A stretch of 45,425 bases of DNA from Thermomicrobiales bacterium (GTDB lineage: Bacteria; Chloroflexota; Chloroflexia; Thermomicrobiales; UBA6265): positions 1 through 45,425 of the forward strand of contig JASGGF010000001.1 of the NCBI GenBank assembly GCA_047605145.1. Reading direction: 5' to 3'. Both the position numbers and the translations under genes were made by a program. Under the pieces are notes generated by a model that had not been told where the DNA came from, ran no database searches, and worked only from the letters and a program-made list of their open reading frames with translations. Positions 1-45,425 of this stretch are shown here, piece after piece (within the stretch, counting starts at the first letter, position 1; the number at the start of each line of letters is the position of its first letter).

Positions 1-82
1 ACGAGCACGAAGAGCCCGCCGCCGACCTCCCGGGCATGGCGGGCGAAGGGCGCGTTTGGGTATCGCTGGAGAGATCAATCAC
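1..82 (-). CDS. partial CDS (5' end only, continues off window); possibly threonine aldolase / beta-eliminating lyase family
   Basis: GTG at 82 with AGGAG 7 nt upstream. The N-terminus VIDLSSDTQTRPSPAM resembles the MIDLRSDTVTRPTxAM start of low-specificity threonine aldolases. Only about 27 codons are visible and the resemblance fades after them. Confidence 0.3.
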   Translation of the reverse strand, partial: MIDLSSDTQTRPSPAMPGRSAAGSSCS

Positions 83-124
83 GCGTGGGCTCCTGTTGCG
101 TCGGATGCTACGGACTTCAGTGTG

Positions 125-1159
125 TCAGGACAGGGTGATGGCGCCACCGGCGGACGCGGCCACGATGGCCTCGCCGAGCTTCAGGCCGGCAATGGCGTCT
201 GCGACGGACGAGGTCGTTTCCGGCAGGTTGCCGCGCACGCGCTCGATAAAGTGCGCGTCTTCGGCCCGCAGCGCGCCGAGCACCGCGCCGCCGAGTTCCG
301 GCCACATGCCCAGTTCGGGCACCGCGTCGTACGAACTGGTCCAGACCGAGTAGGGCCCATCCAGCAGCCGGATGCGGCTGGTCGCCAGCGTGCCGATAAC
401 CTCGATTTCGGCGTCGATAGAGCCGCGCCACGACGGGGTGACGACATTGGCAGGCGCGCCATCCGGCACGAACCAGCTGGTTTCCACAATGCCAACGGCG
501 CCGCTGGCGAACTCAAGCAGCGCCCATGAGCCATCCGGGTAGGTCATGCCGGAGTAGTTCCGCTCGATCGCCTGCACCCGGGTGACCGGACTGGCGGCGA
601 GCCAGAGCATCAGGTCGAGATCGTGGATCGAGGTCTCCTGCACCGGATGGGCTCGGTCGCCGAAAGTCGGAAACCACGCGCGGGTGCAGTTCCGCTTGGT
701 GCGGATGGAGACGATGTCGCCCATGCGGCCGCTGGCGATCTCGTCCTTCAGGACTGCGTGCTGCAAATCGAAACGCAGCACGAACCCGACCTGCAACGGC
801 AGGTTGGCGGCGGCGGCAGCGGCCGCGACGGCCTCGGCCTCCGGGACCGTCGTGGCGAGCGGCTTCTCCACGAACACGGCCAGTCCGCGCTCGATGGCCA
901 GCTGCGCCTGCCCGGCGTGCAGCGGCTCGGGAGAGACGATGAACAACGCGTCCAGTTGCGAAGACGCCAGCATCTCGGCGACGTCCGAATACACCGCGAC
1001 GCCCGGGACGCGCTGCTGGAGCGCCGTCAGCTCGTCAGCCACCGGGTCACAGGCCGCCGCGAGGGTGACCCCCGGCAGGCTGGCGAGCACCGACGCGTGC
1101 AATTTCCCAAACCGGCCAAGCCCGGCCAGTCCTACTCGTACGTTTCCCGACGCGCTCAT
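125..1159 (-). CDS. Gfo/Idh/MocA family NAD(P)-dependent oxidoreductase
   Basis: Track ORF 125..1171. N-terminal Rossmann motif VGLAGLGRFGKLH and the family EKP motif (FVEKPLA). The ATG at 1159 has GGAGG just upstream. Confidence 0.85.
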   Translation of the reverse strand: MSASGNVRVGLAGLGRFGKLHASVLASLPGVTLAAACDPVADELTALQQRVPGVAVYSDVAEMLASSQLDALFIVSPEPLHAGQAQLAIERGLAVFVEKPLATTVPEAEAVAAAAAAANLPLQVGFVLRFDLQHAVLKDEIASGRMGDIVSIRTKRNCTRAWFPTFGDRAHPVQETSIHDLDLMLWLAASPVTRVQAIERNYSGMTYPDGSWALLEFASGAVGIVETSWFVPDGAPANVVTPSWRGSIDAEIEVIGTLATSRIRLLDGPYSVWTSSYDAVPELGMWPELGGAVLGALRAEDAHFIERVRGNLPETTSSVADAIAGLKLGEAIVAASAGGAITLS

Positions 1160-1279
1160 ACGCCTCCACATTCGCTCTGCGTGGTCTCGCTGGGCACGAG
1201 TTTACCGCCGCGCGGTCTGGAGCGCGGGCCTATACTGGCGGCCACGCACCGCAGCGTTCGCCGGGAGGTCACGCCACTC

Positions 1280-2587
1280 GTGAGACCCTTGTTCGCGACG
1301 GCGTCCGCCAATCTCCGGCGGCAGTTCAGCTTCAGTCGCGATGTGCGGCTTTTCCTGCTGTACAACCTGTTTGCCAATGTCGGCTGGGGCGTTTTTGTCC
1401 TGATTTTCAATCTGTACCTGCGTGAACTGGGCCTGCGCGAGAGCGACATGGGCATGTTCAACGCCGCGCAGACACTGGCGATGGCCGCCGGCGCCGCAAC
1501 GATGGGGCCAGTGCTGGATCGGCTGGGGATCTGGAAAGCGACGGTCTCCGGCGTTTCGATTTTCCTCGTGGCGTCGATCATCATGGCGTTTTCGGAGCAG
1601 CCACCGATCCTGCTGGTGCTGTCCGCAGTGACGGGTATTGGCCTGGCCTATCTGTTCACGACGACGATGCCGTTCATCATCGCCTGGACCCGGCGGAGCG
1701 AGCGGCAGTTCGTGTCGGCACTCTCCTTTTCCGTGGTGTCCCTCTCCCTCACGTTGGGTTCGCTGGTCGGCGGCTTCCTGCCTGATCTGTTGCCGGGAAG
1801 CGACCTGCTGAACTACCGCTGGACCCTTGTGGCGGGCACGCTGCTCGCGGCGCTGGGCCTGATCCCGATGTTTCTGATGGGCGAGGCGCGCACTGGCAGG
1901 GAGCTCTTCGACCCCACCGCTGTCCGCGAGGCCAGCGACGCTGGCGAAGCACGGCAAGTGCGCATGGACGTGGCGGTCTTTGTGCTGGTGGGCGGCCTGA
2001 TGGCAGTGGGAGCAGGGATGGTCTTCCCGTTCTTCAATGTCTACCTGACCGATCTGGGGGCCAGTTCCAACGCGGTTGGGTTCATCTTCGCCATCGGCGG
2101 CCTGAGCGCTGCACTCGTCGGGCTCACGGCGCCGCTGATCTCGCGGCATCTCGGGTCGCTGTACGGCGTGGCCTTCGTGCGACTGACCATCATCCCGTTC
2201 TACCTGGCGCTCATCCTGACCCCGAGTCTGCCGCTGGCGGCGGTGACGCACATCGTGCGGCAGACCAGCATCTCGATGGCCTGGCCCATCGACTCGACGT
2301 TCATCGCCGAGGTGCTCCCGCCGCGAGCACGGTCGCGGGTGTACGGCCTGCGGTCGGCGGCCTGGAACCTCGGCTACTCGGCGGCAAGCCTGGTGGCCGG
2401 GTTCCTCATCGTACACGCCGGGTACGCCGCGACGTTTCTCGATCTGGTGGTGTTCACCATCATCGCCATGGCCGTGTTTGTCGGCTACTACGGCCGGCAC
2501 CCGCGCGTTCGCTCGGGCGAACTGAGCGGCGCCTTGCCCCGCTGGATGCGTAAACCGCCGCCAGTCGAAGCAGGAGAGATGCCGTGA
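1280..2587 (+). CDS. MFS transporter
   Basis: C-terminal 435 codons of track ORF 623..2587. The hydrophobic multi-TM sequence starts at the in-frame GTG 1280 (VRPLFATAS...). The upstream part of that ORF is an antisense shadow of the oxidoreductase gene. Confidence 0.8.
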   Translation: MRPLFATASANLRRQFSFSRDVRLFLLYNLFANVGWGVFVLIFNLYLRELGLRESDMGMFNAAQTLAMAAGAATMGPVLDRLGIWKATVSGVSIFLVASIIMAFSEQPPILLVLSAVTGIGLAYLFTTTMPFIIAWTRRSERQFVSALSFSVVSLSLTLGSLVGGFLPDLLPGSDLLNYRWTLVAGTLLAALGLIPMFLMGEARTGRELFDPTAVREASDAGEARQVRMDVAVFVLVGGLMAVGAGMVFPFFNVYLTDLGASSNAVGFIFAIGGLSAALVGLTAPLISRHLGSLYGVAFVRLTIIPFYLALILTPSLPLAAVTHIVRQTSISMAWPIDSTFIAEVLPPRARSRVYGLRSAAWNLGYSAASLVAGFLIVHAGYAATFLDLVVFTIIAMAVFVGYYGRHPRVRSGELSGALPRWMRKPPPVEAGEMP

Positions 2588-3657
2588 CGCCAGTGACGCG
2601 CCGGGCCGTGCTGGGTTCGCTGGCGCTGGCGGTGACGATGCCTGGCGCCCCGCGAGGCGCGAGCGCGCAGGTAGCGGCGGAGGCCGTGGTCGCCGGTATG
2701 AGCTTGCGCCAGCAGGTTGCACGGATGTTCATGTTCCCCATCAGCGGGCCGGTGTTGCTGCCGGAAGAGGCTAGGTGGCTGGAAACGCTGCAGCCGGGCG
2801 GCGTGATTCTGGTGCAGCAGAACTTCGGGACCGCCGCCGAGGTGCAAGCCCTGACAGCGGCGTTGCACGCGACGAACCCCGTTCTCCCGCCGCTGGTGGC
2901 GCTGGACCAGGAGGGCGGCATCGTTTCGCGGCTGGCGGACGACCCGGCGCCAGACGCCACCGTGCTGGGGACGCTGCCGCTGGCGCAGATCAGCGAACTC
3001 GCGGGCCAGCGCGCCGCCCTGCTGGCTGCGTACGGCTTCGACGTGAACTTCGCGCCGGTGGCGGATGTCGCGTTCTCCCCGGATAGCTTCATGGCCGGGC
3101 GCACGTTTGGCGCAGATCCGCAGCAGGTGGCGGATTGCGTGGTGGCCTACCTGGAAGGTGTAGCCGCCAGCGGCGTGCTGCACTGCGTCAAGCATTTTCC
3201 CGGGCACGGCCGGGTGACAGTGGATTCGCACAGCGCGCTGCCGGTGCTGGAGGTGGACGCCGAGACCTGGCTGGCGCAGGAGGCCGTGCCCTTCGCCGCC
3301 GCCGTTGCTGCCGGTGTGCCGATGGTGATGCTGGGTCACCTGGCCGTGCCGATGTGGGATGACTTGCCCGCCTCACTTTCGCCCCTTGCCGTGCAGGCGC
3401 TGCGCGAGGACCTGGGATTCGCTGGCGTCATCGTGACGGATGACTTGTTCATGGGCGCCCTCGATGCGTGGGCTCCGCTTGAGATCGTCGATCTGGCGCT
3501 TGAGGCGGGAGTCGACCTGTTGCTCTACGTCGGCGTGCCCGACACGCCATTGGCGCTGGTCAACCATGTCGTGAACCGCGTGCTGCAGGGCGAGGTGCCC
3601 GAGGACCGCATCACGGCCAGCGCCCAGCGCATCGTGACGGCGCAACTCGCGCGCTAA
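2584..3657 (+). CDS. glycoside hydrolase family 3 N-terminal-domain protein (beta-N-acetylhexosaminidase/NagZ-like), Tat-exported
   Basis: KHFPGHG motif and overall GH3 N-domain pattern. N-terminal TRRAVLGSLALAV...ASAQ is a twin-arginine signal. The GTG start overlaps the MFS stop (GTGA). Confidence 0.85.
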   Translation: MTPVTRRAVLGSLALAVTMPGAPRGASAQVAAEAVVAGMSLRQQVARMFMFPISGPVLLPEEARWLETLQPGGVILVQQNFGTAAEVQALTAALHATNPVLPPLVALDQEGGIVSRLADDPAPDATVLGTLPLAQISELAGQRAALLAAYGFDVNFAPVADVAFSPDSFMAGRTFGADPQQVADCVVAYLEGVAASGVLHCVKHFPGHGRVTVDSHSALPVLEVDAETWLAQEAVPFAAAVAAGVPMVMLGHLAVPMWDDLPASLSPLAVQALREDLGFAGVIVTDDLFMGALDAWAPLEIVDLALEAGVDLLLYVGVPDTPLALVNHVVNRVLQGEVPEDRITASAQRIVTAQLAR

Positions 3658-3675
3658 GCGTGCGCGCCGCCGCTG

Positions 3676-4320
3676 TCACTTGCTCGGGTTGCCGGTCAAG
3701 GCGGTGGTGAGGCCCAGGGCTACGAAGACCGACCCGGCAAGATAGCGCTGCGTCGCCGCGAAGGCTCGCGTCTGCCGGAGCCAGCCGCCCAGCGTCCCGG
3801 CGACCAGCGCGTACGTTGAGTCCGTGCAGAGCTCCACCAGCGTGAACATCAGCCCCAGAATCAGCGACTGGGCCACCACGCTGCCGCGGTGAGGATCGAT
3901 GAACTGCGGCAAGAAGGCCAGGAAGAAGAGGGCTACCTTCGGGTTGAACGCCTGCACGACGGCGCCTTGCGTGTAGAGCCGCCGCAGGGTGTGCCGGGGC
4001 GCGGCATCGGCGGTCACGGCCGGTGGCGAAGTCAACAGCGTGCGGAGGCCGAGGAAGATGAGGTACGCCGCACCGATATACTTCACCGCCGAGAACGCCA
4101 GCGCGGACGACGCCAGCAGCATCGACAGCCCCATCGCGGCGCCGGCAACGTGGACGAGGCCGCCGGTGGCGATGCCCCCGGCGGAGGTCAGACCAGCCCG
4201 CCGGCCTTGATCCACGCTGCGGGTGACGATGTACAGCACGGCGGGCCCGGGCACGAGCGCCAACGCCAGTGACGCCAGAAACGGCGCGAGGAGCAATGAG
4301 GGGTCGAGCAAGTTCTGCAC
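3676..4320 (-). CDS. LysE/RhtB family amino-acid efflux translocator
   Basis: 214 aa, about 6 TM segments. N-terminal FLASLALALVPGPAVLYIV is typical of the LysE family. Confidence 0.85.
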   Translation of the reverse strand: MQNLLDPSLLLAPFLASLALALVPGPAVLYIVTRSVDQGRRAGLTSAGGIATGGLVHVAGAAMGLSMLLASSALAFSAVKYIGAAYLIFLGLRTLLTSPPAVTADAAPRHTLRRLYTQGAVVQAFNPKVALFFLAFLPQFIDPHRGSVVAQSLILGLMFTLVELCTDSTYALVAGTLGGWLRQTRAFAATQRYLAGSVFVALGLTTALTGNPSK

Positions 4321-4365
4321 GATCAGTACCTCTGGCGTGACGCTCGTTGGAGCCTGTTGGCGACG

Positions 4366-5019
4366 TTAGACTGCGGGTGTGCCAGCGACGCCGAGGCGGT
4401 CTGCTTCTGACTGCAGCGCCGCGATGACCTCAGCGATCAGATCCTCTATGGGCATGTCCAGCCGTTCGGCGCCCAGCACGATGTCGGCGCGGTTCACCTT
4501 CGCGGCGAACGCCTTGTCCTTCATCTTCTTGCGCACGGAGGACATCGCTACCTGGTGCACGCTCTTGTCCGGGCGCACCAATGCCACCGCGACCACGAAG
4601 CCGCTCAACTCATCGACAGCGCAGAGCGTCTTCTCCATAGCGGTCTCGGGCTCGACGCCGCTGTAATCGGCGTGGCTGAGGATGGCCCGCGCCACCTCGC
4701 TGCCCCAGCCGGTGTCGCGCAGCGCCGCTACGCCCACGAAGGGGTGACCATCGACCGACAACTCGAGATTGGGGTGCTTTTCGAAGTCCATATCGTGCAG
4801 CAGCCCGACGGCGCCCCACAGATCCTCGTCTTCGCCCTGATTGCGCGCAAAGTGGCGCATGCATGCGGACACCGCCTCGCAGTGCTTGCGCAGGCTCTCG
4901 CTCTCCACCCACGTGTAGAGCGTCTCGCGGGCTTGCGGCAGATACGGCGGCGAAACCTCGCGCGAGGCGGGCGCCAGAAGATGCTGAATGGTGGGATCGA
5001 TTTCGGTTGACGCGGACAT
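4366..5019 (-). CDS. HD-domain metal-dependent phosphohydrolase
   Basis: The GLLHDMD motif supplies the HD pair, and SHADYSG a downstream His. The ATG at 5019 has GGAGAG 5 nt upstream. The track ORF extends to 5148. Confidence 0.75.
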   Translation of the reverse strand: MSASTEIDPTIQHLLAPASREVSPPYLPQARETLYTWVESESLRKHCEAVSACMRHFARNQGEDEDLWGAVGLLHDMDFEKHPNLELSVDGHPFVGVAALRDTGWGSEVARAILSHADYSGVEPETAMEKTLCAVDELSGFVVAVALVRPDKSVHQVAMSSVRKKMKDKAFAAKVNRADIVLGAERLDMPIEDLIAEVIAALQSEADRLGVAGTPAV

Positions 5020-5208
5020 GTGCTCTCCGGAGTGTTTTCGACGGTCGCTGATGGCGCTCACGATACCCCAACCGGCGGTGGGAAACCGACGCCGCACGTC
5101 GCGAACAAATGGCCCAGCCAGTCGAGAAATGCTACCCTGAACCGACAAATGCTCAATGAATGACTATGCCAGCGTTGAGCATTGACCACACGAGATGGGA
5201 GCTTCTTC

Positions 5209-6264
5209 ATGGTGGCAACGAGCGCCACGATCAGTCCTATTCGCCTCTTTCCTCTGGGCACGGCAGCGGCGCCGCAGTCCGGCACAGCCATCGACGCGTA
5301 TGGCCGGGCCATGACCTACCTGCGTATTTCGCTGACGGACCGCTGCAATTTCCGGTGCCTCTACTGCATGCCCGCGTTGGGCATGAAGTTCCAACCAAAG
5401 TCCGAGCACCTCGATGACGAGGAGTTGCTGCGTTTGGTTGGGCTCTTCGCGAAGACCGGGGTGACCAAGATCCGGCTGACCGGCGGTGAACCGACGATCA
5501 GGCCCGGACTGGTGGATCTGGTGCGCGGGATCAAGGCCTTCCCCGGCATCGAAGAGGTGTCGATGACCACCAACGCCTTGTTGCTGGGGCGGCTGGCGGA
5601 GGGGCTGGCGGACGCCGGTCTCGACCGGGTCAACGTTTCCATTGACACCCTGGACCCGGACCGCTTCAAGGAGATGACCCGGGGCGGCCGGTTCGATCTG
5701 GTTTGGAAGGGCATCGAGGCGGCGGATGCCGCCGGGATGCGGCCGATCAAACTGAACACCGTCGTGGTGAAGGACCAGAACGATCACGAGGTGGTCGATA
5801 TGGCCGCCCTGACGTTGGACCGCGCGTGGCAGGTGCGGTTCCTTGAGATCATGCCGATGGAGGGCGTGGGCGATGTCCACGATTCCAGCATGGTCACCTC
5901 TGAGGAGACGCAGGCGCGGCTGGAGGCGCACTTCGGGCCGCTGGAGCCGCTGGAGGTCAACCCGTCCGACCCGGCGCGCGGTTGGCGCATTCCAGGTGCT
6001 GCCGGAACCATCGGGTTTATCTCTCCAGTGACGGAGCCGTTCTGCTCAACCTGCAACCGCGTGCGCCTGACGGCTGACGGGAAGCTGCGGCTCTGCCTGT
6101 TGCGCCCGGATGAGGGCGATTTGCGGGACCTGATGCGCGCCGGGGCCAGCGACGACGAGCTAGAGCAGGCGATTCGCAGCGCGATCTGGCGCAAGCCGTG
6201 GGGCCACGGGCTGGCCGAGGGCGAGCGGGAGACCGTGCGTGGGATGTCGCAGATCGGCGGCTGA
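5209..6264 (+). CDS. moaA: GTP 3',8-cyclase MoaA (radical SAM, molybdenum cofactor biosynthesis)
   Basis: YLRISLTDRCNFRCLYCMP contains the CxxxCxxC radical-SAM cluster motif. The C-terminal CSTCNRVRLTADGKLRLCL is the second-cluster motif. ATG 5209 has GGGAG 7 nt upstream. The track ORF starts at TTG 5182. Confidence 0.92.
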   Translation: MVATSATISPIRLFPLGTAAAPQSGTAIDAYGRAMTYLRISLTDRCNFRCLYCMPALGMKFQPKSEHLDDEELLRLVGLFAKTGVTKIRLTGGEPTIRPGLVDLVRGIKAFPGIEEVSMTTNALLLGRLAEGLADAGLDRVNVSIDTLDPDRFKEMTRGGRFDLVWKGIEAADAAGMRPIKLNTVVVKDQNDHEVVDMAALTLDRAWQVRFLEIMPMEGVGDVHDSSMVTSEETQARLEAHFGPLEPLEVNPSDPARGWRIPGAAGTIGFISPVTEPFCSTCNRVRLTADGKLRLCLLRPDEGDLRDLMRAGASDDELEQAIRSAIWRKPWGHGLAEGERETVRGMSQIGG

Positions 6265-6274
6265 TCGTCAACGA

Positions 6275-6313
6275 GAAAGGCCCCCTCGTCGATCGGACGA
6301 GGGGGCCTTTTTT
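6275..6313. terminator. bidirectional Rho-independent terminator between convergent moaA and the secreted-protein gene
   Basis: Perfect 12-bp stem GGCCCCCTCGTC (6279..6290) / GACGAGGGGGCC (6296..6307), 5-nt loop, T6 run at 6308..6313 and an A-run on the other side. Confidence 0.85.
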
Positions 6314-6319
6314 ACGCTG

Positions 6320-7249
6320 CTAACCGGGAAGTTCGCCGGTGATCTCGATGTCAGTCGTGCCGACGGTCGCGGCGGCGTCTGGCGTATCATCCAGCACGAG
6401 AAAGACATCGACAGCCACGATTTCGGTGGGCCGCAGCGCCAGCGTCTCGGATGGACTGACGAGGCCGAGGCTGCCATCGATGCTCGATTCGGCGAAGAGC
6501 GCCGGACTGGCGCCAACGTTGGATGGCAGATCGCCGCCGATCTCGTAGGCGCCGGCCGGCAGATTCGTGAACTCGACCCGGCCCGATGTATCGCCGGAGA
6601 CGCCGGTGACCTTGCGGAAGGCGGCATCGTTGATGCTGCCGACACCGGTCAGGGTCATGGGCACGCCGCCCGCGAGCGCCTTGCACTCGTTGACCCAGCT
6701 GTCCTTGTCGGCGCCGGCGTCTGTGCCGGCCGGGCAGCCGAAGACGCTGACCTGCACGCGGCCAGCCACGCCCGAGTATTCCGGCGTCAAGGCTACATCG
6801 ACATCGATGCCGAAGGCGTCGAGTTGCTCGTTGTCCGGGATGTTGGTTGTGACCAGTTGACCCTCGTACCGCTCGTCCTCGACCTCCGAGCCGGGGCCGG
6901 GCAGCATCACGCTGAAGTCACCGGGGCGCAGGCCCTCGAAGGTGACCGCGTCCTCACCGGGATCGATGCAGCGAGACAGGAGTGGTGGCTTTTGCAGGTC
7001 TGGCGAGGTGCCGCTGAACAGCGCCACGCAGAGTTGCTCGTCGTCCACCAGACCATCGTCCGGAAAACCAAGCGTCACGCCGAGCGAGTGGGTCCTGGAC
7101 GGTGCGCTGCTATCCTGAGCCAGTGCTCCGGAGTGCAAGCCAACGGAGGCTGCGGTGGCGAAAGCGAGCGCGGCAAGCGCCACCCGCCGTCCCATGCGGC
7201 CAAAATCGCGGGGTTGGTTTGGAACGCGGGCGCTATCGGGAACGCGCAT
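6320..7249 (-). CDS. secreted hypothetical protein with Cna-B/carboxypeptidase-regulatory-like beta-sandwich segment
   Basis: Signal peptide GRMGRRVALAALAFATAASVGLHSGALAQ. The C-terminal part (GVPMTLTG...SGDTSGRVEFTNLPAGAYEI) looks like a prealbumin-like fold. ATG 7249 has GGAG 5 nt upstream; an alternative start is 7195. Confidence 0.6.
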   Translation of the reverse strand: MRVPDSARVPNQPRDFGRMGRRVALAALAFATAASVGLHSGALAQDSSAPSRTHSLGVTLGFPDDGLVDDEQLCVALFSGTSPDLQKPPLLSRCIDPGEDAVTFEGLRPGDFSVMLPGPGSEVEDERYEGQLVTTNIPDNEQLDAFGIDVDVALTPEYSGVAGRVQVSVFGCPAGTDAGADKDSWVNECKALAGGVPMTLTGVGSINDAAFRKVTGVSGDTSGRVEFTNLPAGAYEIGGDLPSNVGASPALFAESSIDGSLGLVSPSETLALRPTEIVAVDVFLVLDDTPDAAATVGTTDIEITGELPG

Positions 7250-7412
7250 TCCGACTCCGTGAACCGCTAACGTCCTGCCATTTAGTATAGGGGCAGACAC
7301 CCGGGGGCGCCCTAGCCCATGGCTTGCGCCTTGGGTCCCAATAGTGCAAACGCGCCAGCCCCGGCAGGCGTTTCGCGGCCGGTCAACACGGCGTCAACAA
7401 GAGAGCGCAGTC

Positions 7413-8426
7413 ATGACGGAATCCTCAACCCCGGCGAACGTCCTGATCATCATGGGCATTGCCATCGAGGCGCTGGAGGCGTTGCGCGCGACGTTCCCGG
7501 CGGTCACCTTCGTCGTGCCGGGCGAGGAGACGGACGCTGACGGCCGGTATCGCATTGCCGAGGTTGCCCCGTCCGATGCGGAGCTGGCCGCCGCCGACGT
7601 AATTATCGGCTGGCAGATTTCGCCGGAGCAACTGGCCGTCGCGCCGAACGTGCGCTGGTTTCACGCCGCCAGCGCCGGGGTGGAGCATCTGGATCTCGCT
7701 GCGCTGGCGGCGCGCGGGCTGCCACTGACCAACTCGCGCGGGGTGTCAGCGCCGAACATGGCCGAGCATTTGCTGGGCATGATGGTGGCCTTGAGCCGGC
7801 GCTTTCCAGCGCTGGCTGCGGCGCAGGCGAAGCACGAGTGGCACGATGAGGACACGCACCGGGTCGTCGGTGAGCTGGGTGGGCAGACGCTGCTGATCCT
7901 GGGGACTGGCGAGATCGGCAGCCAGCTTGCCCGGCGGGCGGCCGCGTTCGACATGCCGGTGCACGGGGTGCGCCGGCGCCCGGACGCCGCCTTGCCAGAC
8001 GGCTTCGACAGGATGTGGGCGGTGCACGAGTTGCACGAGGCGCTAGCCGGCGCTGACCACGTCGCGGTGACGCTGCCGGATACCCCGCAAACCCGCAACA
8101 TGCTCGATGCAGAGGCGTTCGCGGCGTGCAAGCCGGGGGCCATGATCTACAACGTGGGGCGCGGCCCGGTCATCGACACGGCGGCGCTGGTGGCGGCGCT
8201 GCAATCGGGGCATCTGGGCGGCGCGGGCCTCGATGTCACCGAGCCAGAGCCGCTGCCGGCCGATTCGCCGCTCTGGGACATGGACAACGTGCTGATCACT
8301 GCGCACACGGCGGGGGCTTCGCCGCGCTACTGGGAACGGCAAGGCGCGTTGATCGCGGAGAACCTGCGCCGCTTTCTGGCCGGAGAGGATCTCAAGAACC
8401 GCGTGGACTACGACGCGGCGTATTGA
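7413..8426 (+). CDS. D-isomer-specific 2-hydroxyacid dehydrogenase family, NAD-binding
   Basis: GxGxxG motif (LGTGEIGSQLA), a conserved Arg/Glu/His-type C-terminal region (ITAHTAG), and family-typical length. The track ORF 7344..8426 was trimmed to ATG 7413. Confidence 0.85.
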   Translation: MTESSTPANVLIIMGIAIEALEALRATFPAVTFVVPGEETDADGRYRIAEVAPSDAELAAADVIIGWQISPEQLAVAPNVRWFHAASAGVEHLDLAALAARGLPLTNSRGVSAPNMAEHLLGMMVALSRRFPALAAAQAKHEWHDEDTHRVVGELGGQTLLILGTGEIGSQLARRAAAFDMPVHGVRRRPDAALPDGFDRMWAVHELHEALAGADHVAVTLPDTPQTRNMLDAEAFAACKPGAMIYNVGRGPVIDTAALVAALQSGHLGGAGLDVTEPEPLPADSPLWDMDNVLITAHTAGASPRYWERQGALIAENLRRFLAGEDLKNRVDYDAAY

Positions 8427-8621
8427 GTCGGGGTCGCGCGGGCGCGTGATTGCTGGCGCTGAAGCGGTATGCCCGAGCCAAGTCGAGGAATTTCGTCGTT
8501 GGCGTTAACGAGACGGCGGACGAGGTCTCTCTGCTTCGGTCGAGACGACACGAGTTTTGCACGCCGCTTCAACGACGAGATCGTTCGACTTCGCTCAGGA
8601 TGACGATGATGCGGCGCGCTT

Positions 8622-9833
8622 TCACCGTGGCGGATTGACCAGCGCCGCGCCGGGGGCGAGCGCGCAGATGTGGATCAGGCCCGGTTCGTCGGCTCGACCA
8701 CGGCGCGCGTAGAAGTCGCGGCGCAGCGCCTGTTCGATGGCCGGGGCATGGTCGCGCCGGAGCAGGATCAGCACGGCTCCGCCCTCGCCGCCTCCCATCA
8801 TGCGCGCGCCGAGCACGCCCGGCTGGCGGTTGGCGAGGGAGACGAGCTCCTCGACTTCCGGGTGGCTGATGTCATAGAGGGTCGCGGAGGAGTGCCCGGA
8901 GGCGGACATCAGCGCGCCGAACGCCGGCCAATCCTCGCGTTCAAGCGCCGCCCGGCCAGCGCGCACGCGAGCCGTTTCCTCGACGACGTGGCGGACGCGC
9001 TTCGCTAGCACGGCATCAATCGCACCGGTCGCGGCCAGCTCTTCCAGTTGCTCCGGCGAGATTGCGGCAAGGTGCGGGATATCGGGCGTCAATTGCGAAC
9101 GCGCGATGGCGAGCGCCTGCTTGCCCTCCTGCACCCGGGTGGGGTAGGAGGATGTGCCGATAGACCGCGTCACGCCGGAATCGGCGACCGCAAACGCGAA
9201 CTCGCCGAGCGATGGCGCCAGCGCCTCGGAGCTGAGCGACGCGCCGTCAAACTCGATGACCCCGCCCGCGATGGAGGCGGACTGGTCCATGGCCCCGCAG
9301 GGCGAGCCGGCGCGATGTTCCGCCGCCTGCGCGATTAGCACGACTTCGCGGTTGTCCAGCGGCCACTGCGCCAACGCGACGGTCAACGAGACGCAGAGGG
9401 CCGCCGACGAGCTGACGCCGAACCCCAGCGGCACGTTGCCGGCGATGGCGACCTCGCCGTCGCGGGAGACGGTGTGGCCGCGGCTCCAGAGTTCCTGGAT
9501 CACGCCGCGCAGGTAGTCGGTGGTTTCGGGAGGCGACGCGGGGGCGGCGCCGAGGTCGCCAACCGGGTCGGGTTCGCCGTCGTGTAAGTCCGCCGCCATC
9601 ATCCACCAACCGGCGGTCGTTGGCGCCGGCCCAACGGCGACGGCGACGAAGCGGTCGATGGCGGCGGCTAGCACAGGCCCACCGTTGTAATCGAGATGAT
9701 TTCCCAGCAGCTCGATGCGGCCGGGCGCCACCGCAATGCGGCTGGGCCGCCACCGGGGGTTGGCCTCGGAGCTGCCAGCCGCGAGGGCCCGTGCGATGCT
9801 CTCTTCCGCGCCAGTTGTCTCCGGGTCCGCCAT
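8622..9833 (-). CDS. GHMP-family sugar kinase, galactokinase-like
   Basis: Galactokinase signature GRIELLGNHLDYNGGPV and GHMP ATP motif PLGFGVSSSAAL. Confidence 0.8.
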   Translation of the reverse strand: MADPETTGAEESIARALAAGSSEANPRWRPSRIAVAPGRIELLGNHLDYNGGPVLAAAIDRFVAVAVGPAPTTAGWWMMAADLHDGEPDPVGDLGAAPASPPETTDYLRGVIQELWSRGHTVSRDGEVAIAGNVPLGFGVSSSAALCVSLTVALAQWPLDNREVVLIAQAAEHRAGSPCGAMDQSASIAGGVIEFDGASLSSEALAPSLGEFAFAVADSGVTRSIGTSSYPTRVQEGKQALAIARSQLTPDIPHLAAISPEQLEELAATGAIDAVLAKRVRHVVEETARVRAGRAALEREDWPAFGALMSASGHSSATLYDISHPEVEELVSLANRQPGVLGARMMGGGEGGAVLILLRRDHAPAIEQALRRDFYARRGRADEPGLIHICALAPGAALVNPPR

Positions 9834-9844
9834 CGGTGTCCTGC

Positions 9845-10551
9845 CTAGCGCCGCATGGGGATGACCTTGAACGCCTCGGCCATCTCGAAGGTTTGCCCTT
9901 CCGCGAGTTCGCGGGCGCGGTCTCGCATCCGCTCTTCCAGATCGGCGGAGGCGCCGACCTGCGATTCATGAGCGCGCAGCGCGTGCATTTTGCGGTCGAA
10001 GGTGTCAGTGATGTCGACCAGCTTGTCCGGGTGCTCGGCCCCGAAGTACCAGATTTCGGCGGTCTTGTGCGGCTCCAGTCCAGACTGAAAATGCTCCGGG
10101 AAGTACAACGGGTCGCGGGCGGTGGGATAGACCGAATCGGTCGAGGCGAGGCCGACGGCGCGGTGATCTGGATGGAGCGCGTAGGGGCGGTAGGGATCGT
10201 GGGTGATGAGCACGTCAGGCTTGTACGTGCGAATCATGCGCACGATCTTCTCGCGCAGGTCCAGATCCGGCATCAACGAGCCATCCTCGCAGCGCAGGAA
10301 GACGACTTCGTCCATGCCGAGGCGGTTGGCGGCTTCGGTCATCTCGCCCTCGCGGAGTTTGGCGAGGTCAGCGGAAACTGCATGCGGGTCAGGACTGCCC
10401 TTGTCGCCGGAGGTTACCTGAATCAGGATCACCTTGCGGCCGGCGTCCTTGAGGCGGGCGACGGTGCCGGCTGACGAGAACTCGCTGTCGTCTGGATGGG
10501 CGACCACCAGCATGTAGGTCTGAAACTCTTCGTTGAGATCGGTTGGCGTGG

Positions 10552-10555
<4 letters not shown>
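9845..10555 (-). CDS. PIG-L/LmbE family N-acetylglucosaminyl deacetylase
   Basis: AHPDDSE and HPDH zinc-ligand motifs. The ATG overlaps the hisS stop (ATGA). Confidence 0.85.
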
Positions 10556-11922
<1,367 letters not shown>

Positions 11923-12010
11923 GAACCGCGTGTCCTTTCTGCCGCCGAAAAACGGCGCGCCAAATGCTGCGCGATGCTAGCGCAGTCAGCGACTCGCGGC
12001 AATCGGGGGA

Positions 12011-12556
12011 CTAGCGGCTCTTCGAGATCTCGTACACAAGGTGGCCGAGTTCGGGCACGATTAGTTTCGACATGGCCAGCCGGACGGCGTTGGTGGAGCC
12101 GGGCATGGCGATGATGAGGGTGTCGCCGGCCACGCCGGCAACCGCGCGGGAGAGCATGGCTGCGGCGCCGATCTCCTCCCAACTCAGCATGCGGAAGAGT
12201 TCGCCGAAGCCGTCGATGCGTTTGTCGAGGAGACTGGCGATGGCGTCGTAGGTGGTGTCCCGGGCGGCAATGCCGGTGCCCCCATTGGTCAGGATGACCT
12301 GAATTTCCGGGTTAGCGATCCACTCCTGCGCCATGCGGCTGATCAGGTCCGGATCGTCCGGCACGATCTGGTAGTCGGCGATTTTGTGGCCGGTCAGCTT
12401 GAGCATATCGCGGATAACGCCGCCGGAGGTGTCCGTTTCGGTGGTGCGGCTATCGCTGACGGTGAGCACGGCGCAGAGCACCGAATCGGGGGCGGCGGCG
12501 CGGTGCGCCGCTGTACCGGCGGGGACGTGACTGCCGCTTGAACTGGTAAAACTCAT
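12011..12556 (-). CDS. moaB: molybdenum cofactor biosynthesis protein B (MoaB/MogA family)
   Basis: TNGGTGIAARDTTYDA and AMPGSTNAV motifs of MoCF_biosynth domain proteins. Confidence 0.85.
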   Translation of the reverse strand: MSFTSSSGSHVPAGTAAHRAAAPDSVLCAVLTVSDSRTTETDTSGGVIRDMLKLTGHKIADYQIVPDDPDLISRMAQEWIANPEIQVILTNGGTGIAARDTTYDAIASLLDKRIDGFGELFRMLSWEEIGAAAMLSRAVAGVAGDTLIIAMPGSTNAVRLAMSKLIVPELGHLVYEISKSR

Positions 12557-12634
12557 GACTTCCTCGCGGCGGGGTTGCGCAGGAGCGGCGCCATGGCGCC
12601 CCGCTCCTGCGCGTAGACAAATCGTTCCGAAGGT

Positions 12635-13315
12635 CTAGGTGGTGACTGGCGTGCCCTCGGCGGCCTCCGGCGTCGCGGCAGGCGCCGTCTCCGCAGCGGG
12701 CGTCGATGCGGCGGCGGCGGCCTTCTGCAGCTCGTCAAGCTTGACGGCCACATCGGCGGCAACGGTGTTGTCGTTGACGATCACGGTCACGGTGACGCCG
12801 CTACCGTTTTCCTTCAGCCACGCCGACCCGTTAAACCCGGAGCCATTCTGCTCAGCGAGACCGATGAACAGGTTGCCCTTGTCATCAGGGATGCCGCCGA
12901 TGTTGCCACAGGCGACGTAGACCGCAATGTCGCTGGCGTCGTGGACGTTGATGGCGTGCGGCGAGGCAAGGAGATCGGCGAGGCTAACGTCAACCTCGGT
13001 CGTGGCGACCGCCACGGGCACCGGCGCCTGACCGAACGCGGCGACATCCGGAATCGAACCGACTTCACCGCCGCTGCTCGCGCTCAGGTCACCGACCCAC
13101 GCCGGAAACTCGAGATTGGCCAGCACGTACTCCGGATTGGGGTTGATGTCCTGACAGGTCCCCTCGTGAATGTGGTTGGGGTTGCCGGGCGTTGCCGTCA
13201 TGTCGCCCATGTCGGCGGTGGGGGTCGCATCCTGCGCAAGGCCGCCGCTGGCGACGCCAAGCATGAGCGCCGATGCGACGGCCGCAGTGAGCATGAATTT
13301 CCCGGGAACACGCAT
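12635..13315 (-). CDS. secreted protein with HIHEG / VGDL / INVH / ACGNIGG motifs (Cu,Zn-SOD-like or CHRD-like beta-sandwich), function unknown
   Basis: Signal peptide MRVPGKFMLTAAVASALMLGVASGGLAQ. Motifs are described in the findings. There is an Ala/Pro/Thr-rich C-terminal tail. Track ORF trimmed to ATG 13315. Confidence 0.6.
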   Translation of the reverse strand: MRVPGKFMLTAAVASALMLGVASGGLAQDATPTADMGDMTATPGNPNHIHEGTCQDINPNPEYVLANLEFPAWVGDLSASSGGEVGSIPDVAAFGQAPVPVAVATTEVDVSLADLLASPHAINVHDASDIAVYVACGNIGGIPDDKGNLFIGLAEQNGSGFNGSAWLKENGSGVTVTVIVNDNTVAADVAVKLDELQKAAAAASTPAAETAPAATPEAAEGTPVTT

Positions 13316-13450
13316 GGTGCGACTCCTTTGCCTTGCAGTCTGCGCATGCTGACGCGTCATGGCGACGGGCAGTGGCCTCCTCAGCCCGAGACCTGCTGGC
13401 AGCATACAGGATTCGGGGCGGGGTGGCGCGCACGGCGCCACGAAGGCCGG

Positions 13451-13822
13451 CTAGCCGGTGACCGCGTTTTCGAGGTGGCTGACGCGGTCGACCCGCCCAG
13501 TTGTGTCAAGGGTGATCGCGATGATGTCGATGCGCCACATATGGTCGCTCAGCTCGGGGTGGGCAACGATGAAGCGTTGGGCGGCGCTGAGCAGGCGGCG
13601 CTGCTGGGCCGGGGTCACCGTCGCCTCCGGAGCCAACAGCCCGGTGTGGCGTAGCTTGACCTCAACGAAAACCAGTTCATCGCCGCGCAGCATGACCAGA
13701 TCGAGTTCACCCTCGCGGCAGCGCCATTGTTCCGCGAGGCAGACGTAGCCGCCGGCTTCCAGCAAGCGGCGGGCGTGCCCTTCCCCGGCGTCGCCGAGCT
13801 GCTGCCGGCTGGTGCGCGTCAT
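13451..13822 (-). CDS. yraN: YraN family (UPF0102) endonuclease-like protein
   Basis: GEGHARRLLEAGGY...ELDLVM...LVFVEVKLR matches the YraN pattern. ATG 13822 overlaps the rnhB stop (ATGA). Confidence 0.8.
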   Translation of the reverse strand: MTRTSRQQLGDAGEGHARRLLEAGGYVCLAEQWRCREGELDLVMLRGDELVFVEVKLRHTGLLAPEATVTPAQQRRLLSAAQRFIVAHPELSDHMWRIDIIAITLDTTGRVDRVSHLENAVTG

Positions 13823-14499
13823 GGCTTGGGGATCAGGCCGGCGACAGGGGAGAAGCAGCGGCGGTGGTGGGGGCCGGGCCCGTGCTCGCGCAGCCGGGCC
13901 TTGTGCAGGGGGGAGCAATAGCCTTTGTGCTGCTCGAAGCCGTAGCGAGCGTCGGCCTCGCCCAACGCGATCATCATGCGATCACGCGTCACCTTGGCGA
14001 CGATGGAGGCGGACGCAATGGAGAGCGAGAGCGCATCGCCATCGATGGGGCCAAGTTGGGGGAGGCCGAGATCGATGACGCAGGCGTCGATGACGAGCGC
14101 ATCGACGCGGTCCCCGAGCTGGAGAACGGCGCGCTCCATGGCGATGCGATTGGCGGCGCCGAGGCCCATCCCGTCCAGTTCGTCCACCGGCACGATGCCG
14201 ACGCCGATGCCAGTGGCCACCGCTTCGATGCAGGTGAGCATATTGACGCGCCGCTCGTGGGTTAGCAGCTTTGAGTCGCAGACGCCGGGCAGCAAGGTGG
14301 CGAGATCGCCCCGGCGCGCGGCGGGGAGCATGACGGCGGCGGCCACGAGCGGGCCAGCCATGGCGCCCCGGCCGACCTCGTCAACGCCAGCAACGCCGGA
14401 GAGGCCGCAATCCCAGAACGCCGCCTCCCACTCGGTGGTTGGCATAGTTTTGGGCGGGGCCGGGCTGGTTTGCTGTCTGGAGGACGCCTTGATTGCCAC
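13819..14499 (-). CDS. rnhB: ribonuclease HII
   Basis: GVDEVGRGAMAGPLVAAAV active-site motif. The start is uncertain: GTG 14499, or ATG 14445, which gives a more typical N-terminal length. Confidence 0.9.
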   Translation of the reverse strand: MAIKASSRQQTSPAPPKTMPTTEWEAAFWDCGLSGVAGVDEVGRGAMAGPLVAAAVMLPAARRGDLATLLPGVCDSKLLTHERRVNMLTCIEAVATGIGVGIVPVDELDGMGLGAANRIAMERAVLQLGDRVDALVIDACVIDLGLPQLGPIDGDALSLSIASASIVAKVTRDRMMIALGEADARYGFEQHKGYCSPLHKARLREHGPGPHHRRCFSPVAGLIPKP

Positions 14500-14538
14500 G
14501 CCCAGACACTACCACGAGCTCGCAACACGGCAACACAG

Positions 14539-14564
14539 AAGCGCCCGGTTTTCACCGGGCGCTT
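14539..14564 (-). terminator. hairpin downstream of rplS (possible terminator)
   Basis: 10-bp stem AAGCGCCCGG / CCGGGCGCTT with a 6-nt loop. On the minus strand it is followed by CTGTGTT, which is only a weak U-tract. Confidence 0.45.
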
Positions 14565-14590
14565 GATCAGGCGTTTGGCGAATCGCCGGA

Positions 14591-14944
14591 TTAGGTGCGG
14601 CGCTCCTTGATGCGGGCGGCCTTGCCGGTGAGCCCGCGCAGGTAGTAGAGGTTGGCGCGGCGGACGCGGCCGCGGCGGGTGACCTCGATCTTGTCGATGC
14701 GCGGGGAGTGGATGAGGAATGTGCGCTCCACGCCGATGCCGTGCGAAGCAAGGCGACGCACCGTGAAGTTCTCGTTGATGCCGCCGGCGCGACGCCGGAT
14801 CACGACACCCTCGAAGACCTGAATGCGCTCGCGCGTGCCTTCAACCACCTTGGCGTGCACCCGCACGGTGTCGCCGGGGCCAAAATCAGGCACATCGGCC
14901 TTGAACTGCTCTGCTTCAATATCCCGGACAATCTGGGCGACCAT
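14591..14944 (-). CDS. rplS: 50S ribosomal protein L19
   Basis: 117 aa. [23 protein letters not shown]...[10 protein letters not shown]...SPRIDKIEV is a typical L19 sequence. Confidence 0.95.
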
Positions 14945-15063
14945 TGAACTCCGTCTTTCTCTTCAGAATGCGGCGGGCTCATGGCAGTCGCGCCAGGCGC
15001 TCCAAACGGCCCGATTTCACACACGTGACAAAGCAAGCGCTCATCCTGTGAGCACAATGGCCG

Positions 15064-15092
15064 AGTGTAGCATGGAGCCCCTCTCGGGGCAA
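15064..15092 (-). promoter_or_regulatory. candidate sigma70-type promoter for rplS
   Basis: On the minus strand: TTGCCC (15092..15087), 17-nt spacer, TACACT (15069..15064), about 120 nt upstream of the rplS start. Confidence 0.35.
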
Positions 15093-15114
15093 CGGCTTTC
15101 GGCGTGCGGCGGCG

Positions 15115-16020
15115 CTACCCGCTGACGTTCGCGGGGGGCGTGGCGTGCCAGTCCGCCAGCGAGCGCGTGAGCACCGCCAGTGCGGATTCCAGTGAGCGTT
15201 GCCCGCGCTGGCCGGCGCCGGGGTTGAGGCTGGTCAACGTGGTGGCGGCGACTTTCCCGGTGGCGAGGACGGTCTTCATCGCCGTCGTCAACTCGTCGAT
15301 GGTGAGGCCGTTCGCGGCAGGCGTGGAGGCGCTGGGGATGAAGCGTGGATCGAGGACGTCCAGATCGACGTGCAGATAGAGCAAGGCGCTGCGGCGAGCC
15401 AGCCACGAAACGACATCAGAGAAGGAGCGTCCGTCGCGCAGTTCGGCGATGGGGATCACCCGCACATCGGTGCTGCGCAGGAGCTCGGCTTCCTTTTCGT
15501 CCAGATCGCGCGTGCCGGCCACGACCAACCGGTCAGTGGCGATGGGCGCGGCCAGCCCGGCGGCCTCGCGCCAGAGCGGGCCGGCCAACCCGGCGAGGAT
15601 CGCCAGCGGCATGCCGGCGAGGATGCCGCTGTAGGAGGTCTCCGGAGTGTTGAAATCGCCGTGGGCGTCCAGCCAGACGATGCCAATGGGCGCTGAGGCG
15701 CCTGCGGCAGCCTGCAGCCCGGCGACCACGCCGATGGCGGCGGTGTCATCGCCGGCGAGGACGAGGGCGCCATGCTCGGCGTGGCGCGCCTCGGCGACAA
15801 GCCGCGCGGTGTCGGCGCCGAGTTTGCCGATGTTGACGGCGGTGCGGCCCGATTCGCGGTCCGTCTCCGCGAGGGTCGCGGTGGCGCCGGATTGCGGCTC
15901 CAGCCCGGCGTCGCGCAGGCGGTTGACCAGCCCGGCGGCGAGCAATGCGTCAGGCCCGGCGCCAACGCCCTCGGCCCGCTGATCGTAGCGATACGGCACG
16001 CTGATCACGTCCACCAGCAT
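15115..16020 (-). CDS. arginase/agmatinase/formiminoglutamase (ureohydrolase) family protein, divergent
   Basis: WLDAHGDFNTP and HVDLDVLDP manganese-ligand motifs are present. The GGDHS motif reads AGDDT here. Confidence 0.8.
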   Translation of the reverse strand: MLVDVISVPYRYDQRAEGVGAGPDALLAAGLVNRLRDAGLEPQSGATATLAETDRESGRTAVNIGKLGADTARLVAEARHAEHGALVLAGDDTAAIGVVAGLQAAAGASAPIGIVWLDAHGDFNTPETSYSGILAGMPLAILAGLAGPLWREAAGLAAPIATDRLVVAGTRDLDEKEAELLRSTDVRVIPIAELRDGRSFSDVVSWLARRSALLYLHVDLDVLDPRFIPSASTPAANGLTIDELTTAMKTVLATGKVAATTLTSLNPGAGQRGQRSLESALAVLTRSLADWHATPPANVSG

Positions 16021-16161
16021 GGAAACCTCCGCAGCGGCGAAAGCCGGTCACAGTGCACAAAAACGTCGAACAGTGCTCTGGGTGGGGTATACCAGTTTTC
16101 GTGCAGCGCGTGCTAAACCCGCGTTGCAGTTCGCAGCGGTGAAAGGTGTAGCGGCCACGCG

Positions 16162-16689
16162 GTGACGTCGCGCAACGAGAACGGCTCAGCTCCCGGTGGG
16201 AGCCTGCCGCCGGACAATGACCCCGATCAGGAGGATCACTATTCCCTGCTTGGGGTGGCCTATCTGGCCACCAACGCCGAGATCATGCAGGCGTACCGGC
16301 GCACCATGTTGCGCGCGCACCCGGACCGGCAGGCGCCCGAGCGACGGGCGGCGGCGGAGGTGCTGGCCCGCCAGCTGAACGCCGCCTACGCCGTGCTGAG
16401 TGATCCCATCAAGCGTCAGGCCTATGACCGCACGATCAGGCAGCAGGTGGTGCAGGACCAGATCATGCGCCAGTACGTCGGCGGGTTCTACACCGGCGGC
16501 GCGTCCACCCCGCAACCGCCGCCAGCGGCGCCGCGCGAGCCAACCGCCGCCGAGCGCCGGGAGCGCATTGCGGCAGACCGCCGGTCGTGGTTGCTGCTGC
16601 TGGGATTCGCGACGCTGTTTGCCGTGCTGATCATCGCGGTGCTGGTGGTGAGCTCGCTCTTCGAGTCACTGCTGCACGTGTTCCAGTAG
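16162..16689 (+). CDS. J-domain (DnaJ-like) protein with C-terminal transmembrane anchor
   Basis: DHYSLLGV...AYRRTMLRAHPDR carries the HPD motif. A hydrophobic C-terminal segment WLLLLGFATLFAVLIIAVLVV follows. Confidence 0.75.
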   Translation: MTSRNENGSAPGGSLPPDNDPDQEDHYSLLGVAYLATNAEIMQAYRRTMLRAHPDRQAPERRAAAEVLARQLNAAYAVLSDPIKRQAYDRTIRQQVVQDQIMRQYVGGFYTGGASTPQPPPAAPREPTAAERRERIAADRRSWLLLLGFATLFAVLIIAVLVVSSLFESLLHVFQ

Positions 16690-16710
16690 CGCGGGCGGAA
16701 GGCGGGGCGC

Positions 16711-17133
16711 TCAGGCGCCGCGCAGGCGGGTGGGCGTCACCCGGATGGCCACGGAGAACATGGCCGCGTGCGAATCCGGCGTCATGTGGATGCGGACCAG
16801 CCCCTCAGCGTATTTGGAGACGAACGCGCCGTTCTGGTTCGATGCTGCCGCCGCCGGGTCTGCCGCCGCCTCGCCGCTGATGACGATGAACGCTTCGCCG
16901 TCCTCCGCCGAATCGAAGTTGAGGCTCACCCGGCTGTTGGCCGCGATATTGCGCAACTTTGGCGCGTCCGGCTGGCTGTACATCAGTAGCGAGGCGCCGT
17001 CCCACGTGAACCACATCGGGGTAGGTTGCGGGGCGCCATCTGGCGAGACGGTGGTGAGCCAGATGAGCTCGCGTTCGCTGAGCCACTGGCTGGCCCGCCG
17101 GCCAAGTTCGGTGTTTGCGTCGATGATCGGCAT
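16711..17133 (-). CDS. pyridoxamine 5'-phosphate oxidase-fold / F420-dependent-type protein (paralog A)
   Basis: 140 aa. IWLTTVSPDGAPQPTPMWFTWDG...KLRNI..NSRVSLNF is typical of the PPOX-class split-barrel family. Confidence 0.8.
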   Translation of the reverse strand: MPIIDANTELGRRASQWLSERELIWLTTVSPDGAPQPTPMWFTWDGASLLMYSQPDAPKLRNIAANSRVSLNFDSAEDGEAFIVISGEAAADPAAAASNQNGAFVSKYAEGLVRIHMTPDSHAAMFSVAIRVTPTRLRGA

Positions 17134-17152
17134 CTGGCGCCCCGCCTCCCAA

Positions 17153-17575
17153 TCAGAAGCCGCGCAGCTTGTCCGGGGTGACGCGGATGCCTACCGAGTA
17201 GGCGGCGGCGAAGCTTGCCGGAGTCATGCCGATGGACGCGATACCCGCGGTGTACTTCTCCACGAACGCGGCATGCTGGTCCGCCGGCGTTACATCAGGT
17301 TCGACTACGGCGTTCCCTGTGAACACGACGACGTCCCCGCCTTCGAACGAGCTGTTGAAGTTCAGGCTGACACGCGGGTTCCGCTCGATGTTGCGCAGTT
17401 TGGGCTTGTTTGGCTGGCTGTAGATCAGCGCGGACTCACCGTCCCAGTAGAACCAGACCGGGGAGGGCTGCGGGGTGTCGCCGGCCCCGGTGGTGGTCAG
17501 CCAGATCACGATCTCGTCCGCGAGGCGCTGGGCCACGCGGCTGCCAAACTCGGTGCTGGTGTCGATAACCGCCAT
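17153..17575 (-). CDS. pyridoxamine 5'-phosphate oxidase-fold / F420-dependent-type protein (paralog B)
   Basis: 140 aa, colinear with paralog A and roughly half identical by eye (IWLTTTGAGDTPQPSPVWFYWDG...KLRNI..NPRVSLNF). Confidence 0.8.
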   Translation of the reverse strand: MAVIDTSTEFGSRVAQRLADEIVIWLTTTGAGDTPQPSPVWFYWDGESALIYSQPNKPKLRNIERNPRVSLNFNSSFEGGDVVVFTGNAVVEPDVTPADQHAAFVEKYTAGIASIGMTPASFAAAYSVGIRVTPDKLRGF

Positions 17576-17673
17576 TGAACGATGCTCCTCATGTCGCGTT
17601 TCGCCGGGAGCGGCCGGCCGAAGATTCCCACAGTGCAGGTTGAACGCTGCCGCCCCAGCCGCCGTGATATCGG

Positions 17674-17702
17674 GCGGCGCCCGGAACGCATCCGGGCGCC
17701 GC
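17674..17702 (-). other. GC-rich hairpin downstream of the VIT-vWA gene
   Basis: 11-bp stem GCGGCGCCCGG / CCGGGCGCCGC with a 7-nt loop and no U-tract. Confidence 0.4.
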
Positions 17703-17727
17703 GTGCGTCGTTGCCAGTGATCGGCTG

Positions 17728-19908
17728 CTACTCGCCGTTGGTGACCTGATACGCGGTGTCTCCGACAACCACGATCACCTGTTGCCCGAGCGCAAACGCG
17801 CTCGCCAACTCCGGGTTTGCGGCCAGCAGGTCAAAGTAGGCGTCGCTGGCGAACTCCACCTTCTCCAGCGTCATTGCCTCGATATCGTAGCGGGTATCGG
17901 TCCACACGTCGTCGCGGAGCACAAAGGCGTGGCTGCCGGCGTACCGCAGCACCTCGGCGACCTGCACTTCCTCACCGGACGACGAGTCGAAGATGGCGGT
18001 CGGCGCGGGGGCGGAACGGTCGGCATCCGCCAGCGCCTGCACCTCTTGCGCCTGATCGACGGCGGCGGACCCCACGGACGGCGCGGCGGAGATGCCGGCG
18101 CCGGCGGCATCGGCGGCGCGGCCACGCGCGGCTTCGGAGTGGATGTCATCCTCGGTGACCAGGTAGGAGGTGTAGGGCGTGACGATGCCGTACTCCAGAC
18201 TCAGGTCGATGATGGCGTCCACCAGCTCCGGATTTTCGCCGTTCAGCCGGATCTGATTGATGAGGTAGCCGATCTTGCGCGTGGCCCAGAGGCGGGGCAG
18301 GAAGTCGCTGCCGCCGCTGGCGGCGAAAGTCGCCGGGTAGCTGAACGTGGTCTCCTTGCCGTTGACCTGCCCACTGAGCGTGATTTCGGCCTTTCCACCC
18401 TCGCGGTACGTGCCCAGCGCCACCAGCTGCGACCCGGCGAAGAGGTCAGGCAGCGGCGCGGGGTAGATGTCCTCGGTGGTGACGCCGTCCACAGTCAGGG
18501 AGACATCGGCCAGCACTGGCGCGGTAATGCCGGCGTAGAAGCTGGAGACGGCCTCGTTCAGCGCCTGACCGGGACGCACGTAGGTGGTGCGGCCGTGCTG
18601 CTCGGAGGAAAGCGAATCGAGCAGGATCGTATCGACGTCGTCTCCCACGCCGAAAGCGAAGAGGCGAACGTTCGCGGGCGCGGCGGACTGGATGTTGCTG
18701 ATGATGCGGCTGGTGTCCTGCTCGCCCTCGGTGGCAACGCCGTCCGTCAGGAAGAGCACCATGGTTGGCCGGCCCGGCTCCACCATGTCGAGGGCGTTCA
18801 GCAGCGCGAGGTTGATGTCGGTGCCGCCAGTGGCTTCGAGGCGCTCCACCCACGGCACGGCGTCCGGGGCGTCGGCGGCGGGCAACAGCGAGCGGTCGTA
18901 CTCGCGGGCGCCGGTGCTGAACTCGACGATGTTGAAGCGGTCCTCCGGGTTGAGGTGATCGAGCACGTAGAGGAGCGCTTCGCGCGCCTGCTCGATCTTC
19001 TCGCCCTCCATGCTGCCAGAGGTGTCCAGCACGACGACGACGTCCTTGGCGACGATTTCGGTGTCCTGCGTGATGCCGGGGGCGGCCAGCATCAGGAAGT
19101 AGCCCTGATCGGTGGCGGGGTCGAAGTAACTGACCACGTTCGCGCCGACGGTGTCTGGCGAAACGCTCCAGAAGAGTTCGAAGTCCTGATCGGGGCGGAC
19201 GCCGCTCTCCTCGTAGCCCGCGACGAAGTGGTTGTCGTCCTGCCGGTCAACCGCGATGTCGTGCGACGGCGAGTAGACCGCGCGAAGCGGGTCGCTGGAA
19301 TCGACACTGACGCGAACGCTGACGTTGTCCAGCGCGGTTGTGGTGAACGCCTGCGCGTTGAGCGGGTAACGGTAGTGGTTCAGGCCGTTCTCGGCGGGGA
19401 GGATCTGGCTGTAGGCCAACTCGATCTCGCGGTCCTCGCCGGCCGGGATGGGGAACACGCTGGCCTGAATGGCGCCGGAGCCGACGTACTCCAGCAGCGC
19501 GGGATCGCGCAGATTGCGCACGATCTCGTCGTATATGGAGCGCGCCTCATCCGCATTGAGCAGCTTCGCGGAGATGGGCTCGCCATCGACGGTCATGCTG
19601 AACTCGGAAACCGCGGCGTCTGCCGGCACGGGGAAGATGTACGTGCCTTCGGCCACCCAGTCGTGCGGGTTGTGGAAAACCTGCTTCACGTGGGTGGTGG
19701 CGACCTGATCGGCAATCTCCACATCGACGCGGTGAGAGCGGATCTCCACCTGATCCGCGATCAGGACCGGCTCCGTGCACGGGGCGTCGCAGATGGGCGG
19801 GTCAGTGATGACCACGCCCTGCGCCCGCGCGGTGAGCGAGAGGGTGGGGGTGACGAGGATCGCCACAGCGAGGAGGAAAGTCAGGAAGGGGAACGGTCTG
19901 CGAAGCAT
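17728..19908 (-). CDS. secreted VIT domain + von Willebrand factor type A domain protein
   Basis: Signal peptide MLRRPFPFLTFLLAVAILVTPTLSLTARAQ. VIT-like region (HRVDVEIADQVATTHVKQVFHNP...EFSMTVDGEPI). vWA MIDAS motif VVVVLDTSGSMEG. Track ORF 17728..20409 trimmed to ATG 19908. Confidence 0.85.
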   Translation of the reverse strand: MLRRPFPFLTFLLAVAILVTPTLSLTARAQGVVITDPPICDAPCTEPVLIADQVEIRSHRVDVEIADQVATTHVKQVFHNPHDWVAEGTYIFPVPADAAVSEFSMTVDGEPISAKLLNADEARSIYDEIVRNLRDPALLEYVGSGAIQASVFPIPAGEDREIELAYSQILPAENGLNHYRYPLNAQAFTTTALDNVSVRVSVDSSDPLRAVYSPSHDIAVDRQDDNHFVAGYEESGVRPDQDFELFWSVSPDTVGANVVSYFDPATDQGYFLMLAAPGITQDTEIVAKDVVVVLDTSGSMEGEKIEQAREALLYVLDHLNPEDRFNIVEFSTGAREYDRSLLPAADAPDAVPWVERLEATGGTDINLALLNALDMVEPGRPTMVLFLTDGVATEGEQDTSRIISNIQSAAPANVRLFAFGVGDDVDTILLDSLSSEQHGRTTYVRPGQALNEAVSSFYAGITAPVLADVSLTVDGVTTEDIYPAPLPDLFAGSQLVALGTYREGGKAEITLSGQVNGKETTFSYPATFAASGGSDFLPRLWATRKIGYLINQIRLNGENPELVDAIIDLSLEYGIVTPYTSYLVTEDDIHSEAARGRAADAAGAGISAAPSVGSAAVDQAQEVQALADADRSAPAPTAIFDSSSGEEVQVAEVLRYAGSHAFVLRDDVWTDTRYDIEAMTLEKVEFASDAYFDLLAANPELASAFALGQQVIVVVGDTAYQVTNGE

Positions 19909-20039
19909 ATGCGCCTCCTGTGCCGGCCGCGCTCGCTGGCAGCCGCGTGCACAAAAGACGCGCCCAAACCGCGACGGGTTCCCTTGGCTACGTGCGGAAG
20001 CGGGGCTTCCTGCTGTGCATTCCGGCCGTTGACAGGCGA

Positions 20040-20068
20040 TTTCGCGGCCGATAGCCTCCCGGTAGAGA
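20040..20068 (+). promoter_or_regulatory. candidate sigma70-type promoter for the SBP/amine-oxidase cluster
   Basis: TTGACA (20040..20045), 17-nt spacer, TAGCCT (20063..20068). GGGAG lies 7 nt before ATG 20107. Confidence 0.4.
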
Positions 20069-20106
20069 CGATGAAGACGCCGCCAAAACCAGATAGGGAG
20101 CCTGCC

Positions 20107-21465
20107 ATGCCTGACTTCGGGATGCACACGCGTTGGGTGACCACCTCCGGACTGAACCGCCGCCAGTTGTTGCAGGCTGCCGCTGCCGCCGGGGTGCTGG
20201 CCGGGCTGGGCGGGACGAAGCCGGGCGCCGCGCAGGAGATGACCTACAGCCGCGACTACGACGGCACGACCCTGAACCTGCTGATGGAAGACATTCTGGA
20301 GACGCAGATCATCGAGGGGTTGCTGCCGGAGTTCACGGAGTTGACCGGGATCACCGTCAACTTCGAGAAGGTCGCCTACCCGGTGATGCACGAGAAGCTG
20401 GTGCCGCAACTGGCTGCGGGCGCCGGCAGCGGCTCCTACGACGCGCTGGAGGTGGACTTCTACTGGGTCTACGAGTTCGCGCGCTCGCAGTGGGTGGAAG
20501 ATCTGGGCCCGCGCATCGAAGCGGCGGGCGACCAGATGGACATGGCGAAGTACATCCCGGCGCTGCTCAAGATCGGCTCCGAGGTCGATGGCAAGACGTT
20601 TTACCTGCCGATGTTCCCGTACCCGATGGGCCTGATCTACCGGCAGGATCTACTGGACGACGCGGCGTTCAAGGCGGCCTACGAGGCGAAGGCGGGCGCT
20701 CCACTGGCGCTGCCCGACAGCGTTGAGACGTACGTGACGATGGCGGAGACCGTGTCGTCGCTCGATCAGGGCGTTTACGGCGCGGCGATGCAGGCGCAGC
20801 AGGTCGATCCCATCGTGATGGAGTTCTGTAACTTTCTGTATGGCCTCGGTGGCGCGTTCTACAACGCGGAGATGACCGAGCCAGTGATCAACGACGAGAC
20901 GGGGGTCAAGGCGGCGGAGCTGTACGCGCGCTGCGTGAACTCCGCGGCGCAGCCGGGCGCGGCGGGCGCGGACCTGAACGACACCATGGCGACCTACAGT
21001 CAGGGCAAGGCGTTCACCATGATCTCCTACATGTTCATGCTCTCGGTCTTCAACGACGACGACGCCTCGGTGGTGAAGGACAAGAACACCATCACCACGA
21101 TGCCGGGCGGCCACGGCCTGACCGGTATGTGGAGCTGGGGCATTCCCGTCAGCTCGCCGAACCCGGACGCGGCGTGGGAGTTCCTGAAGTGGGTGGAATC
21201 GCCGGAAGTGGCGATGACGCGGGCGCTGGCCGGCGCGGTGCCAGCGCAGGAAGCGCCGTACGCAAATCAGGAGTTCCTCGACAAGTACCCGTGGATGCCG
21301 CAGGCCAAGGACATGATCGCCTCGGGCGAGGGCTTGCCGGCAGTGACGAAGCAGGCGCAACTCGTGGAGATCATGGGCCGACATCTCAGCGACGTGGTCT
21401 CCGGCGCCAAGACGCCGCAGGAGGGGATGGACGGCGCGGCCGAGGAACTGAAGGAACTCCTGTAG
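20107..21465 (+). CDS. ABC transporter substrate-binding protein, family 1 (sugar/CUT1-type), Tat signal (SBP-1)
   Basis: In-frame ATG inside track ORF 17782..21465. Twin-arginine signal LNRRQLLQAAAAAGVLAG...AAQ. The overall SBP_bac_1-like sequence is paralogous to 24991..26334. Confidence 0.85.
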   Translation: MPDFGMHTRWVTTSGLNRRQLLQAAAAAGVLAGLGGTKPGAAQEMTYSRDYDGTTLNLLMEDILETQIIEGLLPEFTELTGITVNFEKVAYPVMHEKLVPQLAAGAGSGSYDALEVDFYWVYEFARSQWVEDLGPRIEAAGDQMDMAKYIPALLKIGSEVDGKTFYLPMFPYPMGLIYRQDLLDDAAFKAAYEAKAGAPLALPDSVETYVTMAETVSSLDQGVYGAAMQAQQVDPIVMEFCNFLYGLGGAFYNAEMTEPVINDETGVKAAELYARCVNSAAQPGAAGADLNDTMATYSQGKAFTMISYMFMLSVFNDDDASVVKDKNTITTMPGGHGLTGMWSWGIPVSSPNPDAAWEFLKWVESPEVAMTRALAGAVPAQEAPYANQEFLDKYPWMPQAKDMIASGEGLPAVTKQAQLVEIMGRHLSDVVSGAKTPQEGMDGAAEELKELL

Positions 21466-21474
21466 GCGGCGCGG

Positions 21475-21498
21475 CCCGCGCACGAGCGTGTGCGCGGG
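21475..21498 (+). other. intercistronic GC-rich hairpin after SBP-1
   Basis: Stem CCCGCGCAC / GTGCGCGGG (9 bp), 6-nt loop, beginning 10 nt after the stop codon, with no T-run. Confidence 0.5.
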
Positions 21499-21517
21499 AG
21501 ATCGTTCGCCGGGCCAC

Positions 21518-21546
21518 TTGCAATGGTCCATTGCGGGACGTACCGT
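21518..21546 (+). promoter_or_regulatory. candidate internal promoter with overlapping perfect palindrome (possible operator) upstream of the amine oxidase gene
   Basis: TTGCAA (21518..21523), 17-nt spacer, TACCGT (21541..21546). A 15-nt perfect palindrome GCAATGGTCCATTGC at 21520..21534 overlaps the -35 element and spacer. Confidence 0.4.
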
Positions 21547-21597
21547 AGCCGTGACGGCGGAATGTTCGTGATCCGGTCGTGAAAAGGAACAAAGTCC

Positions 21598-23559
21598 ATG
21601 GCTCAGGCAGTCGAGCGTATTGCTCACCCGTTGCAGATTCTCTCGACCGACGAGATTGCGGAGGCGCTCGCGATTCTGAAGGCGAACGCGCCGGGCGGCT
21701 GGGATGACCGGCGCTATCGTTTCGTCGAGGTCTCGCTGAAGGAGCCGGGCAAGGTCGCGCTGGCCGAGGCGGAGGCGGCCGGCCGCGCGGACGAGCTGCC
21801 GCGCGAGGCGCGTGTGGTGCTGATCGACCGGGGCGACCGCGCCACCATCGAGGCGTTCGTCTCGCTGAGCGAGGGCAGCATCCTGAGTTGGGACGTGGTG
21901 GCGGTGGGACAGGCCCCGTTCATCATGGAAGAGATTCTGGCCTGCGAGGAGACGATCCGGAAAGATCCCGAGTTTCAGGCCGCCATGGCCAAACGCGGCA
22001 TCACCGACATGGACCTCGTTTGGGTCGATCCGTGGCCGTTCGGCTTTTACGACGACGAGCCGGAGTACGCGAAGCACCGCCTGACGCGCGGGCTGGTCTG
22101 GGCGCGCGCCAACCCGGACGATGACAACGGCTACGCGCACCCCATTGAGAACGTGATCCTCACCTTCGACCTGAACACCGGCGAGATTCTGCGCCTGCAG
22201 GACTTTGGCGTGGTGCACGTGCCGCAGGAAGAGGGGAACTTCGGGCCGGACGACGTCGGAACGCTCCGCACCGACCTCAAGCCGCTGGAGATCATCCAGC
22301 CGGAAGGCCCGAGCTTCGAGGTCGATGGCTATCAGGTGAGCTGGCAGAACTGGCGCTTCCGCGTCGGGTTCACCCCGCGCGAAGGGCTGGTGCTGCATCA
22401 GGTGACGTGGGTCGAGGACGACGGCCGCGAGCGCCCGATCATGTACCGCGCCGGCATGGGCGACATGGTGGTGCCGTACGGCGACCCGAACCCGACGCAC
22501 GTGCGCAAGAACACGTACGACGGCGGCGAGCTGAACTTCGGCGCGCTGATCAACTCGCTGACGCTCGGCTGCGACTGCCTCGGCGAGATCTACTATTTCG
22601 ACGTGGCGCTGGCGGACGCCGACGGCAAGCCGTTCACGCTGCAGAACGCGATCTGCATGCACGAAGAGGACTACGGCGTGCTGTGGCGGCACACCAACTG
22701 GCGCAGCGGCCGCACGGACCTGCGCCGCTCTCGTCGTCTTGTCGTCTCGGTGTTCGCCACCATCGGCAACTACGACTACGGCATCTTCTGGTACTTCTAT
22801 CAGGACGGCACGATCCAGTGCGAGGTGAAGCTGACCGGCATCGTCTCCACCGGCGCGGTGGAGCCGGGCACGAAGCCGACGCACGGCACACTGCTGAACG
22901 CAGACGGCCTCTACGCGCCATTGCACCAGCACTTTTTCAGCTTCCGGCTCGATATGGACGTGGACGGCACGGTCAACAATATCTACGAAGAGCACGGCGA
23001 GTCCGAGATGGACGATTCGCTCTTCCCGCTGCAGTCCTCGTTCCGGACGGTGCGCACGCAGCTGAAGAGTGAGCTGGAAGCGCAGCAGCTGATCGACCCG
23101 CTGCGCGGACGCGTCTGGAAGGTCGTCAATCCGAACAGCCTGAACGCCGCAGGCGACCCGGTGGCGTACCGCCTGCTGCCGATGCACAACGTGGAGGCGA
23201 TGGCCCGCCCGACCTCGAACATCGCGCGGCGCGCCGGCTTCATGATGAAGCACTTCTGGGCCACGCCCTACCGCGACGACGAGAAGACCCCGGCGGGCGA
23301 TTTCCCGGCGCAGCACCCCGGCACCGGCCTGCCGGACTGGACGGCGGCGGACCGCTCGCTGGAAGACACCGACGTGGTCGTGTGGTACACGCTGGGCAGC
23401 CACCACTCGCCGCGCCCGGAGGACTGGCCGGTGATGCCGGTCGGTTACGCCAGCTTCATGCTGCAGCCGCACGGCTTCTTCAACGAGAACCCGGCGCTGA
23501 ACCAGCCGATCCCGAAAGCCCACGGGAACGGCAGCCACTGCTGCTCCAACTGCGACTAG
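21598..23559 (+). CDS. copper-containing primary amine oxidase (topaquinone enzyme), no signal peptide
   Basis: TPQ consensus TIGNYDYG (precursor Tyr codon 22771..22773). Copper His ligands LHQHFF and GSHHSPRPEDWPVMP. 653 aa, colinear with Arthrobacter-type phenylethylamine/histamine oxidases. Confidence 0.92.
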   Translation: MAQAVERIAHPLQILSTDEIAEALAILKANAPGGWDDRRYRFVEVSLKEPGKVALAEAEAAGRADELPREARVVLIDRGDRATIEAFVSLSEGSILSWDVVAVGQAPFIMEEILACEETIRKDPEFQAAMAKRGITDMDLVWVDPWPFGFYDDEPEYAKHRLTRGLVWARANPDDDNGYAHPIENVILTFDLNTGEILRLQDFGVVHVPQEEGNFGPDDVGTLRTDLKPLEIIQPEGPSFEVDGYQVSWQNWRFRVGFTPREGLVLHQVTWVEDDGRERPIMYRAGMGDMVVPYGDPNPTHVRKNTYDGGELNFGALINSLTLGCDCLGEIYYFDVALADADGKPFTLQNAICMHEEDYGVLWRHTNWRSGRTDLRRSRRLVVSVFATIGNYDYGIFWYFYQDGTIQCEVKLTGIVSTGAVEPGTKPTHGTLLNADGLYAPLHQHFFSFRLDMDVDGTVNNIYEEHGESEMDDSLFPLQSSFRTVRTQLKSELEAQQLIDPLRGRVWKVVNPNSLNAAGDPVAYRLLPMHNVEAMARPTSNIARRAGFMMKHFWATPYRDDEKTPAGDFPAQHPGTGLPDWTAADRSLEDTDVVVWYTLGSHHSPRPEDWPVMPVGYASFMLQPHGFFNENPALNQPIPKAHGNGSHCCSNCD

Positions 23560-23586
23560 CGGGTTCCGCGAAGTTGGCACGAAGAC

Positions 23587-23615
23587 GGGACCGGGGCCAA
23601 TGTTGCCCCGGTCCC
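23587..23615 (+). other. GC-rich hairpin after the amine oxidase gene
   Basis: Stem GGGACCGGGGC / GCCCCGGTCCC (11 bp), 7-nt loop, no T-run. Confidence 0.5.
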
Positions 23616-23657
23616 GGCGCGAAGCACGAATTCGCACATCAGAGGGATTGATCACGC

Positions 23658-24512
23658 GTGAGCATGAGCGCAAGCAGCGTGCAGATGGCCGGACCACGGC
23701 GGCGGTTCTCGCTGTCCATGGCGTTGACCCACGTGGTGCTTATCGCCGCCTGCCTGAGCATCGTGCTGCCGGTTCTGTGGACGGCGCGCACCTCGTTCGC
23801 CACCAAGCGGATCGCCTACGACCCCGGCACGCTGATCTTCTCCCCGACGCTCGATAACTACACCACGATCTTCCGCGATGACGCCTTCTTCAAGTACTTC
23901 TGGAACTCGCTGTGGATCGGGATCGCCTCGGCGCTGGTAAGCCTCGCCATTGGTTCGCTGGCGGCGTACTCCATCGCGCGGTTCCGCACCGGGGGCCAGG
24001 TGTTCAGCCTGTCCGTGCTGGGCACGCAGATGTTGCCGCCGGTCGCGCTGATCATCCCGTTCTACCTGCTGGCGCAGCGCTTCGGCCTGCTGGACAAGGG
24101 CTGGGCGCTGGCGCTGATCTTTCTGTCGTTCAACCTGCCGTTCGTCGTCTGGATCCTGATCGGGTTCTTTCAGGGCATCCCGCAGGAGCTGGAGGAAGCG
24201 GCGCTGGTCGATGGCAGCGGGCGGCTGGGGGCGTTCTGGCGGATCATCGTGCCGCTCTCACTGCCGGGGATGTTGGCGGCGGGAGTTTTCGCGTTCGTGC
24301 TCTCGTGGAACGAGTTCCTGTTCGCGCTGGTGCTGACCGGCCGCAACTCGAAGACGCTGCCGGTGGCGCTGGCGGGCCTGATGTCCTCGCAGGGCGACCA
24401 GATCGGCTCGATCTGCGCGGCCACGATGGCGATGATCGCGCCCATCGTGCTGCTGACGTGGGTGATCCAGAAGTACCTCGTCAGTGGGCTGACCTTCGGC
24501 GCGGTCAAGTGA
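23658..24512 (+). CDS. ABC transporter permease, MalG-like (CUT1)
   Basis: Six-TM pattern and EAA loop IPQELEEAALVDGSGRLGAFWRIIVPLSLPG. Confidence 0.88.
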   Translation: MSMSASSVQMAGPRRRFSLSMALTHVVLIAACLSIVLPVLWTARTSFATKRIAYDPGTLIFSPTLDNYTTIFRDDAFFKYFWNSLWIGIASALVSLAIGSLAAYSIARFRTGGQVFSLSVLGTQMLPPVALIIPFYLLAQRFGLLDKGWALALIFLSFNLPFVVWILIGFFQGIPQELEEAALVDGSGRLGAFWRIIVPLSLPGMLAAGVFAFVLSWNEFLFALVLTGRNSKTLPVALAGLMSSQGDQIGSICAATMAMIAPIVLLTWVIQKYLVSGLTFGAVK

Positions 24513-24898
24513 CGGCGCCCGGTGGGGTCGGCCTCGATCACTGCGTAATTCATGTCTCCGACTGGGAGCGCTCCAACGCGTTCTACCGCGATGTCATGGG
24601 CGCGGAGCTTGTAGCCCGGCCGCAGGGCTGGGTCTACCAGTTCGGATCGTTGCGGCTGAATGTGCACGGGCCGGGCGTCGATGCGCACCCGGTCGCCCGG
24701 ATTCCCGTGCCGCCCGGCGGGAGCGACCTGTGCTTCGTGTGGCCGGGCACGGTGGACGAGGCGCTGGCGCACCTCGTGGCGCAGGGAGTGGCCGTGGAAC
24801 TGGGGCCGGTTCCCCGCACTGGCGCACGCGGCGAGGGCGAGAGTGTCTATTTCCGCGACCCTGACGGGTCGCTGCTGGAGTTCATCACGTACCCCTGA
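24509..24898 (+). CDS. VOC (glyoxalase/bleomycin-resistance/dioxygenase) fold protein
   Basis: GTG 24509 overlaps the permease stop (GTGA). LDHCVIHVSDWERSNAFYRDVMG...SVYFRDPDGSLLEF is typical of the VOC superfamily. This is the C-terminal part of track ORF 23912..24898. Confidence 0.8.
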   Translation: MTAPGGVGLDHCVIHVSDWERSNAFYRDVMGAELVARPQGWVYQFGSLRLNVHGPGVDAHPVARIPVPPGGSDLCFVWPGTVDEALAHLVAQGVAVELGPVPRTGARGEGESVYFRDPDGSLLEFITYP

Positions 24899-24990
24899 GA
24901 ACAATCCGCGCAGCGGTGCGAGAATGCACGAACGATTGCGAGTTGCGCACTGGTCAGTGGTGTGGCGCGGAGCGCCAGAAGGGAGTTCCG

Positions 24991-26334
24991 ATGTCGGCGA
25001 ACTTTCGGAGTCTGAACCGGCGGCGGTTGCTGCAAGCGGCGGCCGCGAGCGGCCTCGTGCTGGGCGGAGCGCCGCAATTGCGGCGGCCGGTGCTGGCGCA
25101 GGACGAGATCACCTTCTCCCGTGACTACGACGGCGTGACCCTGAATCTGCTCATGGAGGATCTGCTGGAGACGCAGATCATCGAGGACATGCTGCCTGAG
25201 TTCAAGGAGCTGACGGGCATTACCGTCAACTTCGAGAAGGTCGCGTACGGCGTGATGCACGAGAAGCTCGTGCCGCAGCTGGCGGCGGGGCCGGGCAACG
25301 GCACCTACGACGTGCTCGAAGTCGATTTCTACTGGGTCTACGAGTTCGCGCGGTCGCAGTGGGTGGAGGCGCTGGACGAGCGCATCGCCAACAGCGGCGG
25401 GGCCATCGAGCTGGATCGCTACATCCCGGCGACGCTGGACATCGTGGGCCGCGCGGACGGCAAGGTCTACTATGTGCCGTTCTACGCCTACCCGATGGGC
25501 CTGATCTACCGCGAGGATCTGGCGAACGACGACGCTTTCAAGGCGGACTTCAAGGCGGCGTCCGGAATGGACTTCGCGATGCCGGACAGCGTCGAGAGCT
25601 ACGTGGAACTGGCGAAGGCCATCACCGCGTGGAAGGGCGACGAGCTGTACGGCACGGCGATGACCGGCCAGCAGGTTGACCCGATCACCATGGAGTTCTG
25701 CAACTACCTGTACAGCTGTGGCGGTGACTTTTACACCGCCGATATGAGCGCGCCGGCCATCAACGACGAGAACGGCGTCAAGGCCGCATCGCTCTACGTG
25801 GACGCCATCAACAACGCGGCGCAGGCCGGCGCGGCCAGCGCAAACTATGACGACTCCATCGCGGTGTACTCCGCTGGCAACGCCTTCAGCTCGGTCAGCT
25901 TCATGTGGATGCTGGCCGTGGTCGATGGCGACGAAGAAGCGGCGGCGGCGGGCAAGAACTCCAGCACGATCATGCCGGGCGGCACGGGCCTGAGCGGCGC
26001 GTGGGGCTGGGGCATCCCCATGAGTTCGCCGAACCCGGACGCCGGGTGGGAGTTCGTCCGCTGGGTCGAGTCCCCGGATGTCGCGATGCGGCGGGCGCTG
26101 GCCGGCAGCTTGCCGACGCAGCAGGCGCCCTACGAGAACAAGGAAATCCTCGAGAAGTACCCGTGGCTGCCGCAGGCCGGCGACATGATCACCAGTGGCA
26201 AGGGGTTGCCGGCGATCACGAAGCAGACGCAACTGGTGGAGATCACCGGCCGCCGGCTGGCGGAGGCCGTGGCCGGCAAGCCGGTGCAGGAGGCGATGGA
26301 CGCCGCCGCGCAGGAGCTGGCCGAGCTGTTGTAA
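24991..26334 (+). CDS. ABC transporter substrate-binding protein, family 1, Tat signal (SBP-2, paralog of SBP-1)
   Basis: ATG 24991 with GGGAG upstream. Signal LNRRRLLQAAAASGLVLG...LAQ. Colinear with SBP-1 over its full length. Confidence 0.85.
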   Translation: MSANFRSLNRRRLLQAAAASGLVLGGAPQLRRPVLAQDEITFSRDYDGVTLNLLMEDLLETQIIEDMLPEFKELTGITVNFEKVAYGVMHEKLVPQLAAGPGNGTYDVLEVDFYWVYEFARSQWVEALDERIANSGGAIELDRYIPATLDIVGRADGKVYYVPFYAYPMGLIYREDLANDDAFKADFKAASGMDFAMPDSVESYVELAKAITAWKGDELYGTAMTGQQVDPITMEFCNYLYSCGGDFYTADMSAPAINDENGVKAASLYVDAINNAAQAGAASANYDDSIAVYSAGNAFSSVSFMWMLAVVDGDEEAAAAGKNSSTIMPGGTGLSGAWGWGIPMSSPNPDAGWEFVRWVESPDVAMRRALAGSLPTQQAPYENKEILEKYPWLPQAGDMITSGKGLPAITKQTQLVEITGRRLAEAVAGKPVQEAMDAAAQELAELL

Positions 26335-26350
26335 CCGTTGTCGCATGACT

Positions 26351-26381
26351 GGCGCGGGCTTCTGAACATGGAGCCCGCGCC
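26351..26381 (+). other. intercistronic GC-rich hairpin after SBP-2
   Basis: Stem GGCGCGGGCT / AGCCCGCGCC (10 bp), 11-nt loop, no T-run. Confidence 0.5.
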
Positions 26382-26399
26382 CGTGCGTGGAGCGAACGC

Positions 26400-27341
26400 A
26401 TGGTTCTGGAATCGCCGGGAGCGCCGGCAACGGACAAGCCAGCGGTGAAGCGCGTCGCTTCCGGGACGTGGGCGGCCAGCGGCATGTTCCGCTACGGCAT
26501 GACCTTGCCGACCATTCTGGCCCTCGTGCTGGTGGTCGGGTTCCCGCTGGCGTTCGCGCTGTTTGTCTCCACGCACGCGTATGACCTGACCGAGGGCGGC
26601 ATCGGGGAGTTCACCGGCTGGCAAAACTACGCCCGCACCCTCAGCGACGACCTGTTCGCCAACGCCGCGCGCAACACGGTGGTGCTGGCGATCAGCGTGG
26701 TCATCATCGAGCTGATCGTGGCGCTGGGGCTGTCGCTGCTGCTGAACCAGCCGGGCTTGCGCTTCCGCAACGTCTATCTGGCGATCCTGCTCATCCCGCT
26801 GCTGATCAGCCCCATCGCGGTGGGCATGATCTGGCGGCTGTTGCTCCATCCGGAGCTGGGCGCCATCAACTGGGTTTTCGGGCTGGCGGGCTTGCCGAAA
26901 CAGGAGTGGCTTTCCGGGCAGGCGACCGCCATGCCGACCATCGTCGGGGTGGATGTCTGGCACGAGACATCGCTCATGATCGTGGTGATTCTCGCCGGGC
27001 TGACCGCGCTGCCGCGCGATCCCATCGAGGCGGCGGCGGTGGATGGCGCGACCGGTTGGCAGACGCTGCGCACAATTACGCTGCCGCTCCTGACGCCGGT
27101 GCTGGTGGTGGCGGTGCTGATCCGCCTGATTGCCGCTATGAAAACGTACGACCTGATCTACATCCTGACGCGGGGCGGACCCGGCAGCGCCACCGAGACG
27201 ATTTCGTACCTGATCTGGAAGAACGCCTTCACCTCGCTGGACATGGGGCGTTCGGCGGCGGCGTCATTCCTGCTGCTGCTGGCGATCCTCGGGTTGACGA
27301 TCGTGCTAGTGCGCGTAACCAAGGCCGGCAATCAGCCGTAG
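26400..27341 (+). CDS. ABC transporter permease, MalF-like (CUT1)
   Basis: Six-TM pattern and EAA loop LPRDPIEAAAVDGATGWQTLRTITLPLLTP. Confidence 0.88.
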   Translation: MVLESPGAPATDKPAVKRVASGTWAASGMFRYGMTLPTILALVLVVGFPLAFALFVSTHAYDLTEGGIGEFTGWQNYARTLSDDLFANAARNTVVLAISVVIIELIVALGLSLLLNQPGLRFRNVYLAILLIPLLISPIAVGMIWRLLLHPELGAINWVFGLAGLPKQEWLSGQATAMPTIVGVDVWHETSLMIVVILAGLTALPRDPIEAAAVDGATGWQTLRTITLPLLTPVLVVAVLIRLIAAMKTYDLIYILTRGGPGSATETISYLIWKNAFTSLDMGRSAAASFLLLLAILGLTIVLVRVTKAGNQP

Positions 27342-27413
27342 ACCCGGTGCTACACTCGCGGCACTGACGCTGCGTCAGCCAATCCCCCGCGCGATTCAGG
27401 GAGTTTCCGCACC

Positions 27414-27920
27414 GTGACCAGTGTCGATTCCAATCCAGCTACGTCGCGGGTGATCATCTCCGATGGCCCCGAGCATCGGCCCGTGCAGGGCGAAGAACTG
27501 CTGCAGGCCGACGCGCGCGATGTCAACGCGGCGGTTGTCAACATGGAGCGTGCTGGCGCCGAGCACATCACGGCTGAGCGCGTGATGATGAACAACTCCG
27601 GCGCGCGCTCCATCGACGCGAAGTCGGCGCAGATCGACCGCTCCGGCATCCTCGGGCTGAAGAGCGAAAAGGCGGTGTTCTACAACTCTACAGCGATGGC
27701 AGTGAGCACCGACGAGGCCCGGGTCGTGAATGGCAAGGTGCTGCTGATGCGCGCTGAGGCCGTCAAGGTCGAGGGCGCCGCGAAGATCGGGGTACTCGCT
27801 GGGCCGGCCTGCGAGGCGGTGCGGCCGCTCGTCGATGTGAAGGGCGCGGCCACGTTCGGGGCGGCGCTGGGGCTGGCGTTCGCGTTGCTCGGGGCGATAC
27901 TGCGCCGGGCCAGCCGGTAA
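27414..27920 (+). CDS. hypothetical protein with periodic (possibly beta-solenoid-like) core and C-terminal TM anchor
   Basis: GTG start with GGGAG 10 nt upstream. The coding-like sequence has a repeating pattern of small and hydrophobic residues. C-terminal hydrophobic segment FGAALGLAFALLGAIL followed by RRASR. Confidence 0.5.
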   Translation: MTSVDSNPATSRVIISDGPEHRPVQGEELLQADARDVNAAVVNMERAGAEHITAERVMMNNSGARSIDAKSAQIDRSGILGLKSEKAVFYNSTAMAVSTDEARVVNGKVLLMRAEAVKVEGAAKIGVLAGPACEAVRPLVDVKGAATFGAALGLAFALLGAILRRASR

Positions 27921-27939
27921 CCGGGAGCAGGAGCAAACG

Positions 27940-28284
27940 ATGGGCGCATTGGGCCGGCTGGGTGCATTTGTTGGGGGTGCGTTGCTGGGCGCAGGGATTG
28001 GCGCGGTGGTCGCCACGCTGACAGCACCGCAGAGTGGTGACGACCTGAAGAATGGCGTCGTCAACCGCATTGACCGCGTGCGGGTGGCGGGCGTCGAGGC
28101 GCAGTCGCGGACGGAAGAGGAGATGATCCGCCGCTTCCGGGCCGACACCAACGACGCAGCGGCGCTACGCGACAGCGAGACGCAATCAAAGGTCGAGGCG
28201 GCGCAGGCGCTGGCGGGCATCGCGAAGGCGCGAAGCTCCACCATTTCCGGCATCACCAGCCAGCCAAGGATCACACACTGGTAG
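27940..28284 (+). CDS. YtxH-like membrane-anchored protein
   Basis: N-terminal Gly-rich TM segment followed by LTAPQSGDDLKNG, resembling the YtxH LFAPKSGKE motif. The remainder is predicted helical and charged. Confidence 0.6.
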   Translation: MGALGRLGAFVGGALLGAGIGAVVATLTAPQSGDDLKNGVVNRIDRVRVAGVEAQSRTEEEMIRRFRADTNDAAALRDSETQSKVEAAQALAGIAKARSSTISGITSQPRITHW

Positions 28285-28463
28285 CCAATTTCCCCATCTG
28301 ACTTGCGAAAAAGTGAAACGCCGGGGAAACTCCGTGCAGCGGATGCCGCAGGGCTGGCCGACGCTTGCAGTGAGCGTCTCCGGTACATGACGTGCCAACG
28401 GCGGCACAGGAGGATCAGAAACTCGTGACCGACACGCTGGATCGGCCGAAAACCGGTTTCGAC

Positions 28464-30140
28464 ATGCGGCACAAGAGCCGCGTCATTCTCGATGGCAACG
28501 ACCGCGCCGGCGCTCGCGCCATGCTCAAGGGCACCGGCTTCGACGATGATGACCTGAAGCGGCCGATTATCGGCGTGGCGCACTGCTGGATCGAGACCAT
28601 GCCGTGCAACCTGAACCAGCGCGAGCTGGCGCAGCACGTCAAGGAAGGGATCCGGGCCGCGGGCGGCACGCCACAGGAACTCAACACCATCTCCATCTCC
28701 GACGGTGTGACCATGGGCACCGAGGGTATGAAGTCCTCGCTGATCTCGCGCGAGGTAATCGCCGATTCGGTTGAGCTGGTGGCGCGCGGCCACATGTTCG
28801 ACGCCATGGTGCTGATCGGCGCCTGCGACAAGACGCTGCCGGGTCTGGCGATGGCGCTGGTGCGCCTGAACATCCCGGGCGTGCTGCTGTACGGCGGTTC
28901 GATCATGCCGGGCCACTGGCACGACAAGGAAGTGACGGTTCGCTCCGTCTACGAGGCAATTGGCGCGAACTCTGCCGGCAAGCTTAGCGATGCGGAGCTG
29001 ATCGACCTCGAAAACGTCGCCTGCCCGGGCGCGGGCGCCTGCGGCGGCCAGTACACGGCGAACACGATGGCGATGGCGATGGAGTTCATCGGTCTCTCTC
29101 CGATGGGCTCGGCCTCGGCGCCGGCCGTCGATTCGCGCAAGAACGCGATTGGCAAGGAAGTCGGCACGCAGATCATGGACATCCTGAGCCGGGGCGTGCT
29201 GCCGAAGGATATTCTCACCCGCGAGGCGTTCGAGAACGCTATCGCCGGCGTGGCAGCATCGGGCGGCTCCACCAACAGCGTGCTGCACCTGATCGCGCTG
29301 GCGCGAGAGACGGGCGTCGAACTCGATATTGACGACTTCGATGAGATCTCTCGCCGCACGCCGCTCTTCTGCGACATGATGCCGGGCGGCAAGTACTCTG
29401 CGTTCGACCTCGACCTCGCCGGCGGCACGCCAGTGGTTGCCAAGCGCATGGTGGACGCCGGTCTCGTGCACGGCGACGCCATGACGGTGACTGGGCAGAC
29501 CTTCGCCGAGGCGGCGGCCAACGCCAAGGAGACCCCGGGGCAGGACGTGGTGCACCCGGTCGATGAGCCAATCAAGGAGACCGGCGGCCTCGTGATCCTG
29601 AAGGGCAACATTGCGCCGAACGGCGCGGTGGTCAAGCTCTTCGGGTACGAGCGCGAGCAGCACGTCGGCCCGGCCCGCGTCTTCGACTCCGAGCCGGCCG
29701 CGCACCACGCGGTGCTGGATCGCCAGATCAACCCCGGCGACGTGGTGGTGATCCGCTACGAAGGCCCGGTTGGCGGCCCCGGCATGCAGGAGATGCTGGG
29801 CGTGACGGCCAGCATCGTGGGTCAGGGGCTTGGCGACTCCGTGGCGCTGATCACCGATGGCCGGTTCAGCGGCGCGACCAAGGGCCTGATGATCGGGCAC
29901 ATTGCGCCGGAAGCCGGCGTGGGCGGCCCGCTGGCGGCGATCCGCGAGGGCGACATCATCAAGATCGACACCCCGGCGCGCGCCCTGAATGTCGATCTCA
30001 GCGACGAGGAAATCGCCGAGCGGCTAAAGGATTGGACACCGCGCAAGCCGGAGAACCCGGCAGGCGTGTGGGCCAAGTACGCCAAGCTGGTGCAGCAGGC
30101 GGATCAGGGCGCCATCACGTTGGTGACGTGGGACGACTGA
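28464..30140 (+). CDS. ilvD: dihydroxy-acid dehydratase
   Basis: [31 protein letters not shown] and CDKTLPG motifs. ATG 28464 gives a canonical short-form IlvD N-terminus. Alternative upstream starts are GTG 28425 (AGGAGGA 10 nt upstream) and 28392. Confidence 0.93.
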
Positions 30141-30170
30141 GGCCGAAGACTCGTTTTTGACTGGTCATTC

Positions 30171-30200
30171 CCCCGCTGGAGCACGCTCCAGCGGGGTTTT
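30171..30200 (+). terminator. Rho-independent terminator of ilvD
   Basis: Stem CCCCGCTGGAGC / GCTCCAGCGGGG (30171..30182 / 30185..30196) followed by TTTT (30197..30200). Confidence 0.8.
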
Positions 30201-30252
30201 CCGACTCTGGCCTTGCCGCTCAGGTGTCGGGGTGCTTTTCGGCAGTGGCCGG

Positions 30253-31074
30253 TTACCCCGGCAGGTCGCGTTGGTGGAAGACGGCCCAGCCCGCGATGAA
30301 CGCCAGTCCGCCGGTGATGAGCAAGGTGGAGACGGCACGCGGGTCAGCGACGCCGTTGACAAGCGTGGGCGTAGGCGTGAAGTACTCGAAGAGCGAGAGA
30401 AACAGCACGCGCTCCAGCGGCTTCCAGACGCCCGCAAAATAGTCAATGAAGTACGAGATTAGCAGGAGCCCCAGTGACCACCCAACGACCCGCCCGGCGT
30501 TGCTTGCTGCTGCGCTGAAGAGCAATGAAAGCCCGGCGATGGCCCAGAGCAGGGCGAACGTGTCGATGCCGACGGCGACAAGGTGACCAGCCGGGAAGGG
30601 GCCGGGATCGGCGTACGCAAGTCCGGCCAGCATCCCGACCGGCCCCACCACGGACACAATGAGGCAGATAAACGATGCGCCAGCGACGCACGACAGGTAT
30701 ACGGTCGTGCGGGAGATGTCCCGTGAGAGCGGGATCTGCAGCGAGCCACTGGCCATTTCGCCAGCCAGCACGCGGGCGGTGTAGCTGATGACGGCGGCCC
30801 CGGCCATGACGATAAAGATGGGGTGCGTGAAGCCGAGCGAGAGGTAGCCGGGCAAGCCGGTCATAGCGAGGAACTCGGGCCGCGTACGGGCGAACGCCTG
30901 AAAGGCGGGCGGCACGCGCGACATGATCGCGTCCATGGCGCCGGCGCCGCCGAACGAGGCAATCACCAGCGGCTGCACGAACGTGAAGGCGGCGATAGCG
31001 GCGCACAGTGCGGCAAGGCCAGTCAGTCCGCGCCGGATGCCGCGCCACGTCAGGGTCAGGAGTGTCGCGCTCAC
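30253..31074 (-). CDS. ABC-2 type transporter permease
   Basis: 273 aa multi-TM protein. Its GTG start overlaps the stop of the upstream ABC ATPase gene (GTGA). Confidence 0.75.
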   Translation of the reverse strand: MSATLLTLTWRGIRRGLTGLAALCAAIAAFTFVQPLVIASFGGAGAMDAIMSRVPPAFQAFARTRPEFLAMTGLPGYLSLGFTHPIFIVMAGAAVISYTARVLAGEMASGSLQIPLSRDISRTTVYLSCVAGASFICLIVSVVGPVGMLAGLAYADPGPFPAGHLVAVGIDTFALLWAIAGLSLLFSAAASNAGRVVGWSLGLLLISYFIDYFAGVWKPLERVLFLSLFEYFTPTPTLVNGVADPRAVSTLLITGGLAFIAGWAVFHQRDLPG

Positions 31075-31979
31075 CTGGTCGGCCCGGCAGGCTCTGACGG
31101 CGCGTAGAACTCGTGGAAAACCTGCTCCAACGTGGGGCGTGAGATCAGGACGTCCGCGACGTCGCCACGGGCGGCGAGGGCGTGCAGGAGCGGGTGCAGG
31201 TTGCCGCGCACCGTGAGGTGCAAGGTGGTATCGTCGCGCTGCGTCACGCTAACGCCGGGCGCGGTGAGGTCCGAGGGCGCCGCGCCCGCGAACTGCACCT
31301 CGACCATGCGCTGCTGGCGGGCCGTGAGTTCGGAGATGGCGGCTTCCGCGACGATCTTGCCCGCGCGGATGATGGCGACGCGCTGGCAGAGGCGCTCCAC
31401 CTCAGCCAAATCATGCGACGACATGAAGATCGTCGTGCCCTGTTGGCGCAACTCGATGATCACGTCATCGAAGGCCCGCTGCATGAGCGGATCGAGACCA
31501 TCGGTAGGTTCATCCAGAATCAGCAGGCGGGAATTCGTCTGCATGCAGGCTGTCAGCGCCAGTTTCTGCTTCATTCCCTTTGAATAGCCCCGAATGGGCC
31601 GGGCTAACGCCGCCGCGCTCAGCTCCAGCGCCTCCAGCAGGTGGGGTCGCAACGTGGGCGGACGGCGGCTCAAGGTGGCGGCGTAGTCCAGCAGGGACGC
31701 GCCGCTCATATCGGGATAGAGCGTATCAGCGGTGGTGAGAAAGCCAAGTTCGCGGCGGGCTGCCACGCCATCGCGCCAGCAGTCGTGCCCGAACAGGGCG
31801 CTGGTCCCGGCGGTGGGGCGCACGAACCCGAGCAGGGTGCGAATCGTGGTGGTTTTTCCTGCCCCGTTTGGCCCGAGGAACCCGTAGATCTCGCCCTGAC
31901 CCACCGTCAGGGAGATCGCATCCAGCGCCGTCACGGCGCCATAACGCTTGGTCAGGTTACGCACGGCAATGACTTCCAC
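31071..31979 (-). CDS. ABC transporter ATP-binding protein (ABC-2/drug-exporter type)
   Basis: Walker A GPNGAGKTT, signature YSKGMKQKL, Walker B LLILDEPTDGLD. In-frame GTG 31979. The upstream part of track ORF 31071..33356 is an antisense shadow of the dehydrogenase gene. Confidence 0.9.
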   Translation of the reverse strand: MEVIAVRNLTKRYGAVTALDAISLTVGQGEIYGFLGPNGAGKTTTIRTLLGFVRPTAGTSALFGHDCWRDGVAARRELGFLTTADTLYPDMSGASLLDYAATLSRRPPTLRPHLLEALELSAAALARPIRGYSKGMKQKLALTACMQTNSRLLILDEPTDGLDPLMQRAFDDVIIELRQQGTTIFMSSHDLAEVERLCQRVAIIRAGKIVAEAAISELTARQQRMVEVQFAGAAPSDLTAPGVSVTQRDDTTLHLTVRGNLHPLLHALAARGDVADVLISRPTLEQVFHEFYAPSEPAGPTR

Positions 31980-32093
31980 GCCCTGAGCGTAGCACTGGCG
32001 AAGGCTGCGGCCAACGCGTGGCGATACCGTCGCGGCGTGCGATGATGTCCGGCAGCGACGATGCGCGCGGCCAGTGAGGGAGAGAGCAACACC

Positions 32094-33044
32094 ATGCCTG
32101 AAACTGAACCAACTTCCGTTGTCCTGCCAAAGGTGGCGATGATTGGCGTGGGGACGATGGGGCGGCAGATCGCGGCGCTGACCGCGACCAGCGGGCGCAG
32201 CGTGGTGCTGTGGGACGCCAGCGCGGAGATGCTGGCGGCTGCGCCGGACCGTATCCGCGAGGAAACGGCGACGCTGCCCACCGCGCCGAGATACGCGCAC
32301 CATCAGTTCACGGTGGCGCCGCCAGCGGATATCGCGGAGATGGTCGGCCGCATTCGCCTCGCTGATTCCCTCGCCGATGCGGTGGGCGATGCCGATCTGG
32401 TCATCGAGGCAGTGCGGGAAGATCTGGAGACCAAGCGCACGCTGTTTGCCGAGATGTCGCAGCTGGCGCCGCAAGCGATTCTCTCGACGAACAGTTCCTC
32501 GATTCCCTCCAGCCTGATTGCCTCTGCGGCGGAGGATCCGGGCCGGGTGCTGAACACGCACTTTTTCGCACCGATCTGGAGCCGGCCGATGCTGGAGATC
32601 ATGAGCTGCGGCGAGACGCGGCCGGAGGTGCTGGACGAGGTTCAGCAGTTCGGGAAGTCGCTGGGGCTGGCGACGGCCATGGTGCGCGGCGATAGCAAGG
32701 GCTTCATCATCAACCGTGTCTGGCGGGCGGTGAAGCGCGAATCGCTCCGCGTGGTCGATGAGGGTCACGCCGATCCCGCCGACGTGGACCGGCTGTGGAT
32801 GCTCTTCTTCGGTGCGCCGTTCGGGCCGTTCGGGATCATGGACATGGTCGGGCTGGATGTCGTCGCCGACATCGAGACCTCGTATCAGGTGGTGGCCACC
32901 GACCCGGCGGACCAGCCTTCGCGGATGCTGCACGGCAAGGTGGCGGCCGGGGAACTCGGCGAGAAATCGGGGCGCGGATTTTACTCGCACCCCGATCCGG
33001 AGTATCTGCAGCCGGGCTGGCTGCTGGGCGACGACGACGAGTAG
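32094..33044 (+). CDS. 3-hydroxyacyl-CoA (3-hydroxybutyryl-CoA) dehydrogenase family protein
   Basis: N-terminal VAMIGVGTMGRQIA Rossmann motif. Family motifs EAVREDLETKR, NSSSIP, HFFAP and GFIINRV. GGGAGAGAG lies upstream of ATG 32094. Confidence 0.85.
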   Translation: MPETEPTSVVLPKVAMIGVGTMGRQIAALTATSGRSVVLWDASAEMLAAAPDRIREETATLPTAPRYAHHQFTVAPPADIAEMVGRIRLADSLADAVGDADLVIEAVREDLETKRTLFAEMSQLAPQAILSTNSSSIPSSLIASAAEDPGRVLNTHFFAPIWSRPMLEIMSCGETRPEVLDEVQQFGKSLGLATAMVRGDSKGFIINRVWRAVKRESLRVVDEGHADPADVDRLWMLFFGAPFGPFGIMDMVGLDVVADIETSYQVVATDPADQPSRMLHGKVAAGELGEKSGRGFYSHPDPEYLQPGWLLGDDDE

Positions 33045-33051
33045 GGCGTCG

Positions 33052-33927
33052 CTAGTCCTCGCTGCCGGGATCGGCAACGGGGGTGGCCGCATTGTCCAGC
33101 TTGTATCGGGCTTTCGGTCCGCTCCCCTTGCCCTCACCTGCCGCGCGCTTGTTCCGCCGGTAGCCCGTTTCGGTGGCGCGAGGGAGCGCGTAGTAGAAGG
33201 TATATTCCCGCCGGTGGGGAGGGCGCGCCTGAAACACCACCGGGTACCCAGCGGTGCGCAAGAGCCGCATGAGTGACTCTTCGGTGTGGCGAAACGACGT
33301 TTCGTTCCCCCACGAGGCGGTGGCAACCTCATCGCGCTCTTCACGCGTGTCACCATGCTCCTTGATCAGCATGCCTTCGTACTCGTCGACCGTGTCGACG
33401 ATTGCGGAGGCAATGCGCGTGTCGATCAGGAGCGGTGTGCCCGCGCACTTGCGGAGGAGCGCCAGCTGATCGGGTACTTCGAGGTGGTGGAGCAACCCCA
33501 GAATGCAGATCAGATCGAAATCGCCGCGGCCAATCGCATAGTCGCGAATGTCTGATTGCACGAAGGTGACGGCATCGAGGAGCCGGGCCAGTTCCGGTTG
33601 CGTGGCGGCGTCGTACTCCGGCCACCGGACCTTCCGGGCGTCAACGGCAGTGACCTGCCACCCGAGGCTGGCCGCGCTCATCGAGAAATTGCCCTTGCCG
33701 GCGCCCAGATCGAGGAGCCTGCCGGGCTGCATCGGCGCCAGCACTGCCTCGAAAATGCGGCCCTTGTTCAGATTGCCGTCTGGCTCCGGCAGGCCGTGGG
33801 TCTTGACGACTTCTTGCTGATTAACGCCCTTGCGGCGGCGGACCTGCCGGCTCTCTGCGCCGGACTCCACGTCCTGCTCGCTGACGTCGTCGGCCTTCTG
33901 TTTCTTGCGTGTACGCGGCGCCTCCAA
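33052..33927 (-). CDS. class I SAM-dependent methyltransferase with basic N- and C-terminal tails
   Basis: SAM motif I LLDLGAGKGNFS, an acidic residue after strand 2 (VTAVDA) and motif ICILGLLHHL. Lys/Arg-rich N-terminus (RTRKKQK...RRRK) and C-terminus. Confidence 0.75.
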   Translation of the reverse strand: MEAPRTRKKQKADDVSEQDVESGAESRQVRRRKGVNQQEVVKTHGLPEPDGNLNKGRIFEAVLAPMQPGRLLDLGAGKGNFSMSAASLGWQVTAVDARKVRWPEYDAATQPELARLLDAVTFVQSDIRDYAIGRGDFDLICILGLLHHLEVPDQLALLRKCAGTPLLIDTRIASAIVDTVDEYEGMLIKEHGDTREERDEVATASWGNETSFRHTEESLMRLLRTAGYPVVFQARPPHRREYTFYYALPRATETGYRRNKRAAGEGKGSGPKARYKLDNAATPVADPGSED

Positions 33928-34057
33928 GATCGGGATCCTCCATTGTCGTAACTGTTCCGTTTGCGGTCACGGTACTACCATTCCGCGCCGGCCGTGCAGC
34001 CCCCGCAGTTGTGCCGTCGCTGGCTTCCGGCTATCACGTGAAAAGGTATTGCGCTTC

Positions 34058-35407
34058 ATGCCGTCGTCATCGCAACGCCTGTCGCTGCTCAAGCATCCTG
34101 ACCAACTCGTCCCCATGCTCGCGGCGGAGCTCTCCGCCGCTCGTGGCGAGCCGATCACCTTGCACCAGTGCGTGATCGATTACGTCAGGCAGTCGGCCAC
34201 GCGCACCAGTGTGCAATACACCCTCGATCTCGAGGATGCCAGAGGCGCGCGCGGACAGCAGGTGATCACGGCGGTCGGCTATGGCGACGACCGCACGGAG
34301 CAGCAATGGGAGCGCATCCGGGACGACATCTGGGACGCTACCGCTCCGGTTGGGCAATTCCAGCTGCCGGGCGCGAGCTATTCTGCGACGCTCGATGTGA
34401 TCCTGCAGGTGTTCCCCTTTGATTTTCGTTTGCCGGGACTGCGCCAATTGGTGTTGGGTAACCCCACCGCCCTCGCGCGAATCGGCGCCAATCTGGGCGC
34501 AGCGCAGGTGACATCGTGGGAGGCAGAGGTCGCGCGCTACCGTCCAGACATGCGGGCCATGGCTCGGGTTCGCGCCGGTGGGCTGGATGCGCTCGGGCAG
34601 CCGGTTGCACGCACAGTGTATGCAAAAACCTACCGCGACAATGACGAGGGCCAGCGCGCGTTTGACCTCCTGACCGCGTTTGCGCGCTGGTCTGCCGATC
34701 CGGGGGTGTTCAGCGTGCCGGAACCACTGGCCTATCACCCCGATCTGCAAACGCTGGTGCTGGCGGAAGCGCCGGGCACGCGGCTGCTGGACATCGTGCG
34801 GCAGCACGATCCCGGAGAGGCGGCAGCGGCCGTACGTCGTGCTGCGCGGGCGGTGGCCGCCATGCACCGGGCTCCGGTCAGGGGCCCATTGCTGACCGAG
34901 ATGGCCCATGACAAGGACGCCCAGTTTTCGGATGTTGCCGCCAACCTGATGTCGAGTTACCCCCAGATGGCGGCGGAGATTGCGGATGTCGCCGGTGAGA
35001 TCACGGCAGTGTTCGAGGAGCCGGAACTGAGCCCCACGCACTACGACCTGAAGCAGGGGCACATTCTGATCGATGACGGCGCAACCACCATTCTGGACTT
35101 TGACAAGATGGCGCTGGGCGATCCACTGATCGACGTTGCCAATGTGGTCGCTACGCTGGGCGCCGAGCGCGAGGGGAGCGCGAAGCGCGCGGCGCGCCGG
35201 GGTAATCTGGCCGGGGTGTTCGTCGAGGAGTACTTCGCCGCCGTTCCGTCCGAATGGGCGCCGCTGTTCCCGGCGCATCTGGCGCGGGCCACCCTACTGG
35301 AGGCCGGCACGACGGGACGCAGCCAGCGGGGCCGCAAGAGTACGTCTCGCCCCGAGGAGCGGCTGGAGTTTGCGCTCGGTCGCGCGCGCGAGGCGCTTGC
35401 CTCCTGA
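34058..35407 (+). CDS. aminoglycoside-phosphotransferase-fold (APH/choline-kinase-like) kinase with about 170-aa N-terminal extension
   Basis: Catalytic loop HYDLKQGHILID and metal-binding ILDFD. ATG 34058 lies in frame within track ORF 33830..35407. Confidence 0.7.
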   Translation: MPSSSQRLSLLKHPDQLVPMLAAELSAARGEPITLHQCVIDYVRQSATRTSVQYTLDLEDARGARGQQVITAVGYGDDRTEQQWERIRDDIWDATAPVGQFQLPGASYSATLDVILQVFPFDFRLPGLRQLVLGNPTALARIGANLGAAQVTSWEAEVARYRPDMRAMARVRAGGLDALGQPVARTVYAKTYRDNDEGQRAFDLLTAFARWSADPGVFSVPEPLAYHPDLQTLVLAEAPGTRLLDIVRQHDPGEAAAAVRRAARAVAAMHRAPVRGPLLTEMAHDKDAQFSDVAANLMSSYPQMAAEIADVAGEITAVFEEPELSPTHYDLKQGHILIDDGATTILDFDKMALGDPLIDVANVVATLGAEREGSAKRAARRGNLAGVFVEEYFAAVPSEWAPLFPAHLARATLLEAGTTGRSQRGRKSTSRPEERLEFALGRAREALAS

Positions 35408-35419
35408 GTGAAGCCGGGA

Positions 35420-35995
35420 TCAGAGGCGCTGCGCAACGAGGCGGCTGACCTCGCGCAGTGCGTCGAACACGCCCTCGCCGGTCACCGCTGATGTGGCGTA
35501 GGAGGGGTACTTGCTAACGCCCAGCATATCGGCCATGCCGCCGACGTCCAGCGCACTGGGCAGGTCCGACTTGTTGCCCTGCAGCACGAACGCGATCTCG
35601 CCGAGCGACCTGCCGGACACCGTCAGCAACGACTGCAACTCCGTGAGCGAGGTCAGATTCTCGGCCTGCCGGAGCGGGTCTGTGTCTGCGACGAAGATCA
35701 CGCCATCGGCGCCGTGCAGGACGGCGGCACGGGGCCCGGCGGAGCGCGGTTGACCCGGCACCGTGTAGAGATGCCAGTGCAGCCGCATACCGAACCGTTC
35801 GCCGAAGTCGATGGGGAGCGAATCGGAAAAGATGGTGCGGGCCGATTCCGAGGCGATGCTGCGCAGCGAGCCGTGCGACTCGGCGGGGATGCCGGCAGCG
35901 ATGGCCCGGAGCGTGGTGGTCTTGCCACTCAATTCCGGGCCAAAGTAGACGACCTTGGCGTGGATCTCCCGCGCTTCCAGATCGATCAAGGCCAT
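35420..35995 (-). CDS. mglA: MglA-type Ras-like small GTPase
   Basis: Colinear with Myxococcus MglA: REIHAKVVYFGPELSGKTTTL (P-loop), LYTVPGQ (G3), GNKSD (G4). The start lies 5 nt after the hflX stop. Confidence 0.85.
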   Translation of the reverse strand: MALIDLEAREIHAKVVYFGPELSGKTTTLRAIAAGIPAESHGSLRSIASESARTIFSDSLPIDFGERFGMRLHWHLYTVPGQPRSAGPRAAVLHGADGVIFVADTDPLRQAENLTSLTELQSLLTVSGRSLGEIAFVLQGNKSDLPSALDVGGMADMLGVSKYPSYATSAVTGEGVFDALREVSRLVAQRL

Positions 35996-36000
35996 GGTGG

Positions 36001-37311
36001 TCAGACTGCCGCTGACGACGCACGGTCGAGGGCGGCCCGTTTCGCGTCCGGCTGCACAAACGACTCGAAGCGGCCGAGCTCTTCCTGCGGCAGGTAGCCG
36101 CGAACGGTTGAGCCCTCTTCGGTGAAATCGGTCTCCTCCACACGACCTAACCGGTGGAAGAGATCGACCAGATCGGTCCGAGAAAAGGGCGCCTGCAGGA
36201 CCACCGGCACGAACTGCGCGATGTCCTCGAGAGAGCTTTCCACCTGCGCCAGCAGGGCATCGAAGCCGACGCCGGTCTGCGCCGAGATGAGCACCGGGTT
36301 AACCGCAAGCGCCGCCGCGTCACCAAGAGTGGCCAGCACCTCATCGAGCGGCGGCAGGGCGCCATCAACGCCGGTCAGGCGGTCCACCTTGTTCAGCGCC
36401 GTGATGACCGGCTTGTCATCTGCCCCGAGATCCTCCAGCACGCTCATGACGGTTTGCATCTGTTCCGCCGCGTTGGGGTGCGTCACATCGACCACGTGGA
36501 GCAGCACGCTGGCCTCGTTGATTTCTTCCAGCGTGGCCCGGAACGCGGCGATCAGCAACGTCGGCAGGTTGTTGATGAAGCCGACGGTGTCGGTGAACAG
36601 GACATCGCGTCCGCTGGGCAGCGCCCGGCGCCGGGTGGTGGGGTCCAGCGTGGCGAAGAGCTTGTCTTCCGCCATGACGTTCGCGCCGGTCAGCGCGTTC
36701 AGGAGCGTGCTCTTGCCGGCGTTGGTGTACCCGACGAGGGCCACGACGGGAATCGGCGCGCCCCGGCGGCGGTCCCGGTAGAGCTGGCGGTGGGTGTGGA
36801 CCTCCGCCAGTTCGCGCTTTATGTGGACGATACGCTTCCCGAGCTCCCGGCGGTCGCTTTCCAGCTGCGTCTCGCCGGGTCCGCGCAAGCCGACGCCGCC
36901 GACACCCTGCCGGGAAAGGTGGGTCCACATACCGGTCAGCCGGGGCAGCCGGTATTCCAGCTGCGCCAGTTCAACCTGCAGGCGGCCCTCGTGCGTGGAA
37001 GCGCGACGGGCGAAGACATCAAGGATGAGCGCCGTGCGGTCGATGACCATCACGTCAAGGGCTTTTTCCAGATTGCGTTGTTGCGACGGGGTCAGGTCGC
37101 CGTCGATCATAACGAGATCGTATCCGGCGTCGTCCTTTTGCTCCTTGATCTCCTGCAGCTTGCCGGAGCCGACGTATGTGCCGGCCAGCGGGTGCGGCAG
37201 GCGCTGGGTGACCGAGCCGACGACTTCGACATCGACGGTCTCGGCGAGGCGCGCCAGTTCTTCCAGCGAGTCGGTGGCAGCCCAGTCCTGCCCGGGCCGT
37301 TCCACCGCCAC
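36001..37311 (-). CDS. hflX: GTPase HflX
   Basis: GVGGVGLRGPGETQLESDRR HflX signature. G1 GYTNAGKST, G3 DTVGF, G4 NKVD. The true start is probably upstream of GTG 37311 (see findings). Confidence 0.9.
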   Translation of the reverse strand: MAVERPGQDWAATDSLEELARLAETVDVEVVGSVTQRLPHPLAGTYVGSGKLQEIKEQKDDAGYDLVMIDGDLTPSQQRNLEKALDVMVIDRTALILDVFARRASTHEGRLQVELAQLEYRLPRLTGMWTHLSRQGVGGVGLRGPGETQLESDRRELGKRIVHIKRELAEVHTHRQLYRDRRRGAPIPVVALVGYTNAGKSTLLNALTGANVMAEDKLFATLDPTTRRRALPSGRDVLFTDTVGFINNLPTLLIAAFRATLEEINEASVLLHVVDVTHPNAAEQMQTVMSVLEDLGADDKPVITALNKVDRLTGVDGALPPLDEVLATLGDAAALAVNPVLISAQTGVGFDALLAQVESSLEDIAQFVPVVLQAPFSRTDLVDLFHRLGRVEETDFTEEGSTVRGYLPQEELGRFESFVQPDAKRAALDRASSAAV

Positions 37312-37486
37312 CAGCAGCGCGTGTTCAACGGGATCGCGATCGATGAGCTTTGGTGGGCGTGGTATGGCGGGGCTCCTTTACTGTGGGCCGGGGTTGTGCT
37401 GCTTGCAAAGTGTAAGCGCCGGCCTGTCAACGCGCGCAGATTCCGGGCCAGTCAGACACGCGTTATCTGGCCCGGTGGCGACGGGT

Positions 37487-38926
37487 TCATGACGCGTCAG
37501 CCTGCAATTCGTGAGATCGCACGCCGAGTGTGGCGCGCGCGGCCTCCGTGCGGCGCACGCGGTCTTCCAGCCACTCCTGATCCTGCGCCACCTGCTGCGA
37601 TTCGATGTCCAGCAGTTCGCGGACGGCCTTCGGCGCCGGGCCACCCACGGCGGATCGTTTTTCGACGAAACGGCGCGGGGCGAGAAAGGCGCCGAGCCGC
37701 TCGATTTCGACACCCAGTTCCTGCCCGATCACGAGCAAGGCGGCGCTATCGATGAGGCCGGGAGTGATGCCGCTGGCCTCCAGTTCCTCCGAGGCTGCGC
37801 GCTCGGCGACGAGCGCGGCAATCTCCTGCGCGGCGGATGCCGGCAGCCCCTCCTCGTCGATGAGCAGCGCGGCGAGATCGCCAGCGGTCATCAGGTAGCG
37901 GCCGGCCTGACGCGCTAGCCACGCGCGGTTGAAATCGACCGGGCCGCTGAGCAGCATGGTGGCCGTCTGGCAGACGCGCGCTGCGTCCCCGAGGGCCCGC
38001 GCGGCGCTGAGGGCCGGCGCATCGCCCGCATCCCCGCGCGGGCCGAACGGGATGGCGGCGGCGGCGCGCTCCGTCAGGAGCGCCTGCTGCGCGACCGCGC
38101 GGGCATCGGTGAGGCAGCGTTCCAACACCTGCGGCGCGCGGTAATGGGGGAGGGCGCGTTCGGCTGGCGAGAGCAGTGCGTCGTCGATGTGCAGCGACTG
38201 CGGCTCCTGCCGCCGCAGCGCCAGCATCTCGCCGAGCAGGCGCTCCAGTGGCAGCACCACGGCGGCGGCGGCCTGACTGGCGGCAACGAACTGATCCGTC
38301 GCGGACACGGCGTCGATGGTGCTCTCAGCGGGCGCCTCGGCGCCGAGCAGGGTCGCGACGGCGTCTCGGTCCACGACGACTCGCCCGCCGCCCATGGCCC
38401 CTGCGCCCAGCGCAACGGGATCGAGATCAACGAGCGCAAGCTGCAGCCGGGCAGTGGCGCGGCGCAACGGCGCGATGGAGGCGGTCAGGGCGTGGGCCAG
38501 ATTGGTGGGCTGGAGCGGCGAGGAGCCAGCGTAGATGGGCAGCAGAGTGAAGACGTGCGCCCCGGCCAGCTCGATCAGCGTCAGCCGGGCGAGCAGGGCC
38601 GCTTCCAGCAGCTGGGTCGCGTGCTGGCGCAGGAGCAGGTGCAGCGCAGTGGCTGCCAGATCGGACGACTCGCGGCCCTGCCGGCTCAGGGCGGCGCAGG
38701 CGGCGGGCGCAACGGCCTCCACCCGCTGCTCGAACGCGACAGCCAGACCGTGCGAGCTTTCGACTGGCGGCGGCGTGCCCTGACTGGTTGCTTCAACCGC
38801 GCCCAGCAGCGACGCCGCGCAGTGGCTCTCCAACGCGCCGCCGTCATGCAGGGTGATGACGTGCGCCTGCAGGGCGGCGCCAATCGCCAGCCACAGGTCT
38901 TGCCGCCAGCCGCTGGCGCCACTCAT
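37487..38926 (-). CDS. argininosuccinate lyase-like protein (fumarate-lyase superfamily) with degenerate catalytic motifs
   Basis: Colinear with ArgH by eye, especially the C-terminal FVEKRSAVGGPAPKAVRELL. ATG 38926 has GAGGA 9 nt upstream. Track ORF 37487..39202 was trimmed. Confidence 0.75.
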   Translation of the reverse strand: MSGASGWRQDLWLAIGAALQAHVITLHDGGALESHCAASLLGAVEATSQGTPPPVESSHGLAVAFEQRVEAVAPAACAALSRQGRESSDLAATALHLLLRQHATQLLEAALLARLTLIELAGAHVFTLLPIYAGSSPLQPTNLAHALTASIAPLRRATARLQLALVDLDPVALGAGAMGGGRVVVDRDAVATLLGAEAPAESTIDAVSATDQFVAASQAAAAVVLPLERLLGEMLALRRQEPQSLHIDDALLSPAERALPHYRAPQVLERCLTDARAVAQQALLTERAAAAIPFGPRGDAGDAPALSAARALGDAARVCQTATMLLSGPVDFNRAWLARQAGRYLMTAGDLAALLIDEEGLPASAAQEIAALVAERAASEELEASGITPGLIDSAALLVIGQELGVEIERLGAFLAPRRFVEKRSAVGGPAPKAVRELLDIESQQVAQDQEWLEDRVRRTEAARATLGVRSHELQADAS

Positions 38927-39040
38927 GTGCAGAGGTCCTCTCAAGTTCAGCGTCTGCCCACCGCAGGGCATGGGCGAGTCTAGCGCTATCACGGGCGCAG
39001 CCGGGACGCGTGCACCAGAATGGCACAACCAGCGGCGAGG

Positions 39041-39068
39041 TTGACCAGCGTTGTGGGGGTGGTAGCAT
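39041..39068 (+). promoter_or_regulatory. candidate sigma70-type promoter for the membrane-protein / homocysteine methyltransferase pair
   Basis: TTGACC (39041..39046), 16-nt spacer, TAGCAT (39063..39068), about 70 nt upstream of ATG 39141. Confidence 0.35.
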
Positions 39069-39140
39069 CGCCGGGAAGACGGCGAGGCTCCACGGCAACG
39101 CAGGAGCTGTCGCAGTGGGGAGCGAACTGGGGGAGGGACC

Positions 39141-39521
39141 ATGGACGGATTGGTAGGCATCCACTCGATGCTCGGCGGCATCGTGGTCGTGATGATGATC
39201 ATCGTGGCGATTCTGGGTGCGATTTACGCAGCGGGCGGCAGCGACAACCTGCTGCGGCCGGCCTCGATGCTGGCGGCGGGGCTGTACCTGTTGCAACTGG
39301 TGCTGGGCATCGTGCTGATCAGCGGCGGCCTCAAGAACTCGACGGGCCACTACCTCATTGCGCTGCTCATCCTCGTGCCGGTGGCAATTCAGCACTCGGC
39401 GGCGAAGCGTATGCAGGCGCGGACCCGTGGATACACCGTGATGATCTGCGCGCTGGCGGCGGCGTTTCTCTCGGTCGTGGCATACATGTCCGGGGCGATG
39501 GGCCTGCTGGGCCCGGCGTAA
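39141..39521 (+). CDS. small integral membrane protein (about 4 TM), function unknown
   Basis: 126 aa made almost entirely of hydrophobic helices. GGGAGGGA lies upstream of the ATG. Its stop overlaps the next gene's ATG (TAATG). Confidence 0.55.
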   Translation: MDGLVGIHSMLGGIVVVMMIIVAILGAIYAAGGSDNLLRPASMLAAGLYLLQLVLGIVLISGGLKNSTGHYLIALLILVPVAIQHSAAKRMQARTRGYTVMICALAAAFLSVVAYMSGAMGLLGPA

Positions 39522-40456
39522 TGCCGGAACGCGCGGGACTGGTTGAGCGGCTGGCGGCTGGCCAGCCGCTGCTGCTGGACGCGGCGATGGGCAGCGATCT
39601 CGACCGGCACGGGCTGGCAACGCGCTTGCCGCTCTGGTCGGCGCTCGGGTTGCTGGAGCGCCCGGAACTGGTGCAGGAAATCCACGCCGACAATATCTCG
39701 GCAGGCGCCGACATCATCACCACCAACACGTTTCGCAGCACGGCGCGCACGTTGCGGAAGGCGGAGATGCCCGAGGCCGGCGCGGATGACCTCGACCGCC
39801 TCGCGGTCGCGCTGGCGCAGGCCGCGCGCGAGCAGGGCGGGCGGCCGGACGTGCTGATCGCCGGGTCTATCGCGCCGCTCGACGAATGCTATGACCCGAC
39901 TTTCGACACGGACGCGGCGGTCGCGGTGGCAGAGCACGCGGCACAGGCGGGAAATCTGGCGGATGCGGGCGTCGATTTCCTGATGATCGAGACGATGCCC
40001 ACGATCCGCGAGGCGGTGCTGACCACCGAAGCGGCGCTGCAAACCGGGCTGCCGGTGACCGTTGGCTTCGTGTGTGAACCGGCGCCGGTGGAGGAAGGCG
40101 GCGCGCGGTTGATGAGCGGCGAATCGCTGGCCGATGCCGTCGCCGCGTTGCGGCCCTACCCGGTCGCCATGATCTTCGCCAATTGCGCAGCGCCAGCGGT
40201 GATCTCTGCGGCGCTGGCGCAATTGCGGGAGAACACGGATCTGCCAATCGGCGGCTACGCAAATGTCGGGGCGGTCGATGAAAAAGTCGGGTGGACGCCC
40301 GATGGCTCCGTGCGCGGCGCGGACTACGCGGCGGCAGCGGCGAACTGGCTCGACCTCGGCGCGCTCGTCGTGGGGGGCTGCTGCGGCACCCACCCCGAGC
40401 ACACGCGCGCATTGCGGCAGATGCTCGACGCCCGGAGCAATAACCCGGCAACCTGA
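39521..40456 (+). CDS. homocysteine S-methyltransferase family protein
   Basis: LLLDAAMGSDLDRHG N-terminus, TNTF motif, and C-terminal zinc-site GGCCGTHPEH. In-frame ATG 39521 within track ORF 39020..40456. Confidence 0.85.
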   Translation: MPERAGLVERLAAGQPLLLDAAMGSDLDRHGLATRLPLWSALGLLERPELVQEIHADNISAGADIITTNTFRSTARTLRKAEMPEAGADDLDRLAVALAQAAREQGGRPDVLIAGSIAPLDECYDPTFDTDAAVAVAEHAAQAGNLADAGVDFLMIETMPTIREAVLTTEAALQTGLPVTVGFVCEPAPVEEGGARLMSGESLADAVAALRPYPVAMIFANCAAPAVISAALAQLRENTDLPIGGYANVGAVDEKVGWTPDGSVRGADYAAAAANWLDLGALVVGGCCGTHPEHTRALRQMLDARSNNPAT

Positions 40457-40488
40457 CCGTTCGCACACATCAGGCTGGAGGCTCGACG

Positions 40489-42039
40489 GTGAGCGGCTCG
40501 CTCCTTCTCGGCGTGGATATCGGCACCTACAGCGCCAAGGGCGTGCTGTGCGCGCCAGACGGCGAGGTGCTGGCGGAAGCGGTCATTGAGCACGGCCTGA
40601 GCTTGCCCCGGCCCGGGTGGGCCGAGCACGATCCCGATGCGACGTGGTGGGGCGGGTTTGTCGCGCTGACGCGGCAGCTCCTGAGCGGCGCCTACAGCGG
40701 CGACGATGTTGGCGGCGTGGCGGTGAGCGCCATCGGCTCCTGCCTGCTGCCAGTGGACGCCGCCGGCAACGCGCTGCGACAGGGCATCCTGTACGGGATC
40801 GACACTCGCGCGTCGGCCGAGATCGATCTGCTGAACGCGCAGTTCGGCGAAAACGCGATGTTCGATCTTGCGGGCATGGCGCTGACCTCGCAGGCCATCG
40901 GGCCGAAGATCCTGTGGTTGAAACGACACGAACCCGAGGTGTACGAAGCGGCGCGGTGGTTCTACACGGCGTCCTCGTTCATCGTGCAGCGGCTGACCGG
41001 CGAGGCGGTCATCGATGTGCACTCGGCGTCCTACTACAACCCGCTGTTCGACTTGCGTGGCCTGACGTGGGACGCCCGGTTCGCGGAGCCCATCGTGGAA
41101 CTGGAGCGGCTGCCCCGCCTGCTCTGGCCGACCGAGATCGCGGGAGCCGTGACGCCGGAGGCGGCCGCTGCGACCGGACTGCGCGCCGGAACGCCGGTCA
41201 CGGCGGGCACAATTGACGCTGCCGCCGAGGCTATCAGCGTCGGCGTGATTGCGTCGGGCGACATGATGGTGATGTATGGCACCACCATGTTCTTCATCCA
41301 CGTCACCGCCGAGCCGGTGCCTGATCCGCGCATGTGGTCGACGGCCTACGTGCTGCCCGGCTTGTACAGCATCGATGGCGGCATGTCGACGACGGGCGCG
41401 CTGACCCGCTGGTTTCGCGACACGCTGGGCGAGGCCGAGATGGCAGCGGAAGCGGCGGGCGGCCCGAACGCTTACGCGGCGCTGGCGACCTCCGCCGCCG
41501 CGATTCCACCCGGCGCCGAGGGGCTGATCTGCCTGCCGTACTTTGCGGGGGAACGTACCCCCCTCAACGATCCGGATGCGCGCGGGGTCTACGCCGGCCT
41601 GACACTCTCGCACACGAAGGCGCACCTCTACCGGGCGAGTCTGGAAGCGACGGCCTTCGGGGTGCGCCACAATCTGGAGACGATGGCGGCGATGGGCGCC
41701 CCACCCCGGCGCCTCGTGGCGGTGGGCGGCGGAGCGAAAAACCCGCTCTGGCTGCAGATCGTGTCGGATGTGAGTGGCATCCCGCAGGACGTGCCGGAGC
41801 GCACCATCGGCGCATCGTTTGGCGACGCGTTTCTGGCGGGGTTGGCCACCGGCATCGTGCCGAATCTCGACGCGCTGCAATCGGACTGGGTGACGCTGGC
41901 GCTGCAGCTCCAGCCAGACCCGGCGCTGGCCGGCATCTACGGCGAGTATTACGCGGTCTACCGCGAGCTTTACGATGCCGCGAAGCCGCAGTTGCACGCG
42001 TTGGCGCGGCTAGGTTCCCGCCGCGCCAACGCGGAGTAA
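40489..42039 (+). CDS. FGGY family carbohydrate kinase (xylulokinase-like)
   Basis: LLLGVDIGTYSAKGVL N-terminal ATPase motif, GWAEHDP, and C-terminal VGGGAKNPLWLQIVSDV. Confidence 0.88.
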   Translation: MSGSLLLGVDIGTYSAKGVLCAPDGEVLAEAVIEHGLSLPRPGWAEHDPDATWWGGFVALTRQLLSGAYSGDDVGGVAVSAIGSCLLPVDAAGNALRQGILYGIDTRASAEIDLLNAQFGENAMFDLAGMALTSQAIGPKILWLKRHEPEVYEAARWFYTASSFIVQRLTGEAVIDVHSASYYNPLFDLRGLTWDARFAEPIVELERLPRLLWPTEIAGAVTPEAAAATGLRAGTPVTAGTIDAAAEAISVGVIASGDMMVMYGTTMFFIHVTAEPVPDPRMWSTAYVLPGLYSIDGGMSTTGALTRWFRDTLGEAEMAAEAAGGPNAYAALATSAAAIPPGAEGLICLPYFAGERTPLNDPDARGVYAGLTLSHTKAHLYRASLEATAFGVRHNLETMAAMGAPPRRLVAVGGGAKNPLWLQIVSDVSGIPQDVPERTIGASFGDAFLAGLATGIVPNLDALQSDWVTLALQLQPDPALAGIYGEYYAVYRELYDAAKPQLHALARLGSRRANAE

Positions 42040-42042
42040 TCG

Positions 42043-43116
42043 CTACAGGGCGCCTTCGCCCAGCAGCGCAATCTGCTCATCGCTGTGGCCAGCGGCGCGC
42101 AGCGGCTCCACGATGTCCGTCGTCAGATCGGGGATGTAGCAGGCAATGAGGTCGCCGCCCTCAGCGGAGGGCACGATCTGGACGTCGCCAATGGCTGCGG
42201 GCAGCAGCACCGACTCGGCGCGGTCCAACGTCTGCTCGCCGCCGCTCCACTGGATCGTGACCGGCGCGCCGCAGTTGGAGAGCGTCAGGCAGCGACTGGG
42301 GTGCGCGGCGTCGGTGTGCGGCGCCGTGAGTGTCCAGCGCTCCAGCGCGAAGTAAGGGCCGGCGCAGCCGACGCGGAGGGTGTTGCCCGGTTCCGGCTCC
42401 GGCTTGTCGAGGCCCGCGTGCGGCTTCGGCAGGAAATCGCGCTTCAGCTCGGCCAGCGTGGCCTCGATGTTGGCGCGCCACTCAGCGTCGCTCAGCCGCT
42501 GTCCTCGCAGGGTGTCTGGCATCACGAACTGGCCGGAGTCGGAGGTCTGCTGAATCTCGAAGATCAACGTGTCCGGGCCGAACGAGTGCAGCGCGCCGCC
42601 GGGCACATAGACCGTGTCCCCGGCGCTGATCGGGTAGCGGTACATGACGCGGTCGTAATCCTGCGCCAGAAACGCCTCGCGCAGATCATCGTCAGTGAAG
42701 CCGGGCTTGATGCCGGCCAGAATTGAGGCGTCCGGGCCGGCGTAGATGATGTGCCACGCCTCGGATTTGCCGTTCGGCTCGGCGTGCAGCTTCAACGCAG
42801 TCTCGTCGTCCGGGTGCAGGTGCACCGGCAGCATGTTCGAGGCGTCGAGGAACTTGCAGAGCAGCGGGAAATGCGGACCTTGCCAGCCTTCGCCGACGAT
42901 CTCGTTCGGGTGCTCAGCAGTGACATCATGCAGCAGGCGCCCGGCGAACGGCTCCGACGTGATGGTGGCGCGGGCGTCTTTCTGGTCGCTGATCTCCCAG
43001 GTCTCCGCGACGATGCCTTCCGGCATGTTCGCCTTGCCGAGCATCTCGGGGATCAGGCGCTCCCCGAACGGATAGGTGCGAATGTGCGCGGTCATCGTGA
43101 TCGGGCCCCAGGCCAT
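42043..43116 (-). CDS. class I mannose-6-phosphate isomerase-like (cupin) protein
   Basis: FPLLCKFLDASNMLPVHLHPDDE (compare FKVL...LSIQVHP) and YVPGGALHSFG motifs. GAGGAGG lies 5 nt before ATG 43116. Alternative starts are 43119 and 43095. Confidence 0.8.
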   Translation of the reverse strand: MAWGPITMTAHIRTYPFGERLIPEMLGKANMPEGIVAETWEISDQKDARATITSEPFAGRLLHDVTAEHPNEIVGEGWQGPHFPLLCKFLDASNMLPVHLHPDDETALKLHAEPNGKSEAWHIIYAGPDASILAGIKPGFTDDDLREAFLAQDYDRVMYRYPISAGDTVYVPGGALHSFGPDTLIFEIQQTSDSGQFVMPDTLRGQRLSDAEWRANIEATLAELKRDFLPKPHAGLDKPEPEPGNTLRVGCAGPYFALERWTLTAPHTDAAHPSRCLTLSNCGAPVTIQWSGGEQTLDRAESVLLPAAIGDVQIVPSAEGGDLIACYIPDLTTDIVEPLRAAGHSDEQIALLGEGAL

Positions 43117-43182
43117 CATTGCCTCCTCGGATTCTCCTGAGCTGCCGCAGCAGCGCGTGCTCACACAGTGTGCGCCGCGGCG

Positions 43183-43860
43183 CTACCCCTTGCGCGTGGT
43201 TGCCGCCGTGCGCATCGCCTCCATGGCGTGCGCGATCTCCAGATCGGGCGCGTAGATTGCTGAACCGGCCACCAGCGTATCCGCGCCCGCATCCACGATG
43301 CGACGGACGTTGCTCACCTTGACGCCGCCATCGACCTCGAGGCGGCAGGTGGGATTCACGGCGTCGATCATCCGCCGGGCCTGCCGGATGCGCTCAAGCG
43401 AGGACGGGATGAACGACTGACCGCCAAAGCCGGGGTTGACCGACATGATCAGCACCTGCCCGACAATGGGCACGACCGGTTCGATCATCACCAGCGGCGT
43501 GCCAGGGTTGAGTGTCACGCTGGGCGTGGCGCCGGCCTCGCTGATCATGCGCAACGTGCGGTACAGGTTCGGGTTGTTTTCGGCGTGGACGGTGATGCTG
43601 TTGGCGCCGAGCGCGGCGAAGCGCTCGACCCAGCGCTCCGGTTCCACGATCATGAGGTGCACATCGATGGGCAGGGTGGTGATCTGGCGCACCGCTTCCA
43701 GCACCGGCAGGCCGATACTGAGGTTCGGAACGAAGACGCCGTCCATCACGTCAAAATGGATGAAGTCGGCGCCGGCCCGTTCGGCTTCGCGGATCTGCTC
43801 GCCCAGCCGGGTGAAATCGGCCGAAAGGATGGAGGGGCCAATCAGGATGCGTTGCTGCAC
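43183..43860 (-). CDS. rpe: ribulose-phosphate 3-epimerase
   Basis: IGPSILSADF...HFDVMDGVFVPN, DVHLMI and MSVNPGFGGQSF motifs. Confidence 0.93.
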   Translation of the reverse strand: MQQRILIGPSILSADFTRLGEQIREAERAGADFIHFDVMDGVFVPNLSIGLPVLEAVRQITTLPIDVHLMIVEPERWVERFAALGANSITVHAENNPNLYRTLRMISEAGATPSVTLNPGTPLVMIEPVVPIVGQVLIMSVNPGFGGQSFIPSSLERIRQARRMIDAVNPTCRLEVDGGVKVSNVRRIVDAGADTLVAGSAIYAPDLEIAHAMEAMRTAATTRKG

Positions 43861-43968
43861 CGCCGGTCATACTCCTCGTCAACGTCTGGATCGGCGCTCC
43901 CGCCAACCTGAAGCCGATCATAGCAGCGCCGGGCGCCTTGGCGACCGCGTGCCAAACGAGCGCGCCAC

Positions 43969-44646
43969 GTGATTGGTCGACTGGAAGAGGCGCTGTCGCG
44001 GGTCATCGACGGCGGGGTCTCCGCCGTTTTTCGGCTGTCCCTGCAACCGGCCGAGATTGGGCGGCAGCTGGAGCGCGCGCTGCTGGATTCGCGGCGTGTG
44101 GCCATGGGCCACGCGATTGGAGCGAACCGCTACACCGTGCGCTTGCATCCTGATGACTTCGCCCAGTTCGCGGACTGGGAAGCGGCCATGGCCCGGGAGC
44201 TGGAGGACGGTCTGGCGGAGATTGCCTTTCGCCAGAGCATCGCTCCGGTCGGGGCGATCCGGGTCACGGTCTTCGCAGACCCGGCGGTGCGACGACGCAC
44301 GGTCAAGGTGACCAGCGCCTACGACGACATGGCGCCCGGTCCTGCGCCCGTTCGAGCCCAGCCCGCGATGAAACTGCGGGAGGTGGGAACAGGCACGCGG
44401 GTGGTTCCGCTCCAAGGCGACACGATCCGGGTTGGCCGCGCTGCCGGAAACGATGTCGTGATCGACGCGGCGGAGGTCTCCCGCGAGCACGCGGAACTGC
44501 GCCGGCATGGCGGCACGTGGAAGGTGCACGATCTCGGCAGCCGGAATGGCACGTGGGTGAATGGCCGAAAGGTGACAGAAGCCGTGCTGCAACCCGGCGA
44601 CGAGATCCGGTTTGGGCAGACCGGGTTCCGGTTCGAGAGGTCATGA
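43969..44646 (+). CDS. fhaA: FhaA-like protein (DUF3662-type N-domain + C-terminal FHA domain)
   Basis: N-terminal LEEALSRVIDG...FRLSLQPAEIGRQLERAL pattern. The FHA core is IRVGRAAGNDVVIDAAEVSREHAEL...DLGSRNGTWVNG. Confidence 0.8.
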   Translation: MIGRLEEALSRVIDGGVSAVFRLSLQPAEIGRQLERALLDSRRVAMGHAIGANRYTVRLHPDDFAQFADWEAAMARELEDGLAEIAFRQSIAPVGAIRVTVFADPAVRRRTVKVTSAYDDMAPGPAPVRAQPAMKLREVGTGTRVVPLQGDTIRVGRAAGNDVVIDAAEVSREHAELRRHGGTWKVHDLGSRNGTWVNGRKVTEAVLQPGDEIRFGQTGFRFERS

Positions 44647-45140
44647 TCGAGGCGATGTTCTCCAGCGACTGGCTGACCTCGAGCGCCCGGCTGCTCTTTG
44701 TCGGGGCGATCTACCTGTTCCTGTTCCTCGTGCTGCGGTCAACGACGCGTCAGCTGGGAGCGATCGCCCGTGGCGCCGGACGCGCCAGCGCCACCCCGGG
44801 CGGCTCCGATGCCGCCAGACTGGTCGTCATTGAGCCCTCTGGCTCGTCACTGGCGCGGGGGGACGCGCTGGCTCTGGAGCCAGAGTCCGTGATCGGCCGC
44901 GACCGTGACGTGGCGGTCGTGCTCGATGACCCGCATGTTTCCGCCCGTCACGCAGAACTGCTACTGCAAGGCGACCAATGGTGGCTGCGTGACCTTGACA
45001 GTCGCAACGGGACGTTGCTGAACGAACAACCGGTACATTCGGTCGTGGCCGTGCATTCCGGCGATGTCCTACAATGCGCCGGTGTCCGGCTGCGGTTCAT
45101 GATGGCGCACGCGTCGCCGGCTGAATCCTTGCTCGTCTGA
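44643..45140 (+). CDS. fhaB: FhaB/FipA-like membrane-anchored FHA-domain protein
   Basis: The ATG overlaps the fhaA stop (ATGA). N-terminal TM segment LLFVGAIYLFLFLVL. The FHA core is VIGRDRDVAVVLDDPHVSARHAEL...DLDSRNGTLLN. Confidence 0.75.
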   Translation: MIEAMFSSDWLTSSARLLFVGAIYLFLFLVLRSTTRQLGAIARGAGRASATPGGSDAARLVVIEPSGSSLARGDALALEPESVIGRDRDVAVVLDDPHVSARHAELLLQGDQWWLRDLDSRNGTLLNEQPVHSVVAVHSGDVLQCAGVRLRFMMAHASPAESLLV

Positions 45141-45153
45141 TTTCGGAGGACTG

Positions 45154-45425
45154 GTGTCCTTGGCATCATCTGCTCGCCCGTCAATGCCTCCCCGGACCCC
45201 CGCATCCGACCCATCCCGAACGACCCAATTGCAGCGAACCGCGCCGCACCGCGCGCCGTTTGCCCTGCCAGCGTGGGTGCGCGGGCTGTGGCTCGGCTTC
45301 GCCGGCCTCCTCGCCATCGGCGCCCTGATCGCCGCCGTCCTGCTGGTGAGCGTGCGCACCTCGTACGCGAACCGCATCTACCCAAATGTCAGCGTGGCGG
45401 ACGTAGAACTGGGTGGCCTGCCCCT
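45154..45425 (+). CDS. partial CDS (5' end, runs off window): membrane-anchored VanW/YoaR-like protein
   Basis: Open frame to the window end, not in the track because no stop is reached. GGAGGA at 45145..45150 precedes GTG 45154 / TTG 45160. A TM segment LWLGFAGLLAIGALIAAVLLV is followed by RIYPNVSVADVELGGLP, resembling the start of VanW-family proteins. Confidence 0.5.
   Translation, partial: MSLASSARPSMPPRTPASDPSRTTQLQRTAPHRAPFALPAWVRGLWLGFAGLLAIGALIAAVLLVSVRTSYANRIYPNVSVADVELGGLP

Follow-up and report, generated by a model that had tools for sequence, protein, structure and literature searches.

The window, that is, the whole stretch of DNA analysed, comprises 45,425 nucleotides of contig JASGGF010000001.1 from a soil-dwelling member of the Thermomicrobiales. 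Six genes lie on the same strand between positions 20107 and 27341, in the order SBP-A, CuAO, PermG, VOC, SBP-B and PermF, with successive intergenic gaps of 132, 98, −4, 92 and 65 nt. This gene set and order, given earlier in a preliminary description, is borne out by Pfam and NCBIfam matches to all six genes. The start of SBP-A, previously placed at 20040, is most likely the ATG at 20107, since orthologues begin MSDFGM. The features discussed here are the following.

20029–20057, + strand: P1, promoter-like element (TTGACA, 17 nt, TAGCCT) 5′ of SBP-A, a conserved block
20107–21465, + strand: SBP-A, CUT1-type binding protein with Tat signal, paralogue group A (Pfam SBP_bac_1, SBP_bac_8; TIGR01409)
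21475–21498, + strand: GC-rich hairpin after SBP-A, 9-bp perfect stem, without a T-run
21518–21546, + strand: P2, promoter-like element (TTGCAA, 17 nt, TACCGT) 5′ of CuAO
21598–23559, + strand: CuAO, predicted cytoplasmic TPQ primary-amine oxidase (Pfam, NCBIfam, PDB match, catalytic residues)
23586–23616, + strand: hairpin after CuAO, 12-bp perfect stem
23658–24512, + strand: PermG, MalG/GlcU/UgpE-type ABC permease (BPD_transp_1, NCBIfam)
24509–24898, + strand: VOC-fold protein, GLOD5/STM3117-like subgroup, accessory (Pfam Glyoxalase)
24991–26334, + strand: SBP-B, CUT1-type binding protein with Tat signal, paralogue group B (Pfam SBP_bac_1, SBP_bac_8)
26348–26384, + strand: hairpin after SBP-B, 13-nt arms, 92% complementary, with the PermF ribosome-binding site directly 3′
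26400–27341, + strand: PermF, MalF/UgpA/GlcT-type ABC permease (BPD_transp_1, NCBIfam)
30253–31074, − strand: ABC2_membrane gene, forming an ABC-2 exporter pair with the ABC_tran ATPase
31071–33356, − strand: ORF containing an ABC_tran ATPase, adjoining the ABC2_membrane gene

CuAO matches Pfam Cu_amine_oxid (E=2e-151) together with the N2 and N3 domains, and scores 870 bits against the NCBIfam primary-amine oxidase model NF008559 (cut-off 651). Its closest PDB match is the Arthrobacter globiformis phenylethylamine oxidase, AGAO (PDB 1av4 and others; E=3e-148), which is full-length, the N2, N3 and catalytic domains being shared. Residues were mapped by alignment to AGAO. The TPQ tyrosine is Y392, within TIGNYDY, the catalytic base is D308, the copper ligands are H443, H445 and H603, and Y294 is the conserved equivalent of AGAO Tyr284; the full catalytic set is intact and common to both enzymes. 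Both are also without a signal peptide, and CuAO has no N-terminal extension relative to the cytoplasmic AGAO. An intact TPQ motif, intact His ligands and the lack of a signal peptide had already been read from the sequence, and the alignment upholds all three; CuAO is thus predicted to be cytoplasmic and catalytically intact. AGAO is not, to our knowledge, encoded within a binding-protein transporter locus.

The two enzymes differ in the substrate channel. AGAO Phe105, Tyr296, Tyr302, Leu358 and Phe407, which we take to be channel residues, are replaced in the window enzyme by Ile, Thr, Leu, Trp (Met in most of the clade) and Ser, respectively. The clade is defined here as orthologues at least 62% identical, all of them from Thermomicrobiales. 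CuAO has twelve unbiased clade-signature positions, among them I113 (AGAO Phe105), L312 (AGAO Tyr302), F314 and N367 (AGAO Asp357), presumably in or beside the AGAO channel. Outgroups have Phe at the I113 position and Tyr or Trp at the L312 position, the Ile and Leu changes being clade-specific. These alignments show a predicted substrate channel that was remodelled specifically in this clade. The substitutions run from aromatic to aliphatic, with no obvious shift to a polar, sugar-binding pocket.

The binding proteins SBP-A and SBP-B are 62% identical and are distinguished by 16 group-specific positions. They carry the Tat motifs NRRQLLQ and NRRRLLQ, in agreement with the two Tat-exported proteins described before; for SBP-A the NCBIfam Tat-signal model TIGR01409 gives 20.1 bits (cut-off 16.7). 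An AF2 model of SBP-A (mean pLDDT 75.7) has 1eu8, 6dtq, 5iai, 4rya and 7ofy as top Foldseek PDB matches, and the top PDB sequence matches of SBP-B are 1eu8, 5iai, 5ci5, 6dtq and 4rya. By sequence and predicted fold both are of the carbohydrate/polyol CUT1 type, as expected of the sugar-type importer proposed earlier. They share fold and family with the binding proteins of CUT1 importers such as Thermococcus litoralis TMBP-MalFGK, the Agrobacterium polyol binders (5iai, 4rya) and the sulfoquinovosyl-glycerol binder SmoF (Foldseek TMq 0.69–0.76 against CUT1 binding proteins), and the window permeases are likewise MalF- and MalG-type. Unlike these systems, however, the window has SBPs only ∼18–23% identical to any solved SBP, a G-SBP-F gene order, a second SBP upstream, Tat signals on both SBPs and an amine oxidase inside the locus. 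Paralogous SBPs encoded at one locus with a single permease pair recall HisJ and ArgT with HisQMP, but those proteins serve an importer of the amino-acid (PAAT) type. The SBP family is small and stands apart, with no more than 75 representative clusters at E≤1e-30 among 1.84 billion; the closest full-length proteins outside it share 49% and 46% identity.

PermG begins at GTG 23658, a start kept in contigs L001 and L090, and its top NCBIfam matches are GlcU (95 bits) and MalG (86 bits), with UgpE also matched; those of PermF are UgpA (124 bits), GlcT (113 bits) and MalF (79 bits). Orthologues in relatives are 65–92% identical for PermG and 67–85% for PermF. The importer had been regarded as rearranged. 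The G-SBP-F order is not a locus-specific rearrangement, because L116, with an SBP relative of 45–46% identity, shares it; the order is an inherited trait of the transporter family. The window had also been described as having neither an ATPase nor a regulator. No recognisable regulator and no MalK/MsiK-type ATPase was found in the window, but the first part of the statement must be narrowed, as an ATPase lies in ORF 31071–33356 (− strand); the ABC_tran and ABC2_membrane pair is an exporter unrelated to the importer. Many Actinomycetota are known to encode their CUT1 ATPase (MsiK) at a site apart from the transporter genes.

The VOC gene starts with a GTG that overlaps the PermG stop (GTGA), as first noted. 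The top PDB matches of its product are 3ey7, 3hnq (STM3117) and 3zw5 (GLOD5); against the glyoxalase I equivalog it scores 21 bits, far short of the cut-off of 120. The gene had been counted as part of the module. It was found only in the window lineage (with L001 and L089/L090), L004 and L105, and is therefore an accessory, lineage-restricted member rather than part of the core. In most relatives CuAO is instead accompanied by a divergent GMC oxidoreductase, either alone or together with an SDR, and both of these enzymes are absent from the window. The GMC gene lies divergently upstream of SBP-A in L081, L082, L084, L085, L087, L091 and L092–L095. Best PDB relatives of the GMC protein are choline dehydrogenase and oxidase, HMF oxidase and alcohol oxidase, which oxidise primary alcohols. 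L082/L083 and L086 carry DJ-1/PfpI genes close to the module.

Among the spacers, the one 5′ of SBP-A has diverged between the window, L001 and L090 except for P1, which is a conserved block. A consensus promoter scan did not call P1, because its −10 hexamer is weak. In the same three contigs the P2 sequences ACTTGCAA and CGTAnCGT are invariant and the 17-nt spacing is kept. Both are candidate promoters. The spacer after SBP-A has a stable stem-loop in eight of ten relatives folded, with unrelated sequences; the short spacers of L092 and L094 lack it. The site after CuAO is also occupied by a hairpin in L001 and L090, where its sequence differs and the terminator-like GGTTTTGC comes next. The hairpin after SBP-B is likewise conserved structurally, but not in sequence, in L001, L090, L081, L086, L087 and L088. 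It is improbable that the six genes form a single simple operon; the conserved hairpins after SBP-A, CuAO and SBP-B, together with P2 before CuAO, suggest several transcription units, with CuAO able to be transcribed on its own.

Comparing the neighbourhoods of oxidase orthologues, the check suggested in the preliminary description, gave a positive outcome in the Thermomicrobiales clade: the linkage of oxidase and transporter genes is conserved across the clade and near-absent outside it. SBP-A orthologues (76–85% identical) lie directly 5′ of CuAO in 18 contigs: the window, L001, L002, L081, L084, L085, L087/L098, L089, L090, L091, the P0012 contig, L092–L095, L097, L099 and L111. These are all of the contigs (18/18) that have an upstream-type SBP-A and downstream sequence, despite many rearrangements elsewhere. 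PermG-SBP-PermF is found 3′ of CuAO in most contigs long enough to show the block (the window, L001, L081, L082/L083, L086, L087, L089/L090 and the P0012 contig). Group B SBPs, 76–94% identical to one another, are flanked by PermG and PermF in relatives with the sole exception of L108. The linkage tolerates insertion of a 180-aa gene (L081), a PIN toxin pair (L086) and 6 kb of other genes (L087). In the P0012 contig SBP-A, CuAO, PermG, SBP-B and PermF are together between unrelated genes, for an EngA-type GTPase and glycine cleavage, and not in the VIT/VWA to ilvD backbone where the module is usually set. The pattern is broken by L003, with CuAO alone on a 16.7-kb contig, and L004, with CuAO-VOC beside ilvD and without permeases, and at least one genome has the module divided between two contigs (L085, L088). 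Among 76 CuAO loci of ≤58% identity (1.26 Mb), one, L019, has a CUT1 SBP and permeases within 10 kb. The SBP family, in turn, is essentially confined to loci holding this CuAO clade. Recurrence in many independent Thermomicrobiales contigs places the arrangement beyond chance. The clade is phylogenetically narrow, and vertical inheritance could account for part of the conservation.

A CuAO gene kept across relatives inside a sugar-type uptake locus with two SBPs points to an undescribed route of uptake and deamination of a polar amine. The reading we favour, and consider rather probable, is a Thermomicrobiales-specific module for import and cytoplasmic oxidative deamination of a polar primary amine. 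The two Tat-exported SBPs would capture a polar compound with a primary -CH2-NH2 group, or perhaps two close congeners, and hand it to the single MalF/MalG-type translocon, which would draw its energy from a MalK/MsiK-type ATPase whose gene lies at another site in the genome. CuAO would then convert the amine to an aldehyde, NH4+ and H2O2, providing the cell with nitrogen and a usable carbon skeleton. The aldehyde would pass to accessory enzymes that vary by lineage, the GMC flavoprotein with or without the SDR in most relatives and, in the window, the GLOD5-like VOC protein translationally coupled to PermG. We infer that the importer ligand is the oxidase substrate; it may be of the amino-sugar, amino-polyol or aminoacetone type, the ligand chemistry and the role of VOC in the module being likewise putative.

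The E. coli tynA-feaB system, a periplasmic CuAO and phenylacetaldehyde dehydrogenase with the regulator FeaR, is similar in that a CuAO of amine catabolism requires a downstream aldehyde-handling enzyme. TynA is an exported enzyme whose substrate requires no import, in contrast to that of the cytoplasmic window enzyme, which scores 390 bits against the tynA-type NCBIfam equivalog NF011285 (cut-off 1278). The window also differs in having neither an aldehyde dehydrogenase nor a regulator; the partners are GMC, SDR or VOC.

Alternatively, an ordinary sugar or polyol importer may have received CuAO, and later VOC, once in an ancestor, the genes being kept vertically with no shared substrate. This is thought unlikely, although the SBPs resemble carbohydrate and polyol binders only, hairpins bracket a CuAO gene with its own promoter-like element, other genes are inserted between CuAO and PermG in relatives, L003 and L004 retain CuAO without permeases, and the clade is narrow. 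Against these stand the invariable SBP-A/CuAO adjacency, the five-gene core in the different neighbourhood of the P0012 contig, the restriction of the SBP family and the clade-specific channel.

A second alternative, less likely again, is that SBP-A and SBP-B bind -CH2NH2 and -CH2OH congeners (a 6-amino-6-deoxy sugar and its parent sugar, an amino-polyol and polyol, or pyridoxamine and pyridoxine), which CuAO and GMC would convert to the same aldehyde. The divergence of the two paralogues, the placement of the GMC gene and its primary-alcohol-oxidising relatives are consistent with this, but the window keeps both SBPs with no GMC gene. The vitamin B6 version found no support when tested: pyridoxine 4-oxidase is only a mid-rank PDB match for GMC, and the SDR scores 178 bits against a pyridoxal 4-dehydrogenase cut-off of 325, with quinuclidinone reductase as best PDB match.

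Least probable is import of an alpha-aminoketone or Amadori-type substrate (1-amino-1-deoxy-fructose or an aminoacetone-like compound), converted by CuAO to a 2-oxoaldehyde (glucosone, methylglyoxal) that VOC or DJ-1/PfpI detoxifies or isomerises: copper amine oxidases do convert aminoacetone to methylglyoxal, VOC is coupled to PermG in the window and directly follows CuAO in L004, and DJ-1/PfpI genes occur nearby, but neither the VOC nor the DJ-1 gene extends beyond a few lineages, VOC falls in a function-unassigned group far below the glyoxalase I cut-off, and most relatives have GMC instead.

The favoured route of uptake and deamination gains some support from L019 (Solirubrobacterales, CAWEGZ010000020), a single locus that is counted as an independent parallel of the CuAO/CUT1 linkage. 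Its CuAO is 51% identical to that of the window and adjoins a CUT1 SBP-PermF-PermG set and an SDR; the SBP gave no tblastn match to the window SBPs at E≤1e-5. L019 differs in its canonical SBP-F-G order, a linked MalK-type ATPase and an aldehyde dehydrogenase, and its other flank encodes a GH4 glycosidase, a Zn-ADH and a class-III aminotransferase.

The module consists of six co-directional genes on the plus strand, bracketed by a minus-strand VIT/VWA gene and ilvD. The G+C content of the window is about 67%, and its best protein and DNA matches are to a Thermomicrobiales (Chloroflexota) genome. The six genes of the preliminary description are confirmed as a set, with corrections to starts: SBP-A, placed there at 20040, most likely begins at 20107, and PermG begins at a GTG codon at 23658. 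The genes of the module and its neighbours are as follows.

17728 to about 19890, minus strand, VIT/VWA gene, left flank of the module
20107-21465, plus strand, SBP-A, substrate-binding protein
21598-23559, plus strand, CuAO, copper amine oxidase
23658-24512, plus strand, PermG, MalG/GlcU-type permease
24509-24898, plus strand, VOC-fold gene, GTG start overlapping the PermG stop (GTGA) by 4 nt
24991-26334, plus strand, SBP-B, substrate-binding protein
26400-27341, plus strand, PermF, MalF/UgpA-type permease
27450-27920, plus strand, u180, protein of roughly 156-180 aa with no Pfam match
27940-28284, plus strand, YtxH-like protein, between the u180 gene and ilvD
28392-30140, ilvD, a genuine IlvD, right flank of the module
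30253-31074, minus strand, ABC2_membrane gene, paired with the ABC_tran ATPase
31071-33356, minus strand, ABC_tran ATPase ORF, true start probably near 32050

The IlvD/Edd gene was considered as a sugar-acid dehydratase of the module and is ruled out. It scores 691 bits on TIGR00110 (cut-off 618), i.e. it is a true IlvD, and it remains on the chromosomal backbone when the module is located elsewhere. On the same ground the u180 and YtxH-like genes (27450-28284) are backbone genes and not module members. In relatives they are always found 5' of ilvD, even where there is no importer (L004), and they are left behind where the module sits elsewhere.

The proteins of the window were compared with 80 loci of CuAO relatives, the contigs of eight CuAO or SBP orthologues and 23 metagenome loci of SBP relatives (loci and contigs of relatives are designated by L numbers). 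CuAOs at least 62% identical to that of the window, termed here the clade, all come from Thermomicrobiales, and the sequences surveyed are largely environmental metagenome assemblies. An SBP-A-type gene lies immediately 5' of CuAO in 18 contigs of the clade (window, L001, L002, L081, L084, L085, L087/L098, L089, L090, L091, the P0012 contig of another Thermomicrobiales module, L092-L095, L097, L099 and L111). Wherever sequence downstream of an SBP-A of this upstream type is visible, the next gene is CuAO, with no exception. PermG-SBP-PermF is found 3' of CuAO in the window, L001, L081, L082/L083, L086, L087, L089/L090 and the P0012 contig. The linkage of the oxidase to binding-protein and permease genes, for which the preliminary description had proposed a comparison of neighbourhoods, is thus kept within this clade. 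On the P0012 contig, SBP-A, CuAO, PermG, SBP-B and PermF occur together between an EngA-type GTPase and glycine-cleavage genes, a neighbourhood that differs from the usual VIT/VWA-to-ilvD backbone. This five-gene core in another setting defines the limits of the module, and its placement argues for a selected linkage.

The linkage is not without interruptions. A 180-aa gene (L081), a PIN toxin pair (L086) and 6 kb of sequence (L087) are inserted between CuAO and PermG, and in one genome the halves of the module are on separate contigs (L085 and L088). Two clade members depart from the pattern: in the 16.7 kb of L003 CuAO stands alone, and L004 lacks permeases, its CuAO-VOC pair directly adjoining the ilvD backbone. 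Beyond the clade, 76 loci (1.26 Mb) with CuAOs at most 58% identical were inspected, from other Thermomicrobiales, Nitrolancea, Dehalococcoidia and many Actinomycetota. A CUT1 SBP with permeases within 10 kb of CuAO was found in just one of them, L019. Among these distant CuAOs the recurrent neighbours include no dominant partner, the largest cluster, an SDR (reductase family), being present in 9 of the 76 loci.

The oxidase carries the Cu_amine_oxid catalytic domain and the N2 and N3 domains above curated cut-offs (PF01179, 504.8 bits against a cut-off of 27; PF02728, 51.8; PF02727, 28.7), scores 870 bits on the NCBIfam primary-amine oxidase model NF008559 (cut-off 651) and aligns end to end with AGAO, the phenylethylamine oxidase of Arthrobacter globiformis (E=3e-148). 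The catalytic set comprises the TPQ tyrosine Y392 (in TIGNYDY), the base D308, Y294 (AGAO Tyr284) and the copper ligands H443, H445 and H603. Each of these residues is invariant in all 53 clade members. By family and by residues, CuAO is predicted to be an amine:O2 oxidoreductase of the EC 1.4.3.21 type. Its N-terminus is not extended relative to that of AGAO, which is a cytoplasmic enzyme.

An unbiased scan for positions conserved in at least 90% of the 53 clade CuAOs and shared by at most 10% of 141 outgroup CuAOs gives 12 clade-signature sites. Among them are I113 (Phe in outgroups; AGAO Phe105), L312 (Tyr or Trp in outgroups; AGAO Tyr302), F314 and N367 (Asp in outgroups; AGAO Asp357). Phe105 and Tyr302 of AGAO are residues that we take to line the substrate channel. 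Channel residues of these oxidases differ by enzyme source and help to fit the Schiff-base intermediates of the substrate (review, PMC3382800). The clade-specific substitutions are compatible with a shifted CuAO substrate; they do not point to which one, because the changes are from aromatic to aliphatic and not obviously polar.

The two binding proteins are paralogues with 62% identity. Identity is 76-85% within group A and 76-94% within group B, and the positions that distinguish the groups include one charge change only, N316 (A) vs D312 (B). In L086, the module that diverges most, the only SBP is equidistant from both groups, and L082 has a lone group-A SBP placed between the permeases. 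These single SBPs suggest that the ancestral form was probably CuAO-PermG-SBP-PermF, with the SBP duplicated later. PermG also lies directly upstream of the SBP at L116, a locus of an SBP relative outside the clade (45-46% identical), and the G-SBP-F order is a family trait. At L115, another such locus (49% identical), the order is the canonical SBP-F-G beside Peptidase_M20 and Zn-ADH genes. L115:279-9184 has two complete SBP-F-G sets followed by the Peptidase_M20 amidohydrolase and Zn-ADH genes, and no CuAO; such surroundings are a hint that N-substituted polar compounds may be handled by the SBP family at large. The family is a small, isolated one, with no more than 75 clusters at E<=1e-30 among 1.84 billion representative proteins.

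The SBPs are of the cluster-D SBP_bac_1 type with the carbohydrate-binder fold, as in CUT1 importers (TC 3.A.1.1). Sequence matches in the PDB are 1eu8, 5iai, 5ci5, 6dtq and 4rya. With an AF2 model of moderate confidence (mean pLDDT 75.7), the best 50 Foldseek matches are CUT1-type SBPs, nearly all binders of carbohydrates or polyols (TMq up to 0.76), the exceptions among these 50 being a dinucleotide-binding protein (7c0l, 7c0t, 7c0y). By sequence and by model, the nearest solved proteins are the trehalose/maltose-binding TMBP, MalE3, the polyol binders 5iai/4rya and the sulfoquinovosyl-glycerol binder SmoF; polyamine-type binders do not rank near the top in either set of matches. SBP-A scores 20.1 bits on the Tat model TIGR01409 (cut-off 16.7), and an RR motif with an A/G-rich hydrophobic stretch is present in both SBPs and in 14 of 14 orthologues inspected. 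The permeases are one of the MalF type and one of the MalG type, as in CUT1 systems. PermF is most similar to UgpA, GlcT and MalF, and PermG to GlcU, MalG and UgpE, with all scores below equivalog cut-offs, so that these are relatives at the family level only.

The preliminary description saw no ATPase anywhere in the window. This holds for a MalK/MsiK-type ATPase, which is absent from the 45-kb window and from every module of a relative inspected; it does not hold for ATPases in general, given the ABC_tran ORF at 31071-33356 (minus strand). That ORF was considered as the missing ATPase and is ruled out, as it has an ABC2_membrane partner and keeps its synteny in relatives whether or not the module is there. 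The pair (30253-33356, minus strand) is of the ABC-2 exporter type and unrelated to the importer. It is plausible that a shared ATPase is encoded away from the module.

The reading best supported is that of a dedicated module for uptake and oxidative deamination. CUT1-type binding proteins and one translocon would import a polar primary amine, which a cytoplasmic CuAO would convert to an aldehyde, ammonium and H2O2; the aldehyde would then be processed by lineage-specific enzymes. We infer the class of ligand from the family of the binding proteins only. A narrower proposal, which we regard as possible and rather doubtful, is a hitherto unrecognised Thermomicrobiales route for carbohydrate-like primary amines (sugars, polyols or glycosides bearing -CH2NH2), in which the two-SBP CUT1 importer feeds a channel-retuned cytoplasmic CuAO. 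If it is true, the physiological substrates of bacterial CuAOs would extend beyond aryl-alkyl and simple aliphatic amines, and CUT1 binding proteins would gain a new ligand class. An alternative considered is that CuAO is a passenger that has no substrate in common with the importer, and were the coupling fortuitous the locus would be ordinary. Points in favour of the coupling are its conservation, the occurrence of the module in another neighbourhood, the isolated position of the SBP family and the change in the oxidase found alongside.

A second alternative considered is that the substrate is an aminoketone or Amadori compound whose 2-oxoaldehyde product would go to the VOC or DJ-1 proteins. 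The VOC gene (glyoxalase fold) occurs between PermG and SBP-B in the window, L001, L089/L090 and L105, and directly after CuAO in L004. It is absent from all other modules compared and is not a core member. The VOC protein scores 21 bits on the glyoxalase I equivalog TIGR00068 (cut-off 120), and its nearest solved relatives are 3ey7, STM3117 and GLOD5, the subgroup to which it belongs; since the model fails and these relatives are uncharacterised, the protein is filed under the VOC superfamily only. A DJ-1/PfpI gene is near the module in some loci.

In most other modules a GMC flavoprotein oxidoreductase gene lies divergently upstream of SBP-A (L081, L082, L084, L085, L087, L091 and L092-L095), accompanied by an SDR in L081, L085 and L091. 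The nearest solved relatives of the GMC protein are choline dehydrogenase and oxidase, HMF oxidase and alcohol oxidase, enzymes that catalyse the oxidation of primary alcohols or of aldehyde hydrates. A third alternative considered is a convergent alcohol/amine pathway employing both SBPs together with the GMC oxidase. Its vitamin B6 version, with CuAO acting on pyridoxamine, GMC as pyridoxine 4-oxidase and the SDR as pyridoxal 4-dehydrogenase, was tested and is not supported: pyridoxine 4-oxidase is only a mid-rank PDB match of GMC, behind choline dehydrogenase, HMF oxidase and alcohol oxidase, and the SDR scores 178 bits on NF047923 (cut-off 325), its best match being quinuclidinone reductase. 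GMC and VOC genes are mutually exclusive among loci with both sides visible, and one or two evolutionary events may be all that lies behind this pattern. L004, which bears the VOC gene, clusters in a neighbour-joining tree of CuAOs with L081, which bears GMC, and not with the window lineage; the history of the VOC gene is thus not one simple gain.

At the level of transcription, three hairpins and two promoter-like elements are found in the window.

20029-20057, plus strand, promoter-like element P1 (TTGACA, 17 nt, TAGCCT), upstream of SBP-A, conserved in window, L001 and L090
21475-21498, plus strand, hairpin after SBP-A, GC-rich, no T-run
21518-21546, plus strand, promoter-like element P2 (TTGCAA, 17 nt, TACCGT), between the first hairpin and CuAO, conserved in window, L001 and L090
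23586-23616, plus strand, hairpin after CuAO, GC-rich, no T-run in the window
26348-26384, plus strand, hairpin after SBP-B, GC-rich, no T-run, with the PermF ribosome-binding site directly 3'

The same three spacers hold stable hairpins of unrelated sequence in most relatives, and thus structure is what is kept. The post-CuAO hairpin has a T-run in L001 and L090. The hairpin after SBP-B resembles the stabilising REP hairpin of the malE-malF spacer in E. coli. P1 and P2 emerged when the window was aligned with L001 and L090, not from a consensus scan; the consensus scan for promoters and terminators gave nothing above background, and no known RNA element (Rfam) was found in 19500-28500 at E<=0.1. 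From the hairpins and promoter-like elements, the six genes probably form two or three transcription units. The VOC-to-SBP-B spacer is variable except for the block GGTGCGAGAATGCACGAACGATTGCGAG (24918-24945), which the window shares with L001 and L090 and which may serve SBP-B as operator or promoter.

Long near-perfect palindromes occur after SBP genes in relatives (L084:9876-10000, L085:9854-10000, L087:3601-3721 and 14219-14397, L091:11369-11473). They consist of tandem heptamers (GGGTGTC, GGTGATG and GGAGACA types) plus the complementary units, fold at -46 to -90 kcal/mol and look like a lineage-specific family of REP-like elements; there are none in this window. Large NB-ARC/AAA-TPR-GerE (MalT/LAL-like) genes are near the module at L082:19608-21950, L087:9325-11676 and L091:16889-21368, that of L087 being directly upstream of and divergent from PermG. 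These are candidate regulators of the module. They have no counterpart in the window, where, as the preliminary description stated, no regulator gene is recognisable.

Every component of the locus belongs to a known family. In the literature library searched, queries for CuAOs linked to a binding-protein transporter found no relevant description, and those for CuAOs in Thermomicrobiales or Chloroflexi found nothing relevant. Rather than a novel kind of system, the locus offers a clear lead, inexpensive to test, to a CuAO substrate and a CUT1 ligand that would both be new. Only a few bacterial CuAOs have known physiological substrates, e.g. phenylethylamine, tyramine, methylamine and histamine, and to our knowledge the ligands of most CUT1 binding proteins are still unassigned. 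A conserved coupling of CuAO and importer predicts that the SBP ligand is the oxidase substrate, and ligand screening of two small soluble SBPs would be a shortcut to a new oxidase specificity. Should the substrate be an amino-sugar, an amino-polyol or of the Amadori type, Chloroflexota would have a new route for scavenging nitrogen, and the H2O2-producing enzyme would be of possible use in biosensing.

The L019 locus, from a Solirubrobacterales MAG (CAWEGZ010000020), differs in arrangement. In the cluster at L019:2991-16693 the CuAO (51% identical) has on one side SBP-PermF-PermG, an SDR, a MalK-type ATPase and an aldehyde dehydrogenase, and on the other a GH4 glycosidase, a GDSL hydrolase, a Zn-ADH and a class-III aminotransferase. 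It may be an independent second joining of a sugar-type importer to an amine oxidase; if the proposed route for carbohydrate-like amines is true, this CuAO/CUT1/GH4 cluster would mean that the same idea was invented twice.

Carbohydrate-related genes unlinked to the module are also present in the window, at 125-3657 and 8622-10555. They encode a GFO/IDH/MocA oxidoreductase, an MFS transporter, a GH3 glycosidase, a galactokinase-like GHMP kinase and a PIG-L deacetylase. Near the 3' end of the window are an FGGY kinase, a PMI-like protein and a ribulose-phosphate 3-epimerase.

Follow-up and report, generated by a model that had tools for sequence, protein, structure and literature searches.

What can a protein with the fold of argininosuccinate lyase (ArgH) do once its catalytic motifs have been replaced? 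This question is raised by a gene, here called ArgHL, that lies in a stretch of 45,425 nucleotides (the window) from a soil Thermomicrobiales bacterium. The textbook pseudoenzyme of the aspartase/fumarase superfamily is an avian lens crystallin. Bacterial pseudoenzymes, to our knowledge, have rarely been documented; a description of a bacterial one from this superfamily was not found in the literature, and literature tying argininosuccinate lyases (ASLs) to HflX or to pseudoenzymes yielded nothing relevant except delta-crystallin. From the evidence assembled below, it is suggested with a probability of roughly 60% that ArgHL is a selection-maintained, catalytically inactive member of this superfamily which binds a partner through its C-terminal domain, HflX being the candidate partner.

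Gene model and family assignment

The sequence-only reading had proposed a long open frame of 479 codons with an ATG and a good Shine-Dalgarno sequence, and both the frame and its coordinates are correct, with the strand to be added. Read on the plus strand, the interval contains many stops, and the gene, as its frame and translation demonstrate, is encoded on the minus strand (ATG at 38926-38924, coding sequence 38926→37490, TGA at 37489-37487; Table 1). A longer frame of 571 aa from an ATG at 39202 was rejected, as its extra upstream part is the antisense of a plus-strand small membrane-protein gene and the orthologs begin at the ATG of the 479-aa form. Likewise, two apparent fusion proteins (P0071 and P0082, 857-860 aa), considered as possible Rosetta-stone evidence, proved to be gene-calling artefacts, their N-terminal 395 aa having no Pfam match and corresponding instead to the opposite strand of the Bmp/PnrA binding-protein gene upstream.

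Table 1 Features of the ArgHL-hflX region in window coordinates
Feature	Position	Strand	Basis and remarks
ArgHL -10-like hexamer TAGACT	38977..38982	minus	Conserved block 50-60 nt 5' of ATG, 11/13 genus sequences
ArgHL Shine-Dalgarno GAGAGGA	38936..38942	minus	9 nt 5' of ATG; read from sequence
ArgHL gene (ArgH/EDDS-lyase-like pseudoenzyme)	37487..38926	minus	ORF and translation: 479 codons + TGA
Degenerated region 1 (residues 84-90), GRESSDL for GRSRNDQ	38657..38677	minus	Alignments and residue census
Degenerated region 2 (residues 131-140), IYAGSSPLQP for GYTHLQRAQP	38507..38536	minus	Alignments and census
Former mobile Ser loop (residues 253-269), SPAERALPHYRAPQVLE	38120..38170	minus	Alignments and census
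Degenerated region 4 (residues 294-304), FGPRGDAGDAP	38015..38047	minus	Census
C-terminal family hallmark (residues 383-436), EASGITP..ID.AAL..G.ELGVEIE....FLAPRRFVEKR...GGPAP..VR	37619..37780	minus	Conservation profile, invariant columns, dN/dS
-10-like TACACT in ArgHL/hflX spacer, candidate separate hflX promoter	37409..37414	minus	TACACT/TACAAT aligned, 11 genus loci
hflX (ribosome-rescue GTPase)	36001..37365	minus	TIGR03156 454 bits, reading frame; alternative start 37311
MglA-like small GTPase gene	35420..35995	minus	5 nt 3' of hflX; Pfam Arf 27.6 bits

The assignment of ArgHL as an ArgH homolog stands at the level of superfamily and fold, but its nearest relatives belong to a branch of ~500-aa EDDS-lyase-like proteins and not to ArgH proper. 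ArgHL is colinear with ArgH, as had been noted before, the ArgH profile TIGR00838 (EC 4.3.2.1) covering residues 21-443. The score of 115.6 bits is below the equivalog cut-off of 279.5, and the match to Pfam Lyase_1 (40 bits) is below cut-off as well. The segments earlier listed as structurally retained are present in the protein, and the motifs LR--LR, LAH, PLG-GA, IDR, LG, DAV--D and R---GG-P are common to ArgH and ArgHL. When the AlphaFold2 model of ArgHL (pLDDT 85, pTM 0.80) was searched with Foldseek, the best match was EDDS lyase from Chelativorans sp. BNC1 (PDB 6g3d-6g3i; 6g3d with E 2e-20 and TM 0.73), followed by ASLs and delta-crystallins, with TM values of 0.69-0.74 for the ASLs. 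EDDS lyase is also the second-best PDB match by sequence, and phmmer comparison with PDB ASLs gave E-values as low as 1.6e-22. ArgHL is thus predicted to possess the three-domain, mostly helical aspartase/fumarase fold of the ArgH type, an architecture shared with EDDS lyase and its uncharacterised ~500-aa paralogs named 'argininosuccinate lyase'. A C-terminal-domain insertion and a long C-terminal helix are common to the EDDS-lyase branch and ArgHL, and in the tree the ArgHL clade (SH-aLRT 99) is nested inside the intact EDDS-lyase-like enzymes. Compared with these enzymes, ArgHL lacks the N-terminal ~25 residues and carries LAPRRF-E-(K/R)R in place of ALDP--FV--R.

A canonical argH, which the sequence-only reading had suggested looking for, is present on another contig of the same genome (G000:C49, TIGR00838 568 bits); hence, ArgHL is not the arginine enzyme. 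Besides this ArgH (~25% identity), the genome contains two more distant superfamily members, while profile and sequence searches of its contigs did not find an intact EDDS-lyase-like paralog. This inventory bears on the idea that ArgHL acts as a dominant-negative or regulatory subunit, assembling with an active lyase, either canonical ArgH or an EDDS-lyase-like enzyme, into mixed tetramers and tuning the activity of that lyase. Such regulation is conceivable because the active sites of the superfamily are built from three subunits; delta-1/delta-2 crystallin heterotetramers and intragenic complementation in ASL provide general precedents, and some genomes with a degenerate ArgHL copy do have an intact EDDS-lyase-like paralog. 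It is very improbable, however, given that no such paralog is found alongside the ArgHL studied here and that the tetramer-forming helical core shows less conservation than the C-terminal domain.

Catalytic residues and selection

The catalytic and substrate-binding signatures of ArgH (GSSxMPxKxN; YTHxQxAQP; RSRND with Ser114-Arg115-Asn116) are all replaced in ArgHL, whereas EDDS-lyase-like enzymes retain RSRND, (Y)TH-Q-AQP and SSIMPQK(R/K)NP. This was established by HMMER alignment against Thermus thermophilus ASL (PDB 2e9f) and MAFFT alignments including the genome's own canonical ArgH, all of which place the four motif substitutions where the first, by-eye comparison had put them. At positions 132-140, YTHLQRAQP has become YAGSSPLQP, with Thr161/His162 replaced by Ala/Gly. 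In the Ser loop, GSSIMPQKKNP has turned into AERALPHYRAP (255-265), which removes the catalytic Ser, Lys and Asn but spares the two Pro and Glu269; the latter, equivalent to ASL Glu296, is the sole classical active-site residue left in the ArgHL of the window. YNKDLQEDK is replaced by PRGDAGD (296-302), and at the position of Tyr323 a new Pro is found clade-wide (89/95 members).

A residue census comparing 91 intact relatives with 95 members of the ArgHL clade agrees that the catalytic Ser, His and Lys are truly lost and not merely misaligned. Ser283 occurs in 91/91 intact relatives, Lys289 in 89/91 and His162 in 84/91, and each of them in 0/95 clade members. Thr161 (87/91) and Asn291 (89/91) are found in almost none of the 95, the latter lying outside the seven commonest residues at its position, and the equivalents of Arg115/Asn116 are variable within the clade. 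Within the old pocket, conservation is limited to Pro, Gly, one acidic residue and Gln139, and the positions of base, acid and carboxylate binders differ even inside the genus.

At the same time, the gene is maintained, as the sequence-only reading had supposed from its open frame. The dN/dS ratio (NG86) is 0.08-0.21 overall, far below 1, and 0.04-0.15 in the C-terminal domain, and ~100 orthologs are intact except for one or two frameshifted copies. Orthologs that share these losses and the position beside hflX are found throughout the genus and the family, and also in a second family of the order. Within the genus, 14 of 15 genomes carry an ortholog without stops, as do most genomes of the family; the fifteenth genome (75% complete) gave only its canonical argH. 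Among the motif-selected loci, 66/77 are full length and the remainder are mostly cut by contig ends. A decaying pseudogene whose frame happens to be open would fit one ortholog (G038) whose frame shifts between residues 134 and 135 and one locus in a long-read MAG that looks split (L109). Nonetheless, with dozens of independent intact orthologs of 30-70% identity, the low dN/dS, an invariant family-specific motif and conserved promoter and Shine-Dalgarno sequences, this explanation is refuted for practical purposes. Judged by its sequence, ArgHL combines lost catalytic motifs with purifying selection, which is the operational definition of a pseudoenzyme, and it is very likely both maintained and incapable of any lyase-type chemistry.

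Avian delta-1 crystallin (PDB 1i0a, 1hy0), an ASL-fold protein kept for non-enzymatic use and among the fold and sequence matches of ArgHL, had been put forward as an analogy. The comparison is apt as regards an inactive ASL fold and loose otherwise. Delta-1 crystallin shares ~90% identity with the active delta-2/ASL and still has its catalytic residues, its inactivity stemming from altered N-terminal loops; in the ArgHL clade, by contrast, the catalytic residues themselves have disappeared. Moreover, delta-1 crystallin is a lens protein, while the ArgHL family is bacterial, old and diverse, falling into 45 or more clusters at 50% identity, and practically confined to Thermomicrobiales.

Conservation in ArgHL is concentrated at the C-terminus. 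Family members match the window's protein at a fractional identity of 0.53 in the C-terminal domain, against 0.31 for the core and 0.24 for the N-terminal part, and the hallmark GRE-G-E-E…(Y)LAPRRF-E-R…GGPAP is the most conserved segment, within which the AlphaFold2 confidence falls below 50 at residues 411-428. The domain harbours an invariant charged cluster (D393, E403, E407, E409, R418, R419, E422 and R424) that might just as well form a novel binding site for a ligand or metal, or a network of internal salt bridges. If ArgHL were a neofunctionalised enzyme or a small-molecule sensor, still able to bind a metabolite or convert it, catalytic or ligand-binding residues might have migrated, for example to this cluster. 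The superfamily has a record of being recruited to new reactions: XcbC, the ASL homolog that eliminates 2-phosphosulfolactate in bacterial coenzyme-M synthesis, was likewise recruited away from arginine synthesis and is the second-best NCBIfam match of ArgHL (NF052535, 97.6 bits). In addition, a basal subgroup of the family is probably still an enzyme (see below). Yet the XcbC score is far under the cut-off of 575, and XcbC works as an active enzyme encoded within a biosynthetic cluster, whereas no coenzyme-M cluster surrounds ArgHL; consistently adjacent metabolic genes were not found in the neighbourhoods of the window and its relatives. With the old pocket so depleted and its catalytic positions varying within the genus, new catalysis or sensing is improbable, and a non-enzymatic binding protein appears the most likely reading of these sequence data.

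Linkage to hflX

ArgHL had been described as lying directly upstream of hflX and mglA on the same strand, which holds for the coordinates obtained here (Table 1). hflX probably starts with ATA at 37365, preceded by AAGGAG at 37378-37373, and a Shine-Dalgarno sequence followed by AT(T/A/C) is conserved in relatives, in which the MglA-like gene is also kept downstream of hflX. The neighbours of ArgHL comprise hflX, the MglA-like gene, a small membrane protein and a homocysteine methyltransferase; 'orf403' (35278->34067), which would be a further gene downstream in the operon, was dismissed, a plus-strand APH-fold kinase being the gene actually encoded there.

Among 61 informative loci, hflX is located downstream of ArgHL on the same strand in 35, at a distance of 500 nt or less in 23, whereas 12 of the 35 have 0.6-4.2 kb of unrelated genes in between (a luciferase-like oxidoreductase, an SBP, a WYL regulator). 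The adjacency is shared by three distinct subgroups (types T, Q and D). The linked loci include two basal subgroups, one of which, by tree and census, still has Ser, Lys, Asn and His; hence, hflX linkage is older than catalytic loss. The adjacency is ancestral and frequently retained. In one well-supported derived clade (23 rows), ArgHL stands alone, away from hflX; a second, hflX-linked copy was not found in genomes of this kind, the extra matches being intact EDDS-lyase-like enzymes or canonical ArgH. No HflX feature that obviously tracks the presence of ArgHL was detected, HflX being single copy everywhere and diverging smoothly without discontinuity.

Each of the two genes appears to have its own promoter, so that co-transcription is not required. 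The promoter boxes were derived from comparative alignment and not from a consensus scan; upstream of ArgHL, the extended -10-like box reads TGCTAGACT in relatives and CGCTAGACT in the window. A sigma-70 consensus scan, which requires a -35 element, gave no minus-strand match, a consensus scan found no terminator between ArgHL and hflX, and an Rfam scan of 33-41 kb returned nothing credible in the spacers. Public sequencing runs that might document expression were looked for, and none was listed.

Separate conserved promoter-like boxes, the intact and conserved clade away from hflX and the loci with intervening genes would all suit a pseudoenzyme unrelated to HflX, for instance a structural or stress protein or one with another partner, whose position next to hflX is a relic of the past of a narrow lineage. 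This is somewhat unlikely, since the linkage recurs in the three subgroups and holds in two GTDB families although every other neighbour has changed. A functional link between ArgHL and HflX, for its part, can be proposed only tentatively, the odds being somewhat against it.

A possible route from enzyme to binding protein

For the favoured reading, a maintained and inactive binding protein, the following course of events is proposed. The ancestor was an enzyme of the ~500-aa EDDS-lyase-like branch, whose gene came to lie directly 5' of hflX in an ancestor of the Thermomicrobiales. This hflX-linked lyase gained the Arg-rich C-terminal motif (LAPRRF-E-RR). In its descendants, the base of the Ser loop disappeared together with the Thr-His pair, Lys289/Asn291 and the N-terminal arm, and the former catalytic loop turned Pro-rich. 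What is now under selection is the helical scaffold and, most strongly, the C-terminal 'lid' domain. Most likely, ArgHL acts non-catalytically, as a scaffold or adaptor of oligomeric form that grips a partner through this domain, with the hallmark motif as putative interface. The only candidate partner offered by the data is HflX, or the pair of HflX and the MglA-like GTPase, or their ribosomal substrate; general RNA binding is disfavoured because the protein is acidic (computed pI 5.1). In its most specific form, the proposal would make the family a dedicated non-catalytic partner of HflX (or of HflX and the orphan MglA-like GTPase), i.e. a tetrameric lyase-fold adaptor whose invariant GRE-G-E-E/APRRF-E-R surface recruits, sequesters or regulates HflX under stress, caught evolving from an hflX-linked enzyme via surviving intermediates; in such detail it is unlikely.

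The family provides a natural graded series from the intact enzyme over the hflX-linked enzyme with the new C-terminal motif and partly degenerate forms (QPQRRDP type) to fully degenerate ones, so that the transition from enzyme to non-enzyme can be tested directly. Labels such as 'argininosuccinate lyase' or 'lyase family protein', which genes of the ArgHL family carry in databases, mislead the metabolic reconstruction of Thermomicrobiales MAGs. HflX is a widely conserved GTPase of ribosome rescue and antibiotic tolerance whose regulation is poorly understood, and the link to ArgHL, if true, would add an unexpected accessory factor to it.

Fold and active site of ArgHL

Judged by sequence, ArgHL, the ArgH/EDDS-lyase-like protein of 479 residues (P0002), belongs by descent to the ArgH/EDDS-lyase branch of the aspartase/fumarase superfamily. 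Pfam yields no more than a weak Lyase_1 hit (40 bits), and the NCBIfam argH equivalog aligns end to end (residues 21-443) yet scores 115.6 bits where the cut-off is 279.5. In phmmer searches of the PDB, argininosuccinate lyases (ASLs) and delta-crystallins are retrieved (T. thermophilus 2e9f, 1.6e-22), as is a 508-residue chain labelled 'ASL' (6g3d, 3e-21). The fold is that of a lyase: for an AlphaFold2 model computed from 27 family sequences (pLDDT 85, pTM 0.80), the best PDB match is the same 6g3d, the EDDS lyase of Chelativorans (E 2e-20, TM 0.73), followed by ASLs and delta-crystallins.

The sequence-only reading had listed substitutions in the catalytic motifs, and every one of them was borne out in residue-by-residue alignments obtained by phmmer to a PDB ASL and by MAFFT with the genome's own ArgH. 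GRSRNDQ of ASL reads GRESSDL in ArgHL (residues 84-90), YTHLQRAQP reads YAGSSPLQP (132-140), GSSIMPQKKNP reads AERALPHYRAP (255-265) and YNKDLQEDK reads PRGDAGD (296-302). Numbered as in duck delta-2/human ASL, with the motifs as guide, Ser283, Ser284, Lys289, Asn291, Thr161, His162, Ser114, Arg115, Asn116, Tyr323 and Lys325 are replaced, and only Glu296 (= Glu269) and two loop prolines are kept. ArgHL is also shorter at the N-terminus, where ~25 residues with the WGGRF segment are missing. By every catalytic criterion of membership, ArgHL falls outside ArgH, EDDS lyase and XcbC.

These losses extend across the fully degenerate D clade, as seen in a census of 91 intact relatives and 95 D-clade proteins. 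Ser283 is present in 91/91 intact relatives and 0/95 D-clade proteins (Asp in 34, Glu in 33, others), Lys289 in 89/91 and 0/95 (Leu, Phe, His, Trp and others), and His162 in 84/91 and 0/95 (Gly in 49, Asp in 21), while Asn291 (89/91) and Thr161 (87/91) are almost absent from the D clade, with Pro, Ala, Leu, Ile and others replacing the former and Ala, Ser, Ile, Val and others the latter. What the old pocket has gained clade-wide are prolines and glycines, Pro occupying the Tyr323 position in 89 of the 95 proteins and the Ser284 position in 47, which makes the former mobile loop look rigidified rather than re-tooled. The substituting residues vary even from genus to genus, as would not be expected had the old pocket been rebuilt into a new catalytic site. 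A migrated active site, or a ligand sensor, is regarded as improbable. That ArgHL no longer catalyses a lyase reaction is given a probability of roughly 85%.

Origin and maintenance of the family

A profile search covering 1.84 billion representatives split sharply by score. The top ~45 clusters (above ~270 bits) combine degenerate catalytic motifs with a C-terminal (Y)LAPRRF(I/L/V)E(R/K)R…GGPAP, while lower-scoring matches carry intact RSRND, (Y)TH-Q-AQP and SSIMPQK(R/K)NP with a C-terminal ALDP--FV--R---GGPAP; six partly degenerate Q-type clusters are scattered among the latter. The family is restricted in lineage: scanning 185,579 species genomes for its C-terminal hallmark motif gave 77 loci, practically all labelled as Thermomicrobiales, Chloroflexia or 'Sphaerobacteraceae' MAGs. 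The window, with 65-70% G+C throughout, is itself placed in Thermomicrobiales, Chloroflexota, by the names on near relatives. Two proteins of the representative library (P0071 and P0082, 857-860 aa) that appear to fuse an unknown N-terminal half with the pseudo-lyase were rejected as gene-calling artefacts: that half comes from reading the adjacent Bmp/PnrA binding-protein gene in antisense.

In a maximum-likelihood tree (LG+C20, SH-aLRT support, canonical ArgH as outgroup), intact EDDS-lyase-like enzymes form a grade within which a clade of 75 rows (support 99) is nested. The T group of this clade (P0083, L101, L104) keeps Ser283, Lys289, Asn291, Thr161, His162 and Glu296, already has LAPRRFVERR and lies 184-221 nt upstream of hflX. 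The Q group (…QPQRRDP…), in which Ser is lost, Lys has become Arg and Asn has become Asp, is hflX-linked too (L040, L042), and the D clade (65 rows, support 100) includes the window's protein. Since all three groups are hflX-linked, the linkage is, on this tree, older than the loss of catalysis, and the position upstream of hflX reads as ancestral and frequently retained.

A canonical argH is present elsewhere in the genome (contig 49 of the window's own assembly; 568 bits, no stops); that ArgHL poisons or regulates an active lyase as one of its subunits is considered very unlikely. Orthologs of ArgHL without internal stops occur in 14 of the 15 genus genomes (45-71% identity) and in most other genera of the family (32-38%), a second family of the order has related degenerate copies recognised by their hflX context, and ~40 further orthologs come from a 5.8-billion-protein collection. 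Among genus members, dN/dS (Nei-Gojobori) ranges from 0.08 to 0.21 over the full gene and from 0.04 to 0.15 over residues 331-440; for the least saturated pair (dS 0.39), omega is 0.17 gene-wide and 0.06 when the C-domain is taken by itself. Purifying selection, as read from these codon alignments, is concentrated on the C-terminal domain. The stop-free orthologs, the low dN/dS and a conserved upstream block agree with the earlier view of a gene maintained rather than decaying. There are two exceptions among the relatives: L040, a Q-type, hflX-linked copy on contig 5 of the 9-contig genome G038, has a single frameshift at ~8996, between residues 134 and 135 (judged against the intact relative P0100, 87% identical), and one copy in a long-read MAG is apparently split, either of which could be assembly error or genuine local loss. 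A decaying pseudogene can practically be dismissed; from the genomic record, ArgHL is neither the arginine enzyme nor a wreck.

The proposed analogy to delta-1 crystallin holds as the nearest conceptual parallel and fails in age, as delta-1 crystallin arose recently and is still nearly identical to the active enzyme it was copied from, unlike the old, diverse, bacterial ArgHL clade with its catalytic residues deleted. In a literature search, no description of such a pseudoenzyme family was found.

Gene start, neighbourhood and hflX linkage

The segment first assigned to ArgHL does hold its frame, which is open on the minus strand only, and the good Shine-Dalgarno sequence claimed for it is GAGAGGA, 9 nt 5' of the ATG. 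A 571-aa frame from 39202 was rejected as an antisense shadow of a plus-strand small membrane-protein gene; orthologs begin at the 479-aa start, not at the equivalent of 39202. The block TGCTAGACT, an extended -10 box, is kept 50-60 nt 5' of the start codon in 11/13 genus sequences.

Features of the ArgHL locus (window coordinates)
Feature	Position	Strand	Remarks
-10 hexamer of ArgHL	38982-38977	minus	window version of conserved block: CGCTAGACT
ArgHL	37487-38926	minus	ATG at 38926, TGA 37489-37487; 479 aa
Hairpin	37443-37475	minus	perfect 9 bp (CCGGGCCAG…CTGGCCCGG), 15-nt loop, no T-run; 12 nt past ArgHL stop
hflX start region	37363-37378	minus	AAGGAG and in-frame ATA; no ATG/GTG/TTG where conserved N-terminus begins
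hflX		minus	TIGR03156, 454 bits; ~120-nt spacer after ArgHL
MglA-like small GTPase	35420-35995	minus	starts 5 nt after hflX
APH-fold kinase	33830-35407	plus	long N-terminal extension; Pfam APH 55 bits; convergent with hflX-mglA
Class-I methyltransferase	33052-33927	minus	basic tails; divergent from APH-fold kinase

The order and strand proposed for ArgHL, hflX and mglA stand. A 403-aa minus-strand ORF over the kinase was discarded as a shadow frame, and 5' of ArgHL a small membrane protein and a homocysteine S-methyltransferase are divergently transcribed. A whole-genome search of the 88%-complete assembly found no Roadblock/LC7 (MglB-type) domain; hence, the MglA-like GTPase appears to be without its usual GAP partner.

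The ArgHL-hflX spacer contains a conserved TACACT/TACAAT box followed by a Shine-Dalgarno sequence, an arrangement suggestive of a separate hflX promoter. A search for terminator-like sites between the two genes gave none; the hairpin listed in the table is not conserved in the genus alignment. Public sequencing runs were looked for as a source of transcript evidence, and none was listed. In L052, a long-read MAG locus, the spacer holds a long run of almost pure G that looks like an assembly artefact. In hflX, an in-frame ATA stands 7-8 nt past a strong AAGGAG, and 11/11 alignable genus orthologs have ATT, ATA or ATC as the equivalent codon, with Pro/Thr-Arg next. A conserved AUH start codon of the kind known from infC is suggested, by which hflX translation would be IF3-sensitive.

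The whole block is kept across the genus; in comparisons across the family and the order, ArgHL-hflX(-mglA) is all that remains of it. Of the 77 motif-selected loci, 61 extend 1.8 kb or more downstream of ArgHL, and 35 of these have hflX there on the same strand, 23 of them within 500 nt; gaps of 0.6-4.2 kb hold unrelated inserted genes (a luciferase-like oxidoreductase, a binding protein, or a WYL regulator with a prenyltransferase-like protein). One derived clade (23 rows, support 100) lies away from hflX, with ArgHL stand-alone and divergent from a Bmp/PnrA-type ABC importer, and no second, hflX-linked copy was found in genomes with this form. A minus-strand pair recurring just 3' of ArgHL, a prenyltransferase/SQHop-cyclase-like repeat protein and a PafC-type HTH-WYL-WCX regulator (L080, 7423-9769; L072, 7405-9282; L069, 7506-8429), occurs in this clade and, in other genera, between ArgHL and hflX; in L080 it is followed by a Ski2/DSHCT-type helicase.

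No discontinuity in HflX was seen between genomes with and without the ArgHL family, and the literature search found no ASL-HflX connection. The evidence for a connection goes as far as adjacency; a real functional link to HflX is a tentative possibility, and a pseudoenzyme unrelated to HflX, as the hflX-free clade might be read, is somewhat unlikely.

The C-terminal domain and possible function

The C-terminal domain, which in ASL structures presumably lies near the Ser loop and moves with it, is the best conserved part of ArgHL: the window's protein matches its family-level orthologs with an identity of 0.53 in this domain, compared with 0.31 for the core and 0.24 for the N-terminal part. 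D393, G401, E403, E407, E409, P417, R418, R419, E422, R424, G428 and P430 are (nearly) invariant, and AlphaFold2 confidence falls below a pLDDT of 50 at residues 411-428, exactly within this stretch, which gives a hint, and no more, of a segment that becomes ordered only upon oligomerisation or complex formation. ArgHL is acidic overall (median pI 5.1, net charge -16), so that a protein partner would be favoured over general RNA binding. ArgHL may work by binding through its remodelled C-terminal domain, with HflX or ribosome rescue as candidate partner or process. As a pseudoenzyme, the ArgHL family is solidly documented, with an attractive graded evolutionary series.
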